This document shows, piece by piece, positions 1 through 64,000 of a stretch of DNA of 64,000 nt. Under the pieces are notes generated by a model. The model was not told where the DNA came from. It did no database searches and saw nothing but the letters and a program-made list of their open reading frames with translations. The position numbers and the translations under genes were made by a program. This DNA is from Candidatus Parcubacteria bacterium (GTDB taxonomy: Bacteria; Patescibacteriota; Patescibacteriia; Patescibacteriales; UBA12075). Each line of letters starts with the position of its first letter. The first letter of the stretch is position 1. The stretch covers positions 251,362 through 315,361 of the forward strand of contig PKTK01000001.1 in NCBI GenBank assembly GCA_002869165.1, written 5' to 3'.

Positions 1-64
1 TTGCAATTATTGTGATTTTTTTATAAACTAAGTATAAGACTTATAATCTAAAATTAGTAAAAAT

Positions 65-1555
65 ATGAAGAAAATAGAATTATATAATACATTAGAACGG
101 AAAAAACAAGAATTTAAACCGATTATTTCAGGTGAAGTAGGTTTATATACCTGTGGTCCTACAGTATACAATTTTGCACATATTGGAAATCTTAGAGCTT
201 ATATTTTTGAGGATATTTTAAAAAGAGTTTTGAGATATAATGGATATAAGGTTAAACATGTTATGAATATCACTGACGTAGGACATTTGACTGGTGATAT
301 GGATATGGGAGAGGATAAGATGGAAAAGGGATCAAAGCGTGAAGGTAAGACTGCCTGGGAGGTAGCTGAGTTCTATACTGAAGCTTTTATGAAAGATATC
401 AAAGCCTTGAATATAGAAGAGCCTAATATTTGGTGTAAAGCAACTGACTATATAAAAGAACAGGTGATAATGATAAGTATGCTTGAAGAGAAGGGCTATA
501 CCTATGTAATATCTGACGGTGTATATTTTGATACCTCTAAGGTAAAAGAATACAATAAACTTTCACATTTAAAACTAGAAGATTTACAAGAAGGTGCTAG
601 AGTAGAAAAGAACGATGAAAAGAAAAATCCAACAGATTTTGCTCTTTGGAAATTTTCTTATCCGGGTGGTAGGGCTTTTGATCCAAGCAAAGACAAAGAA
701 GAAGAAAAAAGACAAATGGAGTGGGAAACTCCCTGGGGTCTTGGTTTTCCTGGTTGGCATCTAGAATGTTCGGCAATGTCAGCTAAGGAACTTGGCAAAC
801 AACTCGATATTCACTGTGGCGGCATAGATCACATAAATGTACATCATACCAATGAAATTGCTCAGTCTGAAGCTGCTAGTGGCGAGAAGTTTTTCAACTA
901 CTGGATGCATGGCGCTTTTCTAAATATTGAAGGAGGCAAGAAAATGGCCAAGTCTGATGATAATTTTTTAACACTTGAGAATGCTTTTTTAAAAAAAGGA
1001 ATGGACCCCTTAGTATATAGATTTGCAACTTTGCAAACCCATTATCGAAAGCCGATGGAGTATTCCGAAGAAGGTATGAAAAATGCTAGTAAGGGCTTTG
1101 AGCATTTAAGAAATCAAGTTAGAGCCTTGGGAGAGGAGGCTGGAAACGTAAATGAAGATTTTAAATCTAAATTTACAGATGCTATAAATGATGACTTAAA
1201 TACACCTCAAGCTTTAGCAGTAGTTCAGGAGGTATTAAAATCAGATATGTCTAGTAATGATAAATTAGCTACGGTTTTTGATTTTGATATTGTTTTAGGG
1301 CTTGGGCTAGGGGAGTTGGATGGAGAAAATATAAACATTGAAAGTGATGAAATGAATACAGAATTATATATAGAAGAAGGATTAAAAAGCATTCCAGAGG
1401 ATGATTTAAAATGGATAAGAGAGAAGGCTCCTATAAGAAATTTAGCAAGAAAAAATAAAGATTGGGCTGAATCTGATAGACTTAGAGATCAATTTGAGTC
1501 TAGGGGATATATTATTAAGGACACTAACAAAGGAATGGAGATTAAGAAGAAATAA
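65..1555 (+). CDS. cysS: cysteine--tRNA ligase
   Basis: 496-aa ORF; class I aaRS HIGH-type motif (HIGNLRAY) and KMSKS-type motif (KMAKS); overall CysS-like architecture. Confidence 0.93.
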   Translation: MKKIELYNTLERKKQEFKPIISGEVGLYTCGPTVYNFAHIGNLRAYIFEDILKRVLRYNGYKVKHVMNITDVGHLTGDMDMGEDKMEKGSKREGKTAWEVAEFYTEAFMKDIKALNIEEPNIWCKATDYIKEQVIMISMLEEKGYTYVISDGVYFDTSKVKEYNKLSHLKLEDLQEGARVEKNDEKKNPTDFALWKFSYPGGRAFDPSKDKEEEKRQMEWETPWGLGFPGWHLECSAMSAKELGKQLDIHCGGIDHINVHHTNEIAQSEAASGEKFFNYWMHGAFLNIEGGKKMAKSDDNFLTLENAFLKKGMDPLVYRFATLQTHYRKPMEYSEEGMKNASKGFEHLRNQVRALGEEAGNVNEDFKSKFTDAINDDLNTPQALAVVQEVLKSDMSSNDKLATVFDFDIVLGLGLGELDGENINIESDEMNTELYIEEGLKSIPEDDLKWIREKAPIRNLARKNKDWAESDRLRDQFESRGYIIKDTNKGMEIKKK

Positions 1556-1562
1556 TTATCCA

Positions 1563-2017
1563 TTGTCATTCCCGGCTGGAGTTGTGAGTGAATGCGAGCT
1601 ACGGAAGGGAAGGGAATCCAGGGGTGGTTAGTAAAATTATAAAAGAGGAGGGTAATATGAAGAAAGAATATTTCTATTATGTATATATGCTCGCTAGTCA
1701 AAGAAACGGCACATTATATATTGGTGTGACAAATAGTCTATTTAGAAGAAGTTTTCAGCACAAGCTAAAAGAAAATCCAGAGTCATTTACAGCAAAACAT
1801 AGTATTGAAAAGCTAGTTTATTATGAAACATATAATGATATATATTTGGCTCTAGGAAGAGAAAAATAATTAAAAGGTTGGAATAGGGCATGGAAAATTA
1901 AATTAATTGAAAAAGAAAATAAGACTTGGCGGGATTTATTTTTGGATATGGTGAATTAATATTTATACGAGTTTCTCCTGGATTCCCTTCCCTCGCTTCG
2001 CTCGCCGGGAATGACAA
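1563..2017. mobile_element. TIR-flanked element carrying a GIY-YIG gene (arms GTCATTCCCGGC...GGAATCCAGG / CCTGGATTCC...GCCGGGAATGACAA)
   Basis: Imperfect inverted repeat arms at 1563-1622 and 1977-2017 bracket the GIY-YIG ORF; same arm family recurs at 49701-49813. Confidence 0.4.
1657..1869 (+). CDS. GIY-YIG nuclease family protein (UPF0213-like); frame continues past an in-frame TAA to 1959
   Basis: Strong RBS AAGAGGAGG 7 nt upstream of ATG 1657; YVYML...GTLYIGVTN GIY-YIG motif; the sequence after TAA 1867-1869 reads LKGWNRAWKIKLIEKENKTWRDLF, which is the conserved C-terminus of this family. Confidence 0.7.
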   Translation: MKKEYFYYVYMLASQRNGTLYIGVTNSLFRRSFQHKLKENPESFTAKHSIEKLVYYETYNDIYLALGREK

Positions 2018-2143
2018 GAGAAAGAGCTTCGCCCGTCGGGAATGACAAAGAAAAAGGATTCCGCTCGCCGGGAATGACAAGAGAAAGAGCTTCGCCCGCC
2101 GGGAATGACAAAGAAAAAGGATTCCGCTCGACGGGAATGACAG
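2004..2143. repeat. 63-bp tandem repeat (about 2.2 copies) with 31/32-bp sub-period containing CGGGAATGACAA
   Basis: Direct reading: GCCGGGAATGACAA at 2004, 2067 and a partial copy at 2130; part of the right arm of the GIY-YIG element. Confidence 0.8.
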
Positions 2144-2268
2144 AGGTGGGAGTCCCAGGGTGACAAAGAAGAAAATAATTTGCTTCGTTCGAGGTGAAGA
2201 ATTTAGGAGCAATAAGTCAATGAACATACCATGGTATGTTCATTGCAAAAAAGTGAATTTAAAATATT

Positions 2269-3204
2269 ATGAATAACAATTTTTGGGAAAATTTAGATAA
2301 AGGTTTTTTGGCACTGGCTCCTTTGGCCGGTGTTTCTGATTTGCCTTTTCGGCAGATCTGTAAAGAATATGGTGCGGATGTGGTTTATTCAGAAATGGCT
2401 TCAGCAACTGCTCTTGCTTTTGCGCCTGAGAAAACTCTGGAACTTGTTGAATTTGAGGATGTAGAACGACCTTATGTAGTCCAGTTGTTTGGTAAAGATC
2501 CAGAACATTTTAAAGTAGCAGCCAAATTAATAGAAGAAAGAATAAGTCCCGATGGCATTGATATTAATTTTGGTTGCCCGGTCCCTAAGGTAGCTAAGCA
2601 AACCGCTGGTGCAGAGCTTTTTAAGGATATTAAACTTTCCAAAAAAATCATTGAAGCTACTATCAATTCAACTTCATTGCCAGTTTCAATAAAGACAAGA
2701 ACTCAAGCAGGTCCAACTCATTTGCTTGAATTTTTGGATTACATGCAGAATCTAGACATAAAAGCACTAATGGTGCATGGCAGAACTTTGAAACAAGGGT
2801 TTGTGGGGGATGTAGATTATGAAACTATAAAGAGATCTAGAGATTATTTTGGAGGAATTTTGATAGCTAACGGAGGAATTGTGGATAAGAAGAGTGCTTT
2901 GAAAATGCAAGAAAAAACAGGTGCAGATGGTCTAGGAATTGCTCGAGGTGCTTTTGGCCGGCCTTGGATATTTTCCGAACTTAAAGTTAATAACTATCAA
3001 TCGCCAGAGCAAAAGGAAATTTATAAGATTATTTTACGTCACGCTGAATTAATAGTAGAGAAAAAGACTGAGAAGTATTTACTGGAATTTCGCAAGCATT
3101 TATGTTGGTATGTAAACGGCATGCCAAATGCCAAGCGACTTAGAGAAGAATTTGTAAAAGTAGAGACGCTAAGTGATATAAAGGAAATTATTAATAAAAA
3201 TTAG
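2269..3204 (+). CDS. dus: tRNA-dihydrouridine synthase
   Basis: 311 aa; LAPLAGVSDLPFR...VVYSEM N-terminus and a TIM-barrel flavoprotein pattern typical of the Dus family. Confidence 0.88.
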   Translation: MNNNFWENLDKGFLALAPLAGVSDLPFRQICKEYGADVVYSEMASATALAFAPEKTLELVEFEDVERPYVVQLFGKDPEHFKVAAKLIEERISPDGIDINFGCPVPKVAKQTAGAELFKDIKLSKKIIEATINSTSLPVSIKTRTQAGPTHLLEFLDYMQNLDIKALMVHGRTLKQGFVGDVDYETIKRSRDYFGGILIANGGIVDKKSALKMQEKTGADGLGIARGAFGRPWIFSELKVNNYQSPEQKEIYKIILRHAELIVEKKTEKYLLEFRKHLCWYVNGMPNAKRLREEFVKVETLSDIKEIINKN

Positions 3205-3415
3205 GACTTTTAAACACAAAAGACGACAATTTAATGTCGTCTTTATTTTTTTTGTAATTATTATTTTTATTAAGATCATTTTCACATTTGAGACAGATGT
3301 CATATCCTGCTTCTAGTAGAGATTTGTGAAGTTTTTTTTCGCAAATAAAACAAACTCTTTCACCCTTTTTATTGTATCTTTTGGTGAGTATTGCCTTATC
3401 TATTTTTTTGACCAT
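3191..3415 (-). CDS. small zinc-ribbon protein (CxxC...CxxC)
   Basis: 74-aa ORF; TKRYNKKGERVCFICEKK...CLKCEND; its 3' tail runs through the dus terminator hairpin, so the C-terminal extent is uncertain. Confidence 0.4.
   Translation of the reverse strand: MVKKIDKAILTKRYNKKGERVCFICEKKLHKSLLEAGYDICLKCENDLNKNNNYKKNKDDIKLSSFVFKSPNFY
3220..3252 (+). terminator. rho-independent terminator after dus
   Basis: Hairpin AAGACGACAATTTAATGTCGTCTTT followed by a T-run. Confidence 0.6.
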
Positions 3416-3429
3416 TTTCTTATCCTGAT

Positions 3430-3588
3430 TTATTCTTCATATTCATCAAGCTCAGCTTCAAACTGTTCTTTACAGCAAGCTATACAGTGAGTAGTGCTAT
3501 TTTTTTTGTCTTCATCTGACATAGTTTTTTCGCAATCTCGGCAGATTTGTTGATCGTCTTTGTCATATTTTTTCGTATTGTAGTACAT
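3430..3588 (-). CDS. small zinc-ribbon protein, paralog of the 3191-3415 ORF
   Basis: 52-aa ORF below the ORF-track cutoff; GGTGAGG-like RBS upstream; MYYNTKKYDKDDQQICRDCEKT...CIACC aligns with TKRYNKKGERVCFICEKK of the neighbouring gene. Confidence 0.4.
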   Translation of the reverse strand: MYYNTKKYDKDDQQICRDCEKTMSDEDKKNSTTHCIACCKEQFEAELDEYEE

Positions 3589-3736
3589 TTACCTCACCTT
3601 TCTCTTGAGATTTGTGTAGATATTGTTTTAAAAAGATCAGTATAATATGTATAGCAGATATCGTTTTTTGCGTCAATAAAACAGCTCGTAGAGCTGTTTT
3701 ATTGTTATTTGATATATATTTTGCAATATGTCTATA

Positions 3737-4705
3737 TTAGAGCCATTTTTTCTTGTAGAAAAACATAATCATTCCCAGACAACCAACAAACATAATAGAA
3801 ACAACTATCCAAAAGTCGTAAGGACTATTAAGAAAAGGCATAGAATTCATAGTGTTCATACCAAAAATGGCTGCAAACAAAGTTAATGGAAACACAATAA
3901 CAGAAAAAATTGTCAAAGTTTTCATTACATCAGATATTTGGTAATTTAACATTGATTCATTGGTTGAGTTAAGCACCTCAATCATTTCTTTTTGCAGTTC
4001 TAAATATTCCCAGAATCTTTTTGAGTGCTCGAGAAGATCATTATAGTATATTTTGACTGTTTTTTCGTCAACAAAACCAGTGTGATATTCTGAAAGTTTT
4101 TTAATGATATTTTTGTGGTTCTGCATAATCCGTCGAGTGTTAATGATATTTCTGCGTAGGGTCAGGATATCAGATACGGCTTGTTTTGATTCTTGAGCAA
4201 AAATTGTTTCTTCAATATCATTTAAAATTATGCTATTTTTATCTAATAGCGTGAAGGAGTCAAGCATCAGTCTTTCGAGTATTTCATAAAGCAAAACAGT
4301 GGATGATTCAAATTTGAATGATTTCAGAGCTTGGTTATCTTTTTTTGCAGAACTAAAAAATGACTTAAGAGAATGTAGCTCGTTGTTATGTAATGTTATT
4401 AGATAATCATCTCCAATAAAAAATTCTATTTCTCCGGAAGCAATATGCCCATCCTTATAAACAGGAAAATGCAAAATCATAAAAGTATAGCCATCACCTT
4501 TTTCAATATTTGGTCTTTGAGCAACTGCCTTGATAGAAGAAATCTGAAGATGAGCTAAGGAAAATTTATAATTTTTTCTTAAGAATTCGATTTCTTTTTT
4601 TCGTGGACTTCTTACATCAATCCAAGTTAGTTTATCATCAGGAGTGCTAGGATTATCAATAGTTAACTCATGGATATTTTTAGATATTTTGTTATAGATA
4701 GCCAT
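3737..4705 (-). CDS. corA: CorA-family magnesium/cobalt transporter
   Basis: 322 aa; two C-terminal TM helices with an FGMN motif (the GMN signature) and a large N-terminal cytoplasmic domain. Confidence 0.85.
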   Translation of the reverse strand: MAIYNKISKNIHELTIDNPSTPDDKLTWIDVRSPRKKEIEFLRKNYKFSLAHLQISSIKAVAQRPNIEKGDGYTFMILHFPVYKDGHIASGEIEFFIGDDYLITLHNNELHSLKSFFSSAKKDNQALKSFKFESSTVLLYEILERLMLDSFTLLDKNSIILNDIEETIFAQESKQAVSDILTLRRNIINTRRIMQNHKNIIKKLSEYHTGFVDEKTVKIYYNDLLEHSKRFWEYLELQKEMIEVLNSTNESMLNYQISDVMKTLTIFSVIVFPLTLFAAIFGMNTMNSMPFLNSPYDFWIVVSIMFVGCLGMIMFFYKKKWL

Positions 4706-4762
4706 ATTTTCGAATAATCATTAACATTTAATATTATAACATAATTATAAATATTTTAAAAA

Positions 4763-6673
4763 TTATCTGGTAAACTTGAATATATATATATCGCCATCAC
4801 TCATAGCCTCCCAGGAGTCAGCTTCTAATTTAGCTTCTTCAAGTAGTTTAGGAAAGGCCCACCAAAATTTACTTAAACAAAAATAAGCAGTGTTTACTTG
4901 GGCTAAATCCATAGCTTCAAGCATTGTTTCGCGGCTAGGTTTTTCATTTACCATTTGAAGATAATATTTATAAAGTTTTGCTCCAGTTGGTATTGGATAG
5001 TAGAAAATTTCTTCACCGTTACTACTGGTATAGTAATTATTGAAACCAAATTTTTTGAGTGCCGCAACGCTTGTTTGTTGATTTGCAAGCACAATATAAT
5101 TTTCTTTTGAGTTATTTTCAATCCATTCAACTGTTTGTAAGTCAATATTACTCATTGAATAACCATGAGAGTTGTGATAATTATCAAAGCGGGGATAGTT
5201 GATATAAATAAAAATTACAAACAAAGTAGAAAAAAATATATAGAAAAATATTTGTTGAGTAATTTTAAGTTTAAAAATATTTTTGAATATTGTTGCAAAA
5301 AGTAAAAGCATTATAGGATAGGAGATAATAACAATATCTTTAATAATACGAAGAAGAAAATCGCCTCTTTCGTAATCAATCAAAAATGAAAAAGATAGTT
5401 TTGAACTTAACACAAGCGAGATAATTAAACCACCAATAAGAATTATTAAGAGTTTTGTATTTTGCACTTTTTTCTTTATGGTCCAGTAGATAGCAACTAT
5501 CAAGGATAAAACAAAAAATAGACTTAAATTTTTTTCGAATAAATAAATGGTGTTTAGAAATATATTTTCAGAATTTGGTATCCCAAAATTAAAAAAATCT
5601 AATAAATTCAAACCATTCTCATTCTGCCCTTGTGTTAAAGAGTTATTTTTTTTACTGGCAATTATAAAGGCTATTGGTATTAAGGTACTTGCAGAAATAA
5701 ATAAAATCGAATTAATTGTTTTTTTATATTTGCCAAAGTGGCTTTTTTTAATTATTAAAAATATTGAAAAGAGTAAAGCAGGGATACCTGCAATTGCTTG
5801 ACTAACTATAGCAGCCAATGAAAGAGAAATGTTTAGGATATATTGTGATTTATTTCTTGCAATTAGTCCAATCAATATACTTAGCAAGAGCAAGAGAAAA
5901 GCAAAGTTTTGAGGAGTAGTAAGGTAAAATATGCCCAGGGGCAGAGACATGAAAAAAGTAGTTGTTAATATTGACGATCTTGAACTAAAACCATTTACAT
6001 AAAGAAAGCGATAACAGTATATTGGTATATAAATTGAGGCCAACAGAGGTACGAGCAATAAATGAATAAGGTGTAAAGGAATAAAAGAGACTTTGTTGAG
6101 AATAATCACCAGAGAATACTGCCCAAGATAATAAAGAGGTTTGGGGTTTACAAATCCCTTTTCGGAAATTAATTCCATAGTAGCTTCATGAATAAAAAAA
6201 TCAAAGCCAAAACCAAGTTTGTATATTATAATAACAATTATATTTATTACTAAGGATTGTATGCTTATCCAAAAAATAATGAATTTACATTTTAGGTATA
6301 CTAAGCCAGATAGTATTAAAAAATTGATAAATAAGAGAATGAATATTTTATTTGAAACCACTTCCCAGGGTGAAATCAAGGAGCTTGTAGTACTAGCTTC
6401 AAGAAGTTTATAAATAACTAAGAAGTTGTTCACTAAAAAAAGAAATATTAGCAATAGTTTTTTATGAGAGTAAGGAGAAGAGTCTATTTGACATCTTGTA
6501 TTGGTTTCTTGGTATTTTTTCTGTATAATAAAGTATATAGATATACTTAAAAGTAAACTTATAAAGACACCCAAGAAATTTAGAGAATATAACTTATATA
6601 TTATTGCACCTATAAATGAAAGTAGGGCCAAGAAAAGCAGAGTTTTGTCTAATATTTTTATTATTTTATTCAT
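4763..6673 (-). CDS. polytopic membrane protein (more than 12 predicted TM helices) with a C-terminal soluble domain; possible GT-C-type glycosyltransferase
   Basis: 636 aa, extremely hydrophobic N-terminal 480 aa and a hydrophilic C-terminus; no diagnostic motif recognised. Confidence 0.55.
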   Translation of the reverse strand: MNKIIKILDKTLLFLALLSFIGAIIYKLYSLNFLGVFISLLLSISIYFIIQKKYQETNTRCQIDSSPYSHKKLLLIFLFLVNNFLVIYKLLEASTTSSLISPWEVVSNKIFILLFINFLILSGLVYLKCKFIIFWISIQSLVINIIVIIIYKLGFGFDFFIHEATMELISEKGFVNPKPLYYLGQYSLVIILNKVSFIPLHLIHLLLVPLLASIYIPIYCYRFLYVNGFSSRSSILTTTFFMSLPLGIFYLTTPQNFAFLLLLLSILIGLIARNKSQYILNISLSLAAIVSQAIAGIPALLFSIFLIIKKSHFGKYKKTINSILFISASTLIPIAFIIASKKNNSLTQGQNENGLNLLDFFNFGIPNSENIFLNTIYLFEKNLSLFFVLSLIVAIYWTIKKKVQNTKLLIILIGGLIISLVLSSKLSFSFLIDYERGDFLLRIIKDIVIISYPIMLLLFATIFKNIFKLKITQQIFFYIFFSTLFVIFIYINYPRFDNYHNSHGYSMSNIDLQTVEWIENNSKENYIVLANQQTSVAALKKFGFNNYYTSSNGEEIFYYPIPTGAKLYKYYLQMVNEKPSRETMLEAMDLAQVNTAYFCLSKFWWAFPKLLEEAKLEADSWEAMSDGDIYIFKFTR

Positions 6674-6714
6674 ATATTAATTATATAATTAATTTTCATA
6701 TTTATCCATAGTGC

Positions 6715-7302
6715 ATGGAAACAAATGTTTATCAAAAAGCCGAGAAAATTTATCCTCATGATAAATTGTTAGCTTTGACTTTTTTAAAATTAATTCCTGG
6801 GTTCGTGAAACCTAATCATTTAACTATTTTTAGGTTTTTAGCAACTCCCTTTTTAGTTGTTTTGATATATTGTGGGTGTTACAAGTTGGGTTTTTGGTTT
6901 TTTATAATTGTTTCTTTTTCTGATGCCTTGGATGGGGCAATGGCTAGAACAAGAGCACAAATCACTGAATGGGGGAAGGTGTATGACCCTCTAGCTGATA
7001 AAATATTGATAGCTAGTATGGTTTTTATGATTGCACTGCAGTTTATTGGATTTTGGGTAGCTATGCTTATAGTGGGACTCGAGATTATTATTATTATAGC
7101 TGCTTGGATCAGGAAGATTGAGGGAGGTGTAGTGCAGGCAAATTGGTTTGGTAAAATCAAAATGATACTACAGGTTTTAGGTGTGTCAGTGCTGATTTTG
7201 TCACATATATACGGATTTGTTTCAATGCTTACCTTGGCCTCAGGAGTTCTTTATTTGGCAATTATATTCGCAATTGTATCACTATTGACACATGGTGTTT
7301 AG
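6715..7302 (+). CDS. CDP-alcohol phosphatidyltransferase family protein
   Basis: SDALDGAMARTRAQITEWGKVYDPLADK matches the D-G-x2-A-R...G-x3-D-x3-D family signature; several TM helices. Confidence 0.8.
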   Translation: METNVYQKAEKIYPHDKLLALTFLKLIPGFVKPNHLTIFRFLATPFLVVLIYCGCYKLGFWFFIIVSFSDALDGAMARTRAQITEWGKVYDPLADKILIASMVFMIALQFIGFWVAMLIVGLEIIIIIAAWIRKIEGGVVQANWFGKIKMILQVLGVSVLILSHIYGFVSMLTLASGVLYLAIIFAIVSLLTHGV

Positions 7303-7366
7303 TGTTGTATATAATATTATTGAGAATAAAAGTTCTTTATAAAATATAATAAGGGAGGAAGGAGAA

Positions 7367-7723
7367 ATGAGTAGAAGACAAATATTAATACTAGACAACG
7401 AAATACCTATATTAACAATGCTTGATAGATATTTAAACAGTAAGGTAAAAAAGGTGTTGCTTGCTAGTAATATTGAGGAAGCAAAGGAAGCTATATTGAA
7501 TAATGAAATAAATATAGTATTATCAGATATTAATTTAGGAAATGGAAAAACAGGCTTTGATTTTTATAATTGGGTCTGTAGCAATGGATTATTTACAGGT
7601 ATAAAATATATTTTTATGTCGGCAAACATGTCAGGTGAAAGAATAAAAAAAATTAAAAATTTGCAATGTTTATATATTGAAAAACCTTTTAATCTAAAAA
7701 AGTTAGACGAAATTATTGAATGA
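7367..7723 (+). CDS. stand-alone response-regulator receiver (CheY-like) domain protein
   Basis: 118 aa; ILILDNE acidic pocket, SDINLGNGKTGFD phospho-acceptor region, conserved Lys near KPF. Confidence 0.65.
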   Translation: MSRRQILILDNEIPILTMLDRYLNSKVKKVLLASNIEEAKEAILNNEINIVLSDINLGNGKTGFDFYNWVCSNGLFTGIKYIFMSANMSGERIKKIKNLQCLYIEKPFNLKKLDEIIE

Positions 7724-7730
7724 AAACTCA

Positions 7731-7762
7731 AACCGCATGGTATTAGATCGTGCGGTTTTTTA
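7731..7762 (+). terminator. rho-independent terminator
   Basis: AACCGCATGGTATTAGATCGTGCGGTT hairpin followed by a T-run. Confidence 0.6.
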
Positions 7763-7810
7763 TTGCAAAAAAGTAGCTTTTTTGCTAATATAAAGTTAAA
7801 TAAATAGAGA

Positions 7811-9670
7811 ATGAAACTAAAAAAGAAGCTAAAAAAAGTATTTTTAAATAACTGGCAAATAATGGTAGTAATATTTGTGTGTTCGGGGTTTTTTTTGGCA
7901 ACAGCTAGTTTTAGCTATTATGTTCATGATTATTCAGATAATCCTGCAAAGAAACCAGATTTTGTAAAATGGCTGTCACCTGATGAAACTGCTAATTATA
8001 TATTTGCTAAATTATTTGCTCAAACAGGGAAATTGATTCTAGAAGAATCTTATAATGTCATAGCAGATGATATTATGAGGCCCAGAAGCTTTAGGTCTGA
8101 TAATGGTGAGATTAAGCCAGTGTCGTTTTTAGGAATTATTCTTATATACGGCAGTATTGCCAAAATTTTTTCATACAAGATAATACCTTATTTAACCCCG
8201 TTGCTTGCTTCTATTGGAATTTTTTATTTTTATTTATTTGTATCAAAAATTTTTGGTAAAAACATAGCATTTATTTCAGCCATACTTTTGAGCTTTTTCC
8301 CACCCTTAGTGTATTATACAGCTAGGAGTATGTTTCATAATGTCTTGTTCACTATGCTTTCTCTCGTATCATTGTTTTATTTGTACTTAGTAGCTGAAAA
8401 ACATAAACCAATTAAGCGTATAAAAAATTTGTACAGCAATAAGTTCTTTGAAAGTTATATTTATGCTGTATTGGCCGGTATATTTTTTGGTTTAGCAGCT
8501 ATTACTAGAACCTCTGAGTTACTTTGGTTATTACCTATGGTGGTAGTTCTGTATATATTTAATGTAAAAAAAGTAGGTTTTATTAAACCGGTTATTTTTT
8601 TGATTTTTGTTTTTGTAGCAATGACACCTATGTTTTATTTCAACCATAAACTTTATGGAAGTTATTATTTTGGAGGTTATCCAGAGATGAATGAATCAAT
8701 TTCTACTTTAGCCAAGTCTGGTTCTGAATTAATCAGTATAGAAAGTGTTGGAAATTTTGAACGACTAAAAAGTATTCTAAAAACCATTAAAAATACTATT
8801 TTTCATTTTGGATATGACTATGAACAAAGCAAATTAATGTTTGGTAAATATTTTAAAGAAATGTTTAGTTATTTGTATTGGGGTGCAGTTATTGGCTTTG
8901 TTTTGTTCTTATTTGCTTATAAAAAAATTAAATATAAGCATTTGGTTTATATTATTTTTTACAGTTTTATTAGTTTTATTTTAGTTTCGTATTACGGTTC
9001 ATGGGAATTTTTTGATAATCCAGACAAAGCGGCAGTTACCATAGGTAATTCCTATACTAGGTATTGGCTACCAGTTTATATGGGAGCTATTCCGTTTCTT
9101 GCAGTGTTGATTGTTAAATTTTCTAATATTATTAATTTAATTTTAAAAGTGCGAGTTATTGAGGAAGATGAAGACGGGGATAATGATCAAGAACAAGTTA
9201 GCCTTTTTTCAGAATCAAGAAAAACAGTTTATTCTAAAAATGCCTTACGTTTTATAATAGTGTCTGTTTTTGCAGTCTATTTTGCTCATTTTGTTTTGTA
9301 TGGCTCAGAAGAAGGACTTATTGTTACTGCCAAGAACGCTAAAGCAATGGAGTCTGAATGGTCAAAAGTGCTAGAATTAACCGAAGAAAACAGTGTTATA
9401 GTGACCAGGTATCACGACAAGCTGTTTTTTCCGGAAAGGAAAGTGGTGGTTGGTTTGTTTAACGATATTGAAATGAATGACCGTTATGCTGTGCTGGCCA
9501 ATGAACTGCCTATTTATTACTATAATTTTAGTTTTCGGGATGTTGATCTTGAATATTTAAATGAGAGAAGGTTAGCTGAATCAGGTTTAGGAATAGAATT
9601 AGTTGCTGAAATAAACGATAAGTTTTCTTTGTATAGATTATTTCTTGTAAATAATAATGAAGTTAATTAA
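7811..9670 (+). CDS. large polytopic membrane protein, possible GT-C fold glycosyltransferase (ArnT/PMT-like)
   Basis: 619 aa; about 10 TM helices in the N-terminal two-thirds and a soluble acidic C-terminal domain; immediately followed by a GT4 gene whose start overlaps its end. Confidence 0.45.
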   Translation: MKLKKKLKKVFLNNWQIMVVIFVCSGFFLATASFSYYVHDYSDNPAKKPDFVKWLSPDETANYIFAKLFAQTGKLILEESYNVIADDIMRPRSFRSDNGEIKPVSFLGIILIYGSIAKIFSYKIIPYLTPLLASIGIFYFYLFVSKIFGKNIAFISAILLSFFPPLVYYTARSMFHNVLFTMLSLVSLFYLYLVAEKHKPIKRIKNLYSNKFFESYIYAVLAGIFFGLAAITRTSELLWLLPMVVVLYIFNVKKVGFIKPVIFLIFVFVAMTPMFYFNHKLYGSYYFGGYPEMNESISTLAKSGSELISIESVGNFERLKSILKTIKNTIFHFGYDYEQSKLMFGKYFKEMFSYLYWGAVIGFVLFLFAYKKIKYKHLVYIIFYSFISFILVSYYGSWEFFDNPDKAAVTIGNSYTRYWLPVYMGAIPFLAVLIVKFSNIINLILKVRVIEEDEDGDNDQEQVSLFSESRKTVYSKNALRFIIVSVFAVYFAHFVLYGSEEGLIVTAKNAKAMESEWSKVLELTEENSVIVTRYHDKLFFPERKVVVGLFNDIEMNDRYAVLANELPIYYYNFSFRDVDLEYLNERRLAESGLGIELVAEINDKFSLYRLFLVNNNEVN

Positions 9671-10808
9671 TATGAAAAAATATAGAAAAATAATTGGAGT
9701 TGACGCACGTTTGTATGGACCTTTAGGAAAGGGATTGGGACGTTATATTGAGGAAATTGTAGATGGTGTTACTAGTGTTGATCAAGATCATGATTTTGTT
9801 ATTTTTTTGTCAGCAGGAAATTTCAGTGATTTTAAAGAAAAGAAAAATATAAAAAAAGTTTTAGTAAAATCTCGCTGGTACAGCTTAAGAGAGCAGATTG
9901 ATATGCCGTTTTTGATATGGAAAAATAAAATTGACTTAATGCATATACCACATTTTAATGTACCGATATTTATGCCGACTAAGTTTATTGTTACAATCCA
10001 TGATCTTATTTTAACCAAATTTCCTAGTCAACGAGCTAGTACTTTATCTCCAATTATCTATAAATTAAAATATACATTTTATAAAATTGTAATTAGTAGA
10101 GCTGTTAAAAAAGCAGAACATATAATTGCAGTATCAAATTTTACAAAAAAAGATATAGTAAATAACTTTAAAATATCTAGTGAAAAAGTTAAAACTATTT
10201 ATGAAGGAGTGAGCAAGAAATTTGTACAGCAAAATGACTTAGACGAAGAAGTGGTTTTGAAAAAATATAATATCAAGACACCCTTTTTGCTTTATGTGGG
10301 AAATGCTTACCCTCATAAAAATTTAAATAATCTTATCAGAGAATTTTTAGAATATAAAAAAGAAAATCCTGAGTATAATTTAGTTTTAGTTGGAGGAGAG
10401 GATTATTTTTACAAAAGAATTATAAATGATATTAAAGAAAACAATATCAGAGGAGTGATTTTTCCAGGATTTGTGCCTGATAATGAATTGGTTGTTCTTT
10501 ATAGAAAGGCTGAAATTTATGTTTTTCCTTCTCTTTATGAAGGATTTGGGCTACCACCGCTTGAAGCAATGAGTCAAAAATGTTTGGTTTTAAGTTCAAA
10601 CAAGTCTTGTTTACCAGAAATATTAGGGGAATCTGCTGTTTATTTTGATCCTAATGAGAAGCATTGGTTAAAAGATTCAATGAAAATAATAAAGAAAAAT
10701 TCTTTTGATAAAGAAAAAATAATCGAAAATAGCAAAGAACAAGTAAAAAAGTATTCTTGGGAAAGAGCAGTTAAGGAAACTTTAGAGTTGTATAATAGAT
10801 TTATTTAA
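9657..10808 (+). CDS. glycosyltransferase family 4 (GT-B fold)
   Basis: 383 aa; C-terminal EGFGLPPLEAMSQKCLVLSS motif typical of GT4/GT1 retaining transferases. Confidence 0.85.
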   Translation: MKLINMKKYRKIIGVDARLYGPLGKGLGRYIEEIVDGVTSVDQDHDFVIFLSAGNFSDFKEKKNIKKVLVKSRWYSLREQIDMPFLIWKNKIDLMHIPHFNVPIFMPTKFIVTIHDLILTKFPSQRASTLSPIIYKLKYTFYKIVISRAVKKAEHIIAVSNFTKKDIVNNFKISSEKVKTIYEGVSKKFVQQNDLDEEVVLKKYNIKTPFLLYVGNAYPHKNLNNLIREFLEYKKENPEYNLVLVGGEDYFYKRIINDIKENNIRGVIFPGFVPDNELVVLYRKAEIYVFPSLYEGFGLPPLEAMSQKCLVLSSNKSCLPEILGESAVYFDPNEKHWLKDSMKIIKKNSFDKEKIIENSKEQVKKYSWERAVKETLELYNRFI

Positions 10809-10940
10809 TATAAGCTAAAAATAAAAAAATAGTTATAAATAGATTGACTTTTTTATAAATATATGGTATAAATGTATGTTATTTAAACATACATTTTTTT
10901 GTTCATTTTATTAAAAACCATATATTTAGGAGGATTTATC

Positions 10941-12128
10941 ATGACCTGGACAGGAGAGTATTTTGAAATTTGTATAGAGTTGGAAAAAGTTAGAGAGAGG
11001 AGTTTGACAATTGGTACTCATAGATTGCCACATGCCAATGAAATTGGTGCCTGTTTTCTTTTGCAAAACTATGCTACTAATAAGCGTTTAGTTGAAGAAT
11101 GCGTTGAAGGACAGCTTATGCTTGGTATTGGTGGAGGTAAGTTTGATCATCATAGCTTAAACAATGAGACCACTTGTTATGATCTGATAGCCGAAGCTTT
11201 TGGCTGTAAATACAAGAAACTCGAGCATATTCGTGTCTTTATCGCCGATAATAACAACAATGGCGCCAAGGGCATGATAAACATCGCTTCATTGTATAAG
11301 GCCATGAATACAATGTGGTCAAACGACGAATCGGTTTCTGAAAATATTGCCTGGTTTTTGCGGGCCTTAAACCTTAAGTCAACTGATACCGGAAAACATG
11401 CCAATGATTTCAGTCAAGAAAGAATTATTGAGCTTTCTAAGTCGTGTAGTGATTTTGATTACTTCATGTCCAATGAGAAATGGATTGAGAGAGCTGTTAA
11501 TACTGAGAAGGCTTGGCAAGGTGAGTTTTTTGATCAAGCCTGTCGTGAACTTGAGAATCTTGATTCTCAGGGACTTGTAAGAGAGGCTCATGGCCTTTTC
11601 TTTATAAAGAATGGAAAAGGAAAGTCAAAAGCAATCAAGCCTAAAATTTGTGGTGTGATGTCGAGTCATGTTCGTATGGCAACGGCACTACGTGTCAAGA
11701 AGCAAGCGGATGTTTTTCTCGTTTATAATCCGACTACTAAATATTATCTTATCGGTGTAAACAAAAACACATTCAGGCATTACCGTGATGCTTTGCTTGA
11801 AGTATTTAAAATTTTACAAGTCAATGAAAAAAGAGTCGGTTCAGATCCAGATAGATGGTACTATTTTAAACCAGCTATCAATATTTATAATGGCTCATTG
11901 ACTCATCCGCATATTAAGCCAAGCGCTTTGAAGTTCGGTGAAGTTTTTGCAGCTGTTTGTGTCGGTATGAAACAAGATGCCCTCCCAAAATCATGTGACG
12001 GGAAAAACTGTTATTCCTGTTTTCTCTCATCTGCTTGCCTTTATAGGTGTAAGAGAAGGGTAGACATACAAAAAACTCGTGAAAAAAGCGAAAGAAAAAA
12101 CATACCGCAGATTGTTTTGGCTGTATGA
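10941..12128 (+). CDS. MYG1/UPF0160-like metal-dependent hydrolase (tentative)
   Basis: Start chosen at ATG 10941 behind RBS AGGAGG; IGTHRLPHANEIGACFLL and GGGKFDHH resemble the GTHxGxFHxDE...ACxLL and GGxYDHHQ signatures of UPF0160; C-terminal Cys-rich tail. Confidence 0.45.
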   Translation: MTWTGEYFEICIELEKVRERSLTIGTHRLPHANEIGACFLLQNYATNKRLVEECVEGQLMLGIGGGKFDHHSLNNETTCYDLIAEAFGCKYKKLEHIRVFIADNNNNGAKGMINIASLYKAMNTMWSNDESVSENIAWFLRALNLKSTDTGKHANDFSQERIIELSKSCSDFDYFMSNEKWIERAVNTEKAWQGEFFDQACRELENLDSQGLVREAHGLFFIKNGKGKSKAIKPKICGVMSSHVRMATALRVKKQADVFLVYNPTTKYYLIGVNKNTFRHYRDALLEVFKILQVNEKRVGSDPDRWYYFKPAINIYNGSLTHPHIKPSALKFGEVFAAVCVGMKQDALPKSCDGKNCYSCFLSSACLYRCKRRVDIQKTREKSERKNIPQIVLAV

Positions 12129-12133
12129 TTCAT

Positions 12134-12175
12134 AGCCTCGTATTTCTTTTTTGAAATATGAGGCTTTTTCTTTTG
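12134..12175 (+). terminator. rho-independent terminator
   Basis: AGCCTCGTATTTC...AAATATGAGGCT hairpin followed by a T-run. Confidence 0.55.
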
Positions 12176-12246
12176 AAAAAATATCTTTAATCTGTTATAA
12201 TAATAGCAATTAACTTATCCACATTTTCCATAAAGCAACACCCTAA

Positions 12247-14964
12247 ATGCTTGAAAAACAGAGGAAAGTACAGCTTAATATTTCTCAAAAAAGATCTAGG
12301 TCAAATTATTTAGTAGATTTAGGTAAAGAATTTGAAAAAACTGATGATCTGGAGAAAAATGAAAAGAACATTTTTTTAGAAAAAAAAGATGGTCTTTTTT
12401 TGTTTTTAAAAAATAAAAGTAATTTTGTAAGTTCAAGTACTTCTAAAACAGTCTTGCTTTTTGAGAGCAACAGTTTTTTAAAAAATATAGTAAACAAGAT
12501 AAGAAGACTAGTTTTTATTCAATTAATCATGGCTTTGATTTTGTTTATTTGGAAAGGCCTTTTATTTGTTTTGAATATTGCTTACAACATTGGGTATTCT
12601 TTTGTTTTTGTTTGCAAGTTTTTGTTCTTTTTCTTTGTAATTGCTTTTTCAAAAATATTTAATTTATTTAACACCAAAAAAGAAACTGTTTCGGAAGAGA
12701 TTGCCGAACAGAAAAACGAGTACCATTTTGATATTGATGATTTTAATTTTGCTCTGCAAGACTCAAAAAAAGTAACTTTTGAAAAAGAGATTGAAGAGAA
12801 AACTGAAGAGATAGTTTCTGAGCCAGTTATTTCAAAAGAAGATAAGAAAATAAAGAAAAAATTCAAACAATTAAAATTAATACAATCCAGAAAATCATAT
12901 AGAGATTTTTTAGATTCTTTACTTCCAAAACCAGACAAAATTTTTTTGCGACCAGCAATAGCTTTTGCAATGGTCCTTTTTATTTTGGTTTTACTTTTTA
13001 AAGCGCTAACTTATTATGGCGTGATAAATGATTTAAAAGGGAGGGTTTTGGGGGTTTCCGAAGAGGCTGTTGGTGATATTAAGAATGCTGGTAATTATGC
13101 TACTGAGCTTGATTTTTCTCAAGCAAGCCTAGAATTTGCTCAAGCTAGTGAAAATTTCTCCAAAGCTCAGGAGGAAATTGGAGTGGTTAGTAAATTCTTG
13201 CAAGTGCTACAAAAATTAATTCCTAATTCAAAGATAGAATTAGCAGCTGATGCTGAATATGTTTTGGAATCAGGAAAAATTAGTTCAGAGATTGGTAAAG
13301 AAGTTAGCCAGATGTTTGTTAATTTCTCTGAATTAGAAGAAAAAAGCATAGCAAATGTTTATTTGGTTTTTTCAGAGTCAATTTTCAAATTAAGAATATT
13401 AACTGAAGACTTGTACCAAAATGTTTCTCAAATAGATTCAGAAAATATTCCTTTAGAGCATCAAGAAACTTTTAATTTGACATTAGAAAAGACCAGACAA
13501 ATCAGGGATAGTTTTAAGGAGTTAAGTCTTTTAATGGAAGACTTTCGGGTGTTTTTAGGTTTTGAAAGTGAAAAAAGATATTTATTAATTTTTCAAAATA
13601 ATTCTGAAATGAGAGCTAGTGGAGGCTTTATGGGAAGTTTTGCTTTAGTTGATTTTCGAAATGGGGAATTAGTGAATATTGAAGTGCCTGAAGGGGGTAC
13701 CTATGATACAGAAGCAGGACTACTTGATCGTATAATATCTCCTGAACCTATGCATATAGTAAATCCACTTTGGCACTTATGGGATTCAAACTGGTGGCCT
13801 GATTGGAAAAAGAGTGCTAAGAAAATAGAATGGTTTTATGAGCGTAGCGATGGTTCAAGCGTGGATGGAGTAATTGCTTTTACTCCTGATGTAGTTGAGA
13901 ATTTGCTTAGAGCAATGGGCCCACTTGATATGCAGAAGACACATGGTGTAACGATCGATGCAGATAATTTTTGGGAAGTGACTCAAACCTTTGCTGAAGC
14001 AAAACCAGAAACTCACCCAGCCTATGAACCATTGCCATATACTCCAGAGAACAAGGCTAGTGGTACAAGTATTATGGAGGCGGGGAATAACAATAAACCT
14101 AAAAAGATAATAGGAGATTTGATTGCTGTTATCAAAGAAGAACTTCCTTTGAGACTCAACAAGGATATGTTTTTGGAGATTTTAGCTGGAGCAGAAAGAA
14201 GCTTGGCGGCTAAGCATGTGTTGTTTTATTTTGATGATTGGCAATTGCAAAATAAATTTGAACAACTTGGTTGGGCTGGTAGGATAGAAGAAACTTCATG
14301 GGATTATTTGATGGTTGTTAACACAAATATTTCTGGAGGGAAAAGCGACCGGGCAATTGAGCAAGAGATAAGTCATAATGCAGAATTACAAAGCGACGGT
14401 TCAATAGTGGACACTTTAACTATAGCCAGAACTCATACTGGAGAAAAGGGAGAGGAGTTTGTGGGAGTTAAAAATCTTGACTGGATGAGAATTTATGTTC
14501 CTTTGGGAAGTGAGTTTATTGAGGCAAGTGGTTTTTGGCCACCTAGTGAAGAGTTGTTTGAAGACCCTGAAGAAGGTTGGTTAGAAGACCCTGATTTAGA
14601 AAATGAAAAAAGTTTTACTAGAGACAGAATATCTTGGACTAAGATCTATAATGAGAGTCAAAAAACTGTTTTTGCTAATTGGGCTCAAGTTGATCCAGGA
14701 AAGACGGTGGTGATTACCATAAAATATAAATTACCATTCTCACTTGATATGAATACACCTCCAACAAAGGAACTTGGTGCCTATGCTTTATTTTTACAAA
14801 AACAACCAGGTGCAAAAAGCTGTAATATTGAATCAAGCCTAGTATTGTCTGATGAGGTAAGACCTATTTGGCATTATCCAGAAGATCTGAACACGGGGGT
14901 GTATGGCTGGCACAGAGAAGATGTTTTGGATGAAGATAAATATTACGCAGTTAGACTCAAATAG
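12247..14964 (+). CDS. giant membrane-anchored protein of unknown function (possibly DUF4012-like)
   Basis: 905 aa; two TM segments (about residues 90-130 and 225-250), a long coiled/acidic region, a conserved-looking core YLLIFQNNSEMRASGGFMGSFALVDFRNGEL, and a C-terminal globular domain rich in W and D. Confidence 0.6.
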   Translation: MLEKQRKVQLNISQKRSRSNYLVDLGKEFEKTDDLEKNEKNIFLEKKDGLFLFLKNKSNFVSSSTSKTVLLFESNSFLKNIVNKIRRLVFIQLIMALILFIWKGLLFVLNIAYNIGYSFVFVCKFLFFFFVIAFSKIFNLFNTKKETVSEEIAEQKNEYHFDIDDFNFALQDSKKVTFEKEIEEKTEEIVSEPVISKEDKKIKKKFKQLKLIQSRKSYRDFLDSLLPKPDKIFLRPAIAFAMVLFILVLLFKALTYYGVINDLKGRVLGVSEEAVGDIKNAGNYATELDFSQASLEFAQASENFSKAQEEIGVVSKFLQVLQKLIPNSKIELAADAEYVLESGKISSEIGKEVSQMFVNFSELEEKSIANVYLVFSESIFKLRILTEDLYQNVSQIDSENIPLEHQETFNLTLEKTRQIRDSFKELSLLMEDFRVFLGFESEKRYLLIFQNNSEMRASGGFMGSFALVDFRNGELVNIEVPEGGTYDTEAGLLDRIISPEPMHIVNPLWHLWDSNWWPDWKKSAKKIEWFYERSDGSSVDGVIAFTPDVVENLLRAMGPLDMQKTHGVTIDADNFWEVTQTFAEAKPETHPAYEPLPYTPENKASGTSIMEAGNNNKPKKIIGDLIAVIKEELPLRLNKDMFLEILAGAERSLAAKHVLFYFDDWQLQNKFEQLGWAGRIEETSWDYLMVVNTNISGGKSDRAIEQEISHNAELQSDGSIVDTLTIARTHTGEKGEEFVGVKNLDWMRIYVPLGSEFIEASGFWPPSEELFEDPEEGWLEDPDLENEKSFTRDRISWTKIYNESQKTVFANWAQVDPGKTVVITIKYKLPFSLDMNTPPTKELGAYALFLQKQPGAKSCNIESSLVLSDEVRPIWHYPEDLNTGVYGWHREDVLDEDKYYAVRLK

Positions 14965-17469
14965 ATGCAAAATATTAGTTATACAACAAATACTTATCCA
15001 AAAGATATGCTTTATATTGATACGGGCATGTTGATTTTTTTGTTTATAATATTTTTCTTTTTGTTAGGCTTTTTCTTAATACGCTTTTTTATGCGTAAAA
15101 ATCATGACAGAACAAATAGGAGTGACATGGTGATTCAAAAGATTAGAGTTCCAAAAGAGAAGCCAGGTGAAGCAAATAGAGAATACAATGTACAAATGCT
15201 TCACGAGGAGATAGCTAGGGCAGAAACTGTTTTTGCAAGTATTGGTGGTCTACAAGCAGAAAGAGGTTTTGTTGCTTGGTTTTTTGGTCGTAATGATCAC
15301 TACTCTTTCGAAATTGTAGCTAACAAAAAAACTATTTATTTTTATATTGTTACTCCTATTGGAATGCAAAGATACATTGAGCAACAGGTACATGCACATT
15401 ATCCTGAAGCAGTGATTGAAGAAGTTGATGACTATAATATATTTGAAAGTAACTCATATGTAGCTTCAGGTTCCCTAAAAACTAAGCGCAAAGGATTTTT
15501 GCCGATTAAAACTTATAAGAACATGGAAACAGATGCTATGAATTCTATAATTAATGTACTTTCAAAACTTAAGGATAGTGAGAGTATTGCAATTCAGTTT
15601 GCAGTTCGAAGTGCAAAAGCAAGCTGGCACAATGATGCCTCAAAAGTACGGAAAGCAATTAGTAAGGGCAAATCTTTACCAGAGGCTATCAAGCTAGCTG
15701 GTAAGGGAATGTTTGGCGAGATAATCGGTGAAGCTTTTAGTAGTGCGAAAAAAGACATGGACCAAAATTCTAATATGCATAACAGGCTCACAACTATGGA
15801 AGAGGAGATTTTGAAATCTATCGAAGAAAAGAATTCTAAGGCTGGTTTGGATGTCAACATTAGAATTATTGTTAGCACCAAAGATAAAGCCAGTTCTTCG
15901 ATTTATATCTCTAATTTAGCCAGTGCTTTTTCACAATTTAGTTTATATGAGAATGGAAATAGCTTTCCTAATAAAATAAAAGTAAAGCAAAATCCTAGCA
16001 TAGTAAGCGATTTTATTCACAGAAGATTTAATGAGCAGAGTTCTTTTCTTTTGAATACTGAGGAATTGGCTAGTATTTATCATTTTCCTTTACGTAATTC
16101 AGAGACTCCTAATATTGATTGGCTAAAAGCCAAGCAAGCCCCAGCTCCAAGTAACATTCCTAATGTTGGTGTTATTCTAGGTTATAACATCTATCGTGGC
16201 CAAAGATCTGATATTAAGATTTCTAGGGCAGATAGGAGAAGACATATGTATGTTTTAGGAAAGTCTGGTGTTGGTAAGTCGAAATTGATTGCCAATATGG
16301 CAGTACAAGATATTTTGAATGGTGAAGGTGTTTGCATAATGGATCCGCATGGTGATTTGATAGATGATTGTTTGAAAAGAATTCCACCAGAACGGGCCGA
16401 AGACGTGATTATTTTTTCACCAGCTGACTTTGAAAGACCACTAGCACTTAACTTAATGGAATATGATATTAGATACCCAGAACAGAAAACTTTTATAATA
16501 AATGAGATGATAAATATTTTTGATAAGCTTTATGATTTGAAATCAACTGGTGGGCCAATCTTTGAACAATATATGAGAAATGCAATGTTGTTAGTAATGT
16601 CTCATCCAGAGTCAGGCTCAACTCTCATGGAGATACCAAGAGTATTAGCAGATCCTGAATTCAGAAAAATGAAGCTAAGTAATTGCAATGATGCTACTGT
16701 GGTGGATTTTTGGCGCAAAGAAGCTGAGAAAGCCGGGGGAGATGCAGCGTTAGCTAATGTTGTCCCATATATAACTAGTAAATTGACTCAATTTATTTCT
16801 AATGACACTATGAGACCAATTATTGGTCAACAGAAGAGCTCATTTAATTTTCGAGATGTTATGGATTCACAAAAGATTTTATTAGTTGATTTATCCAAAG
16901 GGCAAATTGGTGAGCTCAACTCTCATCTCTTGGGAATGATTATTGTTGGTAAGATTCTTATGTCAGCTCTTTCTCGAGCGGATATGCGAGAAGAAAGCAG
17001 AAAAGATTTTTATTTATATATTGATGAATTTCAAAATTTTACCACTGATTCAATTTGCTCAATTCTTTCAGAAGCTAGAAAGTATGGACTCAATCTAATT
17101 ATTGCTCATCAATACATTTGTCAATTAGTCAAAAATCAAGATACAGCTATCAGAGATGCAGTGTTTGGTAATGTGGGTTCCTGGATTACTTTTAAAATAG
17201 GCTCGGATGATGCAGAGGTTTTGGAAAAGGAATTTTCTCCTGTCTTCAATCAATTTGATTTACTTAACATTGAAAAATATACTGCTTATTCAAAAATACT
17301 GATAGATAATACAGCCAGTCGACCATTTTCTATGATGACCCCATGGCCTTTGGCAGGACAGGAAAGAGATGACATAAAAACAAAAATTGCAAAACTTTCT
17401 CGATTAAAATACGGTCATGATAGGCAAATGGTTGAAGCCTTGATAAAAAAAAGAACCCAATTTTTATAA
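14965..17469 (+). CDS. VirD4/TraG/TraD-like (type IV coupling protein family) or HerA-like P-loop ATPase with N-terminal TM helix
   Basis: 834 aa; N-terminal TM (LIFLFIIFFFLLGFFLIRFF); Walker A YVLGKSGVGKSKL followed by a DPHGD motif; Walker B LYIDEFQNF. Confidence 0.65.
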   Translation: MQNISYTTNTYPKDMLYIDTGMLIFLFIIFFFLLGFFLIRFFMRKNHDRTNRSDMVIQKIRVPKEKPGEANREYNVQMLHEEIARAETVFASIGGLQAERGFVAWFFGRNDHYSFEIVANKKTIYFYIVTPIGMQRYIEQQVHAHYPEAVIEEVDDYNIFESNSYVASGSLKTKRKGFLPIKTYKNMETDAMNSIINVLSKLKDSESIAIQFAVRSAKASWHNDASKVRKAISKGKSLPEAIKLAGKGMFGEIIGEAFSSAKKDMDQNSNMHNRLTTMEEEILKSIEEKNSKAGLDVNIRIIVSTKDKASSSIYISNLASAFSQFSLYENGNSFPNKIKVKQNPSIVSDFIHRRFNEQSSFLLNTEELASIYHFPLRNSETPNIDWLKAKQAPAPSNIPNVGVILGYNIYRGQRSDIKISRADRRRHMYVLGKSGVGKSKLIANMAVQDILNGEGVCIMDPHGDLIDDCLKRIPPERAEDVIIFSPADFERPLALNLMEYDIRYPEQKTFIINEMINIFDKLYDLKSTGGPIFEQYMRNAMLLVMSHPESGSTLMEIPRVLADPEFRKMKLSNCNDATVVDFWRKEAEKAGGDAALANVVPYITSKLTQFISNDTMRPIIGQQKSSFNFRDVMDSQKILLVDLSKGQIGELNSHLLGMIIVGKILMSALSRADMREESRKDFYLYIDEFQNFTTDSICSILSEARKYGLNLIIAHQYICQLVKNQDTAIRDAVFGNVGSWITFKIGSDDAEVLEKEFSPVFNQFDLLNIEKYTAYSKILIDNTASRPFSMMTPWPLAGQERDDIKTKIAKLSRLKYGHDRQMVEALIKKRTQFL

Positions 17470-17608
17470 ATACCCGAGAATGTCTTCGGGCATTTTAATA
17501 ATTAGACAAACCTAAAAAAATAGTATAATATAAAAAAGTAAACAAAAAGCAAAACTAGTATTTGGATGAATTAAAATAATTTCTATATTATCCAATTAAA
17601 ATAAATAT

Positions 17609-18292
17609 ATGTCAAAAACAAATTTATTAATTGACGAAAACGAAAAAACAGAAAACAATGAGGTTGATGATCTAGATATTCAATCTGATTATCAAGAAGA
17701 AAATAAAAACCAAGACGAAAGTCAAGACGGTGTTTATATTAGTAAGTCAAAATTGGCGATTGTTTCTAGTTTGCTAGATAATATTAAGGAGAGCCAAGAA
17801 AAGATTGTTGAATTGATGTCAGGTTATGTTGGCCCAGACAATGAAGCTAAAATTAGTATTGGGCAAATGATGCCAGGTAGTAAAACCATGGCATCAGAAA
17901 TGAAAGAAGGAGAATCAAGAGTGGTAGAGGGTGTTTTTGATGGTGAAAACATGATTGGTCCCGATGGCAGACAATACTCAGTTCCGGCCAATTATGCTTC
18001 AAAGTCAAAATTAGTAGAGGGCGACATTCTTAAGTTGACTATTACTGGCAAAGGAACTTTTGTGTACAAGCAAATTGGTCCAATTGAAAGAGAAAGGGTG
18101 ATAGGTCTACTTGAGCAAACCGAAAATGGTAATTTTATTGTTAAGGCGGATGACAAAGAATGGCGAGTAATCACAGCTTCAGTTACTTATTATAAAGGAA
18201 AAGATGGAGATGAAATTATTATTTTGGTGCCAAAGGTTGGTGAGAGTAAATGGGCGGCAGTTGAAAACATTGTTAGAAAAACAGATAAATAA
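17609..18292 (+). CDS. hypothetical protein with acidic N-terminus
   Basis: 227-aa ORF with coding-like composition; no recognisable motif. Confidence 0.5.
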   Translation: MSKTNLLIDENEKTENNEVDDLDIQSDYQEENKNQDESQDGVYISKSKLAIVSSLLDNIKESQEKIVELMSGYVGPDNEAKISIGQMMPGSKTMASEMKEGESRVVEGVFDGENMIGPDGRQYSVPANYASKSKLVEGDILKLTITGKGTFVYKQIGPIERERVIGLLEQTENGNFIVKADDKEWRVITASVTYYKGKDGDEIIILVPKVGESKWAAVENIVRKTDK

Positions 18293-18488
18293 CCTACGAA
18301 AAGCAAGTTTTGTAAACTTGTTTTTTTGTAGCGTTGATATATTTATTGGGACTCTTAGGAATTTTGAGGTATTTTTTCTTAATTTTCCTAAGGGTCCTAA
18401 TTATCTTAAAAATAAAAGCTAAAACCTCTCTTGATTTAGCTTTTATTTTTAGCTAAAATTATATAGTTGATGAAATCGTATAATATAT

Positions 18489-20204
18489 ATGAAAACTTTA
18501 TATAGAACCTACAGACCTCAGAATTTTGAAGAGATTGTAGGGCAAAATCATATAAAAATTACTTTAGAGCACGAGCTGGAAAATAATCGAACAGCGCATG
18601 CTTATATTTTTTGTGGTCCGCGTGGAGTGGGCAAGACTACTATAGCCAGGATTTTTGCTAAATCATTGAATTGCGAAAACAGAAAAGAAGGTGAGTCTAA
18701 TCATTGTAACAAATGTCACTCATGTAAAAACATTACTAGTGGAAGCAATATAGATGTGATTGAAATAGATGCTGCAAGTCATACTGGAGTTGATAATGTA
18801 AGAGAGAATATCGTTTCTGTTTCTCGAGTTGTGCCAAGTCAGGGTAAGTTCAAAGTTTTTATTATTGATGAGGTGCACATGCTATCAATCTCAGCTTTTA
18901 ATGCACTTCTTAAAGTTTTAGAAGAACCACCAGCTAATGTAGTTTTTGTTTTAGCTACCACAGAAGTTCATAAAATTCCCGATACAATAATTTCTCGAAC
19001 AGAAAGATTTGATTTTAAACGTATTAGTATAAATGATGTAGTGAAGAAATTAAATTATATCGTAACCAAAGAAAAGATTAAAATAGATAAAAGTATTTTG
19101 GAAAGCGTAGCCAGACACTCAGAGGGACATATGAGAGATGCTGAGAGTTTACTTGGACAAATTGTTGCAATTGGAGGAAAGAATATAAATCAAGAGGATG
19201 CAGATTTAGTTATCCCACGTTCAGATATTGAAGAAGTTTTGAAGTTTATTGATTTGATTAGCAATCATGATGCTAGTCATGCTATAGAGCAAGTAAATGC
19301 TTTGCTAGACGAAGGGGTGAGTATAAAAAGATTTTTAGAAGAAATAATTGAAACGCTTAGAAAGATAATGTTACTTAAACTTGATAAAAATATTGGCTCA
19401 AAACTTGGACTTGAAATGTGTGAACAAATTGAGATAAGAGTAAATGAATTAGCACAAAATTTTGATATAAATTATGTTATCAAGGTAATTGAGAGACTCT
19501 TGCAAGTAGATAAAGAGTCAAAGGGGGCATTCATAATTCAACTTCCTTTGGAAATTGCTATTGCTGAATTATGTATTGGCACCAATTCTGCATCAGTTCC
19601 TAGTTCAAATTTCAGAAATTTAAATAAGATAAATTCAGTAAGTAGTAAAACTGTTAATATGCAGGCAAATAATAATAAAAATGAAACGATAAAAGAAATA
19701 GTACAAGAAACAATTGCTAAAACGGAAGAGATGGTAGTTGATGAAAATTTTATAGCTATAAGCAAAGACGAGATACATGGAAAGTGGAATGAGTTTTTGA
19801 GTAATATCAAGGCTCATAATCACTCTCTTTCTTTTATTCTTCGAGCTTGCCAACCAAAAAACATTGAAAATAACCAGCTTTGCCTAGCTTTCAAGTATAA
19901 ATTTCACAGAGATAGAGTGAGTGAGATTAATATTAAAGAAATAATTGAAAAAGTCCTAAGAGAAGTATACGGCCAGATTATCAGTATAGAAGCGATTGTG
20001 GATGAAAAACTAAAAGTAGAAAACAATACTCAAGCTGAAGTCAAGTCAGGAAACACTGAAGAACAAAATGAAGAAGCAGTAAATGATCAGTTAAACACCA
20101 ATGAATTAAAATCAGAAGAAAAAAATAAAGGAGAGTATCAGGGATCTGATGATGATATGTTGAATAGTGTTCTCAAGACTTTTGGTGGTAAAATTGTAAG
20201 TTAA
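18489..20204 (+). CDS. dnaX: DNA polymerase III subunit gamma/tau
   Basis: 571 aa; YRPQNFEEIVGQ, Walker A GPRGVGKTT, zinc module CENRKEGESNHCNKCHSC, SRT sensor motif (IISRTERF). Confidence 0.92.
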   Translation: MKTLYRTYRPQNFEEIVGQNHIKITLEHELENNRTAHAYIFCGPRGVGKTTIARIFAKSLNCENRKEGESNHCNKCHSCKNITSGSNIDVIEIDAASHTGVDNVRENIVSVSRVVPSQGKFKVFIIDEVHMLSISAFNALLKVLEEPPANVVFVLATTEVHKIPDTIISRTERFDFKRISINDVVKKLNYIVTKEKIKIDKSILESVARHSEGHMRDAESLLGQIVAIGGKNINQEDADLVIPRSDIEEVLKFIDLISNHDASHAIEQVNALLDEGVSIKRFLEEIIETLRKIMLLKLDKNIGSKLGLEMCEQIEIRVNELAQNFDINYVIKVIERLLQVDKESKGAFIIQLPLEIAIAELCIGTNSASVPSSNFRNLNKINSVSSKTVNMQANNNKNETIKEIVQETIAKTEEMVVDENFIAISKDEIHGKWNEFLSNIKAHNHSLSFILRACQPKNIENNQLCLAFKYKFHRDRVSEINIKEIIEKVLREVYGQIISIEAIVDEKLKVENNTQAEVKSGNTEEQNEEAVNDQLNTNELKSEEKNKGEYQGSDDDMLNSVLKTFGGKIVS

Positions 20205-20209
20205 GATAT

Positions 20210-21007
20210 ATGAAAAAAATTGGTTTAGCATTAGGTGGAGGTGGTGCTAGAGGCTTAGCACATATTGGCGTACTCAAGATAATGGAAGAGGCTTTTTTGC
20301 GACCAGATTATATAGCTGGAACTAGCATGGGGGCTTTGGTTGGAGCTTTTTTAGCTCAAGGACAAACTAGTAAAGAAATGGAAGAAATTGCACACAGCTT
20401 TGAGCGAAAAAAAATACTGAAAATGGTGTTTGATTTTTCCATGAGCAGAAAATCAATTATTCGTGGTAAAAAAATAAGAACTGAGCTTGAAAAATTTTTT
20501 AACGATATTACTTTCGCTGATTTGAAAATTCCTTTTAAAGTTGTGGCTTGTGATGTGTATTCAGGTGAAGAGGTGGTGATAGGTGACGGGCCATTAGTTG
20601 ATGCTTTAATTGCCAGCATAAGTGTGCCAGGTATATTTCCTCCCTTTGAATTTGGTGATAGAGTGTTGATTGATGGGGGAGTAGTAAATCCTACGCCAAT
20701 TGATATTGTCAAAGAAATGGGAGCCGAGGTGGTTTTGGGGATAGATTTCATTACCAAAGATAAACGCGATAGTAATATGGAGCTAAGCCTGGTAAATAGT
20801 TTATTTCTTTCTTATGAAATAATAAGAACTAATGCAGCGAAATTTAAAATGCGTGAAGAAGCAAATGGAAATACAGTCCTAATAAAACCAGATTTTAGAA
20901 ATGTGATTGAGAGTTTTAAGTTCTATGAAATAGAGAAGTTTATTAAAGCTGGGGAAGTAGCAGCTAGGAAGAATATTAGTAAGATTCAAGAAATGGTTAA
21001 GAATTAA
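20210..21007 (+). CDS. patatin-like phospholipase
   Basis: 265 aa; oxyanion-hole GGGGARG, lipase GTSMG nucleophile elbow, catalytic DGG. Confidence 0.85.
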   Translation: MKKIGLALGGGGARGLAHIGVLKIMEEAFLRPDYIAGTSMGALVGAFLAQGQTSKEMEEIAHSFERKKILKMVFDFSMSRKSIIRGKKIRTELEKFFNDITFADLKIPFKVVACDVYSGEEVVIGDGPLVDALIASISVPGIFPPFEFGDRVLIDGGVVNPTPIDIVKEMGAEVVLGIDFITKDKRDSNMELSLVNSLFLSYEIIRTNAAKFKMREEANGNTVLIKPDFRNVIESFKFYEIEKFIKAGEVAARKNISKIQEMVKN

Positions 21008-21117
21008 AAATTAAGAATATCTATTATTATGTGTAATTCTGAATGAAGCGAAGAATCCTGAGGATAGTGTTTATTGTAAATAGATTTTTCACTGGCGCTT
21101 CAGAATAACAAAAAAAA

Positions 21118-21188
21118 TCGGAGATCGTCTAATGGTAGGACTCGAGGTTCTGGTCCTCGCTATCGGGGTTCGAATCCCTGTCTCCGAG
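21118..21188 (+). tRNA. tRNA-Gln (anticodon CUG)
   Basis: Manual cloverleaf: acceptor TCGGAGA/TCTCCGA (U1:A72, typical of bacterial tRNA-Gln), D-stem GTCT/GGAC, anticodon stem CGAGG/CCTCG with loop TTCTGGT, T-arm CGGGG-TTCGAAT-CCCTG, discriminator G; no encoded CCA. Confidence 0.8.
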
Positions 21189-21344
21189 CAAATTTATGAG
21201 CACCCTATTTGGGTGCTTTTAAATTTGTTTGGTGGCAGGTTTGAGAACCCTTACTAACACACATGTTAAAATAATTTAATTAAAAAATTATAGCTTAAAT
21301 ATGGATAACGGCACCTTTGTTGGTGAGAATCCCTGTCTCCGAGC
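21189..21344 (+). repeat. about 155-bp repeat unit, copy A: tRNA terminator hairpin, internal AT-rich segment, 18-nt copy of the tRNA-Gln 3' end
   Basis: GAGCACCCTATTTGGGTGC terminator at 21198; GAATCCCTGTCTCCGAGC at 21327-21344 is identical to 21172-21189; near-identical to 25849-25996. Confidence 0.8.
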
Positions 21345-21454
21345 TTAAAGAAAAAAGAATTATTTAAATAGCTATATAGTTATATAATTTTTCATATAAT
21401 GTCAAAATAAAAAGATTAGACTATGAAGTTGGTACGGCATAGATTAGACTTTTG

Positions 21455-21490
21455 GGCATGAAAAAAGGGAGCTCTAAGTTCAGAGCTCCC
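21455..21490 (-). terminator. rho-independent terminator for the minus-strand operon
   Basis: GGGAGCTCTGAACTTAGAGCTCCC hairpin followed by a T-run on the minus strand. Confidence 0.6.
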
Positions 21491-21509
21491 AAAAATGGTG
21501 ACGGTGGGT

Positions 21510-21725
21510 TTACCACTTGATATCATCGATATCAAAGCGTTTGCTATAACCGCCGTCCATGCCTTCGGCTTTGCCAATTCCCGGTATCGAGGTAGTCTCG
21601 TGGAATGAACCTTGAGCGAAGGTAAAATGCGAATTGCCGGCGCCCTTGAATACTGCGCCCCCCTCGAAAGTGTTGCTCAACGGAGCGATTTCGATATTGT
21701 TGGGTTTGAATATTGGTCCTGACAT
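21510..21725 (-). CDS. small Gly-rich protein of unknown function (71 aa)
   Basis: Start moved to the internal Met preceded by AGGAGGG RBS; locally elevated GC by eye; sequence MSGPIFKPNNIEIAPLSNTFEGGAVFKGAGNSHF... Confidence 0.45.
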   Translation of the reverse strand: MSGPIFKPNNIEIAPLSNTFEGGAVFKGAGNSHFTFAQGSFHETTSIPGIGKAEGMDGGYSKRFDIDDIKW

Positions 21726-21801
21726 AATTTGCCCTCCTTTTTTCTTTGCCTGCTTTATGCTTGGCAAAAATGGTAATTTAATACTATCACCTTAAGTAAA
21801 T

Positions 21802-22395
21802 TTAGTCAAGATCTAATAAATAACTAATTTTATTCTTAAGTGAATAATATTTAGTATTTGTTATTTGCTTGTTTTTGTAAGTCTTGAAAGCCTTTTTAAG
21901 GAGATAGTCACTTTTTTCTAGCAGGTAACTGAAGAGAATTACTTTTTTGTTATTTGCATAATAATCAGCAAAATAGTAATAACTTAAACTAAAAACAAGA
22001 TTCAATAAAGCAATTTCAAGGCTTAGTTTTTCGTAGTGCTCAGCACTCAGAAAGACTTGCTGTGCCATGTTTAAATGATGTTTTACGGTCGCATCAGAGG
22101 CATCCAGTGATCTTAATCTCTGAGTGCTTTGCAAAAGATCAAGTCCTGAAATTAATCTTCCGGTCAATAGAGGTTCTGATACTATTGGGTCAAATGATTT
22201 TAAGAAGTGGTCAAAATATCTATGCCCCACTATAGTAAAATCAAATTTTTCTATTTCAGTTCTGTCATAACAAATATCATTTTTACATAAAATAAAAATA
22301 TCTATATCTTTACCATTTTTGTTTCCGTATTGGTAGGCAGAAATTATATTTTCAATGCTAATATAATTAAGTAGATTAAATAGTAATATATTCAT
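21802..22395 (-). CDS. minimal nucleotidyltransferase-fold protein (Pol-beta superfamily), tentative
   Basis: 197 aa; YGNKNGKDIDIFIL fits the G[SN]-x-G-x-DxD NTase signature. Confidence 0.45.
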   Translation of the reverse strand: MNILLFNLLNYISIENIISAYQYGNKNGKDIDIFILCKNDICYDRTEIEKFDFTIVGHRYFDHFLKSFDPIVSEPLLTGRLISGLDLLQSTQRLRSLDASDATVKHHLNMAQQVFLSAEHYEKLSLEIALLNLVFSLSYYYFADYYANNKKVILFSYLLEKSDYLLKKAFKTYKNKQITNTKYYSLKNKISYLLDLD

Positions 22396-22735
22396 TACCT
22401 ATCTCCTTTTCGCAGGTTGTTAATGTTCCGAAATCTTACAATAGCTAATTATTGTAAAAATGTCAATAATCTTTTCTGATGGAATTCGAGATAATGAGTT
22501 TACAAAAGTCATAGATTTTGATTATAATTTATTAGTTAGTAGCTTAATTATACATCAGTCTGTGACTTTTTATTTATTATACCCAATTATAATAAAGATT
22601 TCATCTGAGATGCTTAAGATAAATATTAATGTTTATCTAGTTTTTTAGTTGAATGTAAAATTGATTACTGCTAAGAGCCGTAATTAATTTTGGTTCTAAC
22701 ATCGTCTACGACCCTGAGCCAAGAAATTTACAAAA

Positions 22736-22775
22736 AACACCGCTAATATTGGTTAGTATTGTCGGTGTTTTTTGT
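22736..22775 (+). terminator. rho-independent terminator
   Basis: ACACCG-loop-CGGTGT hairpin followed by TTTTTTG. Confidence 0.5.
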
Positions 22776-22781
22776 TTGGGT

Positions 22782-22796
22782 GACAGGGATTCGAAC
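22782..22796 (-). repeat. inverted 15-nt copy of the tRNA-Gln T-arm/acceptor sequence (GTTCGAATCCCTGTC)
   Basis: Plus strand reads GACAGGGATTCGAAC, the reverse complement of tRNA-Gln 21166-21180. Confidence 0.7.
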
Positions 22797-22834
22797 TAGA
22801 ATGGCTAATAATAGCGATTAGTATTGTTTTTAAA

Positions 22835-22863
22835 TTGACATTATAAGTGATTAATGATAATTT
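22835..22863 (+). promoter_or_regulatory. candidate sigma70-type promoter upstream of the radical SAM gene
   Basis: TTGACA, 17 nt, TAATTT. Confidence 0.3.
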
Positions 22864-22940
22864 GTAATGAACAATTATTTATAATTAAGATATTGAATAA
22901 ATATTAATAGTTCATTGAAAACTATAAAGGAGGTAGTAAT

Positions 22941-23984
22941 ATGTGCGAATCACAGGATATTAATACATGTTGGTTAACAGTTAATAGGTCTTGTCAATTG
23001 CGTTGTAAGTGGTGTTATGCGAAAGATGATGGATATGATGCAAAAAGTGATATGGATTTTTCTTTAGCAAAAAAGCTAATAAAAATTATTAAAAATCTTG
23101 GTTCGCAAACCTGTAAAATACTTGGCGGTGAACCATCTATCTACCCACATATAAAGGATGTTATAAATCAATTAAAGCTCCAACAAATCAGAAGTATCAT
23201 AATATCTAATGGTCTTCAATATTCAGATAAGAGTTTTATGCAAAAGCATTTTGATGCTGGCCTTGATAGCCTTGTAATATCATTAAAAGCTGGGACAGGG
23301 GAGTCATACAAACAACTGACTGGTGCTAATGTTATTAAAAAAGTATATCAAGCCATAAGTAATCTGGCCGATTTTCAAGGGGGAGTGACAATAACTATTG
23401 CAGACGAGATATCAGAAGAAATTATTCCTTCTCTTCGTTCTATTGTAGATACTGGAGCCCGTTTTGTAAATTTACATTTTTGTTCACCTACGCTCATATC
23501 TGGATCTCCTGAAAACCATTCAATGCTTTCACCTGATAAAGCCGCAGAGGTAATGATGAAGGCGGTTGATAGTTTAGAACAATTAAATGTATCATATAAT
23601 GTTCAGATATCGATTCCCTTTTGTCTTTTTAGTTCGGATTTTATTAATAGTCTGATTAATAAAAACTGTTTGACCTCAGGTTGTATTGTGAATAAAAAAA
23701 GTGGTATAATATTTGGAACCAGAGGAGAGGTAGGTTTTTGTAACCACATGATGGAGTACCCGTTCGGCCGTTATGGTATTGATTTTCATAATGCGACTGA
23801 ATTGCATGAATTGTACTTTAGTCAGGAGGAGTTTTTTAAAATGACTAATCGGGCTCCGAGCGAACAATGTCTAAGTTGCCCGGTTAAACATTTATGTTGC
23901 GGAGGATGCCCATTGCAATGGACTCAATTTCAACCCAATAAATATGTAAAAGGAGGTGAAAAATTTGTAGGTCAGAAATATTGA
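22941..23984 (+). CDS. radical SAM/SPASM-domain peptide-modifying enzyme
   Basis: 347 aa; N-terminal CQLRCKWC (CxxxCxxC radical SAM cluster motif); C-terminal Cys-rich SPASM-like region CLSCPVKHLCCGGCPLQ; RBS AAGGAGG. Confidence 0.85.
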   Translation: MCESQDINTCWLTVNRSCQLRCKWCYAKDDGYDAKSDMDFSLAKKLIKIIKNLGSQTCKILGGEPSIYPHIKDVINQLKLQQIRSIIISNGLQYSDKSFMQKHFDAGLDSLVISLKAGTGESYKQLTGANVIKKVYQAISNLADFQGGVTITIADEISEEIIPSLRSIVDTGARFVNLHFCSPTLISGSPENHSMLSPDKAAEVMMKAVDSLEQLNVSYNVQISIPFCLFSSDFINSLINKNCLTSGCIVNKKSGIIFGTRGEVGFCNHMMEYPFGRYGIDFHNATELHELYFSQEEFFKMTNRAPSEQCLSCPVKHLCCGGCPLQWTQFQPNKYVKGGEKFVGQKY

Positions 23985-24047
23985 TTATCAGAATGAAAGA
24001 CAAGTCAATTGATTTAAAACGTAAACTATTTTATTGGAGGTAAAAAA

Positions 24048-24218
24048 ATGAGTCAAAAAAACAAAAAACAAAAAAAGAAAAACGCTGCCGAAATGCTTTT
24101 AAAACATTCGTTGGCTTCTCAAGTTCATTTCGAGAAGCGCCCTATCGGATTGACCGGAAAATTTTCCTCACTTTGCGATGGCGATTGCGGTGACGGGGTT
24201 TGTGGTCAGTGCAACTAA
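24048..24218 (+). CDS. candidate RiPP precursor peptide (56 aa, Cys-rich C-terminus)
   Basis: Not in the ORF track (under 60 aa); RBS GGAGGT upstream; Lys-rich leader MSQKNKKQKKKN..., core ...SSLCDGDCGDGVCGQCN with four Cys in 13 residues; 63 nt downstream of the rSAM gene. Confidence 0.55.
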   Translation: MSQKNKKQKKKNAAEMLLKHSLASQVHFEKRPIGLTGKFSSLCDGDCGDGVCGQCN

Positions 24219-24236
24219 AACGTTTGCACTAAATTT

Positions 24237-24857
24237 CTAGTAGCCTTCCTTATTTTTAATAAGGAAGGTTTTTTCTTTAAAATTAAGATTATTAATGAGG
24301 TCGGTAGATATTTTTTTTGTTTGTTTTTGTGGTTTATAATTCAAACAAATATTTTTTAATATTTTGCTCATACAAAGAGCGTCAACGATAGCTTCTTTTT
24401 CCCAGTGAGATATATTGTATTTTTTTATAAATGGTTGTTCGATGATTATGTGTATTGTTTCATGAATAATCATTTTTAGTATCCAATTCGGAGAATTATT
24501 TAGCATTACAGAGATTTTATTAGGAGGAGAATATGAACCGCCTGGACCATAAATCGTAAAATAAACATTTACTGTATCAGGAGTGTTGTACCCAAAAAGT
24601 GAAAAATAATAATTAATAATCTTAGTATTCTCTACTATTAATCTTTTAAGTTGAGGTTTAAGTTCAGTGTAAATTTTATTTGCGGAAGGGAATTCTGTTT
24701 CTACGGCTTTAATAATTTCATCGTTTGAACTGTTTATATCAATTCTATTTGGTAACTTTATTTTATATCCATTTTTTTCAAACCAACCAAGTTTTGAAAC
24801 CATGTTTCTTGCATGTTCAATTTCGTTTTTTAATGTGTAATGTAATGTAAAATTCAT
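24237..24857 (-). CDS. hypothetical protein with HExxH motif (putative metallopeptidase)
   Basis: 206 aa; IIHETIHIII; convergent with the precursor gene. Confidence 0.5.
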   Translation of the reverse strand: MNFTLHYTLKNEIEHARNMVSKLGWFEKNGYKIKLPNRIDINSSNDEIIKAVETEFPSANKIYTELKPQLKRLIVENTKIINYYFSLFGYNTPDTVNVYFTIYGPGGSYSPPNKISVMLNNSPNWILKMIIHETIHIIIEQPFIKKYNISHWEKEAIVDALCMSKILKNICLNYKPQKQTKKISTDLINNLNFKEKTFLIKNKEGY

Positions 24858-25022
24858 ATACTTTTATCTTATAAAAATAAAATATTTATTATTTATTATT
24901 ATACAGTTATTAGGCGTTAAATCAATACACCATCATGACTAAATTATTATAAAGTTAAAATCAATTCAATTATTTATTATTAGCAAAAAAGGTTCGGAAG
25001 CTGTTCCTGTAAGCGAGCAAAT

Positions 25023-25203
25023 TTAAGAGCACCCTATTTGGGTGCTTTTAAATTTGTTTGGGAGACAGCGGAGTCGAACCCCTTTGAGGTATATTAATTT
25101 ATAGAATAATAATTACAAATCATCAAGTATAATATATATTTATCTAAAAGTGAAATGATGACGGTGTGAGGGTTCCCCCTCTTCGAATCCCTGTCTCCGA
25201 GCA
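25023..25203 (+). repeat. repeat unit copy C: terminator hairpin, TIR-like arm GGGAGACAGCGGAGTCGAACCCC, AT-rich core, 19-nt tRNA-Gln 3' end copy
   Basis: GAATCCCTGTCTCCGAGCA at 25185-25203; preceded at 24991-25019 by a degenerate tRNA 3'-end-like sequence GGTTCGGAAGCTGTTCCTGTAAGCGAGCA. Confidence 0.7.
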
Positions 25204-25254
25204 AGTAAAAAGTAGCTAGTTTTAGCTATTTATTTGTTTGATTAATTAAAGCCC

Positions 25255-25283
25255 TTGACAAGATTTATATAGTATGCTATTAT
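25255..25283 (+). promoter_or_regulatory. near-consensus sigma70 promoter (TTGACA-17-TATTAT)
   Basis: TTGACA at 25255-25260, a 17-nt spacer, TATTAT at 25278-25283. Confidence 0.5.
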
Positions 25284-25387
25284 GTATTTAACAATAAAAA
25301 ATATAAACCAACAAAAAAAAGAGGAATACAGTGATGTATCGAAACAGTCTCACAATCTGGCCCTTGGTAGATACATAGAAGTTAGTG

Positions 25388-25415
25388 CCTCGGATTTCGA
25401 TTCGAGGCTTTTTTT
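25388..25415 (+). terminator. rho-independent terminator
   Basis: GCCTCGGATTTCGATTCGAGGC hairpin followed by a T8 run. Confidence 0.65.
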
Positions 25416-25427
25416 TCTACATAAAAA

Positions 25428-25453
25428 GTTCCCACGTCGTTCAAGGTGGTGAG
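25428..25453 (+). repeat. 26-nt conserved motif GTTCCCACGTCGTTCAAGGTGGTGAG, copy 1 of 3
   Basis: Same-orientation copies at 25814-25839 and 28465-28490 with 2-3 mismatches. Confidence 0.75.
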
Positions 25454-25534
25454 TAATTAGCTTGACAGGCTATCTATATTATGATTTAATTACTTGAAAG
25501 CAAAAATAAAATTAAATTAACGGGGGAGGTAATA

Positions 25535-25750
25535 ATGTTGAGTAACTATTATTTTGTAAAAAAACAAAGAAGAAAAATAGAATTTATCGAATTGTTAATA
25601 TTTGTGTGCTCTACAGCAATTGGCGGAATAGGATTATATTTTGATGCAGGCCTTATTCGCTCAATACTACTTGCGTTAGTTTGTATGGTTATAGGTCTGT
25701 GTTGCACAAATCTTACTTTGAATCGAGTTTATAGAAAAGCGGGAGCATAG
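25535..25750 (+). CDS. small membrane protein (71 aa)
   Basis: GGGGAGG RBS upstream; two hydrophobic helices. Confidence 0.4.
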   Translation: MLSNYYFVKKQRRKIEFIELLIFVCSTAIGGIGLYFDAGLIRSILLALVCMVIGLCCTNLTLNRVYRKAGA

Positions 25751-25813
25751 ATCATCGAACAACAAGTCAAGAGTTAGGATAATGCACCTAGCTCTTTTTA
25801 TTTTTAGAAAAAA

Positions 25814-25839
25814 GTTCCAACGTCGTTCAGGGTGGTGAG
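25814..25839 (+). repeat. 26-nt motif, copy 2
   Basis: GTTCCAACGTCGTTCAGGGTGGTGAG. Confidence 0.75.
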
Positions 25840-25848
25840 CAACTTTAA

Positions 25849-25996
25849 GAGCACCCTATTTGGGTGCTTTTAAATTTGTTTGGTGGCAGGTTTGAGAACC
25901 CCTTCTAACACACATATTAAAATAATTTAATTAAAAAATTATAGCTTAAATATGAATAACGGCACCTTTGTTGGTGAGAATCCCTGTCTCCGAGCA
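25849..25996 (+). repeat. about 155-bp repeat unit, copy B (near-identical to copy A)
   Basis: Terminator hairpin GAGCACCCTATTTGGGTGC and internal segment match 21198-21344 with a handful of substitutions; ends with GAATCCCTGTCTCCGAGCAAAT. Confidence 0.8.
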
Positions 25997-25998
25997 AA

Positions 25999-26035
25999 TC
26001 AAAATAGACCCTTTTAGGGTCTTTTTTGATTTTCT
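25999..26035 (+). terminator. rho-independent terminator
   Basis: AGACCCTTTTAGGGTCT hairpin followed by a T6 run. Confidence 0.55.
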
Positions 26036-26036
26036 T

Positions 26037-26168
26037 GAGAGCAGAGGATTCGAACCCCTTTGAGAGACAATATTTGAATCACCGTCCTAAGAATGATTTA
26101 TTAAATGTGAATAAATAATACTTCCGTGCTACATGACGGAGTGGGGTTCCCGCCTCTTCGAATCCCTG
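26037..26168 (+). repeat. repeat unit copy D (diverged), ending in a partial tRNA-Gln 3' fragment CTTCGAATCCCTG
   Basis: Left arm GAGAGCAGAGGATTCGAACCCC parallels the copy C arm; right arm GGGGTTCCCGCCTCTTCGAATCCCTG parallels the copy C right arm. Confidence 0.6.
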
Positions 26169-26766
26169 ACCCTTGAAATATCTTTGTACTTTTTGTTACC
26201 TCTCTTTGGGCTAGAAATTTAAATGTTTTGTCAAGTAATAATTTGACCTATTTTTAACTAAGTTTTATAATGATTATAGTATTTGCGTAATACAAACTAA
26301 GATTACTTTATTTATTAAATAATTATTAAAAAAATGCTAAAAGAACCTAGCTTGATTCAAAAAAATAATCAAGAAAATAATCAAGATGTTCAAGAAAAAT
26401 TAGTTAAAAGAGAAGAATCTGTAAATTACGAAACGGAGTCTGGACATGAGGATGACACTCAAGAAAAAATAGCTCAAGTTAGATCCTGGTTAGAGAAAGA
26501 GCACTCAACCTAGACAGAGTTCACGGAAGCAGTAAAGAATCTACAAGAGGGAATAAAAAATGAAAAAAAAGAAATTGGTACATTCGGTATGCTACGTGGT
26601 CTTTGGGCCTCAACTCCGCCTGAAGCAAAAATGGATATAATTAGTGATTTTATATTTAATCCAAATAGATTGAAGCAAAGATATCACGAAGAGAAATATT
26701 TCCAACAAAACTTGAAAAGTCGATGGAATAAATAATTATTTACCGATTTGATATTATAAGAACTTT

Positions 26767-28431
26767 ATGTTTAAAGAGAAGCATTTTAGCCAAGAACCAA
26801 CAAGCGAAAAAAGAGAATCTAAGACCGAAATGTGTAAAGTGATAGACGATAGAATTGATGAATTATTATCAGAAAGAAAAAAATTATATGAAAAATTAAA
26901 TTCTATTAATTTTACCCACTGCTTTAGCGCTTTGCTGGATAATGAGATTATAAGTGATGATATTATAAATGATATTACAGAGGAGTGGTTGAATGTGGTG
27001 AAAAGTGAAACATGTTTTTTGGATTCACTTGACAGTCTTGGCATAGAAATCTTTAAGGATGACTTAACAGATCAGCCCAACTTTGACGAAACCATACTCT
27101 GGGGCTCTGATCTTAATTTTGAAGTTAGGCGCCCTGGTAGCAATTTGTCCTTAGGTGGATTTGCAAGAAGAGGGGATATGGATGATGAGGTACCAACTAT
27201 TGAAATTGCGACTGAAAAACCAGATTTACGATCTCAGTTATTATATTTAGCTCAAGAAGGGGCACTTCATCCTACAGTTAAAACATATATTCATGAGTTG
27301 ATTCATAGGGTTCACACCAGGGAAAATAGTTCTGTGTCAAGCGAACTTACAGAGGCGCATGCGTGGTTTTCAGGCATTATTGATCAGGGTGTAAAATTTA
27401 GTTTATTGGAGAAGGTTAACCATTTAGCCTCAGACGATGGATATGGATTTGACAGAGAAAAAGCCAATAGAGCACTCAAGGCTGTTTCTTCTTTGTCAGC
27501 TATGGGTGTGTCAGAAAAGAAAATTGCTGAGCTAGTAATTGGTTCTAAATACGATAAAGAAGAAGAGAAATATTTGCCATTAGAAGCAGAGGTTCATTCC
27601 ATGGCTGATGAACTTGGTGTGGATGAGCTCGATATACAGGCGCTTGAAGATATTTACAAAATAAACGCAAGTAACCAATTGCTAAAGGCAAGAATTTCTT
27701 TAATAGAAGGATTAACCAAAAAACTCACAAGAGAGGGAATCATTGAATCCAAAAAAGTTCATTCAAAGAAAAATTTAACTACATTACCATACTATGAAAT
27801 AGGCGGGAGTAAGCTACCTGGAAACATGTTTAGTCAAAATGTTATTGTTCTTGATAATGAAGAGTTTCCATACGATCCAATAGGCGAAAGACATGGGGTT
27901 GTTTTTGGCCGTTTTTTAAATGAAAAAGAGAGTAAACTCGAATACAATATTGGGCGTACATTAATTGATAGTGAAGGCGTTGTTAGTCTTGATATGTCCT
28001 CTAACAGTGAAGATGTAGAATATTATATGAATATTGTTCGAGAGAATTCTTCCAATATCAACAAAGAGAGTAAAGCTGTGTTTTTAAATAATTGTATAAA
28101 TATTTTTCCGGAGTTAGGAAGATTGGGAGAGGAAACACTTTCAAATGTCATAACAAAAAAAGATATAGAAGAGATTGTCACTTTTGACTTTATAGAAAAA
28201 AAGCTTAGTTCACTTTTCCTTTCTTTAAAATCAGTGTCTTCAAATAATTTACTACAAAAAGATAGGAGTGATGGAGCGGAAACGGGTAAATATTTAATGG
28301 ATAATATTGAAAAATTCCTAAATTTTTATAATATAAAAGTCGCAGATATTTATCCTCAGATAGATTTAATGAAAGAACTAATAAATAGGAAGATTGAGGC
28401 TCTAGAAGATAGAGACAAATTGAGCCATTGA
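26767..28431 (+). CDS. hypothetical protein with HExxH motif (HELIHRVH)
   Basis: 554-aa ORF; no other recognisable domain. Confidence 0.55.
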   Translation: MFKEKHFSQEPTSEKRESKTEMCKVIDDRIDELLSERKKLYEKLNSINFTHCFSALLDNEIISDDIINDITEEWLNVVKSETCFLDSLDSLGIEIFKDDLTDQPNFDETILWGSDLNFEVRRPGSNLSLGGFARRGDMDDEVPTIEIATEKPDLRSQLLYLAQEGALHPTVKTYIHELIHRVHTRENSSVSSELTEAHAWFSGIIDQGVKFSLLEKVNHLASDDGYGFDREKANRALKAVSSLSAMGVSEKKIAELVIGSKYDKEEEKYLPLEAEVHSMADELGVDELDIQALEDIYKINASNQLLKARISLIEGLTKKLTREGIIESKKVHSKKNLTTLPYYEIGGSKLPGNMFSQNVIVLDNEEFPYDPIGERHGVVFGRFLNEKESKLEYNIGRTLIDSEGVVSLDMSSNSEDVEYYMNIVRENSSNINKESKAVFLNNCINIFPELGRLGEETLSNVITKKDIEEIVTFDFIEKKLSSLFLSLKSVSSNNLLQKDRSDGAETGKYLMDNIEKFLNFYNIKVADIYPQIDLMKELINRKIEALEDRDKLSH

Positions 28432-28464
28432 GCTTTGTATTTTATATAAAAATTAAGATAATAG

Positions 28465-28490
28465 GTTCCCACTTCGTTCAAGGTGGCGAG
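28465..28490 (+). repeat. 26-nt motif, copy 3
   Basis: GTTCCCACTTCGTTCAAGGTGGCGAG. Confidence 0.75.
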
Positions 28491-28496
28491 CCTTAA

Positions 28497-28540
28497 CAGA
28501 AAAAGAAATATATATTTAAATATATATTTCTTTTTCTGTT
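28497..28540. repeat. 44-bp perfect palindrome (AACAGAAAAAGAAATATATATTT|AAATATATATTTCTTTTTCTGTT)
   Basis: Direct reading; centred on TTTAAA; could act as a bidirectional terminator or a recombination site. Confidence 0.8.
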
Positions 28541-28720
28541 ATAATAAAATATTTAGAATCTATCCCCCCCCATTATTACTAAAAGTGGCAATTCAAGACT
28601 TGACCACGATATAATATTATTTATTATCAATATTTGCTATAATAATAAATGTTGAATTAATTAACGTTATTATATTAACGAATTTATATTTTTATTAACA
28701 AGTCAATATTATTAAAGATT

Positions 28721-29047
28721 ATGGAAAATAAAAAAACATCCTTTCCCAACTTAAGTCCTATTGGAAAATTTATTATTAAATCATTTTTATTATCATTGTT
28801 ATTGGTTTTGTTGACCCCATTTTTAAAATCATTTTTACCTAGTAATACTGTTTTTATTATTTGGTCTTTGTTTTATTTGTTGTATTATACATTCCCGATA
28901 TTGTTTTTATTAATACTTATAGTAGTAATTACAAAAAAACAAGTCAAAAAGTTTTTTTATATTCTTTGCTTTTTTGTTTTAGTGTTATTGCAGTGGGCTG
29001 TGATTATTGGTTTTTTAAGTGACTATATAAATTTTTTTGTGGTATAA
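28721..29047 (+). CDS. small integral membrane protein
   Basis: 108 aa, three hydrophobic helices. Confidence 0.4.
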   Translation: MENKKTSFPNLSPIGKFIIKSFLLSLLLVLLTPFLKSFLPSNTVFIIWSLFYLLYYTFPILFLLILIVVITKKQVKKFFYILCFFVLVLLQWAVIIGFLSDYINFFVV

Positions 29048-29234
29048 ATTATAAATTTTTTTGATATTGTTTAAATTAAAATTATTTTTTCAGCTTTGTT
29101 TGAGAATTGAGATCTAAAATAACATTTTTAGTTCTGAATAATTTGGTTTAGATTTTTTTATTTGACTAAACATATTAAAATTTGCTAAAAATAATATACT
29201 AAATATAATTTGTTCTTTTAAAAAAGGGGGAAAA

Positions 29235-29471
29235 ATGGAGAGAAGATGTGTGCATTTTGCTGAAGCCATGCATATGCAGGAGGTTACTGATATTTTAGAA
29301 AGATATTTTAAGGCAGAAAAGTTTAAGTATGGGTCTTATTCTTTAGTTGATTTGGCTCTAGCAGATAAATTTCCTCAGGTTTTTGCAAGTGAAGATGAGA
29401 TAGTGAAAAATGGTTTAAAAATCGCTAGCAGTAACCCATGTAACACATACGTTATTTTTTTCTTTAGCTAA
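29235..29471 (+). CDS. hypothetical protein
   Basis: 78-aa ORF with GGGGG-type RBS. Confidence 0.3.
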   Translation: MERRCVHFAEAMHMQEVTDILERYFKAEKFKYGSYSLVDLALADKFPQVFASEDEIVKNGLKIASSNPCNTYVIFFFS

Positions 29472-29559
29472 TTTTTTATAAAGCTATCAAATAATTGGTA
29501 GCTTTTATTTTTTAAAAATAATCTTTACTTAAAAACTATATTTTTGCTATAATTAAACA

Positions 29560-30801
29560 ATGAAATACGATTTAATAGTTATTGGAGCAGGCCCTGCTGG
29601 GCTTATGACTGCTGGAAGAGCGGGCGAATTAGGCGCCCGTGTTCTTTTGCTTGAAAAAAATCCTAGTCCAGGGCTTAAACTTTTAATAACAGGTAAAGGT
29701 AGATGTAATATTTCAAATAATACTTTTGAATCTAGAGAGATGATAAAGCAATATGGTCAGAACGGAGCATTTCTGTTCTCAGCCTTGCATCAGTTTAGTG
29801 TAGCCGAAACAGTGGATTTTTTTGAATCTAGAGGACTAAAAACCAAAGTGGAAAGGGGAAATAGGATTTTCCCAGTTAGTGATAAGTCTCAAGACGTTTT
29901 AGCTACACTTTTGAAATATTGTCAGGACAATAATGTGGAGATTAGAACGAATGTGAGTGTAAAAGAAATTAAAAAAGAAAGTAATAAAATATCTTCTATT
30001 GTATTGCATGGAGATACAGAATTATCAGCTTATAAGTATTGTATTGCCACGGGCGGAAAATCTTACCCAGCTACAGGTTCTAGCGGAGACGCCTATATTT
30101 GGTTAGAGGGTCTTGGTCATAGTATTGTGAGACCTAGACCTGCTCTTACGCCAATAAATTGTCAGGAAAGTTTTTTGGAAAAGTTAGAGGGTTTGAGCTT
30201 AAAGAACATAGAAATTAGTTTATGGGAGAATGACAAAAAACAAGCAAGTGAGTTTGGTGAGGCAATATTTACAGCCAGTGGTATGAGCGGACCAGTTATT
30301 TTAAATTTGAGTAACCATATTGCAAATCGTAATAGTAGCTATGAACTTCAGGTTGATTGGAAGCCAGCGTTAGACAGAGAAATTCTTGATAAAAGAATTC
30401 AGAATGATTTTCGAAAATTTAATAACAAACAATTCAAAAATTCTTTAGATGAGCTTTTACCAAAAAGTGCTATTCCAGTATTTTTGGAATTATTAAAGGT
30501 AGATATTAACAAACAAGTTAATCTAGTAACTCGTGAAGAAAGAAATAGATTGATTGATCTACTAAAAGAATTTAAGCTTAAAGTGTCATGGGTACACGGT
30601 TTTGAAAAGGCAATCATAACTCGCGGGGGAGTGAATGTGAAAGAAGTTGATCCAAAGACCATGCAATCTAAAATTATTGATAATTTATACTTAGCTGGAG
30701 AAGTTTTGGATGTGGATGGCCCTACTGGTGGTTATAATTTACAAATTTGTTGGAGCAGTGGGTATGTAGCTGGCTCTAATATTGGCCAAAATATTGAATA
30801 A
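29560..30801 (+). CDS. HI0933/YhiN-like FAD-dependent oxidoreductase (aminoacetone oxidase family)
   Basis: 413 aa; N-terminal DLIVIGAGPAGLMTA Rossmann dinucleotide motif; TGKGRCN and C-terminal GYNLQICWSSG typical of the family. Confidence 0.8.
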   Translation: MKYDLIVIGAGPAGLMTAGRAGELGARVLLLEKNPSPGLKLLITGKGRCNISNNTFESREMIKQYGQNGAFLFSALHQFSVAETVDFFESRGLKTKVERGNRIFPVSDKSQDVLATLLKYCQDNNVEIRTNVSVKEIKKESNKISSIVLHGDTELSAYKYCIATGGKSYPATGSSGDAYIWLEGLGHSIVRPRPALTPINCQESFLEKLEGLSLKNIEISLWENDKKQASEFGEAIFTASGMSGPVILNLSNHIANRNSSYELQVDWKPALDREILDKRIQNDFRKFNNKQFKNSLDELLPKSAIPVFLELLKVDINKQVNLVTREERNRLIDLLKEFKLKVSWVHGFEKAIITRGGVNVKEVDPKTMQSKIIDNLYLAGEVLDVDGPTGGYNLQICWSSGYVAGSNIGQNIE

Positions 30802-30850
30802 TTTTTTAGATAGTGTTAAAATATAATTAGTTATTTATTAATATAAAAAA

Positions 30851-31417
30851 ATGAACAAAAATAAAATTTTAGCATTAGCTTTGTTTTTTGGAATAATTTT
30901 ATCTGCTTGCAGTCAGACTTCAAGCAATGAAAATATTACCAGTGAAGCAAGTAACAAAAAAAGCAATGAATCTACTCAAGTCGCAAACCCAGCTTCGGTT
31001 AATTGTGAGGAGAATGGGGGGTATTTGGATATAAGAGAAGGCGTAAATGGTGAAGTGGGTATGTGTGTGTTTGAAGATGGTTCTGAGTGTGAGGAATGGG
31101 CATTTTTTAGAGGGGAGTGCATGAAAGGAAAGACTGAGAAGATAAAAAAAGAAGATGTAAAAGAAGTCATTCAGGAAACACAAGATTTTTCAACAGCTTC
31201 TTGTTATGAGGACTGTGTTAGAGCTGAAAAAGATACTGATGGAGTGGTTACTGAAAAAGAATGTCAAGGTATATGTGATAATGCATTAATAGAATGTGAA
31301 AAAATGATAAATGATGGTACAACCACAAAAGACCTATTTGAACTATGTATGGATGGAGTACTTATAAAAACAATCAAAGAAAAACATCCTGACTTGGATA
31401 CTATTTTTAAAAATTAA
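30851..31417 (+). CDS. lipoprotein with DUF333 (putative hemolysin-like) domain
   Basis: Signal peptide with LSAC lipobox; CEENGGY...GMCVFEDGSECEEWAFFRGEC matches the DUF333 Cys pattern. Confidence 0.65.
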   Translation: MNKNKILALALFFGIILSACSQTSSNENITSEASNKKSNESTQVANPASVNCEENGGYLDIREGVNGEVGMCVFEDGSECEEWAFFRGECMKGKTEKIKKEDVKEVIQETQDFSTASCYEDCVRAEKDTDGVVTEKECQGICDNALIECEKMINDGTTTKDLFELCMDGVLIKTIKEKHPDLDTIFKN

Positions 31418-31427
31418 TAATAAAAAA

Positions 31428-31706
31428 ATGAAAAAAATTGTTTCATTATCAATTATTTTGTGTTTTACTTTTGCTTTAAGCGCATGCGGAAACAAAAGTG
31501 ATGATGTCGTAGATGATTTTAACAATCAAATTTACGGTAACATGAATGATAAGCAAAAGGCTCAACTCGAAAGAATGCAGGAAGCTGGTATGGCTCCAGC
31601 CGACCTTTCTGATGTGCCGGCTCCACCAGAGAATCCTGAGGATTGGGAGCCAAATGAGGATGGACTTGATGACACAAATGAATGCGCTGGCGCTTTTTGC
31701 GAATAA
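31428..31706 (+). CDS. small acidic lipoprotein
   Basis: LSAC lipobox; 92 aa. Confidence 0.5.
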   Translation: MKKIVSLSIILCFTFALSACGNKSDDVVDDFNNQIYGNMNDKQKAQLERMQEAGMAPADLSDVPAPPENPEDWEPNEDGLDDTNECAGAFCE

Positions 31707-31726
31707 TTAATTATTAAATTAAAAAA

Positions 31727-32275
31727 ATGAAAAGATTTCTATTATTTAATTCTCTAGTTTTAATGATTTCCCTTAGTGCTTGTAGTGGAGGAGGAAGCTC
31801 AAGTCAAACTTCTTCTGATGGTGATAATTTTACAGAGGATACTTGTTATAATCAATGTGAAGAATGGGGAGGCGGAGATGAAAATGTGGCAATGTGTAAA
31901 GAAAATTGTGACGCTTCCTTTGATGAATCTAGCGTTTGGAATGATGATGAAGAACAATATAATGAAGATATAACTAAAGCTGAATGGCCAAGCGATATGC
32001 CAGAAGTTGTTCCCAGCTTTTCTTATGGAAAAATAAGTGGAGCAGAAACTGGTATGGGATCATGGATTGTGGACTTTGAAGATGTTACTGATGATGCTCT
32101 GAGTAACTATACTCAAGACTTAAAAGATGCTGGTTGGAATGCAAGTGCTATAGAACTCACAGGTATGATTACTGGCTCATATGATAATGGAAATGAAGCT
32201 GAAGATTATACTGTAAATGTTAACATGGATAGAGAAATGAAAGTAGCTCAAATAATGATTAGAAAGAAAAAATAG
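31727..32275 (+). CDS. Cys-rich acidic lipoprotein
   Basis: LSAC lipobox; CYNQCEEWGGGDENVAMCKENC. Confidence 0.5.
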   Translation: MKRFLLFNSLVLMISLSACSGGGSSSQTSSDGDNFTEDTCYNQCEEWGGGDENVAMCKENCDASFDESSVWNDDEEQYNEDITKAEWPSDMPEVVPSFSYGKISGAETGMGSWIVDFEDVTDDALSNYTQDLKDAGWNASAIELTGMITGSYDNGNEAEDYTVNVNMDREMKVAQIMIRKKK

Positions 32276-32276
32276 T

Positions 32277-32942
32277 ATGACAAATAATCCTTTTGTAATT
32301 GATTTGGGTTCTATAGGAGATGCTATGAAGAATATGCAGAATGCATATTCTGAAGGATTAACTGCCATGAATCAATCTGGTGAAATGCAAAAAGAGGAAA
32401 TAAACCCAAGTCATAAAATTATAATAAACACAAAATCTCAAGCCAAGGTTGAAGGTCATGATTATTTAGTTGATGTTGGTTTAGAATTTTTGATTGATTT
32501 GGATTCTATTCTTTCGGCTCAAGGCGGGGATATTGCTTCACTTCTTGGCGGACTAGGAGTTGATTTGAGTGATGAGGAGACAGGTCAGGTTGCAGAACAA
32601 CTTGGAAAACCAAGATGTGTGGGTTATTTAGATAATTTTAAAATTAATAAAGCAAAACTCAAAAGCTCCAAAGGAGATGTCGAAAAGGTGATAAACAAAA
32701 AAGGAAGCATACTTGCGAGCCTTGATGCAGAAAAAATAAGATTTTCTTTTGAAAGCGTATTTGCTTTACCAGAGCTACAGGCAAAAGAAACAGTCTATAT
32801 GGCAATTCCAGATATTCAAAAGATGCAAGAAAATGTAGTGATTGATAAAAATAATTTAGAAAAAAAACATAAATTTTCTTGGCAGGAAAAAGATAAGGAT
32901 AATTTAAAAATTAGCGGAGATATTCAAATAAAGAAAATATAG
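32277..32942 (+). CDS. hypothetical protein
   Basis: 221-aa ORF. Confidence 0.45.
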   Translation: MTNNPFVIDLGSIGDAMKNMQNAYSEGLTAMNQSGEMQKEEINPSHKIIINTKSQAKVEGHDYLVDVGLEFLIDLDSILSAQGGDIASLLGGLGVDLSDEETGQVAEQLGKPRCVGYLDNFKINKAKLKSSKGDVEKVINKKGSILASLDAEKIRFSFESVFALPELQAKETVYMAIPDIQKMQENVVIDKNNLEKKHKFSWQEKDKDNLKISGDIQIKKI

Positions 32943-32949
32943 ACATAAT

Positions 32950-32985
32950 AAAAAGCACTTTTTCTAAAAAAGTGCTTTTTATTAT
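32950..32985. terminator. bidirectional terminator between convergent genes
   Basis: AAAAAGCACTTTTTCTAAAAAAGTGCTTTTT hairpin flanked by A and T runs. Confidence 0.6.
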
Positions 32986-32995
32986 TTTATATATT

Positions 32996-34792
32996 TTATT
33001 CTTTTCTTTTAGCTCTTTGGTCTCTTATGCGATCTTGTTCTTTTAGTTTTTGTTTTCGGAGTCTGATATTATTGGGAGTAATCTCTAGGTATTCATCTTC
33101 ACTCATGATGCTCATACCTCGTTCAAGTGAGAGCTCAGTTGGGGGAGTGAGGCGAATAGCTTCATCAGATCCTGAGGCGCGTACATTGGTGAGTTGTTTT
33201 CCTTTGGTTGGATTTACTGTCAAATCATCACCTTTGCTTACATTGCCAATTACCATACCTTCATAAACCTCGGTAGTAGCTCCGATATAGAGAACACCTC
33301 TGTCTTGAAGATTGTAAAGCGAAAATCCCAGAGCTTTACCTGTAGCCATTGATGTCATAGAACCAACATCATGTTTTTCAATATTACCTGCGTATGGTTT
33401 GAAACCAATAACTCTGGTATAGATTATACCCTCGCCACGTGTATCAACTACAAATTCGTTGCGATAGCCAAGTAGACCTCTGGTAGGTATTTCAAATATT
33501 ATTTTAGTATTACCGTGTTCTGGTTTCATTTCAAGCATTGTTCCTTTTCTTTTGGATAGTTTTTCAATTACAGTGCCTGACATTTCCTCAGGTACATTTA
33601 TAGTTACTTCTTCAAAAGGTTCAGATTTGACACCGTCTACATCCTTGATAATAACATGTGGTTGAGAGATTTGGAGTTCAAAGCCTTCTCGTCTCATGTT
33701 TTCAAGTAGAATAGCAATGTGCATTTCACCTCTACCATACACTTTGTAGTGATCTGTGCCTGAGAAGTCAATCTTGAGACCTACATTTACTTCTAGTTCT
33801 TTTTTTAGTCTTTCCTTGAGCTGAGAATTAGTTACAAACTTGCCATCACGACCAGCAAAGGGAGAACTGTTGACTAGGAAATTTAGCGAGATGGTAGGCT
33901 CGTCAATATTAATAGCTGGGAGTAGTTCTTGATCTGAATTTTCACAAATAGTTTCACCTATAAATATATTTGGTAGTCCCGCAGTCATAACGATATCTCC
34001 GGCTTCTGCTTCATCAACCTCTTTTCTGTTTAGACCTTCGAAAGTAAAAAGCTTGGTAATTTTTCCACTGCGTTCACCATCTTTGGTTTTTATGATTACG
34101 TTTTGGGACTTTTTTATTTTACCTTCATAGATTCTACCCACTGATAATCTGCCTAAAAAATTGTCATATGCTAAGTTAAATGGTTGTAATAGTAAAGATT
34201 TTTCGCTAGCCTCTGGTTTTGATGCCACTGGAACAAGCTCTAGAACAGTATCAAGAATTGGGCTTAGGTCTTTGGCCTCGTCTTTCATTTTTTTCTTGGC
34301 TAGGCCTTGCTTGGCAATTGCATATAGAGTAGTGAAATCAAGTTGTTCATCATTAGCTCCTAGATCTAGGAATAATTCATATACCATTTCCTCAACTTCA
34401 TCTGGTCTAGCTGCTGGTTTGTCAATTTTGTTTATAATAACAATTGGCTTGAGCCCTAGATCTAGAGATTTTTTCAAAACAAATTTAGTTTGAGGCATTG
34501 GTCCTTCTTGAGCATCCACAATCAAAAGAACCGAGTCGATAGATCTAAGAACTCGTTCAACTTCAGAACCAAAATCAGCATGTCCAGGAGTATCAACTAT
34601 ATTGATCTTAGTGCCTTTATAATTTACTGAGGTGTTTTTTGAATAAATTGTGATACCTCGCTCTTGCTCTAGAGAATTCGAATCCATGCTTACTCCTTCT
34701 TCAGCCATGCCGGTTTGTTGCATCAGGGCATCGGTTAATGTGGTTTTACCATGGTCAACATGAGCAATAATCGCAATATTTCTGATTTCCAT
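32996..34792 (-). CDS. typA: translational GTPase TypA/BipA
   Basis: 598 aa; [14 protein letters not shown]1 motif, [13 protein letters not shown]; EF-G-like domain order. Confidence 0.92.
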
Positions 34793-34810
34793 ATTTATAA
34801 ATAATTATAT

Positions 34811-34858
34811 TTCCAGACGTTCGACATCTGGAAAAGATCAGATGTCGAACGTCTGGAA
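34811..34858. promoter_or_regulatory. 20-bp perfect inverted repeat with 8-nt loop immediately upstream of the typA start
   Basis: TTCCAGACGTTCGACATCTG gaaaagat CAGATGTCGAACGTCTGGAA; begins 19 nt upstream of the typA ATG on its mRNA. Confidence 0.5.
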
Positions 34859-35047
34859 AATTAAAAAATAAAACCGCCTTTTAAAGCACTTATTTTGCTT
34901 TTTGGGCGGGCTAATAAGTTATTCTTATATATATTATTAATACTATAAATTTTGTTTTTAGTCAAGAGGGTAGTTATTGACAAAAATAAAAAAAATTGTT
35001 AATTTAAAACATTGATTTTGACCTTTTAAACTCAAGGAGAAAGATAA

Positions 35048-35410
35048 ATGGAAGCGGAAAAGATGAAAACCAGAGAAGCAGGTATTAGTATTCTAAAGAG
35101 ATCTGTTTCAGTTAAGGAAATAGAAAAAACATTAAAAGAAGAGCCAACATTAGTTTTTAAAAAATTGTTAAACATTGAAAGGAGAAGGGTGAGAATAATA
35201 GTTCCTTGCTTTTATTGTGGAACAAGGAATATTTATACTATCAAGTCAGTTTCGCGAGAAAGCATAGGTTCTTTTTTTGTAGCAACATGTGGTAGCTGTA
35301 CAACACGTTTTGGTGAAAGAGATGAAGTAAATAGAACAAGTTTTACTTTAACAGATGAGATGTTCAATTCAGGTAAAAAAATTCTTTTTTCAGGTAATAA
35401 AAATGAATAA
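35048..35410 (+). CDS. hypothetical protein with zinc-ribbon (CFYCGTRN...CGSCTTRF)
   Basis: 120 aa; AAGGAGA RBS. Confidence 0.45.
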   Translation: MEAEKMKTREAGISILKRSVSVKEIEKTLKEEPTLVFKKLLNIERRRVRIIVPCFYCGTRNIYTIKSVSRESIGSFFVATCGSCTTRFGERDEVNRTSFTLTDEMFNSGKKILFSGNKNE

Positions 35411-35517
35411 GATCATTGACGAATTGTAGGGGCTCGCATTATTTTTAATGTGGGTCCTTTTTTGCTTGTGATTATGTTATAATAATATTAGGTTTAATTA
35501 AGTCTAAATAAAAAATT

Positions 35518-36273
35518 ATGAAAAAAGTGATTTTAGTAATTTTTGTGTTTTCCTGTTTTATTGTTCCATTTTCAAGCCTGCAGGCAGGAGGATGTTTGGT
35601 AGATCCAATCTATAAGCGGAACAACACTGGTGAACCAAAGATAGGCCTTTATTTGCGTGACATTCCATGTATGGAAGGTTCAGAGATTTTAAAAGTTTTA
35701 CCCGCCTCTGAAGAAATAGAGCTGATAGCATATACAGATGGTTGGTATAAAGTCAAAGATAAGACTGGAGCAATAGGCTGGGCAGGCTCTTCACTTATAA
35801 ATGAAACTAGTCAGAACACGGCCAGTGGTAAGTATGGTAGCGAATATTTTAGGCTGGGAGTAAATAAGGGGGTAGATGAAGCAGAAAGAAAAAGAATGCT
35901 AGCACGAACAAAAGGTTATATTCTTTTACAAGTAGAATCAAAAGGGGAGGCTTGGTACGTGGATCCCGAAACTGAGCAGAGATACTACATGAGAGATGGT
36001 TTTGCCGCTTTTGAAATAATGAGAAATTTTGGCCTTGGTATTAGCAATGAAAATTTAGCCAAGTTACAGAATGGTGATGAAGCCTTGAAGAATAGATTGA
36101 TAGGTAAAATTGTTTTGCAGATAGAGGAAAATGGTGAAGCATTTTATATATCACCACAAGACAGAGGAGTTCATTATTTGCAAAATGGAGCCGAGGCATA
36201 TCGGATAATGCGGGAACAGGGACTGGGAATTACTAATACCGACCTAAGTGCTTTGAGTGAAGGGAGTTTGTAG
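35518..36273 (+). CDS. secreted protein with SH3b-like domain and an internal duplicated about 40-aa module
   Basis: Signal peptide; YTDGWYKVKDKTGAIGWAGSS (SH3b-like); repeats GEAWYVDPETEQRYYMRDGFAAFEIMRNFGLGISNENLAKL and GEAFYISPQDRGVHYLQNGAEAYRIMREQGLGITNTDLSAL. Confidence 0.5.
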   Translation: MKKVILVIFVFSCFIVPFSSLQAGGCLVDPIYKRNNTGEPKIGLYLRDIPCMEGSEILKVLPASEEIELIAYTDGWYKVKDKTGAIGWAGSSLINETSQNTASGKYGSEYFRLGVNKGVDEAERKRMLARTKGYILLQVESKGEAWYVDPETEQRYYMRDGFAAFEIMRNFGLGISNENLAKLQNGDEALKNRLIGKIVLQIEENGEAFYISPQDRGVHYLQNGAEAYRIMREQGLGITNTDLSALSEGSL

Positions 36274-36348
36274 GTTTTTGACAAGTTGAGAAAAATAGGA
36301 TAAATTATCATACAATTTGATCCTTTACAAATTTCCGGAGGTAGATAA

Positions 36349-36870
36349 ATGAAAGAAAAAAGAATGCGTTTGTCTCAGATATTTAAAATACGTACTTTTG
36401 TCTTGCAGGTTTTAATTTGTTTGATTGGTGCAGGGTATTATTTATTCGCCACCAGTAAAGACCCAGAAGTATTGTTTGTCATTATTGTATTACTTGTGAC
36501 CTATTTGGTTTTTTCATCTCTTTATTTTACCAAAGTTTTTTCTATAATAGAGATATTTGAAAACAGGGTATTAATACAAATGAATTGTTTTCGTGTGGCC
36601 AGAGACCAGATAATGGGGTATAAAATGTTACTCAGCTTAAGTGATGAAAAAATGATTATTTGTTTAAATGAAATTAAAAGAACAGTTAGAATACTTAACC
36701 CTGTTAAAAACAAATTTGATACTTATTCATTTATTAATACACCAGATGAAAAAATTCGAGAAAAACTAGAGGAAATAATCAGAAAAAAGGAAGAGGATTT
36801 AATTTTTGTTTGTAATGTTAAAATACCCAAAACCTATAAAGTGGTTGAAAAATTATTTTGTTACAAATAA
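36349..36870 (+). CDS. hypothetical membrane protein
   Basis: 173 aa; two TM helices; GGAGG RBS. Confidence 0.4.
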   Translation: MKEKRMRLSQIFKIRTFVLQVLICLIGAGYYLFATSKDPEVLFVIIVLLVTYLVFSSLYFTKVFSIIEIFENRVLIQMNCFRVARDQIMGYKMLLSLSDEKMIICLNEIKRTVRILNPVKNKFDTYSFINTPDEKIREKLEEIIRKKEEDLIFVCNVKIPKTYKVVEKLFCYK

Positions 36871-36981
36871 ACAAAGTTTATTTTAAAATGATTTTTTGTT
36901 TGACTATTTTGTAGTATCATGATATTTTTTTCTTAGTGCTTTTTAGCAGATGTACTTTGTAAACCTTAAATCGGAGGCTGT

Positions 36982-37317
36982 ATGGGGTGTATTGCACAGT
37001 TGGAAAAGGTGATTGATCCGGTGTTATTTCAAAAGGTCCTAGCTCTTAGAAGAAGACGTGGCTATGTTGTCAATATCGATAAAGATGGCAAATGCCTGAT
37101 CTATTTGATGGGAGTGTTGATGGCCACCGTAAGCGCCAAAAGTGAATCTATGGTTATAGAAGAGCCAAAAGAAGAGGATCGTAAATTTGGAGATGTCTGG
37201 CATGTATTCATGAAAGATATCGAAAGTCTCAGAATTTCCTTTGTAACCACAAGCCAGGGAAAAAGAGCAGATAACTTCATGGATGAATTAGTTCAAGATT
37301 TAAGTTCAAAAAGATAA
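36982..37317 (+). CDS. hypothetical protein
   Basis: 111-aa ORF, GGAGG RBS. Confidence 0.4.
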   Translation: MGCIAQLEKVIDPVLFQKVLALRRRRGYVVNIDKDGKCLIYLMGVLMATVSAKSESMVIEEPKEEDRKFGDVWHVFMKDIESLRISFVTTSQGKRADNFMDELVQDLSSKR

Positions 37318-37321
37318 AAAA

Positions 37322-37357
37322 TAAACGTTACGATTGATTATAATCGTAACGTTTTTT
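37322..37357 (+). terminator. rho-independent terminator
   Basis: AACGTTACGATTGATTATAATCGTAACGTT hairpin followed by a T-run. Confidence 0.6.
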
Positions 37358-37495
37358 GTTTTCTTGTGTTCTTTTGTCTTTTGCCCCAATGTTAACAATG
37401 CTAAAAATTTGACAACTGTATTGAATTGGGATAGTTTAGAAGTGAAGAAAAAAAAGGTTCTTTTTAGGTGAAAATGTAAAAATTATAACAAGGAG

Positions 37496-37843
37496 GTGTG
37501 TATGGTTAAACAGGTAGCATTTAGAAATTTTTTAGATCCTGAAGTAGTAAGTAAACTCAAAGTCTTAAAAGTGTTTGGTTATAAGCTTGAAATCAATAAA
37601 ACATATTTAAGAATACTAAAGGATGGAGTTTATTTAGCCTATCTTGATTCGACGCAAAATATTGTTATACCTAGCAATGATTATAAAAAAGTGTTAGATA
37701 ATCAATCTTTGTTTACAGCCTTAATAGATCATCTAGACGAATTAGAGATAGGTTATTTTGGTGAATGGTTAAATACAATCTTTGATATTTTAGAGTACGA
37801 AGTTCAAAGAAATTTTTACACAAAAACAAGAAGCGATTTATAG
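37496..37843 (+). CDS. hypothetical protein
   Basis: 115-aa ORF, AAGGAGG RBS. Confidence 0.4.
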   Translation: MCMVKQVAFRNFLDPEVVSKLKVLKVFGYKLEINKTYLRILKDGVYLAYLDSTQNIVIPSNDYKKVLDNQSLFTALIDHLDELEIGYFGEWLNTIFDILEYEVQRNFYTKTRSDL

Positions 37844-37919
37844 AAATCGCTTTTTTTGTTACTTTAATATTTATTATTCGTATGATAAAATATATATAAT
37901 AATTATTTAAATAAAAATT

Positions 37920-38735
37920 ATGGAGAATAACTCTCAAAACAATTATTTATCAAAAAATTTAGTTGTTACTTTGTTGATTATTGGGGCTTTTTCCCTTGGG
38001 GCTTTGGCAATTCTCAGAGAAAAAATAACCCAAAATGATCAGGAAAGATTTAACGTAAGTGCTGAAGGAAAGATTTTCGCCAAGCCTGATATTGCCAATA
38101 TCACTTTGAGTGTGGTAACTGATACCAAGAAGGAAGCACAAGAGGCAGTACAAGAAGGGGCAGAAAAAATGAACCAAGTAATTGATAAACTAGGGGAACT
38201 AGGGGTCGATAAAAAAGACATCAAAACAACTCAGTACAGTCTAAACCCAAAGTATGAATACCTAAAAGAAGTTAATTCCGAAGTTTTGGAGATTGATAAT
38301 GTTGAGTATATTAGACCAACAGATAATGGCAAAAGAATGATAGTCGGCTACACTTTAAATCAGAGTGTAACCGTAAAGATTAGAGATCTAGAAAAGATTG
38401 GTGATATTATCAAAGAATCAACCGATATGGGAGCTAATCAAACCGGGGGAGTTAGTTTTACTATTGATGATACTGATGAGTTAAAGAAGCAAGCGCGAAG
38501 TGAAGCTATCAAGGAAGCAAAAGAAAAAGCAAATGAGATTGCAGATGAATCAGGACTTCAATTGGGTAAGTTGGTAAATGTTTCAGAATATGAAGGCTAC
38601 ACCCCAGTTTATAGAAATGATTATGCTTATGCTGAGTCTGCTATATTCGAGGCAGACAGCGCAGCAATCCCCGATATTGAAAGTGGAGAAATGGAAGTAA
38701 CCGTAAATGTGACATTGACTTACAAGGTTAAATAA
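37920..38735 (+). CDS. SIMPL/DUF541-domain secreted protein
   Basis: 271 aa; N-terminal TM/signal anchor; FNVSAEGKIFAKPDIANITLSV...QYSLNPKYEY pattern typical of DUF541. Confidence 0.65.
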   Translation: MENNSQNNYLSKNLVVTLLIIGAFSLGALAILREKITQNDQERFNVSAEGKIFAKPDIANITLSVVTDTKKEAQEAVQEGAEKMNQVIDKLGELGVDKKDIKTTQYSLNPKYEYLKEVNSEVLEIDNVEYIRPTDNGKRMIVGYTLNQSVTVKIRDLEKIGDIIKESTDMGANQTGGVSFTIDDTDELKKQARSEAIKEAKEKANEIADESGLQLGKLVNVSEYEGYTPVYRNDYAYAESAIFEADSAAIPDIESGEMEVTVNVTLTYKVK

Positions 38736-38753
38736 AAATAATGGCAAATAAAA

Positions 38754-38780
38754 AACATCCGTTTTATATGGATGTTTTTT
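38754..38780 (+). terminator. rho-independent terminator
   Basis: AACATCCGTTTTATATGGATGTT hairpin followed by a T-run. Confidence 0.6.
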
Positions 38781-38826
38781 AAATATTTTTCAATTTAGAA
38801 ATATTTAAAAATACAATGTTTTTGAA

Positions 38827-39810
38827 ATGTGTTATAATTATTATATGGAAAAGAAAAATACTAGTCTATTATCCGCTTTGTTTGCTTATTTGCGAAATCC
38901 TAGACATGATATAAAGACATCTAAACAAAGTATTAGATCTAAATTTACTGATGTTTTGCAGTATTGGTCACTTGGACTTGTATTGGCTTTTTTGTTCGGT
39001 TTGTTTATTAGTTACGCTTTGTTAAAAACTCAACATGGTGAGGTGGATAATTATTTGGAAGACTTCTTCTTGGATGGTTCAGTTTTGATAGTTGTTTTTT
39101 TAGTTTTTTTCTTCGGTCCAATAATTGAGGAAATGACCTTTCGTTTGGTTTTGCGTTATAGTCCCATTAATTTTTCTTTCTTTCTTCTCTTTGTTTTTTT
39201 ACTTTTTTCTCAAAGTGATAATATTGTTGGTCGTTTTATTCAAGAGAACTTTATTATTTTAGAAAGAAGTATGGGTTGGTACTTGTTTTTGTTTGTTGCC
39301 TTTGTTTTGTTCTGTCTAATTGGTATCGCTATGGCTCAAGCGATCAAGTCAAGTAAATTTTCAATTGTACTAGAATATATTTTTGAAAATTATTTTGTTT
39401 ATATTTTTTATTCTTTGGCTTGCATTTTTGCATTTTTGCATATTTTTAATTATTATAATCTGGATAATTTTTGGTTGCTCATGCCTGTCTTAGTAGCACC
39501 ACAGTTTGTGATTGGTTTAATTCTTTCTTATATTAGAATGCGCTATGGGATTACATGGTCTATTTTTTATCACATATTGCATAATTCTTTGATATCAATT
39601 CCGGTGTTGGTGTTTTCTGCTATTAGTGAGCAGGGCAATGAGATTATGGACAATTCTGAAAATTTTCAAATAAGTGATCTGCCTACTGATGACGCCAGAA
39701 TAATGATGTGGGGAACATATTTTAGCATTTTTGTCTTTATATTAATCATTCTTTCATTTATTTCTTTAATAAGAGACCATAAAAAACATAAAACCCTTGA
39801 CAAAATTTAA
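38827..39810 (+). CDS. CPBP-family (CAAX-type) intramembrane metalloprotease
   Basis: 327 aa; EEMTFR (motif 1 EExxxR), FAFLHIFNY (FxxxH), HILHNS (HxxxN). Confidence 0.7.
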   Translation: MCYNYYMEKKNTSLLSALFAYLRNPRHDIKTSKQSIRSKFTDVLQYWSLGLVLAFLFGLFISYALLKTQHGEVDNYLEDFFLDGSVLIVVFLVFFFGPIIEEMTFRLVLRYSPINFSFFLLFVFLLFSQSDNIVGRFIQENFIILERSMGWYLFLFVAFVLFCLIGIAMAQAIKSSKFSIVLEYIFENYFVYIFYSLACIFAFLHIFNYYNLDNFWLLMPVLVAPQFVIGLILSYIRMRYGITWSIFYHILHNSLISIPVLVFSAISEQGNEIMDNSENFQISDLPTDDARIMMWGTYFSIFVFILIILSFISLIRDHKKHKTLDKI

Positions 39811-39869
39811 AAAATATTTTATAATCTTTCTTAGTATAAAATCATTTAAATTAGCTACTGGAGGATTAG

Positions 39870-40136
39870 ATGAAGAATATTGAGAGGGATATAGGTTACG
39901 TGGGTTTTGTCTTGGATATAAGTGGGGCAATTTGGTCCTATTTTTATTCAAATAAGCCCGAGGCATTAGAAAGAACACTGGAAGATGTCCAGGAAAATTG
40001 GCGTCAGCAAATGGTGTGTGGAATAGTATTGGATAATACCAATAAAGTAATATTGGATAAATTTACAAGAATTGATGAAATTGATTTTCAGAAAGTTTTT
40101 GGCAATTCTCTAAAGCGCTTCGGTGCTACTATGTAA
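39870..40136 (+). CDS. hypothetical protein
   Basis: 88-aa ORF, GGAGG RBS. Confidence 0.35.
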   Translation: MKNIERDIGYVGFVLDISGAIWSYFYSNKPEALERTLEDVQENWRQQMVCGIVLDNTNKVILDKFTRIDEIDFQKVFGNSLKRFGATM

Positions 40137-40196
40137 AAAGCAAAGGAATAGTTTTTAGTTTAAACTATTCCTTTTTTATTTTTTTCTAAGCAAATT

Positions 40197-40967
40197 TTAT
40201 TGTCGGTGATACTTATTGATAAAATTTTCTAGAATTAAACCGACATCTTTGATGTCTACCTTATTACTGTCATTGATTATTTTTTCACCTTCACCAGGTT
40301 TGAAATAGCCCATACCATCATAAGCTTTAACTCTAACTTTAATCCCTTCTACATCTAATTCAGGGTGGAATTGAGTAGCATAGATATTTTCTTTGACCCG
40401 GAACATCTGATTAGGGCAATTTTTGCCGCTAGCAAGCAAAACTGCATTTGGCGGTAATTTTTCGCAAGCTTCTTTGTGTCCAACATAAGCCTTGAATATG
40501 TTTGGTAGATTTTTTAGCAAATCATCTTTTTTCCCTTCAGGAGTTATTGAAATATCTATAGGGGCTACTTCTTCACTATACTTATTTGATAGTAATCCTT
40601 TTTGGTGACTAACCACTAGCCCAATCCCAAGACAAGCACCCAGGAAAGGGAAGTCGTTTTTCACCACCTTATCAAGTAGAGAAAAAAGATCTTTTTCTAA
40701 TTCTTTTTGATTGTTTTGTTTTTTCTCTTCAGGATAAGAGATATTTTGCGGACCCCCACCCAAAATAATACAGCTATAATCTTCTAGTTTAAGATCTTTG
40801 GGAAAGCCGAGATAAAGCCACTCATCCTGTTTTTTAGGATTTATTTTGGTTAGCATCACTCTTTCGACTTCTTCCTTGTCCAATTTACTGTACTTAAGAA
40901 ATGCTTCAAATTCATTTTGAACCGGCACTTCCTCAGGTCTTAATTGTAGAATTAATACTTTTTTCAT
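40197..40967 (-). CDS. class I glutamine amidotransferase-like protein
   Basis: 256 aa; LGACLGIGL nucleophile elbow (G-x-C-x-G) and ATQFHPE His/Glu region. Confidence 0.65.
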   Translation of the reverse strand: MKKVLILQLRPEEVPVQNEFEAFLKYSKLDKEEVERVMLTKINPKKQDEWLYLGFPKDLKLEDYSCIILGGGPQNISYPEEKKQNNQKELEKDLFSLLDKVVKNDFPFLGACLGIGLVVSHQKGLLSNKYSEEVAPIDISITPEGKKDDLLKNLPNIFKAYVGHKEACEKLPPNAVLLASGKNCPNQMFRVKENIYATQFHPELDVEGIKVRVKAYDGMGYFKPGEGEKIINDSNKVDIKDVGLILENFINKYHRQ

Positions 40968-41148
40968 TGTTTTCTCCTAAAATAAAAAAAGCCTTTTTAG
41001 CTTATTTTGGTTACATTTTTAATAATAATAAAGTAAAATATATTCAAAAATTAAAATTAGATATTAAACAATTGTTTATAAACTCATTTTGAATAATTTA
41101 ATTTTTATATTATAATTTTAACATATAATAAGTGAAAAATCTATAATA

Positions 41149-42576
41149 ATGAGTTTCAAATATAAAATTAGAATATTGTTGTTTGCAATTGCATTTTGCG
41201 TTTTAACAATTTTGCTTTATTTGGCTATTGTACCTTTTGGTAAAATAGTATATGAAAATGATTTTAGCCGTGATAATTTTTTTATTTCAAAAATTACTCC
41301 TGATACTAGATTAGGTGAAAGTAGTGGTGATACTATTAGAATTAAAGCAAATCCTGTCTATTTTAGTTTAAAAACACAAAGAAAATTCTCTCAAGCAATA
41401 TTGAGTCTAAGCTATAAGGATAATTTAGAGAATGGTATCATTGAAACCGGTACATTAGTAGACAATACTCTTTGGCGTTATGACTTGAAGCCGGTTGAGA
41501 ATGTGAGTTTGTCTAGTATTTGTGATAATTGGTATAAGAAACTTGAAGGTGATTTGATCTTTTGTCAAAGAAAGGAGACTTTTGTGGATCTAGAAGAGTA
41601 CTTAGCGTCAAGTACAGATATGAATAAATTGGCAGTTTATAATTACGATCTAGATAAAAAATATACTATAGAGCTGTACAAAAAAAGTGAACAGGAAAAA
41701 AATATAGAAGAAGCAATAGTTGGTCAGTTCCAATTCTATACTTATATCAAAGATGAAACTTTAGAATTTAGTTTCCTGGTAATTGACCAGAATAAAAATA
41801 CTGATGCGGATAGAGTGGATGTGAATTTATATTATGATGATGTTTTAATAGATAATGTTATTTTGTATGATGATGGAAATGAAAGTGATAATGGGCAGTT
41901 TTCTGAGCCCAGAAAATTGCAAATTAAAACTGCTAGATTGCCGGAAGGAGTCTATAAGCTTGAATTGCGAGCCAATAACGATATTATAACGCAAAAAATT
42001 ACTACCAAACAGTCAAAAATTGCTTTTGTTGATTCTCTGAATTTAGCTAAAAGAGATAAAGAAGCTAGTTTATATACTGATTCTTCGCTATTGCGAGTTA
42101 CTACTATCTATCCTGATAGATTGAATATAATAAGAGTAGCTTCGTCAAGTTTGGAAATTCAGGAAACCTATAAGCAATTTTCTTTGGAATTGGATAATAG
42201 CATTGCCAGTACAGGACTTAAAGTAATAGATATTCCTAAAGTAGGGCAGGCCATATCTGGTAACGGAGTTTTTTCATTTTCAAGTGAGCAGTTCTTTGAT
42301 CCAAAAATAAAAAAGATAGATGATAATTTGGATTTTACAAATATTGATTATTTAATAGCCCGAGTTCCAGTTGTTCAGGCGAAAGGTGATTGGAAGCAAG
42401 TGGACGTTCCTATTGATTTGAGTAGGGCGTATAGGGAAAACAAGACTTACAGTTTTATTATTTCAATACCAAATTTAGAACTTGCTAGTGAGAAATATGT
42501 AGAAATCGATAAAATGCAGATTGAACTTGAGGGTTTGAATATTTGGGGTTTAATTAAAGAAAAAATAAAAAAATAA
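41149..42576 (+). CDS. hypothetical membrane-anchored protein
   Basis: 475 aa; single N-terminal TM. Confidence 0.45.
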   Translation: MSFKYKIRILLFAIAFCVLTILLYLAIVPFGKIVYENDFSRDNFFISKITPDTRLGESSGDTIRIKANPVYFSLKTQRKFSQAILSLSYKDNLENGIIETGTLVDNTLWRYDLKPVENVSLSSICDNWYKKLEGDLIFCQRKETFVDLEEYLASSTDMNKLAVYNYDLDKKYTIELYKKSEQEKNIEEAIVGQFQFYTYIKDETLEFSFLVIDQNKNTDADRVDVNLYYDDVLIDNVILYDDGNESDNGQFSEPRKLQIKTARLPEGVYKLELRANNDIITQKITTKQSKIAFVDSLNLAKRDKEASLYTDSSLLRVTTIYPDRLNIIRVASSSLEIQETYKQFSLELDNSIASTGLKVIDIPKVGQAISGNGVFSFSSEQFFDPKIKKIDDNLDFTNIDYLIARVPVVQAKGDWKQVDVPIDLSRAYRENKTYSFIISIPNLELASEKYVEIDKMQIELEGLNIWGLIKEKIKK

Positions 42577-42758
42577 TATGCAAGAAAAAGTTAAAATAAT
42601 ATTCGATGAATTGTTTTACACTTTGAGTTTGACAATATTATTGTTTTTTGGTTTGTAATATATTATTAGTAATTCGGTAATTGCTTATATTAACATGAAT
42701 TTATTGTTGATTTTTTGGATGATAATTGCTATATTTATAGTAGTATTAAATAAAAATA

Positions 42759-43829
42759 ATGGATAAGGATAAACTACTTAAAAATATTCCAACTTTGATT
42801 TTTCTTTTTTTTGTTCTAACAGGACTATTCAAGAATTTGGGGTTAATAATCTTTATAATTATACTTGTTTATTTATCAATGAGTGGATTTAAAGGGAGGT
42901 TTAATCTTCATAAGAAATTTGGTAATTTACATAATTTTAATAATAATCATAAAAATATGTCAGAAGCAATTGATTTAAATTCAATCGGAGCTATTAAAAA
43001 GATTAGAAGAAATTTTATTACTGCTTTAGTTGTAATTCTTCTTATCTGGCTCTTTTTTGCATCGATCGTGGTGGTCGAAGCAGGTACAACAGGAGTTTAC
43101 TCTTTGTTCGGGAGAGTAAATGAAAAAGAATTAAGTTCAGGATTTCACCTGGTAATCCCTCTTGCTAAGGTAACTAAAATGAGTATCAGGACAGAGGAAT
43201 ATACAATGAGTATCACTAGAGGAGAAGGTAACAGAGTTGGGGCAGATGCAATAACCTCACTTACCAAAGAAGGATTAAATGTTGATCTCGATATGACAGT
43301 CCTTTATAAAATAGAAGAAGAAAAAGCTTCTGATATTTATACAACCGTTGGAATGAAAGAGGATATTGATGATAAAATTATTAGACCATCTATCAGAACC
43401 TCTATTAGAGACGTGATTGCCCAGTATGAGGCAAAAGACATTTATTCAGAGAAAAGACAAGAGGCAGCTTCTAAAATACAGGATGAATTGAGCGCAAGTT
43501 TGGCTGATAGAGGTATAATTATTGAAGATGTTCTTCTTAGAAACGTGGCTTTACCCACCAATCTAGCCAATGCCATTCAGGAAAAATTACAAGCTGAGCA
43601 AGAGGCACAAAAATATGATTTTATTTTAGAAAAAGAAAAGAAAGAAAAGGAAAGAAAGATTATTGAAGCAGAAGGACAAAGAGATGCTCAGAAGATCATT
43701 AACGAAAGCTTGAGCACAAACTATCTTTATTATCTTTATATAAATGATTTAAAGAGTAGGGAGGGAACAATCTATGTACCAACAAGCCCAGATACTGGTA
43801 TGCCTCTATTTAGAAGTCTGGGACAATAA
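42759..43829 (+). CDS. SPFH/band-7 (prohibitin/HflK-like) domain protein
   Basis: TM anchor followed by GTTGVYSLFGRVNEK...FHLVIPL SPFH core and a coiled-coil EQEAQKYDF tail; true start may be the internal MSEAIDL around 42957. Confidence 0.7.
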   Translation: MDKDKLLKNIPTLIFLFFVLTGLFKNLGLIIFIIILVYLSMSGFKGRFNLHKKFGNLHNFNNNHKNMSEAIDLNSIGAIKKIRRNFITALVVILLIWLFFASIVVVEAGTTGVYSLFGRVNEKELSSGFHLVIPLAKVTKMSIRTEEYTMSITRGEGNRVGADAITSLTKEGLNVDLDMTVLYKIEEEKASDIYTTVGMKEDIDDKIIRPSIRTSIRDVIAQYEAKDIYSEKRQEAASKIQDELSASLADRGIIIEDVLLRNVALPTNLANAIQEKLQAEQEAQKYDFILEKEKKEKERKIIEAEGQRDAQKIINESLSTNYLYYLYINDLKSREGTIYVPTSPDTGMPLFRSLGQ

Positions 43830-43911
43830 ATTAATTAATTGTTAATATAAATATTTAAGTATTTAGATGTGGTGAATATGTTTAAATGATTTAATGTTTA
43901 AATGAAATTTT

Positions 43912-44319
43912 ATGGATTGTATTTTTTGTAAAATTATTAATGGTTCTATTCCTGGTTATATTGTTTATGAGGATAATAAGGTTATGGCTTTTTTTGATAT
44001 ATTGCCAATATCACGTGGGCATACCATTATCGTACCAAAAAAACATGTAGCTGATCTCGAGGATCTGACAAATGAAGATATGTGTGCTTTGAGCTTAGTG
44101 GTGAAGAAAATTGGCCGAGCAGTTACAGAGGGCTTGGGTGTGAAAGGTTATAGTATTTTTTTAGACAACAAAAGCGCAGCTAATCAACATGTCCCCCATG
44201 TGCATTTTCATTTGGTACCTAGAGAAGAAGGCGACGGGCTGGAAAGATGGCCTCAGAGTGGCTATGCTGATGGAGATGCTGAAGAGCTACTTAAAAATAT
44301 AAAAAAATCGATTAAATAA
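43912..44319 (+). CDS. HIT-family hydrolase
   Basis: 135 aa; histidine triad HVPHVHFHLVPR. Confidence 0.85.
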   Translation: MDCIFCKIINGSIPGYIVYEDNKVMAFFDILPISRGHTIIVPKKHVADLEDLTNEDMCALSLVVKKIGRAVTEGLGVKGYSIFLDNKSAANQHVPHVHFHLVPREEGDGLERWPQSGYADGDAEELLKNIKKSIK

Positions 44320-44321
44320 TT

Positions 44322-44732
44322 ATGGAAGATTGTTTGTTTTGTAAAATTATAAATGGGGAAATTCCATGTAACAAGGTATATGAAAATGAATATACCCTGG
44401 CTTTTTTAGACATTTCTCCAACCAATCCAGGTCATACTTTGGTTGTTCCTAAAAAGCATTTTAAAAATAATGAAGAAATCGATGAGTTGTATTTAACTGA
44501 AGTTCATAAGACAGTCAAAAAAGTAGGCAGGGCTATAAAAAATGGTTTGTCTTCACCTGGTTATAATATAATAATAAACAACGATCAGATTGCCGGACAG
44601 ATCATACCCCATTTTCATGCTCATATTGTGCCCAGGGTAGAAGGTGATGGCTTTAAGCATTGGCCTGGTGGTGAGTACAAAGAAGGACAAGCAGAAGATG
44701 TAGCTCAAAAAATTACAAATAACATAGAATAA
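44322..44732 (+). CDS. HIT-family hydrolase (tandem paralog)
   Basis: 136 aa; IPHFHAHIVPR. Confidence 0.85.
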   Translation: MEDCLFCKIINGEIPCNKVYENEYTLAFLDISPTNPGHTLVVPKKHFKNNEEIDELYLTEVHKTVKKVGRAIKNGLSSPGYNIIINNDQIAGQIIPHFHAHIVPRVEGDGFKHWPGGEYKEGQAEDVAQKITNNIE

Positions 44733-44733
44733 A

Positions 44734-45735
44734 ATGAAGTTATTAGTTACAGGCGGAGCCGGGTTTATCGGCTCTAATTTTATAAGACATTGGCTTAGAG
44801 AAAATCCTAAGGACAATGTTATTAATTTAGATCTTTTAACTTATGCGGGTAATCTGGAGAATCTAAGTGATGTTGAAAATAGAAAGAATTATCTTTTTAT
44901 AAAAGGGGATATCTGTGATACGAATTTAGTTCATCAGATATGTAAAGGAGTAGATATAATTGTAAATTTTGCAGCAGAATCACATGTTGACAGGTCGATA
45001 AGATCATCAGAAGATTTTATTAGAACTAATGTTGAAGGGACAAGAGTGTTACTTGATGCTGCTAGGAAATGCAATATCAAAAGGTTTCATCACGTTTCAA
45101 CTGATGAGGTTTTTGGCGAATTAGGAAGTAAGGATCCGAAGTTCAATGAAACTAGTCCTTATTATCCTAGAAGCCCTTATAGTGCTTCAAAAGCTGCTAG
45201 TGATCATTTGGTAAGATCGTATTTTTATACTTATAAAATGCCAATAACTATTTCAAATTGTTCAAACAATTATGGCCCTTATCAATTTCCTGAAAAACTG
45301 ATTCCATTATTTGTTACAAATTTACTTGAAGGTAAAAAGGTTCCGGTTTATGGTAAAGGTCAAAATATCAGAGACTGGATACATGTTGATGATCACAATC
45401 GTGGAGTAGAAAAGATTATTAAGAATGGTCTAATAGGAGAGACATATTGTCTAGGTGGAGGAAATGAGTTTACAAATCTTGAAGTTGCAAAAAAGATTCT
45501 TGAATACATGACATTCACTGAAGATGAGATAGAATTCATTAAAGACAGGCCTGGTCATGATCATAGATATGCTATTGATTATTCAAAAGCGAAAAAGACA
45601 TTGGACTGGGGACCAAAGATTGATTTCAAAAAGGGTCTATCTGAAACTATTGAGTGGTATAACACTAATCCTAAGTGGTGGAAAAAAATAAAAAGCGGAG
45701 AATATCAGAACTATTACAAGGAGCAGTATGGATAA
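44734..45735 (+). CDS. rfbB: dTDP-glucose 4,6-dehydratase
   Basis: 333 aa; TGGAGFIGS Rossmann motif, YSASKAASD catalytic YxxxK, RfbB-like C-terminus. Confidence 0.88.
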   Translation: MKLLVTGGAGFIGSNFIRHWLRENPKDNVINLDLLTYAGNLENLSDVENRKNYLFIKGDICDTNLVHQICKGVDIIVNFAAESHVDRSIRSSEDFIRTNVEGTRVLLDAARKCNIKRFHHVSTDEVFGELGSKDPKFNETSPYYPRSPYSASKAASDHLVRSYFYTYKMPITISNCSNNYGPYQFPEKLIPLFVTNLLEGKKVPVYGKGQNIRDWIHVDDHNRGVEKIIKNGLIGETYCLGGGNEFTNLEVAKKILEYMTFTEDEIEFIKDRPGHDHRYAIDYSKAKKTLDWGPKIDFKKGLSETIEWYNTNPKWWKKIKSGEYQNYYKEQYG

Positions 45736-45807
45736 TAAATAAATTTTCAATTTTGGAATTTTCAATTTTCAAACAATTCTCAATTTCATAATTTTGAAAT
45801 AAACAAA

Positions 45808-46602
45808 ATGAAAGGAATAATACTCGCAGGAGGAACAGCTACCAGGCTTTTTCCTCTTACAGCGACAACCTCAAAACAACTTTTACCTGTTTATGACAGG
45901 CAAATGATTTTTTATCCCTTGAACCTTCTTGTGAAAGCAGGTATCAAGGATATTTTAGTAATTGTAGCACCAGAGCACTCTGGGCAGTTTTTGAATTTAC
46001 TAGGATCAATTTTTGATAAGTTTGATATTCGACTTGAATTCAAAGTGCAAAAAGTACCCAAAGGTTTAGCCGAGGCTTTTATTTTGGGAGAAGATTTCAT
46101 AGATGATGAACCTGTGACTATGGTGCTAGGTGATAATATTTTTGAAGATGATTTCTCTCTTGATATCAAAAATTTTAAAGAAGGCGGTCTTTTGTTTGCC
46201 AAAAAAGTCAGTGATCCAGAAAGATTTGGTGTTGTTAGGTTTGACGATGAAGGCAAGGCAGCTCAGATCAAAGAAAAACCTGAAGAATGGATCTCAGATT
46301 TTGCCATTACTGGTTTGTATGTCTTTGATAATGAAGTTGTGAAAGTAGCCAAGGAGGTAAAGCCAAGCGAACGAGGCGAAAAGGAAATTACAGAGATTCA
46401 TAATCATTATTTGGGTAAAGGGAACTTAAATGTTGCTATGTTGAAGGGTGCTTGGCTAGACGCTGGAACTTTCGATACTTTGCTTGAAGCTGGTAATATA
46501 GTAAAAGAAAAAGCCATCTATAAAAATTTTGACCCTATTATTGATGAAGCTATTGGAGAGTTTAATGCTGAACTAAAAGCAATAGCAAAGAAAAGACTAT
46601 AA
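45808..46602 (+). CDS. sugar-1-phosphate nucleotidyltransferase (RfbA/G1P-thymidylyltransferase-like, short form)
   Basis: MKGIILAGGTATRLFPLT signature. Confidence 0.75.
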   Translation: MKGIILAGGTATRLFPLTATTSKQLLPVYDRQMIFYPLNLLVKAGIKDILVIVAPEHSGQFLNLLGSIFDKFDIRLEFKVQKVPKGLAEAFILGEDFIDDEPVTMVLGDNIFEDDFSLDIKNFKEGGLLFAKKVSDPERFGVVRFDDEGKAAQIKEKPEEWISDFAITGLYVFDNEVVKVAKEVKPSERGEKEITEIHNHYLGKGNLNVAMLKGAWLDAGTFDTLLEAGNIVKEKAIYKNFDPIIDEAIGEFNAELKAIAKKRL

Positions 46603-47261
46603 TGAGAAAGCTTAATGTCGAAATAATTAAAAAAAAGGCCAAACGCTATTTTAAAAATGCTAGCGGGTGTCATGATTGGGCTCACGTTGAACGAGTTCAT
46701 AATTTGGCTATGCATATAGCCAAAAAGGAAGGTGCTGATCTATTGGTTGTAGAGTTGGCTACTTATCTACATGATATTGGCAGAAAAAGGGAAATGCGTT
46801 CCAAAGGAAAAATCTGTCACGCGGAATTTGGTAAAGAAGAAGCAAAAAAAATTTTGAAATATTACGATATTCCCAAAGATAAGCTTAATAATATATTACA
46901 TTCTATTATTAGTCATAGATATAGAAATGATGAAGCACCAAATACTTTGGAAGCAAAGTGTTTGTATGATGCTGATAAGCTTGATTCTTTAGGTGCGGTT
47001 GGTATTGGTCGAATATTCTTGTTTGCTGGTTCTAGTTGCGGTGGGGCACTCTATAGTGGAAAAGAAAAAGAACAGGCTAAAAGTGGAGAATTCAATGATT
47101 ATTCTATGGATGACACAGCTCCGTTAGAATGGGAAAGAAAATTAAAATTTGTCAAAGATAAAATGTTAACCAAAACAGGCAGGGAGATAGCTGTAGGACG
47201 ACATGAGTATATGGAGAGATTTTTTAAAAGATTTTGGCGAGAAGTTAAGGGTAAAAAATAA
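46602..47261 (+). CDS. HD-domain phosphohydrolase
   Basis: H...HD motif (YLHDIGR) and conserved downstream D. Confidence 0.7.
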   Translation: MRKLNVEIIKKKAKRYFKNASGCHDWAHVERVHNLAMHIAKKEGADLLVVELATYLHDIGRKREMRSKGKICHAEFGKEEAKKILKYYDIPKDKLNNILHSIISHRYRNDEAPNTLEAKCLYDADKLDSLGAVGIGRIFLFAGSSCGGALYSGKEKEQAKSGEFNDYSMDDTAPLEWERKLKFVKDKMLTKTGREIAVGRHEYMERFFKRFWREVKGKK

Positions 47262-48206
47262 ATGCAAGAAATTATAAATAAAACTGAATTAGCAATAGGC
47301 TTTATTACCTATAACCATCAAACGGCAAAATATTTGCCGTATTTTTTGGATAGTCTAAATAAGCAGAGTTATAGTAATTTTTTAATATATGTAATAGATA
47401 ATAGTGACGAAGGAAATAATATTAATAGAGACGTGATTGCAAGTTCTGGGCTTAATATTTGTTATGAAAAGCAAAGCAAAAACATCGGCTTTGCCCGGGC
47501 CTACAATTTAATGATGGAAAAGGCAAGAGAAAATGGGGTAGATTATTTTTTGGTGCTAAACACAGATATTATTTTTTCAGAAAATGTTATAGAGGAGCTA
47601 ATGAAAGCCATTAAGGCAGATGAAAAACTTTCTTCGGTTTGCCCTAAGCTTCTTGAATGGGATTTTGAGAACAGAAAGCAAACAAATATAATTGATTCTT
47701 GTGGTATCGTTATGACCAAAGCATTACGCTTTTTAGACCTAGGTCAGTCAGAGCTTGATAATGGGCAGTATGATGATCGAGAGATATTGGGAGCTAGTGG
47801 AGCATTTTCTCTTTTTCGCATGAATGCGCTTAGAAAAATTAAAGATGACCATGGTTATTATGATGAGAGAATGTTTATGTATAAAGAAGATTGTGATTTA
47901 GCTTATAGATTAAATAAGGCGGGTTTTAAGTCAAGATGTGTTATCTCGCAGCTTGCCTATCATGACAGGTCGGCTAGAAGTAAAGGGAGAAGATTGATAA
48001 ATATTTTAAAGAATAGAAAAAGCAAAAATAGACAAATTAAGCAATGGTCACTTGAAAATCAAATATTGATATTTAAAAAACATTGGTCGGATCAAAATTT
48101 TTTGCAAAAAACATCTATTTTATTTCATTTGATGTTCTTGTTCGTATATATTTTCTTTTTTGAAATGTATTTATTAAGAATATTTTTAATTGCGTTAAAA
48201 AAATGA
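47262..48206 (+). CDS. glycosyltransferase family 2
   Basis: GT-A fold; DNS/DxD-like region, ED motif. Confidence 0.75.
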   Translation: MQEIINKTELAIGFITYNHQTAKYLPYFLDSLNKQSYSNFLIYVIDNSDEGNNINRDVIASSGLNICYEKQSKNIGFARAYNLMMEKARENGVDYFLVLNTDIIFSENVIEELMKAIKADEKLSSVCPKLLEWDFENRKQTNIIDSCGIVMTKALRFLDLGQSELDNGQYDDREILGASGAFSLFRMNALRKIKDDHGYYDERMFMYKEDCDLAYRLNKAGFKSRCVISQLAYHDRSARSKGRRLINILKNRKSKNRQIKQWSLENQILIFKKHWSDQNFLQKTSILFHLMFLFVYIFFFEMYLLRIFLIALKK

Positions 48207-49063
48207 AACTCTCAATCATTATAGTTTCTTGGAATAAAGAAAAGAAATTAAAGAAAAACATAGAAGCTATCAAAGCAAGTCGAGTTGATTTTGACTATGA
48301 AATTTTTGTAGTGGATAATAATTCGCATGACAATACAGTTGAGATGATTAGACGGGATTTTCCGCAAGTTAAGTTAATAGCTAATAAGGAGAATTTAGGT
48401 TTTGCCCGGGCTAATAATCAAGCAATAAAAAAAGCCAGTGGTGAGTATATCTTGCTTTTAAATCCTGATATGCTTGTTAAATTAGACACATTACAGAACA
48501 TGATAGGCTGGTTTGGTAGCAAGGAGAAAGCATGGGTTGCAGGCTGTCATTTAGTAGACGAAAAGGGGAGAACCATCAAACATGTAAGACTTTTTCCTAC
48601 GCTATATGATCAAATGATGATAGTATTAAAAATACCACATTTCTTCCCTAAAGTTTTAAATAATTATTTATGGGTAGATTTTGATTATAATACAGAATCA
48701 CAAGTTGATTCTATTCGAGGTGGATTTTTTATGATTCGTAAAAGTAAATTCGATGGCTTACCGCTTCTTGATGAGCGATATTTTTTGTGGTTTGAAGAAG
48801 TTGATTTTTGTAGAATGGTTCGTGAAAAAGGCGGACGAGTGTATTATACACCAGTAGCCAAGTGCATTGATTATGTGGGACAATCGTTTATCCAGGTAAA
48901 AAGATTTAAAACTCAGAAATATTTTAGAGATTCAATGCTCAAGTACTTTTTGAAATGGCAGGGTACTTTTTCGTTTTTAGTTTTGTATATTGCCTGGATG
49001 CCAATTTTGTTTTTCGCTTATTTAGTGGACTTGTTTAAAATAAAGACTAAAGCCAAAACATAA
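48203..49063 (+). CDS. glycosyltransferase family 2
   Basis: LSIIIVSWNK...VVDNNSHDNT. Confidence 0.8.
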   Translation: MKLSIIIVSWNKEKKLKKNIEAIKASRVDFDYEIFVVDNNSHDNTVEMIRRDFPQVKLIANKENLGFARANNQAIKKASGEYILLLNPDMLVKLDTLQNMIGWFGSKEKAWVAGCHLVDEKGRTIKHVRLFPTLYDQMMIVLKIPHFFPKVLNNYLWVDFDYNTESQVDSIRGGFFMIRKSKFDGLPLLDERYFLWFEEVDFCRMVREKGGRVYYTPVAKCIDYVGQSFIQVKRFKTQKYFRDSMLKYFLKWQGTFSFLVLYIAWMPILFFAYLVDLFKIKTKAKT

Positions 49064-49064
49064 T

Positions 49065-49664
49065 ATGCTAGACAAAACTTACAAAAGAGCAAATAAAGAT
49101 ATTAATAAACACATGGTGAAAAAGGCACAGCACAATAATGCCATGTGGTTTTATAATCTTCACATTAAAGAAGTAGTTGAGTGTGCTAGACAATTACTCC
49201 CTCTATACAATTCCGATGAGAAGGTAGTAACGCTTGCTTGTTGGCTTCATGATGTAAGTCTTCTTTATGTTGAGTCACAGAATAATATGATTGATGCGCA
49301 TAAGATTCATCATACGGAAAGCGCTAAAATTGCCGATGAGTTATTGAAGCCTTATAAAATGGATAAACAAGAAAAAGATTTGATTATTAGTTGTGTGCAG
49401 TATCATAGAAATAAGTCAGGCTATCAGCCAAAAAAAACGGAAGAAAAGATTGTAGCGGTAGCTGATGCTATGTCTCACTTCACCTCACTTTATTATTTTA
49501 CCTATTTTAAATTTAACCCCAATGATTCCTTAGAGGAAATGATCTTAAAGCGAAAAAAACAAATAGAGAAAGATTGGAATAAATTGGATATATTGCCAAA
49601 ATCAAAAAAAATAGTTAAAGACAAATATTTATTTTTTAAGGAGCTGATTAATAACTACACTTAG
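49065..49664 (+). CDS. HD-domain-like protein
   Basis: WLHDVS and QYHRNK motifs; 199 aa. Confidence 0.45.
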   Translation: MLDKTYKRANKDINKHMVKKAQHNNAMWFYNLHIKEVVECARQLLPLYNSDEKVVTLACWLHDVSLLYVESQNNMIDAHKIHHTESAKIADELLKPYKMDKQEKDLIISCVQYHRNKSGYQPKKTEEKIVAVADAMSHFTSLYYFTYFKFNPNDSLEEMILKRKKQIEKDWNKLDILPKSKKIVKDKYLFFKELINNYT

Positions 49665-49700
49665 TGATTGTAAACAATCTCAAGAGTTATTCTTAATTTT

Positions 49701-49813
49701 TGTCATTCCGAACGGAGCGAGGAATCCCTTAGATGTTGAAATATAAGCATTTTTACTATTTTGACGTTTAAGGGATCTCTTCAGTCTTTTCCCTCGTTAC
49801 GAGATGACAAGGA
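49701..49813. repeat. hairpin/MITE-like repeat of the GTCATTCC...GGAATCC...GATGACAAG family
   Basis: Arms GTCATTCCGAACGGAGCGAGGAATCCCTT and AAGGGATCTCTTCAGTCTTTTCCCTCGTTACGAGATGACAAGG, homologous to the arms at 1563-1622 and 1977-2017. Confidence 0.65.
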
Positions 49814-49840
49814 AGTGTTTGTGAGTAGTATTTTATAGTT

Positions 49841-50896
49841 ATGAAAAAAATTGCCCTAGTAATAAGTCCTAACTACAAGGACTATGCCAAGAAGTATTTA
49901 AAAGAGTGCATGGAGAGTATCCGTGCACAGGTTTTCGATGAGGAGATTAAGGTGTTTATCACTGATAACGAAACTAGCCCAGAGTCATATAAATTATTGA
50001 GAGAATTAGCTCCAGAAGCAGAGTTGGTTTTAAACAAAGGGAATGACGGCTTTGCCAAAGGATGTAATGATTCAATTAGATTAGCACTACAAGAAACATT
50101 TGATTATATAATGCTTATAAACATGGATACTGTGTGTGATAAGTATATGTTACGAAATATTATAGAATACGCAGAGAGAACACCTGACACTGCTATCATT
50201 CAAGCTAGGGTAATGCTTTATGATAAACCTGAACGAGTAAATACAATTGGCAATGAAACTCATTTTTTAGGTTTTGGGTATGGTAATGGTTATAACAAGA
50301 AATGTAGTGAGATTATGAATGATGTAAAAGATGAGATATTTTATCCTTCTGGCTCAGCCATTTTGATTCGTGCAGAGTCTCTAAATGAAATTGGTTTATT
50401 TGATGAAAAAATGTGGATGTATAATGAAGACCAAGATTTAGGTTGGAAAACATGGTTGGCAGGTCATAATGTTAAGTTGGCAAAGGATGCGGTGATATAT
50501 CACAAATACGAATTTGCCAAATCAATCAAACAATATTATTTCATGGACCGTAATAGAATAATTGAAATTTTGAAAAATTATAAATTTTTAACTTTAGTTT
50601 TAATATTCCCAGCCTTTTTTGTAATGGAGTTAGGTTTGGTTCTTTTTTCCTTGGGGAATGGTTGGTTTAAAGAAAAGCTCAAAGTTTGGAGCTTTTTCTT
50701 TCGTCCTAGTACCTGGATTTACTTATACAGGGAAAGATTAAAAACTAAAGAAATTAGAAAAATCAAAGACAGAGATATACTGAAATTAATGCAAGGGGAG
50801 ATAAAGTTTCAAGAAATAAATGACTGGAAATTAAAACTTGCCAATCCCGTATTAAGATGCTATTTTAGTATATTGAAAATAGTTGTTTTTTGGTAA
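49841..50896 (+). CDS. glycosyltransferase family 2
   Basis: GT-A fold; N-terminal IALVISPNYKD and DxD-like region. Confidence 0.75.
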   Translation: MKKIALVISPNYKDYAKKYLKECMESIRAQVFDEEIKVFITDNETSPESYKLLRELAPEAELVLNKGNDGFAKGCNDSIRLALQETFDYIMLINMDTVCDKYMLRNIIEYAERTPDTAIIQARVMLYDKPERVNTIGNETHFLGFGYGNGYNKKCSEIMNDVKDEIFYPSGSAILIRAESLNEIGLFDEKMWMYNEDQDLGWKTWLAGHNVKLAKDAVIYHKYEFAKSIKQYYFMDRNRIIEILKNYKFLTLVLIFPAFFVMELGLVLFSLGNGWFKEKLKVWSFFFRPSTWIYLYRERLKTKEIRKIKDRDILKLMQGEIKFQEINDWKLKLANPVLRCYFSILKIVVFW

Positions 50897-50898
50897 AG

Positions 50899-50933
50899 AG
50901 GTATTAATAGGGTATTAATACCATATTAATACC
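50899..50933. promoter_or_regulatory. three copies of GTATTAATA including the perfect 12-bp palindrome GGTATTAATACC in the intergenic spacer
   Basis: AGGTATTAATAGGGTATTAATACCATATTAATACC read directly. Confidence 0.5.
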
Positions 50934-50959
50934 TTATTTTAATTTTTAATTCTAAAAAA

Positions 50960-51781
50960 GTGGATATAAGTATTATAATTTTAAATTACAAATCAAAAGG
51001 TTTTGTGATGAATTGTATTAAGTCAATTACAGAGGCTGATTTTGAATTTGGAGATAGAAAATTACAATATGAAATAATTGTAGTGGATAATAATTCCGAC
51101 GATAAGATAAGAGAAATTTTGGCGTGGCAATTTCCGCAAGTTGTTTTTATTCAAAACGATGTTAATGTAGGCATGGGAGCAGGAAATAATGTGGGAATAA
51201 AAAGAGCCAGAGGAAAGTATATAGTTGTAATGAATCCAGATACGATTGCTTTTAAAGACACTTTTACCGGACTTTTTAAATTCATGGAGGAAAATAAGCG
51301 AGTGGGAGTTGTGGGCCCCAAGCAACTTAACCCTGATAAAAGTATACAAAATTCCTGTTATCGGTGGCCAACCTTAATGACTCCAATCTATCGCCGAACC
51401 CCACTAGGAAATTTTCGATTCGCACAGAAAGACCTAGACTCATATTTAATGAAAGATTTTGATCATAATAGTACCAAGGAAGTTGATTGGCTTCTAGGGT
51501 CTTTTTTGTTTATCAATAAAAAAGCTTTGGACGATGTTGGTCTTTTTGACGAAAGATTTTTTATGTATTTTGAAGATATTGATTTTTGCCGGAGATTTTG
51601 GCAAAAAGAATGGGAAGTAGTATACTTTCCTCTTGTGTCAATAATTCACAATCACACAAGAGATAGTGCTAAAACAAGGTGGTATAAGTTCTTTACAAAT
51701 AAATTAGCCAGACAGCATACGCTTAGTTGGCTGAAATACCTTAATAAATGGGGGATTGCAAATAGTGAAAAAAATAAATAA
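50960..51781 (+). CDS. glycosyltransferase family 2
   Basis: ISIIILNYKS...VVDNNSDD. Confidence 0.8.
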   Translation: MDISIIILNYKSKGFVMNCIKSITEADFEFGDRKLQYEIIVVDNNSDDKIREILAWQFPQVVFIQNDVNVGMGAGNNVGIKRARGKYIVVMNPDTIAFKDTFTGLFKFMEENKRVGVVGPKQLNPDKSIQNSCYRWPTLMTPIYRRTPLGNFRFAQKDLDSYLMKDFDHNSTKEVDWLLGSFLFINKKALDDVGLFDERFFMYFEDIDFCRRFWQKEWEVVYFPLVSIIHNHTRDSAKTRWYKFFTNKLARQHTLSWLKYLNKWGIANSEKNK

Positions 51782-52622
51782 AGCAGTAATAGCAGTTGCA
51801 GGTTCTGGAACAAGATTTTTACCAGCTACTAAGGCACTTCCCAAGGAAATGTTGCCGATTATTGATAAGCCGATCATTCAATTAGTAGTTGAAGAATTAG
51901 TAGAAGCTGGGATTACTAAAATTATTTTTGTAACCAGGAGTGACAAGAAACCGTTGGAGGACCATTTTGACCATTCAGCAGCTTTGGAGTATGAATTAGA
52001 TAAATCAGGTAAGACCAATCGCCTGAAAGAAGTAAGTCGTGTTGCTGAAATGGCAAATTTTGCCTATATAAGACAAAAAGGTCCTTATGGCAATGGAGCA
52101 CCACTTCTTTCGGCTGCAGATTGGATAAAAGAGACTGAAGATTTCGTTTATTGCTTTGGTGATGATATTGTAATGTCGTATATATCCTTTACCAAGCAAA
52201 TGATAAGCGAGTATATGAGACATGGCTCACCAATTATTGGAGTTCAAGAAGTTCCGAGAGACCAAGTAAATCGTTATGGTATTGTTGAAACAGATAAAGA
52301 AAACCGGATGCTTAGCATAATCGAAAAGCCAAGCATAATTGAAGCACCATCGAATTATGCAAGTTTTGGGCGCATGATTCTAAATCAAGAAATTCTTGAA
52401 ATATTAAAAAAGACAGAATGTGGCAAAGACGGTGAACTTTGGATGACTGATGCTATAAAGGAATATGTGGCTAGGGGTGGAACAATGTACGTGAAGCCTG
52501 TTGAAAATGGTCAATGGTATACAACTGGAGATCCAATCAGTCTATTTAAGGCAAATTTTGTCCAGTGGATGGATCATGGGAGCAAAGAAGAAATTCTTGA
52601 ATTTGTAAAAGAGTATATTTAA
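51756..52622 (+). CDS. galU: UTP--glucose-1-phosphate uridylyltransferase
   Basis: KAVIAVAGSGTRFLPATKALPKEMLPIIDKPIIQ signature. Confidence 0.85.
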   Translation: MQIVKKINKAVIAVAGSGTRFLPATKALPKEMLPIIDKPIIQLVVEELVEAGITKIIFVTRSDKKPLEDHFDHSAALEYELDKSGKTNRLKEVSRVAEMANFAYIRQKGPYGNGAPLLSAADWIKETEDFVYCFGDDIVMSYISFTKQMISEYMRHGSPIIGVQEVPRDQVNRYGIVETDKENRMLSIIEKPSIIEAPSNYASFGRMILNQEILEILKKTECGKDGELWMTDAIKEYVARGGTMYVKPVENGQWYTTGDPISLFKANFVQWMDHGSKEEILEFVKEYI

Positions 52623-52685
52623 ACAAGAAGTAAATTTTGTAAAAAAAAGATCAGCTTTTGGCTGGTCTTTTTAATTTTGAATATT

Positions 52686-54035
52686 TTACTGAATAAAAGA
52701 CTTATACAACGTTTTTTTGTCTTCAGCGGTTGTTGTGTAGTAGAGAATATTACCCTTTTTGTTTAATATCATTTCTTCAATCCCAGTAGTATTTATAATT
52801 TTGGTAATACTTCTTTTTTCTCTATTGTCCAGTTCTAGAATATATACTCCTTCTACAGTGGAAAATAATATGTAGTTATCACTTGGGTGCCATTTGAGGT
52901 CAGTTATTTTTTCACTAATTCTGGTTAATAGTTTTTTCTCAAGATTGTCTAGGCTAAAAAGCCATATTTCATGACCGTTAGAAAAAATCATTTTTTCATC
53001 ATAAACCCAATCTAGATATTCAATTCCATAAAGAACGTCTATCAATGGTCTGATGTTTGAGAAAGGATCAATTAAATAAAGTATTTGGTGCTTTGAATCA
53101 ATAAGATTGATGAGTCGGTGATCGATTTTTATGAACTCATAGTCAGAATAAGGCAAGTCGGTGGAAGCAACTAGATTAAGAGTATTTTGATCAAGCACTT
53201 TTAAAGTGTTTTTAGATCCATTTTTTTCAATTATGTAAATATAATTATTTTTGATAATAAATGATTGAATGTAATTATTTTCTAAAAGCTCTTGAGTTGA
53301 GTTGTTGGAGAAACTGTAAAGAAAAAGTTTGCCATTCAGATAAAAATAAAGATTATTACTATTGTTGTAGTCCCAGGCAATATATTCTGAATTATCTGAA
53401 ATTATATCGGAAATATTTTGGGCTTCTTCCCATTCATTTACCTTGAAAAAAAAGTTACTATAAAGAAATTTTTTAGAATTATATGACCAGGCTCCGATAT
53501 CTTGATAGATATCTTTATTTAATAAAAATTCATTTTGGGTATTGTTATCTAAGTTGTATAGTTTTATTGTGTTTTCCGTTCTATTGGCCATGTAGCGGTT
53601 ATCAGGTGAAATATAGATGTCATTAATTGATAAATTGGAAACAAAACTAGATTCATCATTTTTGAACAAATAGATATCTTCAGCAAAAGTGGTTTGACCT
53701 GGTTTTATTTCTAGTTTTTTTTCCCAGGACCAACGACCTTCCAATTCTACTCTAATTTCATATTCACCAGGAGAAATACCTTTTATTTTAGCAGGTGTTT
53801 TAATATAGCTTGATTCATCTTTGATAATTTTACCCCAGAGTTTTTGAGCAGCTTCATCATTAATATAGATCTTTGCTCCGTTTGGTTCGGTATCAATCAC
53901 TAAAATACCTGATTTTTGGATTTTAAAACCTGAATCAAGATTATATCCCAGGGCATAAAAAATTAGCGTTGGTGTTATTATGAAAAACGCTAATAAAAAA
54001 GTAAAGTATAATATTTTTCTTTGTTTTAAAGTCAT
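52686..54035 (-). CDS. membrane-anchored secreted protein with PEGA-like domain and beta-propeller-like repeats
   Basis: N-terminal TM; GILVIDTEPNGAKIYINDE (PEGA-like); repetitive Y/N/W-rich C-terminal region. Confidence 0.5.
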   Translation of the reverse strand: MTLKQRKILYFTFLLAFFIITPTLIFYALGYNLDSGFKIQKSGILVIDTEPNGAKIYINDEAAQKLWGKIIKDESSYIKTPAKIKGISPGEYEIRVELEGRWSWEKKLEIKPGQTTFAEDIYLFKNDESSFVSNLSINDIYISPDNRYMANRTENTIKLYNLDNNTQNEFLLNKDIYQDIGAWSYNSKKFLYSNFFFKVNEWEEAQNISDIISDNSEYIAWDYNNSNNLYFYLNGKLFLYSFSNNSTQELLENNYIQSFIIKNNYIYIIEKNGSKNTLKVLDQNTLNLVASTDLPYSDYEFIKIDHRLINLIDSKHQILYLIDPFSNIRPLIDVLYGIEYLDWVYDEKMIFSNGHEIWLFSLDNLEKKLLTRISEKITDLKWHPSDNYILFSTVEGVYILELDNREKRSITKIINTTGIEEMILNKKGNILYYTTTAEDKKTLYKSFIQ

Positions 54036-55292
54036 TTAAATTCTTTTTATATTTGCCCCAATTGTTGCTAAACGTTCATCAATATTCTCATAACCTCTGT
54101 CTATTTGATAAATATTATCAATTTCTGTAGTTCCTTCAGCAGAGAGAGCAGCAATGATCATAGCAATACCTGCTCTTAGATCAGGACTGGTCAGTTTTTT
54201 GCCATATAGTTTACTTGGTCCGTTGATAACTACGCGATGTGGGTCGCACATTACAATATTAGCTCCCATTTGAGAAAGCATGTCCACGAAAAGTAAGCGT
54301 CTATCATAGATGGTTTCGTGAATAATCGAAATGCCTTCCGCTTGAGTCATTAAAACTGTGTAAGGAGACTGTAAATCAGTAGGAAAGCCAGGGTATTCAT
54401 GAGTTTTTATACTATTAGCAATCAATTTTTTGTTTTTGAATATTTTTATATAATCTTTACCCGTTTCAAATTTTATACCAATTTTGTCAAAGGCAACTAA
54501 CAAAGCTTTGACGTGTTCTGGTTCGCAATCAGTTATTTTTAGCTCTGATTTGGTCATGGCAGCTAGGATAGCAAAAGAACCAGTTTCAATTCGATCAGGA
54601 ATGACTCGGAAATCTTTGGCTGTTATTCTTTTCACACCTTTGATAGTTATGTTTGGTGTTCCGGCTTCTTCGATCTGAGCCCCACAAGAATTTAAATAGT
54701 CAGCTAGAGCTTTAATCTCTGGTTCCATAGCACAGTTTTCCAAAATAGTTGTACCTTCAGCAAGTACAGCAGTCATCATAAATGTTTCAGTAGCAGTAAC
54801 AGATATTAAGGGAAAGAAATGACGACAGGCTTTCAATCCTTCTGTCTTTAATCTATAGAGACCGTCAGATTGTTCAATTTGAGCTCCAAAGGCCTTGAAG
54901 CCTTCAATAAATAGATCAATCGGTCTTCCGCCAGCTCCAATAACGCATCCTCCAGGATGTGGAAATGAAACTTCTTTGAACCTAGCTAGTAGTGGCCCGA
55001 CAAACATAATAGAAGCTCTGAATTTATTGGCTAATTTGGGATTAATATCAGTTTTTTTTATGGTGTCTGTACTTATTTTTGCTTGAGATTCTTTTTTGTC
55101 TATGTTAGCTCCCAAATCACTTAAAAGTTCCATTGCTTTATCAACATCTTCTATTTTTGGCAAATTAGTGATTTTTATTTCATCACTAGAAAGAATAGAA
55201 GCAGGGATTATTTTGAGAGCGGAATTTTTGGCCCCTTTCACTGTTATTTCACCTTTTAGTTTATTAGGGCCCTTGATAAGAAATTTTGACAT
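54036..55292 (-). CDS. murA: UDP-N-acetylglucosamine 1-carboxyvinyltransferase
   Basis: 418 aa; KGAKNSALKIIPASIL N-terminal signature and an EPSP-synthase-like fold. Confidence 0.9.
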   Translation of the reverse strand: MSKFLIKGPNKLKGEITVKGAKNSALKIIPASILSSDEIKITNLPKIEDVDKAMELLSDLGANIDKKESQAKISTDTIKKTDINPKLANKFRASIMFVGPLLARFKEVSFPHPGGCVIGAGGRPIDLFIEGFKAFGAQIEQSDGLYRLKTEGLKACRHFFPLISVTATETFMMTAVLAEGTTILENCAMEPEIKALADYLNSCGAQIEEAGTPNITIKGVKRITAKDFRVIPDRIETGSFAILAAMTKSELKITDCEPEHVKALLVAFDKIGIKFETGKDYIKIFKNKKLIANSIKTHEYPGFPTDLQSPYTVLMTQAEGISIIHETIYDRRLLFVDMLSQMGANIVMCDPHRVVINGPSKLYGKKLTSPDLRAGIAMIIAALSAEGTTEIDNIYQIDRGYENIDERLATIGANIKRI

Positions 55293-55519
55293 TTTTTTAA
55301 TTAATTTATTCTAATATCAGTATAGCTTAAATACTGATAAATTCAAGTAGAAAAAAGAAGAATTGATATTATAAAAATAAAGGGATAATTTTCAAAAAGT
55401 GCATAGAGTTTATATATAAGTTTTGAATATATTTTGTTATTTGTCAGAAAATAAAAAAATATGGTATTATTAAGAAAGTGAACCTGCGTTCAAAACAGGA
55501 TAAATTTTATTTTTATTAA

Positions 55520-56875
55520 ATGTACAAAATTACCATCATGCCAAAAAAAAGAAGAATACTTAGAAAGATAATTAGTTTTTTGATTATTGTTTGTGTTGTT
55601 GTAATAAGTTATTTTGCTGGAATATACAGTGTGGGAAAAAATAAATATGTTGACAAAATAGCCGAAGAAGAAGTTGCTTATGTTGGTGAAGTGATAAATA
55701 AATATTCTGCATTTGAAGATGAAGAGTTTGATGAAGATGTTGATTTTGAACTTTTTTGGGATGTCTGGGATAGTTTGAAGGCTACTTATATTGATGGAGA
55801 TGAATTAAGCGACAAAAAGCTTTTTTACGGAGCTTTGAAAGGTATGATTAACTCAGTGGGAGATCCCTATACTGTCTACATGGAACCAAAGATTTCCAAG
55901 GAGTTCCAAGAGGATTTAGCTGGTACCTTTGAAGGAATTGGTGCTGAGATTGGTATTAAAAAAGATGTTTTAACCATCATAGCTCCTTTGCCTGACATGC
56001 CAGCAGAAAAAGCAGGGCTCAAAGCAGGGGACAAGGTTTTGGCCATTGATGGAGAATCAACTCAAGGTATCAGTATAGATGAGGCAGTCAACAAAATTCG
56101 AGGTGAAAAAGGAACAATAGTTACTTTATCTATTATGCGTAATGATCAAGATTTGGAGGATATTGATATTAAGAGAGGAAAGATCGTAGTAAGTAGTATC
56201 AATACCGAAGTTACGGATGAGAATTATTTAATTATTAAAGTAAGTAATTTTAATAACGATACCGAAGAGCTTTTTTCTAAGGCGGTCAGAGAAGCTATTG
56301 ATATAAATGCTGCTGGTATTATTCTTGATTTAAGAAATAATCCGGGCGGTTATTTGGAAACTGCTATTGAGATGGCTAGTGAATGGGTAGAAGATGGTAT
56401 TATTGTAGTCGAGGAATTTTCAGATGAAGCAATGCGAAATGAACATCTAGCCAGAGGTAGAGCTAGGCTAAAAGATTTTTCAACTATTGTTTTAGTAAAT
56501 AAGGGTTCTGCATCAGCTTCTGAGATCGTTTCTGGAGCTTTACAAGATCATGACAAGGCCTTGATAGTTGGTGAACAATCTTTTGGTAAGGGTTCGGTTC
56601 AGACGGTTGAGAAATTCAATGATGGTTCTTCACTTAAGGTAACTATTGCTAAGTGGTTAACGCCAAATGGCAGAAGTATCAATGATGAAGGAATTTCTCC
56701 AGATTTGGAAGTAGCTTATACTGTCGAGGATTATCAAAATGATATAGACCCACAGTTAGATGCCGCCAAAGAGCTTATCGCAAACGGTTTGGATATTGAC
56801 AAGTATAAGCAGGCACATCCTACTGAAGAAGAAGAGATAGCTACGAGCACTGAAGAAGAAGTGATAAACGAATAA
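55520..56875 (+). CDS. carboxyl-terminal processing protease (S41) with PDZ domain
   Basis: N-terminal TM; PDZ GLKAGDKVLAIDGEST; catalytic Ser motif GSASASEIVSGALQD; LDLRNNPGG. Confidence 0.85.
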   Translation: MYKITIMPKKRRILRKIISFLIIVCVVVISYFAGIYSVGKNKYVDKIAEEEVAYVGEVINKYSAFEDEEFDEDVDFELFWDVWDSLKATYIDGDELSDKKLFYGALKGMINSVGDPYTVYMEPKISKEFQEDLAGTFEGIGAEIGIKKDVLTIIAPLPDMPAEKAGLKAGDKVLAIDGESTQGISIDEAVNKIRGEKGTIVTLSIMRNDQDLEDIDIKRGKIVVSSINTEVTDENYLIIKVSNFNNDTEELFSKAVREAIDINAAGIILDLRNNPGGYLETAIEMASEWVEDGIIVVEEFSDEAMRNEHLARGRARLKDFSTIVLVNKGSASASEIVSGALQDHDKALIVGEQSFGKGSVQTVEKFNDGSSLKVTIAKWLTPNGRSINDEGISPDLEVAYTVEDYQNDIDPQLDAAKELIANGLDIDKYKQAHPTEEEEIATSTEEEVINE

Positions 56876-56931
56876 TAAATTAAAAATATTTAATATCTTT
56901 TTTGTGATGAACAAAAAAGAGAAGTATCACT

Positions 56932-58596
56932 ATGGCAAATAAAAAAACAAGCAGCAAAGCCACGAAATATATTTTTGTGGTCGGAGGAGTTATGTCTGGT
57001 GTTGGTAAGGGGGTGACAACCGCATCAATTGGCAGAATACTTCAATCAAAAGGCTTCAATGTAAGCGCAATCAAAGTGGATCCATATATTAATGTGGATG
57101 CTGGAACCATGAATCCAGTTGAACATGGTGAGGTTTTTGTAACAGAGGACGGTGATGAGACTGATCAAGATATCGGAAATTATGAAAGGTTCTTAAACAA
57201 GAATATATATAGAGAAAATTACATGACTACTGGTAGAGTATATCAGACCGTGATCGAAAAAGAAAGAAATCTAGAGTATAAAGGTAAATGTGTGGAGGTG
57301 GTACCTCATATTCCGATGGAAATTCGTGACAGAATATATAAAGCTGTGGAAAAGACTAAGGCCGAAATTATGATTATTGAGATTGGTGGAACAGTTGGCG
57401 AATATCAAAATTTACTTTTCTTGGAAGCTGCTAGAATGATGAAACTCTATAATCCAAAAGATGTTGCATTTGTAATGGTGACTTATTTACCAATTCCAAA
57501 CAAAATTGGAGAAATGAAAACCAAGCCAACTCAGTACGCAATTAGAACTTTAAATGGTGCTGGTATTCAACCAGATTTTGTTGTTGCAAGATCCAGGGTA
57601 TCAATTGATGAACCACGTAGAAAAAAAATTGCCATAAATTGTAATATCGATCAAGAAGCAGTAATATCAGCTCCTGATATTGATTCGATTTATGATGTAC
57701 CAATTAATTTTGAAAAAAATGAGTTAGGAGCCAGAATTTTGAAACAATTTGGACTTAGGGCAAGAAAGAAAGATTTAGTGGATTGGAGAAAAATGATATC
57801 CAAAGTAAAGAGAGCAAAAAAAGAAGTAAATATTGGAATAGTTGGTAAGTATTTTACTACCGGAGATTTTTGTTTGTCAGATTCCTACATTTCAGTGATC
57901 GAAGCATTGAAACATGGGTGTATGGTCAATGGAGCAGTACCAAAACTTCATTGGATAAATACTGAAGATATTGAAAAGGAAGGGACTAAATCTCTCAAAC
58001 AATATGATGGTATAATAGTCCCTCAAGGCTGGGGTTCCAGAGGTTCAGAAGGGAAGATTGAGACGATAAAATATTGTCGAGAAAAAGGTTTGCCGTATTT
58101 TGGTCTTTGCTACGGAATGCAAATGGCCGCTATAGAATTTGCGAGAAATGTATGTGGCTATAAAGATGCTAATTCTGAGGAGGTAGCTCCAAAAACAACT
58201 AATCCGATTATTCATATTATGCCGGAGCAAAAAGAGCTTTTGGCCAAAAAGCAATATGGCGGAACTATTCGACTAGGTGGCTGGCCATGCAAGATTAAAA
58301 AGGGAACTCATTTGGCCAAAGCTTATGAAAAGAAATTTGGTAACAAAATAACTGTATCTGAAAGACATAGACATAGATATGAATTTAATTCTGCATACCG
58401 AAAAGAATTCGAAGAAAAGGGGATGACCATAGCTGGAACTTCACCTGATAATAAAATCGTGGAGGCAATTGAAATTACTGATCACCCATTTTTTATAGGA
58501 ACTCAGTTTCATCCTGAATATATTTCCAGACCACTTGATCCACATCCATTATTTGTAGAGTTTGTAAAAGTCTGCCTTTCTTTAAAGAAAAAGTAA
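56932..58596 (+). CDS. pyrG: CTP synthase
   Basis: 554 aa; YIFVVGGVMSGVGKG N-terminal synthase motif; C-terminal GATase with GLCYGMQ catalytic Cys. Confidence 0.95.
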   Translation: MANKKTSSKATKYIFVVGGVMSGVGKGVTTASIGRILQSKGFNVSAIKVDPYINVDAGTMNPVEHGEVFVTEDGDETDQDIGNYERFLNKNIYRENYMTTGRVYQTVIEKERNLEYKGKCVEVVPHIPMEIRDRIYKAVEKTKAEIMIIEIGGTVGEYQNLLFLEAARMMKLYNPKDVAFVMVTYLPIPNKIGEMKTKPTQYAIRTLNGAGIQPDFVVARSRVSIDEPRRKKIAINCNIDQEAVISAPDIDSIYDVPINFEKNELGARILKQFGLRARKKDLVDWRKMISKVKRAKKEVNIGIVGKYFTTGDFCLSDSYISVIEALKHGCMVNGAVPKLHWINTEDIEKEGTKSLKQYDGIIVPQGWGSRGSEGKIETIKYCREKGLPYFGLCYGMQMAAIEFARNVCGYKDANSEEVAPKTTNPIIHIMPEQKELLAKKQYGGTIRLGGWPCKIKKGTHLAKAYEKKFGNKITVSERHRHRYEFNSAYRKEFEEKGMTIAGTSPDNKIVEAIEITDHPFFIGTQFHPEYISRPLDPHPLFVEFVKVCLSLKKK

Positions 58597-58637
58597 ATAT
58601 CTACTTGTTTTAGAGTTTATTCAAAAGGGGGAATTAA

Positions 58638-58922
58638 ATGAAAAGACGAGAAAATTGGTTTGCGGTAACGAGTTCAAAAAGTGAAGTAGTAATAGAATGG
58701 GACATGATAAATGGTCAGGTGAGAGCAAGAAAAAGAGAAGACGCTGCTTTTGTGATTACTGATGATGATAATTATGTAAGCAATATAAGAGATGCAGAAA
58801 ATAAAGGTCGTGAGATGATTACGATTTACAGAAAATCTCATCGAGGCAGGATTTCTATGGACTGTTTATGTAGCCGCAATGGTAAATTAACTCTAAAAAA
58901 TATCGATAAATTAGGCAGATAA
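58638..58922 (+). CDS. hypothetical protein
   Basis: 94-aa ORF, GGGGGAA RBS. Confidence 0.4.
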   Translation: MKRRENWFAVTSSKSEVVIEWDMINGQVRARKREDAAFVITDDDNYVSNIRDAENKGREMITIYRKSHRGRISMDCLCSRNGKLTLKNIDKLGR

Positions 58923-58924
58923 AA

Positions 58925-58998
58925 TATAAACCGCTACTTTTCCAAGTAGCGGTTTTTCTATTAAAAAAACCTTGAACATTTAAGTTCAAGGTTTTTTT
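58925..58998. terminator. two adjacent hairpin terminators (bidirectional) between a plus-strand hypothetical gene and rpmA
   Basis: AACCGCTACTTTTCCAAGTAGCGGTTTTT and AAAAAACCTTGAACATTTAAGTTCAAGGTTTTTTT. Confidence 0.6.
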
Positions 58999-59015
58999 CT
59001 TTTATCTAAAAGATT

Positions 59016-59297
59016 TTATTTTTTGGTAACAATGCTAACGAATTTTGTGTCTTTCAATTTGTTGTTGAATTTCATTATTTTCTTGGTAGAAAATTTTACA
59101 ATTCCTGGTACCTTTGCAAAAAGAGTATCATCACTGCCTTTCATAACATTTTCACCTGGGTGAACTTTTGTTCCTCTTTGTCTAACAATGATATTACCGG
59201 CTTTTGCTGTTTGTCCGTCTGAGAGCTTAAGCCCGAGACGCTGTCCTTTAGAATCTTTGAGATTTACCGCGGAACCTCCAGCTTTCTTATGTGCCAT
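59016..59297 (-). CDS. rpmA: 50S ribosomal protein L27
   Basis: Start set at internal Met giving [22 protein letters not shown] (classic L27 N-terminus); 93 aa. Confidence 0.9.
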
Positions 59298-59544
59298 ATG
59301 GATTATATGAATCTTGTGTAAACAAAAAAATGCGAATATACGCAAGATTCATGTATTTAGTAAAATATATATTTAATATTAGAAATATAACAAATAATAG
59401 AAATATTGTCAATATTTGACAACTAATTTTAAAAATGACATAAAAATAAAAAAAATGAGGCAAAAATCGAATTTTTATAAGGAAAAACAAAGGTTTGAAA
59501 AAAGATATTTTTGTGCTAAGATGTTTTAATTAAAATAAACGTGA

Positions 59545-60174
59545 ATGATTAAATATAGAATAAAAATAAATATTCCTGGTTGGTACACAAGCCGAGGAAT
59601 GGAAAATACCGCTACTAAGGCTATTAAAAAAACCAAATATACAGCCGATATTTATAGTGCGGTAGGGTGGTTTGAGGATAATATTTTTTCTTCACTTATG
59701 AGTGAATTGGACAAGGACAAAGTCCAAAAGAGAGTGAGGCTTTCTACGATCATGAATATCCACGACAAGAGCGGCCTCAAGGATAGATCAAAGATCAGTC
59801 GAATGCGAAAATCAATTGAAGATGGAAGACATACCTTGGCTAGATCAGGCATGCCCAATATTAAGATACTTAAATTATCCAGCAAGGAACTTTTTCTTTT
59901 TGATGGCCATCATTCACTACTAGCCTATATGTCGGCAGGTAAGCGGTATTTGCATCAGATTCCATATCTTATAATTGAGGAAAAAGATGAGCAAAAAATA
60001 CTAGATAATAATTTCCAAAGATTTTTTGGCGAGCATCTAAAATGGAAGCGAAGAGAGAAGTGGCAGAACTATACTATCAACTGGAACGCTAGAGGCAAAA
60101 AGAAATTGGAAGAAAGAAGACAAAGGAATATGGGTGAGTTGTTTGATGTTTTGGGGGAGAGAGGAATTGTCTAA
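59545..60174 (+). CDS. hypothetical protein, possible ParB/Srx-fold (DGHH motif)
   Basis: 209 aa; LFLFDGHHSLLAY resembles the DGxHR motif of ParB-like nuclease/sulfiredoxin fold proteins. Confidence 0.4.
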   Translation: MIKYRIKINIPGWYTSRGMENTATKAIKKTKYTADIYSAVGWFEDNIFSSLMSELDKDKVQKRVRLSTIMNIHDKSGLKDRSKISRMRKSIEDGRHTLARSGMPNIKILKLSSKELFLFDGHHSLLAYMSAGKRYLHQIPYLIIEEKDEQKILDNNFQRFFGEHLKWKRREKWQNYTINWNARGKKKLEERRQRNMGELFDVLGERGIV

Positions 60175-60280
60175 GTTAAAATTTATAAAAATAAAATCAG
60201 TTCTTTAAAATATAAAAGGAGAAAAAATGGACAGTTTTTTGATAGATAAATGCTTCTAAAAAATAAGCGAATGGTACCAT

Positions 60281-60844
60281 GTGCGATTAAATAATACTTG
60301 TTTTTCTTTAGCCGTGAAATGTTTTATTGTTTTTCTTGTTATTTTTTTACCAAGAGCTGTTAGTAATATATTTTTTAACGAGGTAACAAGCCTTGGTATT
60401 AGAATGGTATTATTGTTAATTGATTTAATTATTTTAACTTTAGTGTTTAAATGTATAAGCTTATGCAAGAAAAGTAATAAAGAATATTATAAAGCATCAG
60501 AAGTAGCAAGCTATAACAAACATAGAGAAGTCTGGAGACCTGTTAGATACATTTTTCTGGTAATATGTGTGTTAACTCTATATATAAGTATTGTCGCCAC
60601 AATAGCTATTGCTTTGGAGATTGATTCATTTCACTTATTATTTCTAAAGGTTAGTATTGCGGAAGGAACAACTCTGGATTTTTTTTACTTTTTTCTTCGA
60701 ACAATTATAATCATGCAAATATTAGGGCTTGTGAGTGGCTTTTATTTCATGGCCTGTATTCCCATTCCAGGGAAGAGACTCAGGGAAAGGCAAAAAGAAA
60801 GACAAGGTTTGAAAAGATTTATACCAGCCATAGAAAGATATTAG
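60281..60844 (+). CDS. hypothetical membrane protein
   Basis: 187 aa; four hydrophobic helices. Confidence 0.4.
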   Translation: MRLNNTCFSLAVKCFIVFLVIFLPRAVSNIFFNEVTSLGIRMVLLLIDLIILTLVFKCISLCKKSNKEYYKASEVASYNKHREVWRPVRYIFLVICVLTLYISIVATIAIALEIDSFHLLFLKVSIAEGTTLDFFYFFLRTIIIMQILGLVSGFYFMACIPIPGKRLRERQKERQGLKRFIPAIERY

Positions 60845-60922
60845 TAAAATATTTTATCTTGATTAATATATGAGGAGGAAGAGCAATGGTAAACAAATAT
60901 TGTAAACAGGTGTTACCTTGTT

Positions 60923-61165
60923 ATGAATTGTTTTTTTCACCCCCTAGCTATTGAATTAGACTCAAATACGCTTGAGTCAATTCAGTTTGCCTACATCAGT
61001 TCCAAATATGTACATCGAGGAATATTTCGTGATGATGGTGCTAGGTATTTTGATCACCCCAAGGTTGTGGCTTGGTTATGCAGATCAATTGGAAACAAAG
61101 ATAATCGAAGCAATATCTCAGTACAAATAACAAAAACAATTAAGCCGTTATTCAAAAAAGAATGA
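60923..61165 (+). CDS. hypothetical protein
   Basis: 80-aa ORF; weak. Confidence 0.25.
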   Translation: MNCFFHPLAIELDSNTLESIQFAYISSKYVHRGIFRDDGARYFDHPKVVAWLCRSIGNKDNRSNISVQITKTIKPLFKKE

Positions 61166-61266
61166 CGGTTTTTTAATGAAAATTTTAAATATTGACAGAA
61201 TTATAGAAAAATGTTAATATCAAATATTCTTTTTCAAAATAGAAAAAACATAAGAAGAGGTTGTAG

Positions 61267-61536
61267 ATGAGCGAAAAAGAGGAAAGAATTGAATTTCTAA
61301 AAAAAGAAATTCTAAAGTGTCTTAAAAAACTTCAAGAAGAGGGTTATATCAAAAGAAACAAACCTCTTCAGAGGTATTGCCTGAAGTGTGAAAAAGAACT
61401 GGACGCTCTACTAGAGAATCAAAACCAGAAAACACAACCAGGAAGCCATGAAAAAAAACAGGCTAAAAAAGTGATTATTGTTTTCGCTGTCGTAGAAAAA
61501 ATGGGGGAGATTTGCAAAAAATTGGCTGTAGCATAG
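61267..61536 (+). CDS. hypothetical protein
   Basis: 89 aa; AAGAGG RBS; followed by terminator AACCCGC...GCGGGTT and T-run at 61548-61585. Confidence 0.4.
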   Translation: MSEKEERIEFLKKEILKCLKKLQEEGYIKRNKPLQRYCLKCEKELDALLENQNQKTQPGSHEKKQAKKVIIVFAVVEKMGEICKKLAVA

Positions 61537-61766
61537 CTAGCAGACCCTCTTAAAAACCCGCAAAAAAAAGGCGGGTTTTTTATTTTATACCAGACAAATA
61601 TTTGACAAAAATAAGTAAATATGTTAAAAAGATTTGTCTTATAAAGGGCTATGGTTAGTAGTTCTTTGGTTGATTGACAGTTGGTCAAAATCAACTACAT
61701 GATAAGGCGTGAACCTTAAAACGTGGCAGTAAGTCACAAAAATGCTGGTTATCAGCTAAAAAGGAG

Positions 61767-62399
61767 ATGAGCATGAAAAACAAAACGAGCCTGGATCTTG
61801 AAATGATCAAAACCGAGAAGTCAAAGGATGGGAAAATGTTGAAAGTGTGGATAGGTGATAATAACGTAGCCTATAACATTTTAGTAATTGGCTCAACTGT
61901 TCCATTGACAGTAACTACGGATGTGCATGTAAAGGAATTTCATCTTTTGCCATTTGAGCAGGAGCGTGGTTTGATAATTCTGTGGGCTAATGATACTCCT
62001 GTAGGAAAGATGGCGATAGTCTATGTAAGCATGAAAGATGCTTGCCCGTATCTTCATAAAATGAACAAAGATGATATGAAATGGTTTCCGAGCCTTCGGT
62101 ATCCCACTCAGTTTGTTGGCCAAGACCTCGAGGTTTTAATCGACGGTGATCGTTTTAGCACAAAAATAAATTCTTCGTGTTTCAGTGTTGATGGTGATAT
62201 GTTGGCACGATATCTCAATGAAGAGATCAGTGCCAATGATGTCAGGTTGAAAGCGCTCGGTAGCAACCTGCCGGGATTCGCTAGCAGGAGGAAGCTTGAG
62301 TATTCTTTTGAATTAAAACCAAAAAGAGTTTACTTTTTTGCTCCGCACAGAAGTGATAAAGCTAAGAGTATGTTGGTAGTAGGAGCAATTGCTCACTGA
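61767..62399 (+). CDS. hypothetical protein (GC-elevated)
   Basis: 210 aa; AAGGAGA RBS; composition visibly GC-richer than the genome background. Confidence 0.5.
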   Translation: MSMKNKTSLDLEMIKTEKSKDGKMLKVWIGDNNVAYNILVIGSTVPLTVTTDVHVKEFHLLPFEQERGLIILWANDTPVGKMAIVYVSMKDACPYLHKMNKDDMKWFPSLRYPTQFVGQDLEVLIDGDRFSTKINSSCFSVDGDMLARYLNEEISANDVRLKALGSNLPGFASRRKLEYSFELKPKRVYFFAPHRSDKAKSMLVVGAIAH

Positions 62400-62639
62400 A
62401 GAAGTATCAATATTATATTCCGCCGACGCGCAGACGTTCCGAAATTTAGAAAATTGTGCAAAAGTAGGAATATGGTTAGCTTGACAGTTCACCCTGAAAA
62501 CCGCGGGAGGATATTTAGAGATGGCTATAAATCTGGCACTTTCAGTTTTGGTAAGTCACAAGAGATGAGGGTGTATCTCGTCGACCATCACATCATAGAC
62601 TTATTGAAAGCCAATCTATATTAGGATGGAGGAAAAGAT

Positions 62640-63062
62640 ATGCCGAATGAACATGGTCAAGTATTGCCGAGCGATTATATCGCTACCGTAGGTTTTATAC
62701 GTGTGATAGCGGAGTCTATGGATGACGGTGAAATACAGATTGCCGGAGATTTTGTGAATTTTGAGTGGTTCAAGAGATTCATGGAAAATATGGCCTGGAA
62801 TGATGAATGGGTGTTTATAGTCTGTGGTCCTGAGGGGATGATTTCTAAGCTCGGGGAAGCTGAGAATGTTACCCTGGGTGAAGTTAGGAATGAAAAGGAC
62901 AAGTACTGGGCCCCAGCTGGAACCCTCCACGTATTAGCCGGAGAAAAAGACGAAAGTATCGCGCTTTTCTATCATCCCACCTGGCTGGAACGTTTCAGAA
63001 GAACCCTCAAAGCAGATGATGAAAAAATCACTGGCTATGACGAGGATACCGCTCCATGGTAA
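62640..63062 (+). CDS. hypothetical protein (GC-elevated)
   Basis: 140 aa; GGATGGAGG RBS. Confidence 0.5.
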   Translation: MPNEHGQVLPSDYIATVGFIRVIAESMDDGEIQIAGDFVNFEWFKRFMENMAWNDEWVFIVCGPEGMISKLGEAENVTLGEVRNEKDKYWAPAGTLHVLAGEKDESIALFYHPTWLERFRRTLKADDEKITGYDEDTAPW

Positions 63063-63214
63063 ATAAATTTTAAACAATCAAACGACCCGAGTTCAGATGA
63101 GCTTGGGTTTTTTATTATTTAATACAAATAATTGACTAATAAAGTATTAAGATGTAAGATAAAGGCGAAAATTTATTGAAAAAATATGAAAAATATTGTT
63201 CAATTTACTCAAAT

Positions 63215-63255
63215 AACAAACGCTTAACAGACCGCCTAATTTTGGGCGGTTTTTT
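63215..63255 (+). terminator. rho-independent terminator
   Basis: ACCGCCTAATTTTGGGCGGT hairpin followed by a T-run. Confidence 0.55.
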
Positions 63256-63276
63256 GATTCGTCTATAAATGACAAT

Positions 63277-64000
63277 ATGTCTAAGAAAATATTTATACAT
63301 GATGATATTTTTCCGCAAATAAAATCAGATAAAGAATATGAGGGTTACAAAAATAATCATCCTAATTTTGACCCAGAATATATTTTACAACACTGCTATA
63401 TTCACAGAAAGGAAACCAGGATATGGCTTGAATCCATTTGGGAAAAATATGAAAAATTTGCAGAACCAGACCTGATAAAGCACATAAGAGAACCCGGATT
63501 ATTTCATTCTTTTAGTTGGCAATTATATTTAGCATCATTAATTTTTGAAAAAAATCATAAAATACAACCTAACAATGGCATCGGTCCAGATTTACAGATA
63601 GAATACAAGGGAAAAAACTTGTGGATTGAAGCAGTTGTTACAACACCAGGAAATGATAAAAATGCAGCAGGTATTCCAAATAGCTGTGGTATTTATGAAA
63701 GTTTAAACCCTAGAGTTGCCAGAATTACCAATGCCTTAACAACAAAATATGATATATACAAAAGAAGATATCTTGGTAGTATTTGTAAGGAAGATGAACC
63801 CTTTATTATTGCTGTGAATGGTAGCGAAACGAACAGTTTAAATCCTAGTAGGGCTGCAGAAGCTACTGTGTTTGCTAGAGGAAATGATCAAATAAAAAGA
63901 ATGCCAGATGGTAGCATGAAAGGAGGTTTTTATGAGCTAAGAGAGTTTATAATAATAAAAAAAGGAGAAAAAGAAGTTAAAATACCAACAAATTACTTTT
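63277..64000 (+). CDS. hypothetical protein, 3'-truncated by the window edge; possible PD-(D/E)xK-like motif
   Basis: Open frame from ATG 63277 to the end of the window; GPDLQIEYKGK resembles a PD...ExK nuclease core (weak). Confidence 0.4.
   Translation, partial: MSKKIFIHDDIFPQIKSDKEYEGYKNNHPNFDPEYILQHCYIHRKETRIWLESIWEKYEKFAEPDLIKHIREPGLFHSFSWQLYLASLIFEKNHKIQPNNGIGPDLQIEYKGKNLWIEAVVTTPGNDKNAAGIPNSCGIYESLNPRVARITNALTTKYDIYKRRYLGSICKEDEPFIIAVNGSETNSLNPSRAAEATVFARGNDQIKRMPDGSMKGGFYELREFIIIKKGEKEVKIPTNYF

Follow-up and report, generated by a model that had tools for sequence, protein, structure and literature searches.

An Ssn-type GIY-YIG nuclease module in a Candidatus Parcubacteria genome, probably a recent pseudogene

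Background

The Ssn proteins are single-domain GIY-YIG nucleases of about 94 amino acids, which cut single-stranded DNA by the NTS/SRM hairpin repeat CGTCATTCCCGCG…GCGGGAATCYRG (Chenal et al. 2025, Nat Commun 16:2388, PMC11893778). One of them, SsnA of Neisseria meningitidis, has 94 amino acids in a single domain (CDD cd10448); it binds the NTS, CGTCATTCCCGCGMAVGCGGGAATCYRG, only when this is single-stranded and only in one orientation, and the cut is made just upstream of it (PMC11893778). Among thousands of Ssn homologs, an SRM was reported nearby in 71% and on both sides in 42%, and the NTS-ssnA-NTS layout was likened to an insertion sequence and to REP/RAYT, mobility being only hypothesised (PMC11893778).

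Here we report a locus in the genome of a Candidatus Parcubacteria bacterium, where a small GIY-YIG gene is interrupted by an in-frame TAA and is bracketed by inverted repeats. As judged from its sequence and from comparison with its relatives, the locus is probably, at about 0.8, an Ssn-type module which has recently become a pseudogene of the published system and most likely has no active nuclease.

Results

Gene layout of the locus

The window, by which we mean the whole 64-kb stretch of DNA analysed here, has a G+C content of 32.5%, which rises up to 52% in the repeat region of the ssn locus. The locus has cysS (65-1555) as its left neighbour and a dus gene (2269-3204) as its right neighbour, and their products CysS and DusB are PLX27831.1 and PLX27832.1, from the MAG named 'Candidatus Parcubacteria bacterium'. 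Since these two accessions are consecutive, no GenBank protein is annotated between them. On the plus strand, a Shine-Dalgarno sequence read directly from the DNA, AAGAGGAGG (1643-1651, containing GGAGG), is located 5 nt before an ATG at 1657, and from this ATG a shortened ssn ORF of 70 codons runs to a premature TAA (1657-1869), carrying the GIY and YIG motifs as well as R31, H35, E57 and E69. The nonsense codon itself (1867-1869, plus strand) stands at the position of a conserved Gln71 and is followed by T1870. Beyond it the frame goes on as the untranslated remainder of the gene, LKGWNRAWKIKLIEKENKTWRDLFLDMVN (1870-1959, plus strand), with 29 in-frame codons and the original TAA at 1957-1959; this part codes for the last portion of helix 3 as well as for two C-terminal helices, and K73, W79, K80, E85, N88, W91 and D93 are all intact in it. 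The coordinates that the original prediction had given for the ORF, the stop and the downstream frame all hold, and its description of a small GIY-YIG nuclease gene with a strong ribosome-binding site is borne out both by Pfam PF01541 and by AAGAGGAGG at 1643-1651.

The protein and its family

Against the Pfam GIY-YIG profile (PF01541), the 70-aa ORF scores 37 bits, compared with 48 bits for the reading of 100 amino acids that joins the two parts across the stop. The joined sequence spans profile positions 2-77 of 78, and this domain (residues 7-81) is its sole Pfam domain. Among 5.8 billion proteins searched, 4635 homologs were found, and the best of these has 78% identity across 99% of the joined sequence. 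The top matches mostly have 97-100 amino acids, and all of the best 120 of the 4635 matches have at least 97, except for two gene calls from the window's own genome, namely P0049 with 70 amino acids and P0057 with 93, the latter starting from an upstream GTG. For the 78%-identical homolog (P0001), AlphaFold gives a model with a mean pLDDT of 83.8 and the order β-β-α-α-β-α-α-α; in the PDB, this model is most similar to the GIY-YIG domains of BH0048, Slx1 and UvrC. No Ssn structure was found in the PDB by sequence, either with the single sequence or with the family profile.

The label UPF0213, under which the protein had been predicted to fall, is imprecise and seems to name the wrong subfamily: with the family profile, the solved UPF0213 proteins are matched at E values of only 0.053 (BH0048, 1ZG2) and 0.13 (EF2693, 1YWL), and none of the NCBIfam models matches the protein. 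In addition, the UPF0213 proteins are not matched in a single-sequence search of the PDB. E69 aligns with the conserved Glu of the UPF0213 proteins, the residue which we take, from what is presumed for the GIY-YIG superfamily, to be a metal ligand.

The premature stop codon

Residue conservation was taken from an alignment of 25 homologs, where 24 have Q at position 71 and one has E. At the DNA level, codon 71 is CAA in three relatives (L164, L165 and L004) and CAG in a fourth (L166). As the Gln71 codon is CAA in the closest relatives, one C-to-T transition explains the TAA, and the predicted change of CAA to TAA at a conserved Gln is thus confirmed by both the alignment and the codons. That the frame at 1870-1959 is the true C-terminus is likewise confirmed, by the Pfam score of the joined reading and by the seven invariant residues kept in it. 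The top homologs, which the original prediction had proposed to search for intact copies, are full-length, and none of the best 120 matches outside the window's own genome ends at the position equivalent to 1869.

The part of the gene after the stop is not less conserved than the part before it. Identity to P0001 is 86% after the stop vs 74% before, and the mean identity over the 25 homologs is 75% vs 68%. Because the part after the stop is undecayed, the nonsense mutation would be recent; the absence of decay fits a very recent mutation, although continued translation would leave the same picture. In the P0001 model, the stop falls one residue past Glu69, inside the helix 62-74, and the helices 77-87 and 89-96 are lost. 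With such a truncation, the copy carrying the TAA allele is most likely without nuclease activity.

The stop has other conceivable explanations, and these are to be weighed against a plain nonsense mutation. T is present at 1867 in four assemblies, namely the window and L001, L002 and L003, and the latter three, which may not be independent samples, come from ENA ERZ794999 (a 500-kb contig), Logan SRR5894289 and JGI 3300007102 (a 369-kb contig). They have up to three other differences from the window in 4.9 kb, at 476, 3255 and 4298; the T is thus carried by no fewer than two sequence variants. An error of sequencing or assembly in a gene that is really intact would need only a single-base difference in a repeat-rich locus, and the Logan contig L002 ends right at the repeat array; since the T recurs in three further assemblies together with other differences, such an error is nevertheless highly improbable. 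Another explanation is read-through of the TAA, or its decoding as Gln, at the stop segment GAAAAATAATTAAAAGG, whether this is programmed or due to a suppressor tRNA or to a reassigned genetic code, so that a functional nuclease of 100 amino acids would be made, perhaps at a low and safe level. Reassignment of UAA to Gln is known in some eukaryotes; the stop here does stand in for a Gln codon, and the intact part after it, with its seven invariant residues and its higher identity to P0001, would agree with translation. Against this, TAA ends 31 of the 44 long ORFs in the window, cysS included (TAG ends 8 and TGA 5), and 12 of the 44 have the same stop context, TAAT. No suppressor tRNA lies within the 64-kb window, whose sole tRNA is an ordinary tRNA-Gln(CTG), and the Gln codons of the window are CAA in 317 cases vs CAG in 128. 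No stop is found at position 71 in the other top matches (best 120), and three of the 83 other homolog loci (L025, L023 and L049) have nonsense codons at unrelated positions, showing that decay of ssn is not rare and that there is no shared recoding site. We thus regard decoding of this TAA as very improbable. The in-frame TAA is a plain nonsense mutation and needs no recoding; of the two outcomes originally offered, inactivation or read-through, the former stands and the latter does not, given that TAA is the usual terminator and that the stop is absent in homologs.

The shortened product could still have a use of its own, as a repeat binder that does not cut and that acts as a regulator or competitor at SRM sites. 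The strong ribosome-binding site and the N-terminal 70 codons are intact, and binding to NTS single-stranded DNA persists in catalytic mutants of SsnA (Chenal et al., PMC11893778). However, three of the five helices are wholly or partly lost together with the seven invariant residues, which makes folding unlikely, and no homolog of about 70 amino acids is found among the top matches, so that nothing points to selection for a protein of this length. On the whole, persistence of a 70-aa binder is improbable, and loss of function by the nonsense mutation is the reading that we follow below.

Flanking repeats and the outer array

The gene is bracketed by GTCATTCC…GGAATCC repeats, which form inverted arms of the type GTCATTCC…GGAATCCAGG. 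Upstream, on the plus strand, the Ssn-related motif reads TTGTCATTCCCGGC-(37 nt)-GGGAATCCAGG (1563-1622), with a non-palindromic spacer, and the hairpin scan locates it at 1565-1618; downstream, inverted and thus on the minus strand, it reads TTGTCATTCCCGGC-GAGCGAAGCGAGGGAA-GGGAATCCAGG (1977-2017), with a spacer of 16 nt. Both TTGTCATTCCCGGC and GGGAATCCAGG are identical to the two conserved halves of the published NTS CGTCATTCCCGCGMAVGCGGGAATCYRG, and the NTS halves GTCATTCCC… and …GGGAATCYRG are present on both sides of the gene, at 1565-1621 (plus strand) and 1977-2015 (minus strand). The inverted arms pair 1563-1592 with 1988-2017 (30 nt, 77% complementary) and 1594-1643 with 1956-2005 (50 nt, 74% complementary), in accordance with the predicted architecture of a gene between inverted arms with an array beyond them. 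The arms are the published NTS/SRM recognition motif, not generic terminal inverted repeats.

The outer array, at 1997-2142 on the minus strand, contains five GGGAATGAC half-sites in tandem, with cores starting at 2007, 2038, 2070, 2101 and 2133. The tandem array of 63 bp that had been predicted is indeed found, with a period of 63 nt, 2.3 copies and 97% matches, its real make-up being alternating units of 31 and 32 nt. The half-sites are 5' halves, and every second unit (2057-2078 and 2120-2141) is a short complete motif, GTCATTCCCGnCGAGCGGAATCC. We rejected a CRISPR-like array, there being only 2.3 copies of the 63-nt unit and two alternating 'spacers', and also an RNA element, as Rfam searches of the locus (E up to 10) and of the whole window (gathering score) gave only one tRNA. 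A reading of 50 amino acids across this region, 'MTRERASPVGNDKEKGF…' at 2011-2163, is a spurious ORF.

The exact GGGAATGACA has six occurrences in the 64-kb window, all of them at this locus, and with at most one mismatch there are 11 sites in 64 kb vs 2.9 expected, a number that none of 100 shuffles reaches. The published degenerate SRM pattern, HGTCWYN(0-2)YYVSBRHN(0-5)WNVSBRGN(0-2)RNCYNB, has no exact match in the 64 kb and no match at the locus with one mismatch, for the local motifs need two substitutions. The tests used in its place were a core-motif test and a generalised scan for GTCAT-stem-loop-stem-ATC, and the latter finds seven matches at two loci in 64 kb vs 1.8 expected. The stem of the repeat has only 5-6 bp, ATTCC(C)/(G)GGAAT, and hairpin folding of six motif copies is no better than that of shuffles (z from -0.6 to +1.0), so we make no claim of a stable structure. 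The motifs of the window may be a divergent or decaying variant. The downstream arm is conserved in L164, L165 and L004, and the outer array in L164 and L165; L004, a locus in Patescibacteria with a protein 65% identical, has the long-spacer variant and tandem half-site arrays on both outer flanks. In addition, two loci with proteins 57% and 56% identical to that of the window (L013 and L083) have the NTS consensus minus its first base on both sides.

The sole other motif site that the generalised scan finds in the 64 kb is a gene-less inverted doublet at 49702-49808, whose two related motifs are separated by 47 nt; the plus strand carries GTCATTCCGAACGGAGCGAGGAATCCC, and the minus strand carries GTCATCTC…GAGATCCC, in which the stem is changed on both sides. 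As a remnant of an ssn gene this doublet was rejected, because its alignment to the ssn 5' end is unconvincing and the reading 'MLKYKHFYYFDV*' is only faintly like the N-terminus of the family. A second ssn gene was not found in the 64-kb window by tblastn; an intact copy may lie in another part of the genome, and its product could then still act on the local repeats in trans.

Motif association across homolog loci

To view the association more widely, 80 homolog loci from many phyla were scanned for flanking motifs. With at most one mismatch, GTCATTCC is found upstream on the plus strand in 65 of the 80 loci and downstream on the minus strand in 71, and inverted flanks on both sides are present in 62, some of them with the exact NTS; by chance, about 10 loci per side would be expected. 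The strict SRM pattern finds fewer, with 39 loci upstream, 36 downstream and 24 on both sides. The 24 of 80 is within the range reported by PMC11893778 (42%). The published pattern misses about half of the 80 homolog loci.

Comparative evidence on mobility

The cysS-dus spacer was compared among metagenomic relatives that have cysS and dus side by side and a CysS 62-68% identical, which are too distant for exact insertion boundaries to be read. In eight of them (L084, L091, L093, L095, L096, L097, L100 and L124) the spacer is empty, with 13-78 nt; two others (L086 and L094) have an ssn gene in it, each accompanied by motif variants of its own. The three ssn genes in this spacer, including that of the window, have a mutual identity of 47-52%, and none of them is another's nearest relative. 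The gene of L086 shares 66% identity with one from a deltaproteobacterial MAG; the nearest relatives of the window gene, in L164 and L165 (78% and 76% identical), sit in a type I restriction-modification locus, and L166 sits elsewhere. The filled and empty states of one spacer suggest that the module moves. Moreover, the module ends, with the outer half-site arrays included, accompany the ssn gene into unrelated contexts.

Around the module of the window there is a weak and imperfect direct repeat, both copies on the plus strand. The left copy, GGAGATTAAGAAGAAATAATT (1537-1557), is the end of cysS including its stop codon, and the right copy, GGTGACAAAGAAGAAAATAATT (2159-2180), lies just outside the array. 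The core of 14/15 nt (1544-1557 vs 2166-2180) scores 23, a value that 1.9% of the mismatched control pairs reach, and its extension to 21-22 nt rests on inspection by eye. Over 63 loci, flanking direct repeats above the 99th percentile of the mismatched-pair control occur in six. Such repeats are imperfect, and their lengths range between 14 and about 130 nt. L058 has a second copy of the final 46 nt of its upstream gene; the repeat of L054 covers about 130 nt from the 5' part of the downstream gene, a small zinc-ribbon gene. Two candidates were rejected as target-site duplications, since the repeat of L056 is merely array units and that of L051 looks like DnaA boxes. A fixed-length target-site duplication of the transposase type is not supported by repeats of this kind. 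No known transposase class (DDE, HUH, serine/tyrosine recombinase) is encoded at the locus, where the sole domain-bearing ORF is the GIY-YIG gene.

These data bear on the view, held in the original prediction, of an autonomous TIR element with a GIY-YIG endonuclease as cargo, which we take here as a transposon whose transposase would be the GIY-YIG protein. Inverted arms do bracket the gene, in an insertion-sequence-like layout as pointed out by Chenal et al. (PMC11893778). The cysS-dus spacer, although filled in two relatives, is empty in eight, and the relatives in the type I restriction-modification locus share the downstream arm and the array with the window, which speaks for such a transposon. 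The window copy, however, is not autonomous because its gene is broken, and the 64 kb hold one gene copy and one doublet. The six loci with direct repeats above control would also speak for transposition, but the repeats are variable and imperfect, and in L056 are array units, unlike a fixed target-site duplication. GIY-YIG enzymes hydrolyse DNA, and we know of no strand-transfer activity of theirs; Ssn is a hydrolytic single-strand nuclease without demonstrated transposase activity. A TIR transposon is in our view less likely than not. From the original claim, mobility is retained on the comparative evidence of the filled and empty spacer and the unrelated contexts, and autonomy and generic TIRs are given up. 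It is also possible, although we put it forward tentatively and at less than an even chance, that the SRM-ssn-SRM units are true mobile elements driven by the GIY-YIG single-strand nuclease, with a new mode of transposition or insertion. If this is true, the window copy would be a freshly dead element and the doublet at 49.7 kb a non-autonomous derivative.

Discussion

Based on the above results, we propose the following account of the locus as an Ssn-type pseudogene. An intact module would consist of a gene for a GIY-YIG nuclease of about 100 amino acids, bracketed by inverted NTS/SRM (GTCAT, stem, loop, stem, ATCC), and its product would bind the repeat in single-stranded DNA in one orientation and cut a few nucleotides upstream, as intact members do according to Chenal et al. 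2025 (PMC11893778). The module would have reached the cysS-dus spacer by insertion. The CAA-to-TAA transition at codon 71 would have ended the ORF one residue after Glu69, the probable metal ligand, and the stop, by cutting helix 3 and removing the two C-terminal helices, would most likely leave no active nuclease. The locus is most probably neither a new element nor a recoding event, but an ordinary pseudogene of the published Ssn system.

The biochemistry of the Ssn family and its association with repeats were already published in 2025, and the locus itself changes little in this respect. What it brings is the presence of Ssn modules in Parcubacteria (CPR) with divergent repeats, including long spacers and outer half-site arrays. 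Since the published SRM pattern misses the long-spacer form, surveys made with this pattern undercount. For annotation, GTCATTCC…GGAATCC arrays by small GIY-YIG genes should be treated as Ssn motifs, not as ORFs. In addition, the repeated filling of one housekeeping spacer, together with the conserved module ends, is comparative evidence for the mobility that had been hypothesised. Only the possible transposition of such modules would have real potential for novelty.

Comparison with known systems

The closest likeness is to Ssn itself. The joined reading of the window is a single-domain GIY-YIG protein of about 100 amino acids, although the actual ORF has 70, and the gene has inverted GTCATTCCC…GGGAATCCAG flanks in which both halves are identical to the NTS. 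Unlike the described members, the window gene carries a nonsense codon, its NTS halves are separated, in place of the stem-loop, by spacers of 16 and 37 nt with only a 5-6-bp stem, so that the SRM pattern is unmatched, and it has an outer tandem half-site array. The host also differs, as the Parcubacteria (CPR) are a group absent from the main text of PMC11893778.

The REP/REPIN/RAYT (TnpA-REP) systems share with this locus a nuclease gene, usually single-copy, between inverted copies of its own hairpin repeat, and a single-stranded hairpin as substrate; the gene-less inverted doublet at 49702-49808 in turn resembles a REPIN. However, RAYTs are HUH/Y1 enzymes with covalent intermediates, whereas Ssn is a GIY-YIG hydrolase, and the repeats here are without the high copy number of REPs in the 64-kb window. 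The UPF0213 proteins (E. coli YhbQ type; BH0048, 1ZG2, and EF2693, 1YWL) have the same fold and size and are, by structure and by sequence, the closest PDB entries, but the similarity is marginal (E = 0.053 and 0.13, 20-25% identity) and the C-terminus REKQLKxWxRxWKxxLIE is specific to the Ssn-like group. Finally, the free-standing homing endonucleases of the I-TevI type are alike in their GIY-YIG catalytic domain and their association with gene mobility; they have a separate DNA-binding domain and cut double strands, whereas the protein of the window is a bare domain accompanied by repeat flanks.

Contents of the cysS-dus spacer in related genomes

Among the spacers compared (loci L084 to L124), the interval between cysS and dus is empty in eight relatives, while ssn modules of different lineages, each being the gene together with its Ssn-type motifs, occupy it in three genomes. 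Filled spacers lie at L086 5383-5871 and L094 3932-4406, and the motif variants differ from one genome to another, for example GTCATGCTGAAC…GTTCAGCATC in L086. The same spacer also holds another insert of about 300-400 nt, common to two relatives (L087 5380-5692 and L092 4112-4513), which includes ATGATGAAAATG… and …GGAGGTGATCC and may be a small ORF or an RNA. As for the ssn modules, the spacer could be an insertion hotspot, or else they could be an old and fast-evolving resident of it. The closest intact relatives of the window ssn are found elsewhere, inside a type I restriction-modification locus (L164 1630-6300, and L165), with hsdS on one side and, on the other, a rhuM/fic gene and then hsdR.

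Between the repeat array and dus, the window has a perfect palindrome of 28 nt (2218-2245, CAATGAACATACCA/TGGTATGTTCATTG). In two relatives with an empty site, L084 and L097, a hairpin lies immediately 3' of cysS, and the window palindrome may represent the terminator of cysS, displaced from its gene, although on the plus strand it has no T-run after it.

Other reading frames near the spacer

The repeat array creates spurious ORFs (e.g. MTRERASPVGNDKEKGF…) at 2011-2163 on the plus strand and 1898-2227 on the minus strand; the 50-aa one, at 2011-2163, is annotated as a gene in the JGI assembly of the same locus (L003 3424-3576). Downstream of dus, two small ORFs lie next to each other on the minus strand (3191-3415, 74 aa, and 3430-3588, 52 aa). 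Both have paired CxxC motifs; every assembly calls them, and neither has a Pfam match on record.

Direct duplications and a doublet without the gene

On either side of two further ssn modules stand long, imperfect direct copies of sequence from the adjacent gene. In L058 (about 650-760 and 1240-1300) the duplicated segment is the final 46 nt of the ORF upstream, stop included, and in L054 (about 2760-2880 and 3400-3560) it is a stretch of about 130 nt from the 5' portion of a small ORF for a CPxCG zinc ribbon. The window has an imperfect direct repeat of the cysS end and its stop (1537-1557, GGAGATTAAGAAGAAATAATT) just past the repeat array (2159-2180, GGTGACAAAGAAGAAAATAATT); the signal is weak, with a score as high in about 2% of mismatched control pairs. 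The variable lengths of the L058 and L054 duplications differ from a transposase target-site duplication.

An inverted doublet of Ssn-type motifs without the gene is located at 49702-49808, flanked on one side by an ORF that is HD-like (49065-49664) and on the other by one that is glycosyltransferase-like (49841-50896). A short ORF within it (MLKYKHFYYFDV, then a stop) bears a faint likeness to the ssn N-terminus. In the second copy both sides of the stem are altered, from TCC/GGA to CTC/GAG. The doublet resembles a REPIN.

Follow-up and report, generated by a model that had tools for sequence, protein, structure and literature searches.

Three consecutive genes at one locus of Candidatus Parcubacteria bacterium raise the question of whether a DUF4012 membrane protein, a conjugation-type ATPase and a small acidic protein make up a single translocation device. 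The window, that is the whole stretch of 64,000 nucleotides that was analysed, carries these genes on the + strand at 12247-14964, 14965-17469 and 17609-18292, encoding 905, 834 and 227 aa, respectively. The frames are too long for chance, in DNA of 31-35% GC, and have thousands of homologues. Both the three frames and the absence of a gap between the first two (a TAG stop followed at once by ATG, AAATAG then ATG) were described in an earlier sequence-only reading and are confirmed here. That reading joined the genes into one module. Our analysis leads instead, with moderate confidence, to two independently conserved gene sets lying side by side: an envelope glycan set and an orphan type IV coupling protein (T4CP) that would serve a membrane conduit.

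The product of the second gene is a VirD4/TrwB-type coupling protein. Its Pfam matches comprise TrwB_AAD_bind (E=1.3e-9), T4SS-DNA_transf, TraG-D_C and DUF87, all over their gathering scores, and nothing outside the T4CP and DUF87 families was found: FtsK_SpoIIIE and T2SSE are absent at E<=0.01, and AAA_10 and CagE_TrbE_VirB are not reported at the same threshold. The NCBIfam TraD and VirD4 models match far under their cut-offs. TrwB is the sole sequence match in the PDB, and a Foldseek search with the full-length model retrieves TrwK/VirB4 (E=1.3e-11), TrwB (E=1.4e-10, TMt 0.62) and also Cag-beta. Together with homology to relaxase-adjacent ATPases, these families and structures bear out the coupling-protein call made from the letters alone; tested against a grouping with FtsK or PilB/GspE, the protein groups with coupling proteins instead.

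More specifically, the T4CP begins with a single transmembrane (TM) helix at aa ~20-45 (15022..15099; hydropathy, with a model helix at 20-53) followed by a basic stretch, and its ATPase domains are predicted to be cytoplasmic. Next comes a DUF8128 domain (PF26449 in precomputed Pfam annotation; aa 54-403, 15124..16173), modelled with a pLDDT of 82.5 and a pTM of 0.83; every one of its ten best matches among solved structures is TrwK/VirB4, and these are its sole significant ones (E=1e-5 to 4e-4, TMq 0.39-0.45). The remainder, defined by Pfam and the model (16174..17469), is a TrwB-like nucleotide-binding domain with an all-alpha insert at aa ~507-634. It holds every motif previously quoted for this gene, namely Walker A (16258-16281, with YVLGKSGVGKSKL at aa 429-441), DPHGD (aa 460-464, 16342-16356) and Walker B YLYIDEFQNF (aa 683-692, 17011-17040), and these motifs are invariant among 59 homologues. 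A short G+C-rich hairpin directly past the stop codon (17473..17490, + strand) is a weak terminator candidate.

The family is also represented in 314 plasmid records and in 22 records from Bacillus-group phages. BLASTP aligns aa 85-795 of the window T4CP with WP_345805471 from the B. subtilis plasmid NZ_CP154917 (E=4e-57, 25% identity), the first gene of an operon that continues with Replic_Relax, TcpC, TcpE and an AAA_10 (VirB4-like) gene. A homologue on the Embleya linear plasmid NZ_CP108778, WP_331738717, has the same arrangement with a Replic_Relax relaxase. Judged by sequence, such relaxase-adjacent ATPases of conjugation operons are the nearest family whose genomic context can be interpreted; a literature search found no experimental work on either of the two proteins.

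To place the gene within its own phylum, we compared ATPase-centred loci from 80 related genomes, where gene order is conserved as a small 160-aa protein, the T4CP, the acidic protein and dnaX, among housekeeping genes that include cysS, corA, rpmA, serS and pyrG. The 160-aa protein lies directly 5' of the T4CP in 61 of the 80 loci, at a median distance of 4 nt. The acidic protein lies 3' of the T4CP in 44 and dnaX, encoding DNA polymerase III tau/gamma (18489..20204 in the window, + strand; Pfam), in 65, the median distance to dnaX being 17 nt in loci where no gene intervenes. The 160-aa protein is absent from the whole window, where its place is held by the DUF4012 gene with its 0-nt gap. 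Relatives of the T4CP occur in at least 590 GTDB species-representative genomes, with 47-76% identity to the window copy across Falkow-, Uhr-, Magasanik-, Komeili-, Kerfeld- and Moranbacteria, and this identity exceeds that of DnaX in 58/58 loci. Its GC content is that of its surroundings, and a single distant match was found in 2.9 M viral contigs. What emerges is a domesticated ATPase, of a type that supplies conjugation machines with DNA or proteins, whose gene is strongly conserved on the chromosomes of ultra-small Patescibacteria.

The third gene (17609..18292, + strand) encodes a Patescibacteria-specific protein, recognised from its homologue set and conserved columns, that is as acidic as had been described (pI 4.7; 31% D+E in the first 45 aa). 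Its N-terminal tail is acidic and contains a conserved DDL(D/E) motif; a helix comes next, and then a highly conserved C-terminal domain (aa ~101-227). None of its at least 8000 homologues has a Pfam match, and no match was found in plasmids or phages.

With the plasmid proteins as tblastn queries, neither the window nor the DNA within 10 kb of the T4CP at the 80 loci yielded a homologue of VirB4, relaxase, TcpC, TcpE or PrgI, and no integrase is among the annotated genes around the ATPase. The earlier statements that other type IV secretion system (T4SS) components are missing nearby and that this is not a canonical conjugation locus therefore hold, the former for the 64-kb window and the Bacillus plasmid VirB4-like, relaxase, TcpC and TcpE queries. 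Orphan T4CPs in Patescibacteria have already been published: Quinonero-Coronel et al. 2025 report 5,713 VirD4-type homologues in 2,918 genomes, 148 of the homologues lying near virB4, describe chromosomal relaxase-less T4SSs as widespread in the phylum and raise exaptation of the T4CP as a possibility (PMC12102498). The window T4CP very probably belongs among these homologues. That text has no mention of dnaX and, in the passages available, none of the small and acidic partner proteins or of the DUF8128 domain, and as far as the literature was available we found no earlier description of the dnaX-linked operon or of the DUF8128 observations.

We propose that the gene at 14965-17469 is a vertically inherited chromosomal orphan coupling protein which, like its relatives, would form a membrane-anchored, ATP-driven ring that recruits a protein or DNA substrate and pushes it toward a membrane conduit. 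The conduit would most probably be the relaxase-less T4SS common elsewhere on Patescibacteria chromosomes, which for the window genome is assumed from the literature. The 160-aa protein of most lineages, missing here, and the acidic 227-aa protein may be adaptors or cargo. In S. epibionticum, the t4cp homologue is reported to be dispensable for epibiotic growth while T4SS genes are essential (PMC12102498); if that homologue is an orthologue, the T4CP would not be needed for the essential job of the T4SS.

A secretion role does not account for the tight and widespread linkage to dnaX. That linkage, and the stronger conservation of the ATPase than of DnaX, would suit a T4SS-independent DNA motor that pumps chromosomal or incoming DNA, for instance in uptake or, in the manner of FtsK, in late chromosome segregation at the septum. 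The motor would be co-expressed with the clamp-loader gene dnaX, and the acidic protein would be a putative DNA- or replisome-binding adaptor; two loci that lack the T4CP or have it elsewhere (L133, L060) keep the acidic protein by dnaX. The housekeeping neighbourhood, the small share of T4CP genes near virB4, the exaptation left possible by the authors cited above and the Bacillus and Geobacillus phage relatives outside any T4SS context point the same way. However, the T4CP has neither an FtsK-type motor signature nor a gamma domain, an ftsK is annotated in TM7x, which likewise belongs to Patescibacteria (PMC10768705), so that a replacement is not obviously needed, and the dnaX gene order may reflect mere co-transcription or old synteny. 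We consider this explanation rather unlikely.

Turning to the first gene, the DUF4012-like call proved correct (Pfam E=3.2e-27, 96 bits against a cut-off of 28), and the previously quoted YLLIFQNNSEMRASGGFMGSFALVDF is found at aa 445-470. Two details of the sequence-only reading did not stand: hydropathy gives three hydrophobic stretches rather than two TM segments, and the supposed acidic coiled region is, at aa 150-225, a linker of mixed charge (D+E 0.25, K+R 0.21). From hydropathy and charge, the predicted layout is a cytoplasmic N-terminus, a probable hairpin (aa ~81-143), the charged linker and a TM segment (aa ~230-261), which would leave a domain of ~650 aa outside the cell bearing the DUF4012 core (aa 442-580). 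We know of no DUF4012 protein with a known biochemical function.

The neighbours of this gene are themselves conserved. In the window, a run of envelope-glycan genes opens with a PMT_2-type (GT-C) glycosyltransferase (7811..9670, + strand; Pfam PMT_2, E=3.6e-6), a homologue of which lies 5' of GT4-DUF4012 in 18 of 80 DUF4012 loci, and ends with DUF4012 itself. The most conserved neighbour is the GT4 glycosyltransferase (9657..10808, + strand; Pfam Glycos_transf_1, E=4e-30), found at position -1 in 60/71 loci, mostly with 46-53% identity to the window GT4; a DUF11-repeat TM protein occupies position +1 in 54/69. Between GT4 and DUF4012, the window has a soluble 409-aa protein (10899..12128, + strand) whose place is not conserved: Pfam, NCBIfam, PADLOC and PHROG gave no match, and one weak match was found among 80 DUF4012 loci. 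Elsewhere, the gene set sometimes comes straight after the dcw cell-wall cluster, as in one locus ordered mraZ-rsmH-PBP-murF-rmlD-rmlA-GT2-...-GT4-DUF4012. A Rhodococcus plasmid carries a DUF4012 gene (WP_197486178) amid GT4, an ABC exporter, a priming sugar transferase and rfbABC, and a B. longum DUF4012 protein lies within an exopolysaccharide (EPS) cluster (PMC5412050). The enrichment of DUF4012 in Patescibacteria is already published. We hypothesize that the genes at 7811-14964 (PMT_2, GT4, the 409-aa gene and DUF4012) form a set for the assembly of cell-envelope glycans or glycoproteins, in which DUF4012 most likely works on a surface sugar polymer or glycoprotein once the polymer is out of the cytoplasm.

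The module of the sequence-only reading would have the T4CP as cytoplasmic motor and DUF4012 as the part outside the cell of a single device that spans the envelope and works in export or import, whether or not the acidic protein belongs to it. Locally, the 0-nt junction speaks for it, as does a terminator-like and promoter-like pair 5' of DUF4012 together with the hairpin after the T4CP: a hairpin of 13 pairs and a T run directly past the 409-aa gene (12134..12165, + strand) is a consensus match of a kind whose total number is not above that in shuffled sequences, and the best + strand promoter-like site (12173..12201, TTGAAA-17-TATAAT with an extended TG, 11/12 matches to consensus) lies 46 nt 5' of the DUF4012 start. 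However, DUF4012 lies directly by the T4CP in 1 of the 80 ATPase-centred loci, and the T4CP directly after DUF4012 in 1 of 49 DUF4012-centred loci; both cases (L006 and L089, with 67-68% ATPase identity) are close relatives of the window genome. Since DUF4012 also has partners of its own (GT4, the DUF11-repeat protein and, in a minority of loci, the PMT_2 transferase), the neighbourhood comparison comes close to finding that the 905-aa protein is never co-localised with the ATPase in relatives. The most frequent partners of the ATPase are the small upstream protein and dnaX, and of the proposed three-gene module it is the recurrence of the acidic protein by the ATPase that stands.

Looser associations keep the module idea alive, though weakened. 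A stand-alone DUF8128 protein lacking the ATPase domain lies directly 5' of GT4-DUF4012 in about 25 of 80 loci, overlapping the GT4 start by 8 nt, and other lineages (L065, L067, L075 and L080) have DUF4012 at a distance of 4-8 kb from the T4CP, in the first three 4.4 kb 5' of it on the same strand; some functional tie between DUF8128 and the DUF4012 cluster is thus possible. Against this, the two genes occur within 10 kb in ~6% of loci (5/80), a share that does not clearly stand out from the 2-3% that chance alone would give (a rough estimate for a genome <1 Mb), and phylogenetically these loci do not count as independent cases. In both plasmid conjugation loci that were inspected, no DUF4012 gene adjoins the T4CP homologue; DUF4012 is found in 5 plasmid records against the 314 of the ATPase family, and outside Patescibacteria it resides in polysaccharide clusters that lack an ATPase of this type. 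The extra N-terminal part of the window DUF4012 also occurs in loci without a T4CP and is unmatched in L089, which has one. A conserved DUF4012-T4CP device is, in our judgement, distinctly unlikely; under the preferred reading of two neighbouring gene sets, the abutment and probable co-transcription would be a lineage-specific rearrangement.

That the ATPase is a decaying remnant of an integrated conjugative element or prophage, without host function, is highly improbable: the frequency of the family on plasmids and in Bacillus-group phages would fit, but it is contradicted by synteny with housekeeping genes in most of 80 species, the level of identity with all catalytic motifs invariant, a GC content matching the flanks, near absence from viral contigs and the lack of relaxase, Tcp-type T4SS (tblastn, window and loci) or annotated integrase genes around it. 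A HerA-type or defence ATPase, such as the mad8 component of MADS, is hardly credible, given that PADLOC mad8 (E=5e-13), weak HerA matches, Foldseek HerA (E about 5e-10) and DUF87 over the Walker A region are surpassed in both quality and length by the matches to TrwB, VirB4 and plasmid T4CPs, that other defence models have no match in the neighbouring genes tested, and that the protein has a membrane anchor, an all-alpha insert and core-gene behaviour.

Among known systems, the coupling protein, as part of the preferred pair of gene sets, is homologous along its whole length, across both the DUF8128 and ATPase regions, to the relaxase-adjacent ATPases of Tcp/ICEBs1-like Gram-positive and actinobacterial operons. 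The plasmid ATPases adjoin Replic_Relax, the Bacillus locus having also TcpC, TcpE and AAA_10 and the Embleya locus PrgI-family and ATP-binding genes, whereas the Patescibacteria T4CP has no such relaxase, Tcp, VirB4-like or PrgI genes nearby. The phrog_5156 phage proteins (Bacillus phage G gp156, SP-10, Geobacillus GBK2_32 and D6E ORF23) are full-length relatives with 20-25% identity (profile E=3e-82, positions 76-805 of 824); in D6E and GBK2, the two inspected, they lie 3' of lysis genes, in D6E just ahead of an integrase, and the phage relatives have no dnaX or acidic-protein partners.

With TrwB of R388 and Cag-beta of H. pylori, the T4CP shares the P-loop, Walker A and B, the all-alpha insert and an N-terminal anchor, in keeping with its VirD4/TrwB-type Pfam domains and the TrwB match at TMt about 0.6. 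Unlike in these proteins, ~350 extra residues (DUF8128) separate its TM helix from the ATPase domain. VirD4/TrwB-type coupling proteins usually have two TM helices; the window T4CP has one and, unlike those systems, is chromosomal, vertically inherited and part of a dnaX operon with no T4SS or relaxase genes nearby. Its two-domain layout of about 800 aa resembles VirB4 (R388 TrwK), which has the lowest E-value when the whole model is searched with Foldseek, but the domain-level TM-scores are modest, the ATPase domain fits T4CP profiles and there is no sequence similarity to the VirB4-like protein of the B. subtilis plasmid (E>3). FtsK/SpoIIIE, HerA and T4CPs belong to the same broad superfamily of ring ATPases; HerA is among the structural matches of the T4CP, whereas an FtsK_SpoIIIE Pfam match is lacking and no NurA partner is among the annotated neighbours. 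The DUF4012 protein, for its part, shares its Pfam domain with B. longum BL105A_0406, Rhodococcus WP_197486178 and the CPR family fam000574 (Meheust 2019). It differs from these by its extra N-terminal hydrophobic hairpin and charged linker, and it is followed by a T4CP where the usual follower elsewhere is a DUF11-repeat protein. Like the proteins of Gram-positive polysaccharide clusters, it is associated with GT4 and sugar-nucleotide genes.

Three genes follow one another on the forward strand of the window, encoding a 905-aa DUF4012 protein (12247-14964), an 834-aa ATPase whose ORF starts at the base after the TAG stop of the first (14965-17469) and a 227-aa acidic protein (17609-18292), with dnaX downstream (18489-20204, also forward). 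Coordinates and lengths given for these ORFs in the sequence-only reading are exact, and the motifs it quoted for the first two are all found in the translations. That reading proposed a single translocation module; we favour, with about even confidence, two conserved gene sets juxtaposed by a lineage-specific rearrangement, namely an envelope-glycan set ending in the DUF4012 gene, and a domesticated type IV coupling protein (T4CP, here the ATPase) with its acidic partner and dnaX. GC content in the window is low (0.27-0.37), and its single tRNA gene, tRNA-Gln(CTG), is at 21118-21189. Each 2-kb block has positive GC skew and almost every gene is on the + strand, which places the window on one replichore. 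Close homologues of its proteins come from Patescibacteria (CPR), the nearest relatives being Falkowbacteria.

The ATPase is a coupling protein carrying an extra domain. Two Pfam models, TrwB_AAD_bind (E=1.3e-9, profile covering aa 418-746) and T4SS-DNA_transf (E=1.3e-8), match above their gathering scores, TraG-D_C and DUF87 also match, and the sole PDB match by sequence is TrwB; scores against the NCBIfam TraD and VirD4 models fall far under their cut-offs. Walker A (aa 432-439) and Walker B (aa 683-688) are intact, and these motifs are invariant in 59 homologues. In the AlphaFold model (pLDDT 78.7), the TM helix leads into an alpha/beta N-domain (aa ~55-400), after which comes a P-loop domain whose stretch from Walker A to Walker B includes an inserted segment made up only of helices (aa ~507-634). 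Hydropathy gives one strongly hydrophobic segment, aa 13-45, and the modelled helix spans aa 20-53. Foldseek against the PDB placed full-length TrwK/VirB4 first (E=1.3e-11, ~940 aligned columns, TM 0.30) and TrwB second (E=1.4e-10, TMt ~0.6 (0.62)), followed by Cag-beta and HerA. The initial 'VirD4/TraG-like' call is correct.

The extra domain (aa 54-403) is Pfam DUF8128 (PF26449, a precomputed assignment). Modelled alone (pLDDT 82.5, pTM 0.83), it has as its ten best PDB matches only TrwK/VirB4 chains (E=1e-5 to 4e-4, TMq 0.39-0.45), with no other significant PDB match; a literature search for DUF8128 gave no result. These structural matches point to a probably VirB4-like layout; the ATPase domain is VirD4-type by sequence.

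Several other identities find little support. For a VirB4-type C-terminal ATPase, neither AAA_10 nor CagE_TrbE_VirB matched in Pfam at E<=0.01, and BLASTP against two plasmid VirB4-like proteins gave E>3. FtsK/SpoIIIE was set aside given no FtsK_SpoIIIE Pfam match at E<=0.01, its absence from the listed best PDB matches and the single TM helix, and PilB/GspE given no T2SSE match in Pfam or NCBIfam; the ATPase thus groups with neither of the two families that the sequence-only reading had named as contrary outcomes. As to HerA, Pfam DUF87 covers only aa 425-499 and no NurA family occurs among the annotated neighbours. Neither the window nor the 2.5 Mb of fetched loci gave a match to the E. coli FtsK motor, a result that carries no weight, as these loci sample two neighbourhoods only.

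Peptide patterns derived from the ATPase retrieved at least 590 relatives in GTDB species-representative genomes, of which the best 80 loci were analysed. Identity to the window T4CP ranges from 47 to 76% (median 53%), and exceeds DnaX identity in 58/58 loci holding both genes. Clustering of the genes in the 80 loci gives a conserved order of small ~160-aa protein, T4CP, acidic protein and dnaX, flanked by cysS, corA, rpmA, serS, pyrG, alr and a Dus-type gene. The small protein is helical, lies directly upstream of the T4CP in 61/80 loci (median gap 4 nt) and has a conserved C-terminus ('...KKWLxLIPGxNKFFLEQEAKIKADKI'); dnaX is downstream in 65/80 (median gap 17 nt where immediately next), and the acidic protein in 44/80, which bears out its pairing with the T4CP as a recurrent one. 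The window keeps the downstream half of this operon, that is, the acidic protein and dnaX. The usual place of the small protein is occupied there by DUF4012, and an HMM search of all six frames with filters off found no copy in the window (best E=0.35). Linkage to dnaX favours reading the T4CP as a DNA motor operating apart from any T4SS and linked to replication, segregation or uptake, a reading that we consider unlikely.

By homology, the T4CP would form a ring anchored in the membrane and act as a motor that takes on protein or DNA as its substrate, and its natural conduit would be the relaxase-less chromosomal T4SS common in the phylum, whose presence in this genome is presumed. By tblastn with plasmid proteins, no VirB4-like, relaxase, TcpC, TcpE or PrgI homologue was found in the 64-kb window or within 10 kb in the 80 related loci; the first reading had likewise seen no VirB4, VirB6 or relaxase nearby. 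This separation fits the count published for 2,918 Patescibacteria genomes, in which only 148 of 5,713 VirD4-type homologues are near virB4 (PMC12102498). The same paper describes the T4CP copy of S. epibionticum as dispensable, with exaptation left possible by the authors; dnaX is not mentioned in its text.

Variants of the operon were also observed. At L015:3694-6726, the small protein and T4CP are fused in one 1010-aa ORF; the fusion, if real, would put the small protein across the TM helix from the ATPase. Possible readings are an extracellular location for the small protein, a helix that does not cross the membrane, or an error in MAG assembly. Two T4CP paralogues of 820 aa and 737 aa stand in tandem at L060:9455-21302, the second with an ATPase domain 42% identical to that of the window, and extra genes of no known family are inserted before the acidic protein and dnaX. 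In five loci (L069, L079, L080, L082, L083), the small protein upstream is a different one and the T4CP has very large proteins of 876-1261 aa in its vicinity; the large proteins at these loci and at L060 have no informative Pfam match. Finally, many GTDB MAGs with the typical operon (L009, L011, L013 and others) are TPA assemblies titled 'uncultured Gammaproteobacteria bacterium'. These titles are evidently a labelling artefact, which makes the taxa named in them unreliable.

The acidic protein (pI 4.7, no hydrophobic TM stretch by hydropathy) belongs to a very large, Patescibacteria-only family. It has no Pfam, NCBIfam, PADLOC or PHROG match, no PDB profile match and no match on plasmids or in phages. 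At L133:6048-11178, the acidic protein and dnaX come immediately after a DUF4012 gene and no T4CP intervenes, an order showing that the acidic protein can remain with dnaX without the ATPase.

The first gene belongs to DUF4012 (PF13196) as initially called, scoring 96.2 bits against a cut-off of 28 (E=3.2e-27, aa 442-580), and its core residues Y445, Q450, N451, N452, E454, R456, G459, G460 and F461 do not vary across 6 diverse homologues. It was described as having two TM segments; a membrane protein it is, with three hydrophobic stretches by hydropathy, a hairpin at aa ~81-143 and a TM segment at ~230-261. Upstream in the window, Pfam identifies a PMT_2 (GT-C) and a GT4 glycosyltransferase. 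Between GT4 and DUF4012 lies a 409-aa protein (10899-12128) with a Cys-rich C-terminus, no family match and a position not conserved in relatives; its motifs 'IGTHRLPHANE...GGGKFDHHS' presumably recall MYG1/UPF0160-type metal-dependent hydrolases. A 636-aa protein on the minus strand (4763-6673) has no Pfam match. In related DUF4012 loci a homologue (36% identity) precedes PMT_2 and is encoded on the other strand, and the envelope gene set may therefore start at ~4763.

A metagenome scan seeded with a DUF4012 alignment yielded 80 loci with a neighbourhood of their own. GT4 is at position -1 in 60/71 loci, a ~660-aa TM protein with DUF11-type repeats at +1 in 54/69, tgt at +2 in 28/52, and a PMT_2 transferase upstream in 18/80; the DUF11-repeat partner was not found in the window. 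On one long contig, the cluster runs straight on from division and cell-wall (dcw) genes, in the order mraZ-rsmH-PBP-murF-rmlD-rmlA-GT2-(Sigma70_r4/HARE-HTH)-DUF8128-GT4-DUF4012-DUF11-like-tgt. At L173:1-21446 and L105:1794-17606, a DUF8128-only/GT4/DUF4012/DUF11-repeat cluster directly follows mraZ-rsmH-PBP-murF and rmlD, rmlA and GT2 (dTDP-rhamnose), preceded by a 345-aa protein (Sigma70_r4, weak HARE-HTH match) and followed by tgt, pyruvate kinase and enolase. DUF4012 occurs on only 5 plasmids, in a polysaccharide cluster on one from Rhodococcus, and the B. longum member sits in an EPS locus (PMC5412050). Given the GT4 and DUF11 partners, the continuation from dcw genes and the polysaccharide clusters elsewhere, DUF4012 is best read as an envelope-glycan assembly protein; Meheust et al. 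found it CPR-enriched and guessed an envelope role.

Does the window pair nevertheless form one combined device, as the sequence-only reading proposed? We think this improbable, somewhat more so than a DNA motor. Ahead of the DUF4012 gene are a hairpin resembling a terminator (12134-12165) and the best promoter-like site (12173-12201), and after the T4CP gene comes a weak hairpin, so the two genes are probably co-transcribed. However, full-length T4CP and DUF4012 are close together in only ~6% of loci, and these cases are phylogenetically clustered. Direct adjacency was seen in one of the 80 ATPase-centred loci (L006) and one of the 49 DUF4012 loci with enough downstream sequence (L089); DUF4012 is 4-8 kb from the T4CP in L065, L067, L075 and L080. 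An N-terminal extension of the window DUF4012 was considered as a correlate of adjacency and rejected, being present also in loci without T4CP and unmatched in L089 with it.

The stand-alone DUF8128 proteins form a sizeable family. In ~25 of the 80 DUF4012 loci, a ~490-aa protein with a TM helix and DUF8128 and no ATPase domain is encoded just upstream of GT4, overlapping the GT4 start by 8 nt in L105; it matches aa 87-399 of the window ATPase (E=1e-20). The 120 best matches are 461-527 aa long, almost all with PF26449 as sole Pfam domain, and several are named Falkowbacteria; no such paralogue was found in the window. At L071:10506-13383 (CAIRBL010000062.1), a stand-alone DUF8128 gene (11712-13241, 509 aa) comes after one of Sigma70_r4/HARE-HTH-like type, and 5 nt later a separate ORF begins 'MNQDINFF...DDRRRHMYVIGKTGMGKSTLLE', a T4CP Walker A region, and runs off the contig end. 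With these two ORFs 5 nt apart, the pair looks like a split second T4CP paralogue; the contig also carries a full T4CP operon, 8 kb upstream. Together with the ~25 loci and the co-transcription signals, L071 keeps alive the idea that DUF8128 proteins and the DUF4012 cluster are functionally connected. Speculatively, and with a probability lower again than that of the combined device, DUF8128 proteins may have a so far overlooked role in building the Patescibacteria envelope, the full T4CP and its split or ATPase-lacking paralogue working with the GT4-DUF4012-DUF11 cluster after the dcw genes and exporting or assembling a surface glycoprotein or polymer without a T4SS. If so, a coupling protein from conjugation would have been remodelled into a housekeeping motor of a new type, for secretion or assembly, and its most compact form would be the window DUF4012-T4CP pair.

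A mobile-element remnant (GC as in the flanks, conserved synteny, 47-76% identity, near-absence from viral contigs) and a defence ATPase (PADLOC mad8 and HerA matches restricted to the ATPase, the neighbouring genes tested matching no other defence model) are very improbable even taken together.

That Patescibacteria have orphan T4CPs and that DUF4012 is enriched in CPR is already published. In the literature examined, we found no earlier report of the small-protein/T4CP/acidic-protein/dnaX operon, its conservation above DnaX, the VirB4-like matches of DUF8128, or the stand-alone or split DUF8128 paralogue beside GT4-DUF4012. In the host-dependent lifestyle of Patescibacteria, envelope machines such as type IV pili and the relaxase-less T4SS are central. 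A T4CP conserved beyond DnaX, in a housekeeping operon and far from T4SS genes in the loci examined, is a strong candidate for an important function, and the small protein, acidic protein, dnaX and stand-alone DUF8128 paralogue offer concrete interaction and knockout targets in the few cultivable, genetically tractable strains. For annotation, the two-set reading separates genes that resemble one module in this genome, and supports an envelope-polysaccharide role for a CPR-enriched family.

Relatives of the ATPase outside Patescibacteria include phage proteins (phrog_5156, E=3e-82) from Bacillus, Geobacillus and Lysinibacillus phages, several annotated 'MsbA' or hypothetical. Phage D6E (6866-9124), phage GBK2 (6665-9235) and Bacillus phage G (gp156) encode full-length proteins with DUF8128 and ATPase; in D6E and GBK2 the gene is downstream of lysis genes, and in D6E immediately before the integrase. 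Among 2.9 million viral contigs, the ATPase peptide patterns recovered a single distant relative. Plasmids that encode a full-length relative (aa ~85-800, 24-26% identity) number 314, including 90 from Bacillus, 65 from Streptomyces, 27 from Staphylococcus and 23 from Clostridium, as well as some from haloarchaea and Sulfolobus. A B. subtilis plasmid has the relative at the head of a Tcp-like operon, ahead of the genes for a Replic_Relax relaxase, TcpC, TcpE and a VirB4-like ATPase (AAA_10); the window ATPase matches this relaxase-adjacent protein at E=4e-57 (aa 85-795) and the VirB4-like protein of the same plasmid at E>3. On an Embleya linear plasmid, the relative sits between a VirB4-like gene and a Replic_Relax relaxase. 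As far as homology goes, these searches of annotated collections settle the family as that of the coupling proteins. T4CPs usually have two N-terminal TM helices, whereas the window ATPase has one; it is homologous to the proteins that hold the coupling-protein position in real conjugation operons of Bacillus and Embleya.

Follow-up and report, generated by a model that had tools for sequence, protein, structure and literature searches.

Among the closest described counterparts of the locus studied here are the ranthipeptide systems PapB/freyrasin, CteB/thermocellin and Tte1186/SCIFF, in which a radical-SAM/SPASM (rSAM/SPASM) enzyme adjoins a short precursor whose leader is conserved and whose C-terminal core contains several Cys residues. 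In CX3D motifs, PapB connects the Cys with the beta-carbon of the Asp, and auxiliary cluster I of thioether synthases has just three Cys ligands and is the place where the substrate Cys is bound (PMC10177961). The sactipeptide maturases SkfB, AlbA and StsB carry an RRE domain and are approximately 100 aa longer than the enzyme described below; in the cores of their precursors, the N-terminal half contains the Cys residues and the C-terminal half the acceptors, and they thus differ from the alternating CxCxC/CDGDC cores considered here. In the SuiB/streptide system Lys and Trp are joined by a C-C cross-link, and the enzyme has an N-terminal RRE. Finally, anSME oxidises Cys or Ser of a sulfatase, and its auxiliary cluster I is fully Cys-ligated.

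For CPR/Patescibacteria, no biosynthetic clusters were reported in metagenome-assembled genomes from deadwood (PMC11613949), and nine were reported in an Antarctic soil data set (PMC8692599). We searched the literature on CPR, Patescibacteria, Saccharibacteria and Parcubacteria in combination with RiPP, ranthipeptide, SPASM and radical SAM, and a cassette family of the kind presented here is not described in the openly searchable part of it, which includes few subscription journals and is therefore weak evidence. A preliminary description of the locus had called such modified peptides essentially undescribed in lineages of this type, and the searchable literature, incomplete as its coverage is, agrees with this.

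The window analysed is a stretch of 64,000 nt from the genome of a Candidatus Parcubacteria bacterium (contig PKTK01000001.1). It contains a gene for an rSAM/SPASM enzyme, a gene for a Cys-rich peptide and a gene for an HExxH protein, surrounded by copies of a tRNA-Gln 3' end (Table 1). The rSAM ORF with its CQLRCKWC motif, the 56-aa ORF, the GGAGGT sequence, the HExxH ORF and the tRNA-Gln fragments were all found where the preliminary description had placed them. The data strongly support a RiPP cassette made up of the three genes. We consider it probable that this minimal cassette represents an undescribed family centred on CPR/Patescibacteria, in which thioether cross-linking of the four Cys would precede the removal of the leader by the HExxH protein.

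Table 1. Features of the cassette and of the surrounding repeats (positions in the window).
Feature	Position	Strand	Remarks
tRNA-Gln (CTG)	21118-21189	+	ARAGORN; Rfam tRNA 55.1 bits; anchor of the repeat-rich region
Left copy of 159-nt direct repeat	21186-21344	+	96% identity to right copy; ends in 23-nt copy of the tRNA-Gln 3' end (21322-21344)
Inverted tRNA-Gln 3'-end fragment, 18 nt	22779-22796	-	94% complementary; lies 145 nt ahead of the rSAM gene
GGAGGT ribosome-binding site of the rSAM gene	22929-22934	+	Read directly from the sequence; 6 nt 5' of the ATG at 22941
Radical-SAM/SPASM peptide maturase, 347 aa	22941-23984	+	GenBank PLX27848.1, C0583_01265, named 'hypothetical protein'
GGAGGT ribosome-binding site of the precursor gene	24036-24041	+	Read directly from the sequence; 6 nt 5' of the ATG at 24048
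Precursor-peptide gene, 56 aa	24048-24218	+	Starts 63 nt past the rSAM stop codon; without GenBank protein accession
Predicted leader, 42 aa (predicted boundary)	24048-24173	+	Conservation in close relatives
Predicted core CDGDCGDGVCGQCN, 14 aa, and stop codon	24174-24218	+	Identity across recovered precursors, synonymous core codons
HExxH zincin-fold protein, 206 aa	24237-24857	-	PLX27849.1, C0583_01270; convergent to the peptide gene
Terminator-like hairpin, 13-bp stem and T-run	24242-24280	+	Consensus scan; end of the rSAM-peptide transcription unit
Direct tRNA-Gln 3'-end fragment, 23 nt, 2 mismatches	25180-25202	+	Downstream of the cassette
Right copy of 159-nt direct repeat	25837-25995	+	Ends in tRNA-Gln 3' fragment (25973-25995)

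The CQLRCKWC motif of the 347-aa protein corresponds to the CxxxCxxC motif and occupies residues 18-25; 32 homologues share its residues C18, C22 and C25 without exception, and according to the ORF translation the protein has the C-terminus CLSCPVKHLCCGGCPLQ... Both searches with general models gave scores above the cut-off: the protein matches Pfam Radical_SAM (PF04055) with 59.2 bits (cut-off 29.5), which assigns it to the superfamily, and the NCBIfam SPASM model TIGR04085 with 32.8 bits (cut-off 27) over residues 254-330. The canonical SPASM pattern consists of seven Cys in the arrangement CX9-15GX4C ... CX2CX5CX3C ... C, which correspond to two auxiliary clusters. Here the SPASM cysteines are C248, C267, C310, C313, C319 and C323, and the blocks C248-x13-G262-x4-C267 and C310-x2-C313-x5-C319-x3-C323 are invariant in the alignment of homologues. 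Unlike the ranthipeptide maturases, the enzyme lacks the last canonical Cys (C432 in CteB), no Cys being present beyond C323, and has two family-specific ones; judging from the alignment, these extra residues, the invariant C181 and the nearly invariant C228, might stand in for the missing seventh Cys.

A further difference concerns the N-terminus. An RRE, which would be expected as about 90-100 aa ahead of the radical-SAM core, is absent from the enzyme, since the ORF cannot be extended upstream and the cluster motif begins at residue 18, compared to about residues 104-119 in CteB and PapB, which have an N-terminal RRE. The homologues are mostly 333-396 aa long, and alignments of the enzyme begin only at residue 136 of SuiB, residue 111 of SkfB and residue 93 of CteB. 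These three peptide-modifying SPASM/twitch enzymes are the best solved relatives of the rSAM profile (E-values of 3e-19, 5e-16 and 1e-15, respectively). By structure and sequence together, the enzyme is about equally near to SuiB, anSME and the thioether synthases. Based on an alignment to CteB and on the cluster assignment in PMC10177961, C248, C267 and C323 map onto auxiliary cluster I, corresponding to the open-site set of three Cys in CteB, PapB and Tte1186, and a fourth Cys of the anSME type is absent between C248 and C267.

The specific NCBIfam equivalogs that we considered for the enzyme (MoaA, NirJ, TrsS, StsB, PapB, ScmF, PqqE, anSME, ACGX, GeoRSP and others) all remained far under their cut-offs, and because of this none of them was assigned. 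For example, the StsB model NF045574 scored 47.9 bits (cut-off 625) and the PapB model NF047865 44.5 bits (cut-off 340), and among the best 25 NCBIfam families listed for the enzyme there was no SCIFF model (maturase TIGR03974, precursor TIGR03973). The 347-aa protein is a radical-SAM/SPASM enzyme that attains the cut-off of no curated subfamily.

The peptide encoded downstream ends in SSLCDGDCGDGVCGQCN. The GenBank locus tags of its two neighbours, C0583_01265 and C0583_01270, are consecutive, and both products are named 'hypothetical protein'. The leader consists of a variable, Lys-rich N-terminus followed by the conserved stretch AAEML...F.KRPxGLTGKFSSL. The 14-residue core CDGDCGDGVCGQC[N/D] is the same in 11 of 11 distinct precursors recovered: it is identical in the window, in the related loci L001, L008, L009 and L104 and in the precursors P0283-P0288, and L005 shows a single N-to-D change at the last residue. 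When the window, L001, L008 and L009 are compared at the DNA level, the core codons differ at 4-8 of 14 positions per pair, half of the core codons show changes, and all differences are synonymous, while the leader picks up replacements in the same close relatives. The core is unchanged across lineages in which the enzymes are only 57-74% identical, and every genomic occurrence of the core DNA that we examined adjoins an rSAM gene and an HExxH gene. By these codon comparisons, the 56-aa ORF is a real gene under strict purifying selection on its core.

The core contains four Cys in the spacing CX3CX4CX2C and three Asp, and is free of aromatic residues, in contrast to the Lys-Trp substrate of SuiB. 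As in ranthipeptides, Asp, Asn and Gln stand beside Cys as potential acceptors, and residues of these types serve as acceptors for known thioether-forming enzymes. The sole variable position completes the motif C-G-Q-C-[N/D] and thereby a single CX3[N/D] spacing; the CX3D repeats typical of the PapB substrate are absent from the core. Neither SCIFF nor any other precursor model matched the peptide in NCBIfam (E up to 1 and up to 10) or in Pfam. With nine other precursors of the family, the only match in these databases was a spurious one to Cas5c (E 1.2), obtained with a 114-aa Firmicutes precursor. Thus, the likeness to SCIFF, ranthipeptide and sactipeptide systems that had been proposed at first stands for the gene layout, but not for family membership: the models are silent or under cut-off, an RRE is missing, and the peptide found no counterpart in NCBIfam when searched as a SCIFF precursor.

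Evidence for a family comes from the relatives. A Cys-rich small ORF, defined as an ORF of 40-130 aa on the same strand ending 100-420 nt downstream of the rSAM gene, is present at 59 of 85 homologous rSAM genes, compared to approximately 4.4 expected (binomial P ~2e-55). These ORFs share the leader motif ...P...PxG[LI]... and have hypervariable Cys-rich cores, and at the sequence level a conserved leader with a hypervariable Cys-rich core is the usual RiPP pattern. Of the 38 loci assigned to named CPR lineages, 34 encode a small HExxH protein, and 25 of these proteins are homologous to that of the window at E<0.01; among the Firmicutes loci such a protein was found in one of 19, where it is not homologous. 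Different core types are accompanied by different HExxH subtypes, in keeping with a partnership. Besides HExxH families, all-against-all clustering of the neighbours in 84 loci returned only a histidine kinase, present in 10 loci, and an ABC ATPase, present in 6. A conserved exporter or transporter, immunity gene or regulator was found neither by this clustering in the 84 loci nor linked to the cassette in the window, and the surrounding genes are otherwise unconserved. The locus thus has the generic properties of a RiPP cluster (a short precursor with conserved leader and variable core, and a co-conserved modifying enzyme), and the three-gene set recurs across many bacteria of the Parcubacteria group, in a family centred on CPR/Patescibacteria. 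This co-conservation and the homologous HExxH partner in CPR bear out the RiPP cassette of the preliminary description. No non-RiPP equivalog was reached by the enzyme and the small ORF is kept in most relatives, and therefore the findings that would have spoken against that proposal did not appear.

Based on these observations, the following sequence of events can be proposed. The rSAM/SPASM enzyme, which has no RRE, would bind the precursor, with the conserved part of the leader of about 42 aa (AAEML...RPxGLTGKFSSL) serving as recognition element for modification of the invariant core CDGDCGDGVCGQCN, and SAM would be cleaved reductively at the CxxxCxxC cluster. The resulting 5'-deoxyadenosyl radical would remove hydrogen from an Asp, Gln, Asn, Gly or Val that stands beside a Cys and acts as acceptor, and a thioether ring would be closed by the Cys thiolate, bound to the open iron site of auxiliary cluster I. 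As the core has four Cys, the product could contain up to four of these rings and would be ranthipeptide- or sactipeptide-like; the cytoplasmic zincin-fold HExxH protein would then take off the leader. That the rSAM enzyme modifies the 56-aa peptide appears highly probable to us. That the modification is a thioether is a proposition for which we see an even balance, and we hold the same view of the HExxH protein as leader peptidase.

The alternative that survives best is that the enzyme performs another chemistry, such as anSME-type Cys oxidation, epimerisation or the formation of a new Cys-centred cross-link, and that the product is an intracellular metal-binding or redox peptide and not a secreted compound. 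The invariance of the core in the face of diverging enzymes suggests that the target is fixed or that the four Cys and three Asp make up a metal site; the atypical pattern of SPASM cysteines and the lack of a conserved exporter or immunity gene would also fit. However, the anSME model TIGR03942 gave 33.6 bits (cut-off 349), auxiliary cluster I lacks the fourth ligand that anSME has, and no sulfatase gene was found in the neighbourhood of the cassette in the window. Moreover, to our knowledge all characterised rSAM enzymes acting on multi-Cys cores with Asp, Thr or Asn alongside form thioethers, among them PapB, CteB and Tte1186 (PMC10177961). We therefore regard this alternative as unlikely.

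The 206-aa protein carries its HExxH motif in the sequence IIHETIHIII, with HETIH at residues 132-136 (24450-24464 in the window), followed by H151-W-E-K-E155 on the next helix; a YGPGGSY loop is conserved as well. Residues H132, E133, H136, K154 and E155 are invariant in the family, which comprises 839 representatives and is unannotated. Its predicted structure is a confidently modelled zincin fold, in which the motif helix follows a mixed beta-sheet and the third metal ligand is located on the following helix. At its N-terminus the protein has an additional domain of about 90 aa with the invariant P36 and the nearly invariant Y31. The protein of the window belongs to no Pfam or NCBIfam family and to no curated peptidase family, and a sequence-profile search of the PDB with the family produced only spurious matches (E above 0.2). 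A few family members match families of the MA clan weakly, namely SprT-like, DUF5700, Peptidase_MA_2 and flagellinolysin; among 60 relatives we counted four such matches to SprT-like, two to DUF5700 and one to Peptidase_MA_2. The small MA-clan zincins (SprT/Wss1, minigluzincins, DUF5700, Peptidase_MA_2) do not include the window protein in any of their curated families, and the additional N-terminal domain sets it apart from them. As modelled, the HExxH protein is the representative of a new zincin-like family outside Pfam and NCBIfam. It also distinguishes the cassette from ranthipeptide systems with their usual transporter and protease sets. The preliminary description had named it as a leader peptidase or an immunity factor, and both are putative roles.

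In the clade of the window, the HExxH gene is convergent to the rSAM-peptide unit and not co-transcribed with it, and the terminator-like hairpin overlaps its 3' end. A second HExxH protein, of 554 aa, is encoded at 26767-28431; it was considered as a further member of the cassette and rejected, because it is not homologous to the cassette HExxH family.

Instead of cleaving the leader, the HExxH protein could be a tailoring oxygenase of the alpha-ketoglutarate (alpha-KG)/Fe(II) HExxH type, which would hydroxylate Asp, His or Gln of the Asp-rich core at the beta position or cleave the backbone oxidatively; the leader would then be cut by an unlinked protease or kept. The nearest comparison is with the alpha-KG HExxH peptide hydroxylases ChlH, BpmH and PflC. 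Known enzymes of this type are zincin-like, are found in RiPP clusters alongside rSAM enzymes and can use Asp as hydroxylation site (PMC12636437), and the three Asp in the core of the window as well as the pairing of HExxH subtypes with different core types across the loci are in line with such a role. Against it, neither the window protein nor 60 members of its family match TIGR04267/IPR026337, their known counterparts are far bigger or occur as fusions with the rSAM domain, and many cores of the family have few Asp or none. Parcubacteria are mostly anaerobic fermenters without a TCA cycle, for which a dependence on O2 and alpha-KG would be ill-suited. Taken together, an oxygenase is an improbable explanation, and leader removal is the role that we prefer.

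The last alternative, a cofactor or housekeeping maturase (MoaA-, NirJ- or AhbD-like) beside an unrelated small ORF and an unrelated HExxH gene, is very hard to maintain: MoaA and NirJ2 are the top NCBIfam rows by E-value and MoaA is among the structural neighbours, but the matches are far under cut-off (67.8 bits versus 231 and 65 bits versus 500, respectively), and the Cys-rich ORF directly downstream in most relatives, the strict selection on the core and the homologous HExxH partner amid unconserved neighbours all speak against it.

The cassette had further been described as mobile cargo in a tRNA-Gln island. The repeats of this proposal are real: a pattern search for the tRNA-Gln 3' end yielded four matches with at most 3 mismatches and none in 100 shuffles, and the pair of 159-nt direct repeats (96% identical) encloses positions 21345-25836, so that the segment has direct copies of the tRNA 3' end on both sides. 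The other marks of an island were not found. There is no ORF for an integrase or recombinase in 21.2-26 kb, the GC content of the segment (0.28-0.35) lies inside the range of the window and thus offers no compositional contrast, and in the 18 related loci scanned no tRNA gene borders directly on the cassette. L010 is alone in having tRNAs in its flank: a tRNA-Lys and a tRNA-Arg follow its peptide gene at approximately 0.5 and 1.8 kb. A search for an empty site with an exact 35-mer from the repeat gave no match in metagenome contigs. Since an integrase is absent and the relatives are not linked to tRNA genes, mobility of the cassette is suggested and we do not go beyond this. A phage origin was considered as well and rejected, as only one full-length relative (L088) lies on a contig classified as viral; this locus has the peptide and lacks the HExxH gene.

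The cassette is still a variation on a well-known theme, a radical-SAM enzyme with a Cys-rich peptide. Its identification in CPR/Patescibacteria is of interest for several reasons. The genomes of these bacteria are stripped-down and genome mining often detects few or no clusters in them, yet dozens of CPR species have the compact triad. Each of its three genes is either unannotated or labelled 'hypothetical', and one clade freezes the 14-residue core while the rest of the locus diverges. The triad, which consists of three small genes and can be tested at low cost, is therefore a candidate for the first characterised radical-SAM peptide from CPR, its HExxH partner adds a zincin-like protein family that is new and whose role is open to testing, and an rSAM/SPASM enzyme working without an RRE bears on the question of leader recognition.

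As to the product, a signal, a metal-binding or a cofactor-like peptide is as plausible as an antimicrobial, because no exporter or immunity gene is linked to the cassette. It is tempting to go further and to see here an RRE-independent RiPP system of CPR/Patescibacteria, in which the zincin-fold family of about 840 clusters would serve in leader recognition and perhaps in non-hydrolytic tailoring, the rSAM enzyme with its atypical SPASM domain would set an unseen cross-link pattern on CxC/CDGDC cores, and the reduced-genome episymbionts would depend on the product, a conserved signal or metal-binding peptide and not an antibiotic, for life on their hosts; we consider this full scenario speculative and rather unlikely as a whole. 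Last but not least, the product of the cassette may be a handle on the communication between episymbiont and host, or on the exploitation of the latter.

In this Candidatus Parcubacteria bacterium, the peptide gene lies between the genes of the radical-SAM enzyme (GenBank C0583_01265) and the HExxH protein (C0583_01270), both annotated as "hypothetical proteins", and has no GenBank protein accession. The ORFs, the GGAGGT motif and the tRNA-Gln fragments reported in the preliminary description were all found in place.

Features of the radical-SAM cassette and of the adjoining tRNA-Gln region (window coordinates)
Feature	Position	Strand	Remarks
tRNA-Gln(CTG)	21118-21189		sole tRNA in the window
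tRNA-Gln 3'-end copies, direct	21322-44, 25180-202, 25973-95		
tRNA-Gln 3'-end copy, inverted	22779-96		
Radical-SAM/SPASM enzyme, 347 aa	22941-23984	+	CQLRCKWC at residues 18-25; C-terminus CLSCPVKHLCCGGCPLQ
GGAGGT before peptide gene	24036-24041	+	
Precursor peptide, 56 aa	24048-24218	+	starts 63 nt downstream of the radical-SAM gene; C-terminal end SSLCDGDCGDGVCGQCN
HExxH protein, 206 aa	24237-24857	-	convergent; contains IIHETIHIII
13-bp hairpin with T-run	24242-24270		after peptide gene

Comparison with related loci shows that the 56-aa ORF is a gene. Radical-SAM proteins closely related to the enzyme (57-74% identity) are accompanied by the same adjacent peptide in the loci designated L001/L002, L003-L006, L008, L009, L104 and L106, and a protein search added six further precursors. 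Their shared C-terminal end is ...RPxG[LV]TG[KQ]F[SA]SLCDGDCGDGVCGQCN, and in a single more distant lineage the precursor ends in ...FTAMCDGDCGDGVCGQCD. At the DNA level, pairs among the window, L001, L008 and L009 differ in 4-8 of the 14 codons of the predicted core, and all differences are synonymous. The 16 codons preceding the core show 1-5 replacements within this set and 11-12 when compared with L005, so that the core is under stronger constraint than the leader. Such a codon pattern marks a sequence that is translated and on which purifying selection is very strong.

The wider family was collected by scanning an enzyme profile against one genome per species; 148 relatives were found and the best 80 loci were fetched. 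Across all non-redundant loci, 59 of 85 radical-SAM genes have a Cys-rich ORF (40-130 aa, same strand) ending 100-420 nt downstream, compared to approximately 4.4 expected if such ORFs occurred there as densely as elsewhere in the same loci (P about 2e-55). The placement of a precursor next to a maturase, previously read from the window alone, thus recurs in the family. The downstream ORFs have a common leader pattern, a short amphipathic start and then ...[ST]x h x P ... P x G [LI]..., and their cores are Cys-rich and hypervariable (for example CKNCICKCQNCKCGHC, CQGQCPCKCQCQCDC and ICDCDSGGECCSN, and CDCDCDCD runs in Firmicutes). Families of RiPP precursors typically combine a conserved leader with a variable core. 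Ten family precursors matched no NCBIfam model, the sole listed row being a chance Cas5c hit (E 1.2).

The loci also vary in architecture. Very long poly-(C-D/N) precursors occur in the Firmicutes-labelled MAGs of L031, L041, L050, L057, L072, L075 and L083; in this branch precursors can be as long as 114 aa and contain dozens of CxC repeats, some of their genes precede the enzyme gene or are duplicated (two copies), and the HExxH partner is lacking. Two paralogous family radical-SAM genes lie side by side in L020 (2235-5017), L039 and L048. Only one full-length member of the family lies on a contig classified as viral (L088, 3950-5265; IMG/VR, high GC); it has an overlapping precursor downstream (…TGIPQEPLIGV…CQCADCDTNDCG…) and no HExxH gene. 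A 42%-identical relative (L007, 700-2069), whose contig is of higher GC and crowded with small ORFs lacking annotation, has an overlapping downstream ORF of 99 aa with two CCNG...C..C blocks, where the source calls no gene.

The radical-SAM/SPASM class first proposed for the enzyme was upheld by HMM searches, with 59.2 bits for Pfam Radical_SAM (cut-off 29.5) and 32.8 bits for NCBIfam SPASM TIGR04085 on residues 254-330 (cut-off 27). The NCBIfam models for PapB, StsB, ACGX, GeoRSP and anSME all failed, and SCIFF was not among the 25 best NCBIfam families listed. The best solved relatives of the family profile are SuiB (2.9e-19), SkfB (5.4e-16) and CteB (1.3e-15), then MoaA, PqqE and anSME, which places the enzyme among the SPASM/twitch enzymes with no clear-cut nearest neighbour; SuiB, CteB and anSME match over the full length, and the substrates of all three are peptides or proteins. 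The ORF allows no upstream extension, and most homologues have 333-396 aa; the ~100-aa RRE domain of SuiB, SkfB, CteB and PapB is therefore missing.

Ten Cys residues are invariant in 32 homologues (C18, C22, C25, C181, C248, C267, C310, C313, C319 and C323), and C228 is nearly so. In a HMMER alignment to CteB, interpreted via the cluster assignments quoted in PMC10177961, C248, C267 and C323 match auxiliary cluster I positions, and C310, C313 and C319 match cluster II positions. The canonical fourth cluster II ligand, CteB C432, has no equivalent in this alignment; C181 or C228 may stand in for it. In thioether synthases, auxiliary cluster I is bound by three Cys ligands, which leaves a site open for a substrate Cys (PMC10177961).

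Of the 85 enzymes, 48 have an HExxH ORF of 110-300 aa no more than 3 kb away. When 51 neighbouring HExxH ORFs were compared with a profile built from the window protein and its 15 nearest relatives, 33 were recognised (E<0.01); these 33 are homologues rather than chance motifs. Such an ORF is present in 34 of the 38 loci recorded as CPR lineage (25 of the 34 demonstrably homologous) and in 1 of 19 Firmicutes-labelled loci, where it is non-homologous. The HExxH gene, counted as part of the cassette from the beginning, is thus co-conserved, and it is restricted to one branch (CPR) of the enzyme family. A second HExxH subtype (G-HE-L-F-H / HEAxHF) accompanies the "ICDCD...CC" core type, and this pairing suggests co-evolution with the precursor.

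In an exhaustive profile search, the HExxH family came to 839 cluster representatives, nearly all ~200 aa long. The window protein fits no Pfam or NCBIfam family; among 60 diverse members, a handful weakly touch SprT-like, DUF5700, DUF6782, Peptidase_MA_2 or flagellinolysin, and none (0/60) the alpha-KG HExxH hydroxylase model. The AlphaFold model of the window protein is confident (pLDDT 92.3): after a helical N-terminal part come a sheet of three strands (95-118), the HExxH helix (123-145) and then a helix with the conserved H151-W-E-K-E155. Seven residues (P36, Y103, H132, E133, H136, K154 and E155) do not vary among the 60 aligned members. The predicted fold is that of a zincin, which is common to proteases and Fe/alpha-KG HExxH oxygenases and does not separate them; such oxygenases were recently described in RiPP pathways (PMC12636437).

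The likeness to SCIFF, ranthipeptide and sactipeptide systems claimed in the preliminary description stands in part: the cassette resembles ranthipeptide or sactipeptide clusters in its working, yet it falls outside every curated family, because the models (including PapB, SCIFF and StsB) fail, the RRE is absent, the SPASM Cys set is atypical and the HExxH family is unannotated. The comparisons establish the enzyme class, a strongly constrained precursor gene next to it and family-wide co-conservation, in CPR with the HExxH gene. Building on this, we propose with most confidence that the radical-SAM enzyme would modify the adjacent peptide. With less confidence, the modification would be intramolecular Cys-to-carbon thioether formation, since the cores are defined by Cys and lack the aromatic residues that known C-C cross-links need, cluster I apparently has an open site, and the Asp, Asn and Gln adjoining Cys are acceptors for known enzymes. 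One of these, PapB, uses such acceptors on CX3D (PMC10177961). The single variable core position, C-G-Q-C-[N/D], has CX3[N/D] spacing, and this likeness of the window core to the PapB motif is suggestive only. Least confidently, the HExxH protein would remove the leader.

The cassette was initially suggested to be mobile cargo, and the underlying tRNA-Gln repeats are real. It lies inside a 4.65-kb segment (21345-25836) between 159-nt direct repeats (96% identical), both ending in the tRNA-Gln 3' 23-mer, with more partial copies within; shuffled sequence contained no tRNA-Gln 3'-end copies. Repeated integration at a tRNA leaves scars of this pattern. Against the cargo reading, the segment has no integrase and no compositional contrast to its surroundings, a search for an empty site by an exact 35-mer scan of metagenome contigs found none, and a tRNA directly flanks the cassette in 0 of 18 scanned loci (in one, L010, tRNA genes lie ~0.5 and 1.8 kb downstream). 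Relatives' cassettes occupy unrelated genomic contexts, which fit horizontal movement or rearrangement. Mobility is only suggested.

The surroundings hold further features. After tRNA-Gln there is a repeat mosaic (21186-21350, 24986-25085 and 25808-26060) with the same terminator hairpin (GAGCACCCTATTTGGGTGCTT) three times, each copy preceding TTTGTTTGG and a sequence that resembles a reverse-complemented tRNA 3' end (e.g. TGGTGGCAGGTTTGAGAACCC at ~21229 and 25880, TGGGAGACAGCGGAGTCGAACCCC at ~25058), and with forward tRNA-Gln 3' fragments; the mosaic has the appearance of a hotspot for recombination or integration made up of pieces of several tRNAs. Within the repeat-bracketed segment, a locally GC-richer patch contains an 85-aa ORF (21510-21767, -), probably 71 aa from an ATG behind GGAGGG, whose Gly-rich product (MSGPIFKPNNIEIAPLSNTFEGGAVFKGAGN...) has no Pfam match. 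The "hypothetical" C0583_01260 (197 aa, 21802-22395, -) matches nothing in Pfam or NCBIfam; its N-terminal G-x-x-x-G-K-D-I-D-I-F resembles a motif of minimal nucleotidyltransferases. It probably belongs to the island as separate cargo and not to the cassette; relatives have different genes at this position. Just beyond the repeats, a 554-aa protein (26767-28431, +) contains a second HExxH motif, YIHELIHRVH; it has no Pfam family and is not homologous to the cassette HExxH family. Genes for a 905-aa DUF4012 protein and, after it, an 834-aa VirD4/TraG-like type IV coupling protein with TrwB_AAD_bind and T4SS-DNA_transf domains (12247-17469, +) precede the tRNA-Gln region by approximately 4 kb. 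In Parcubacteria GW2011_GWA2_40_23 (L008 378-1486 / L106 7130-9342), a cassette with identical core has, as read by eye, a RelE/ParE-type toxin-antitoxin pair, an IS200/IS605-type transposase and transposase-like ORFs as neighbours, which would fit a mobile neighbourhood.

Besides the HExxH gene, no broadly conserved neighbour was found among 84 loci, the commonest others being a membrane histidine kinase (10/84) and an ABC ATPase (6/84). Multi-TM histidine kinases (HATPase_c) lie within 4 kb in L012 (1058-3684), L019, L032, L040, L048, L055, L063, L071, L081 and L086; in L012, kinase and response regulator are directly upstream of the radical-SAM gene. This adjacency may point to signalling; the neighbouring ORFs of the window cassette scanned with Pfam include no such kinase. 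A bacteriocin reading is weakened, because no linked exporter, immunity gene or signal peptide was found at the cassette. A signalling, metal-binding or cofactor-like role of the product is possible, since the core is frozen in the window's clade, the triad is retained in many reduced genomes and a histidine kinase is occasionally adjacent.

Surveys report few or no biosynthetic clusters in Patescibacteria, and the searchable literature, outside which most subscription journals lie, gave no description of radical-SAM RiPPs in CPR, a weak negative. The cassette is of interest for its enzyme without RRE and for its partner from a new zincin-like family, and it offers a compact, widespread system that is easy to test, in lineages considered poor in biosynthesis.
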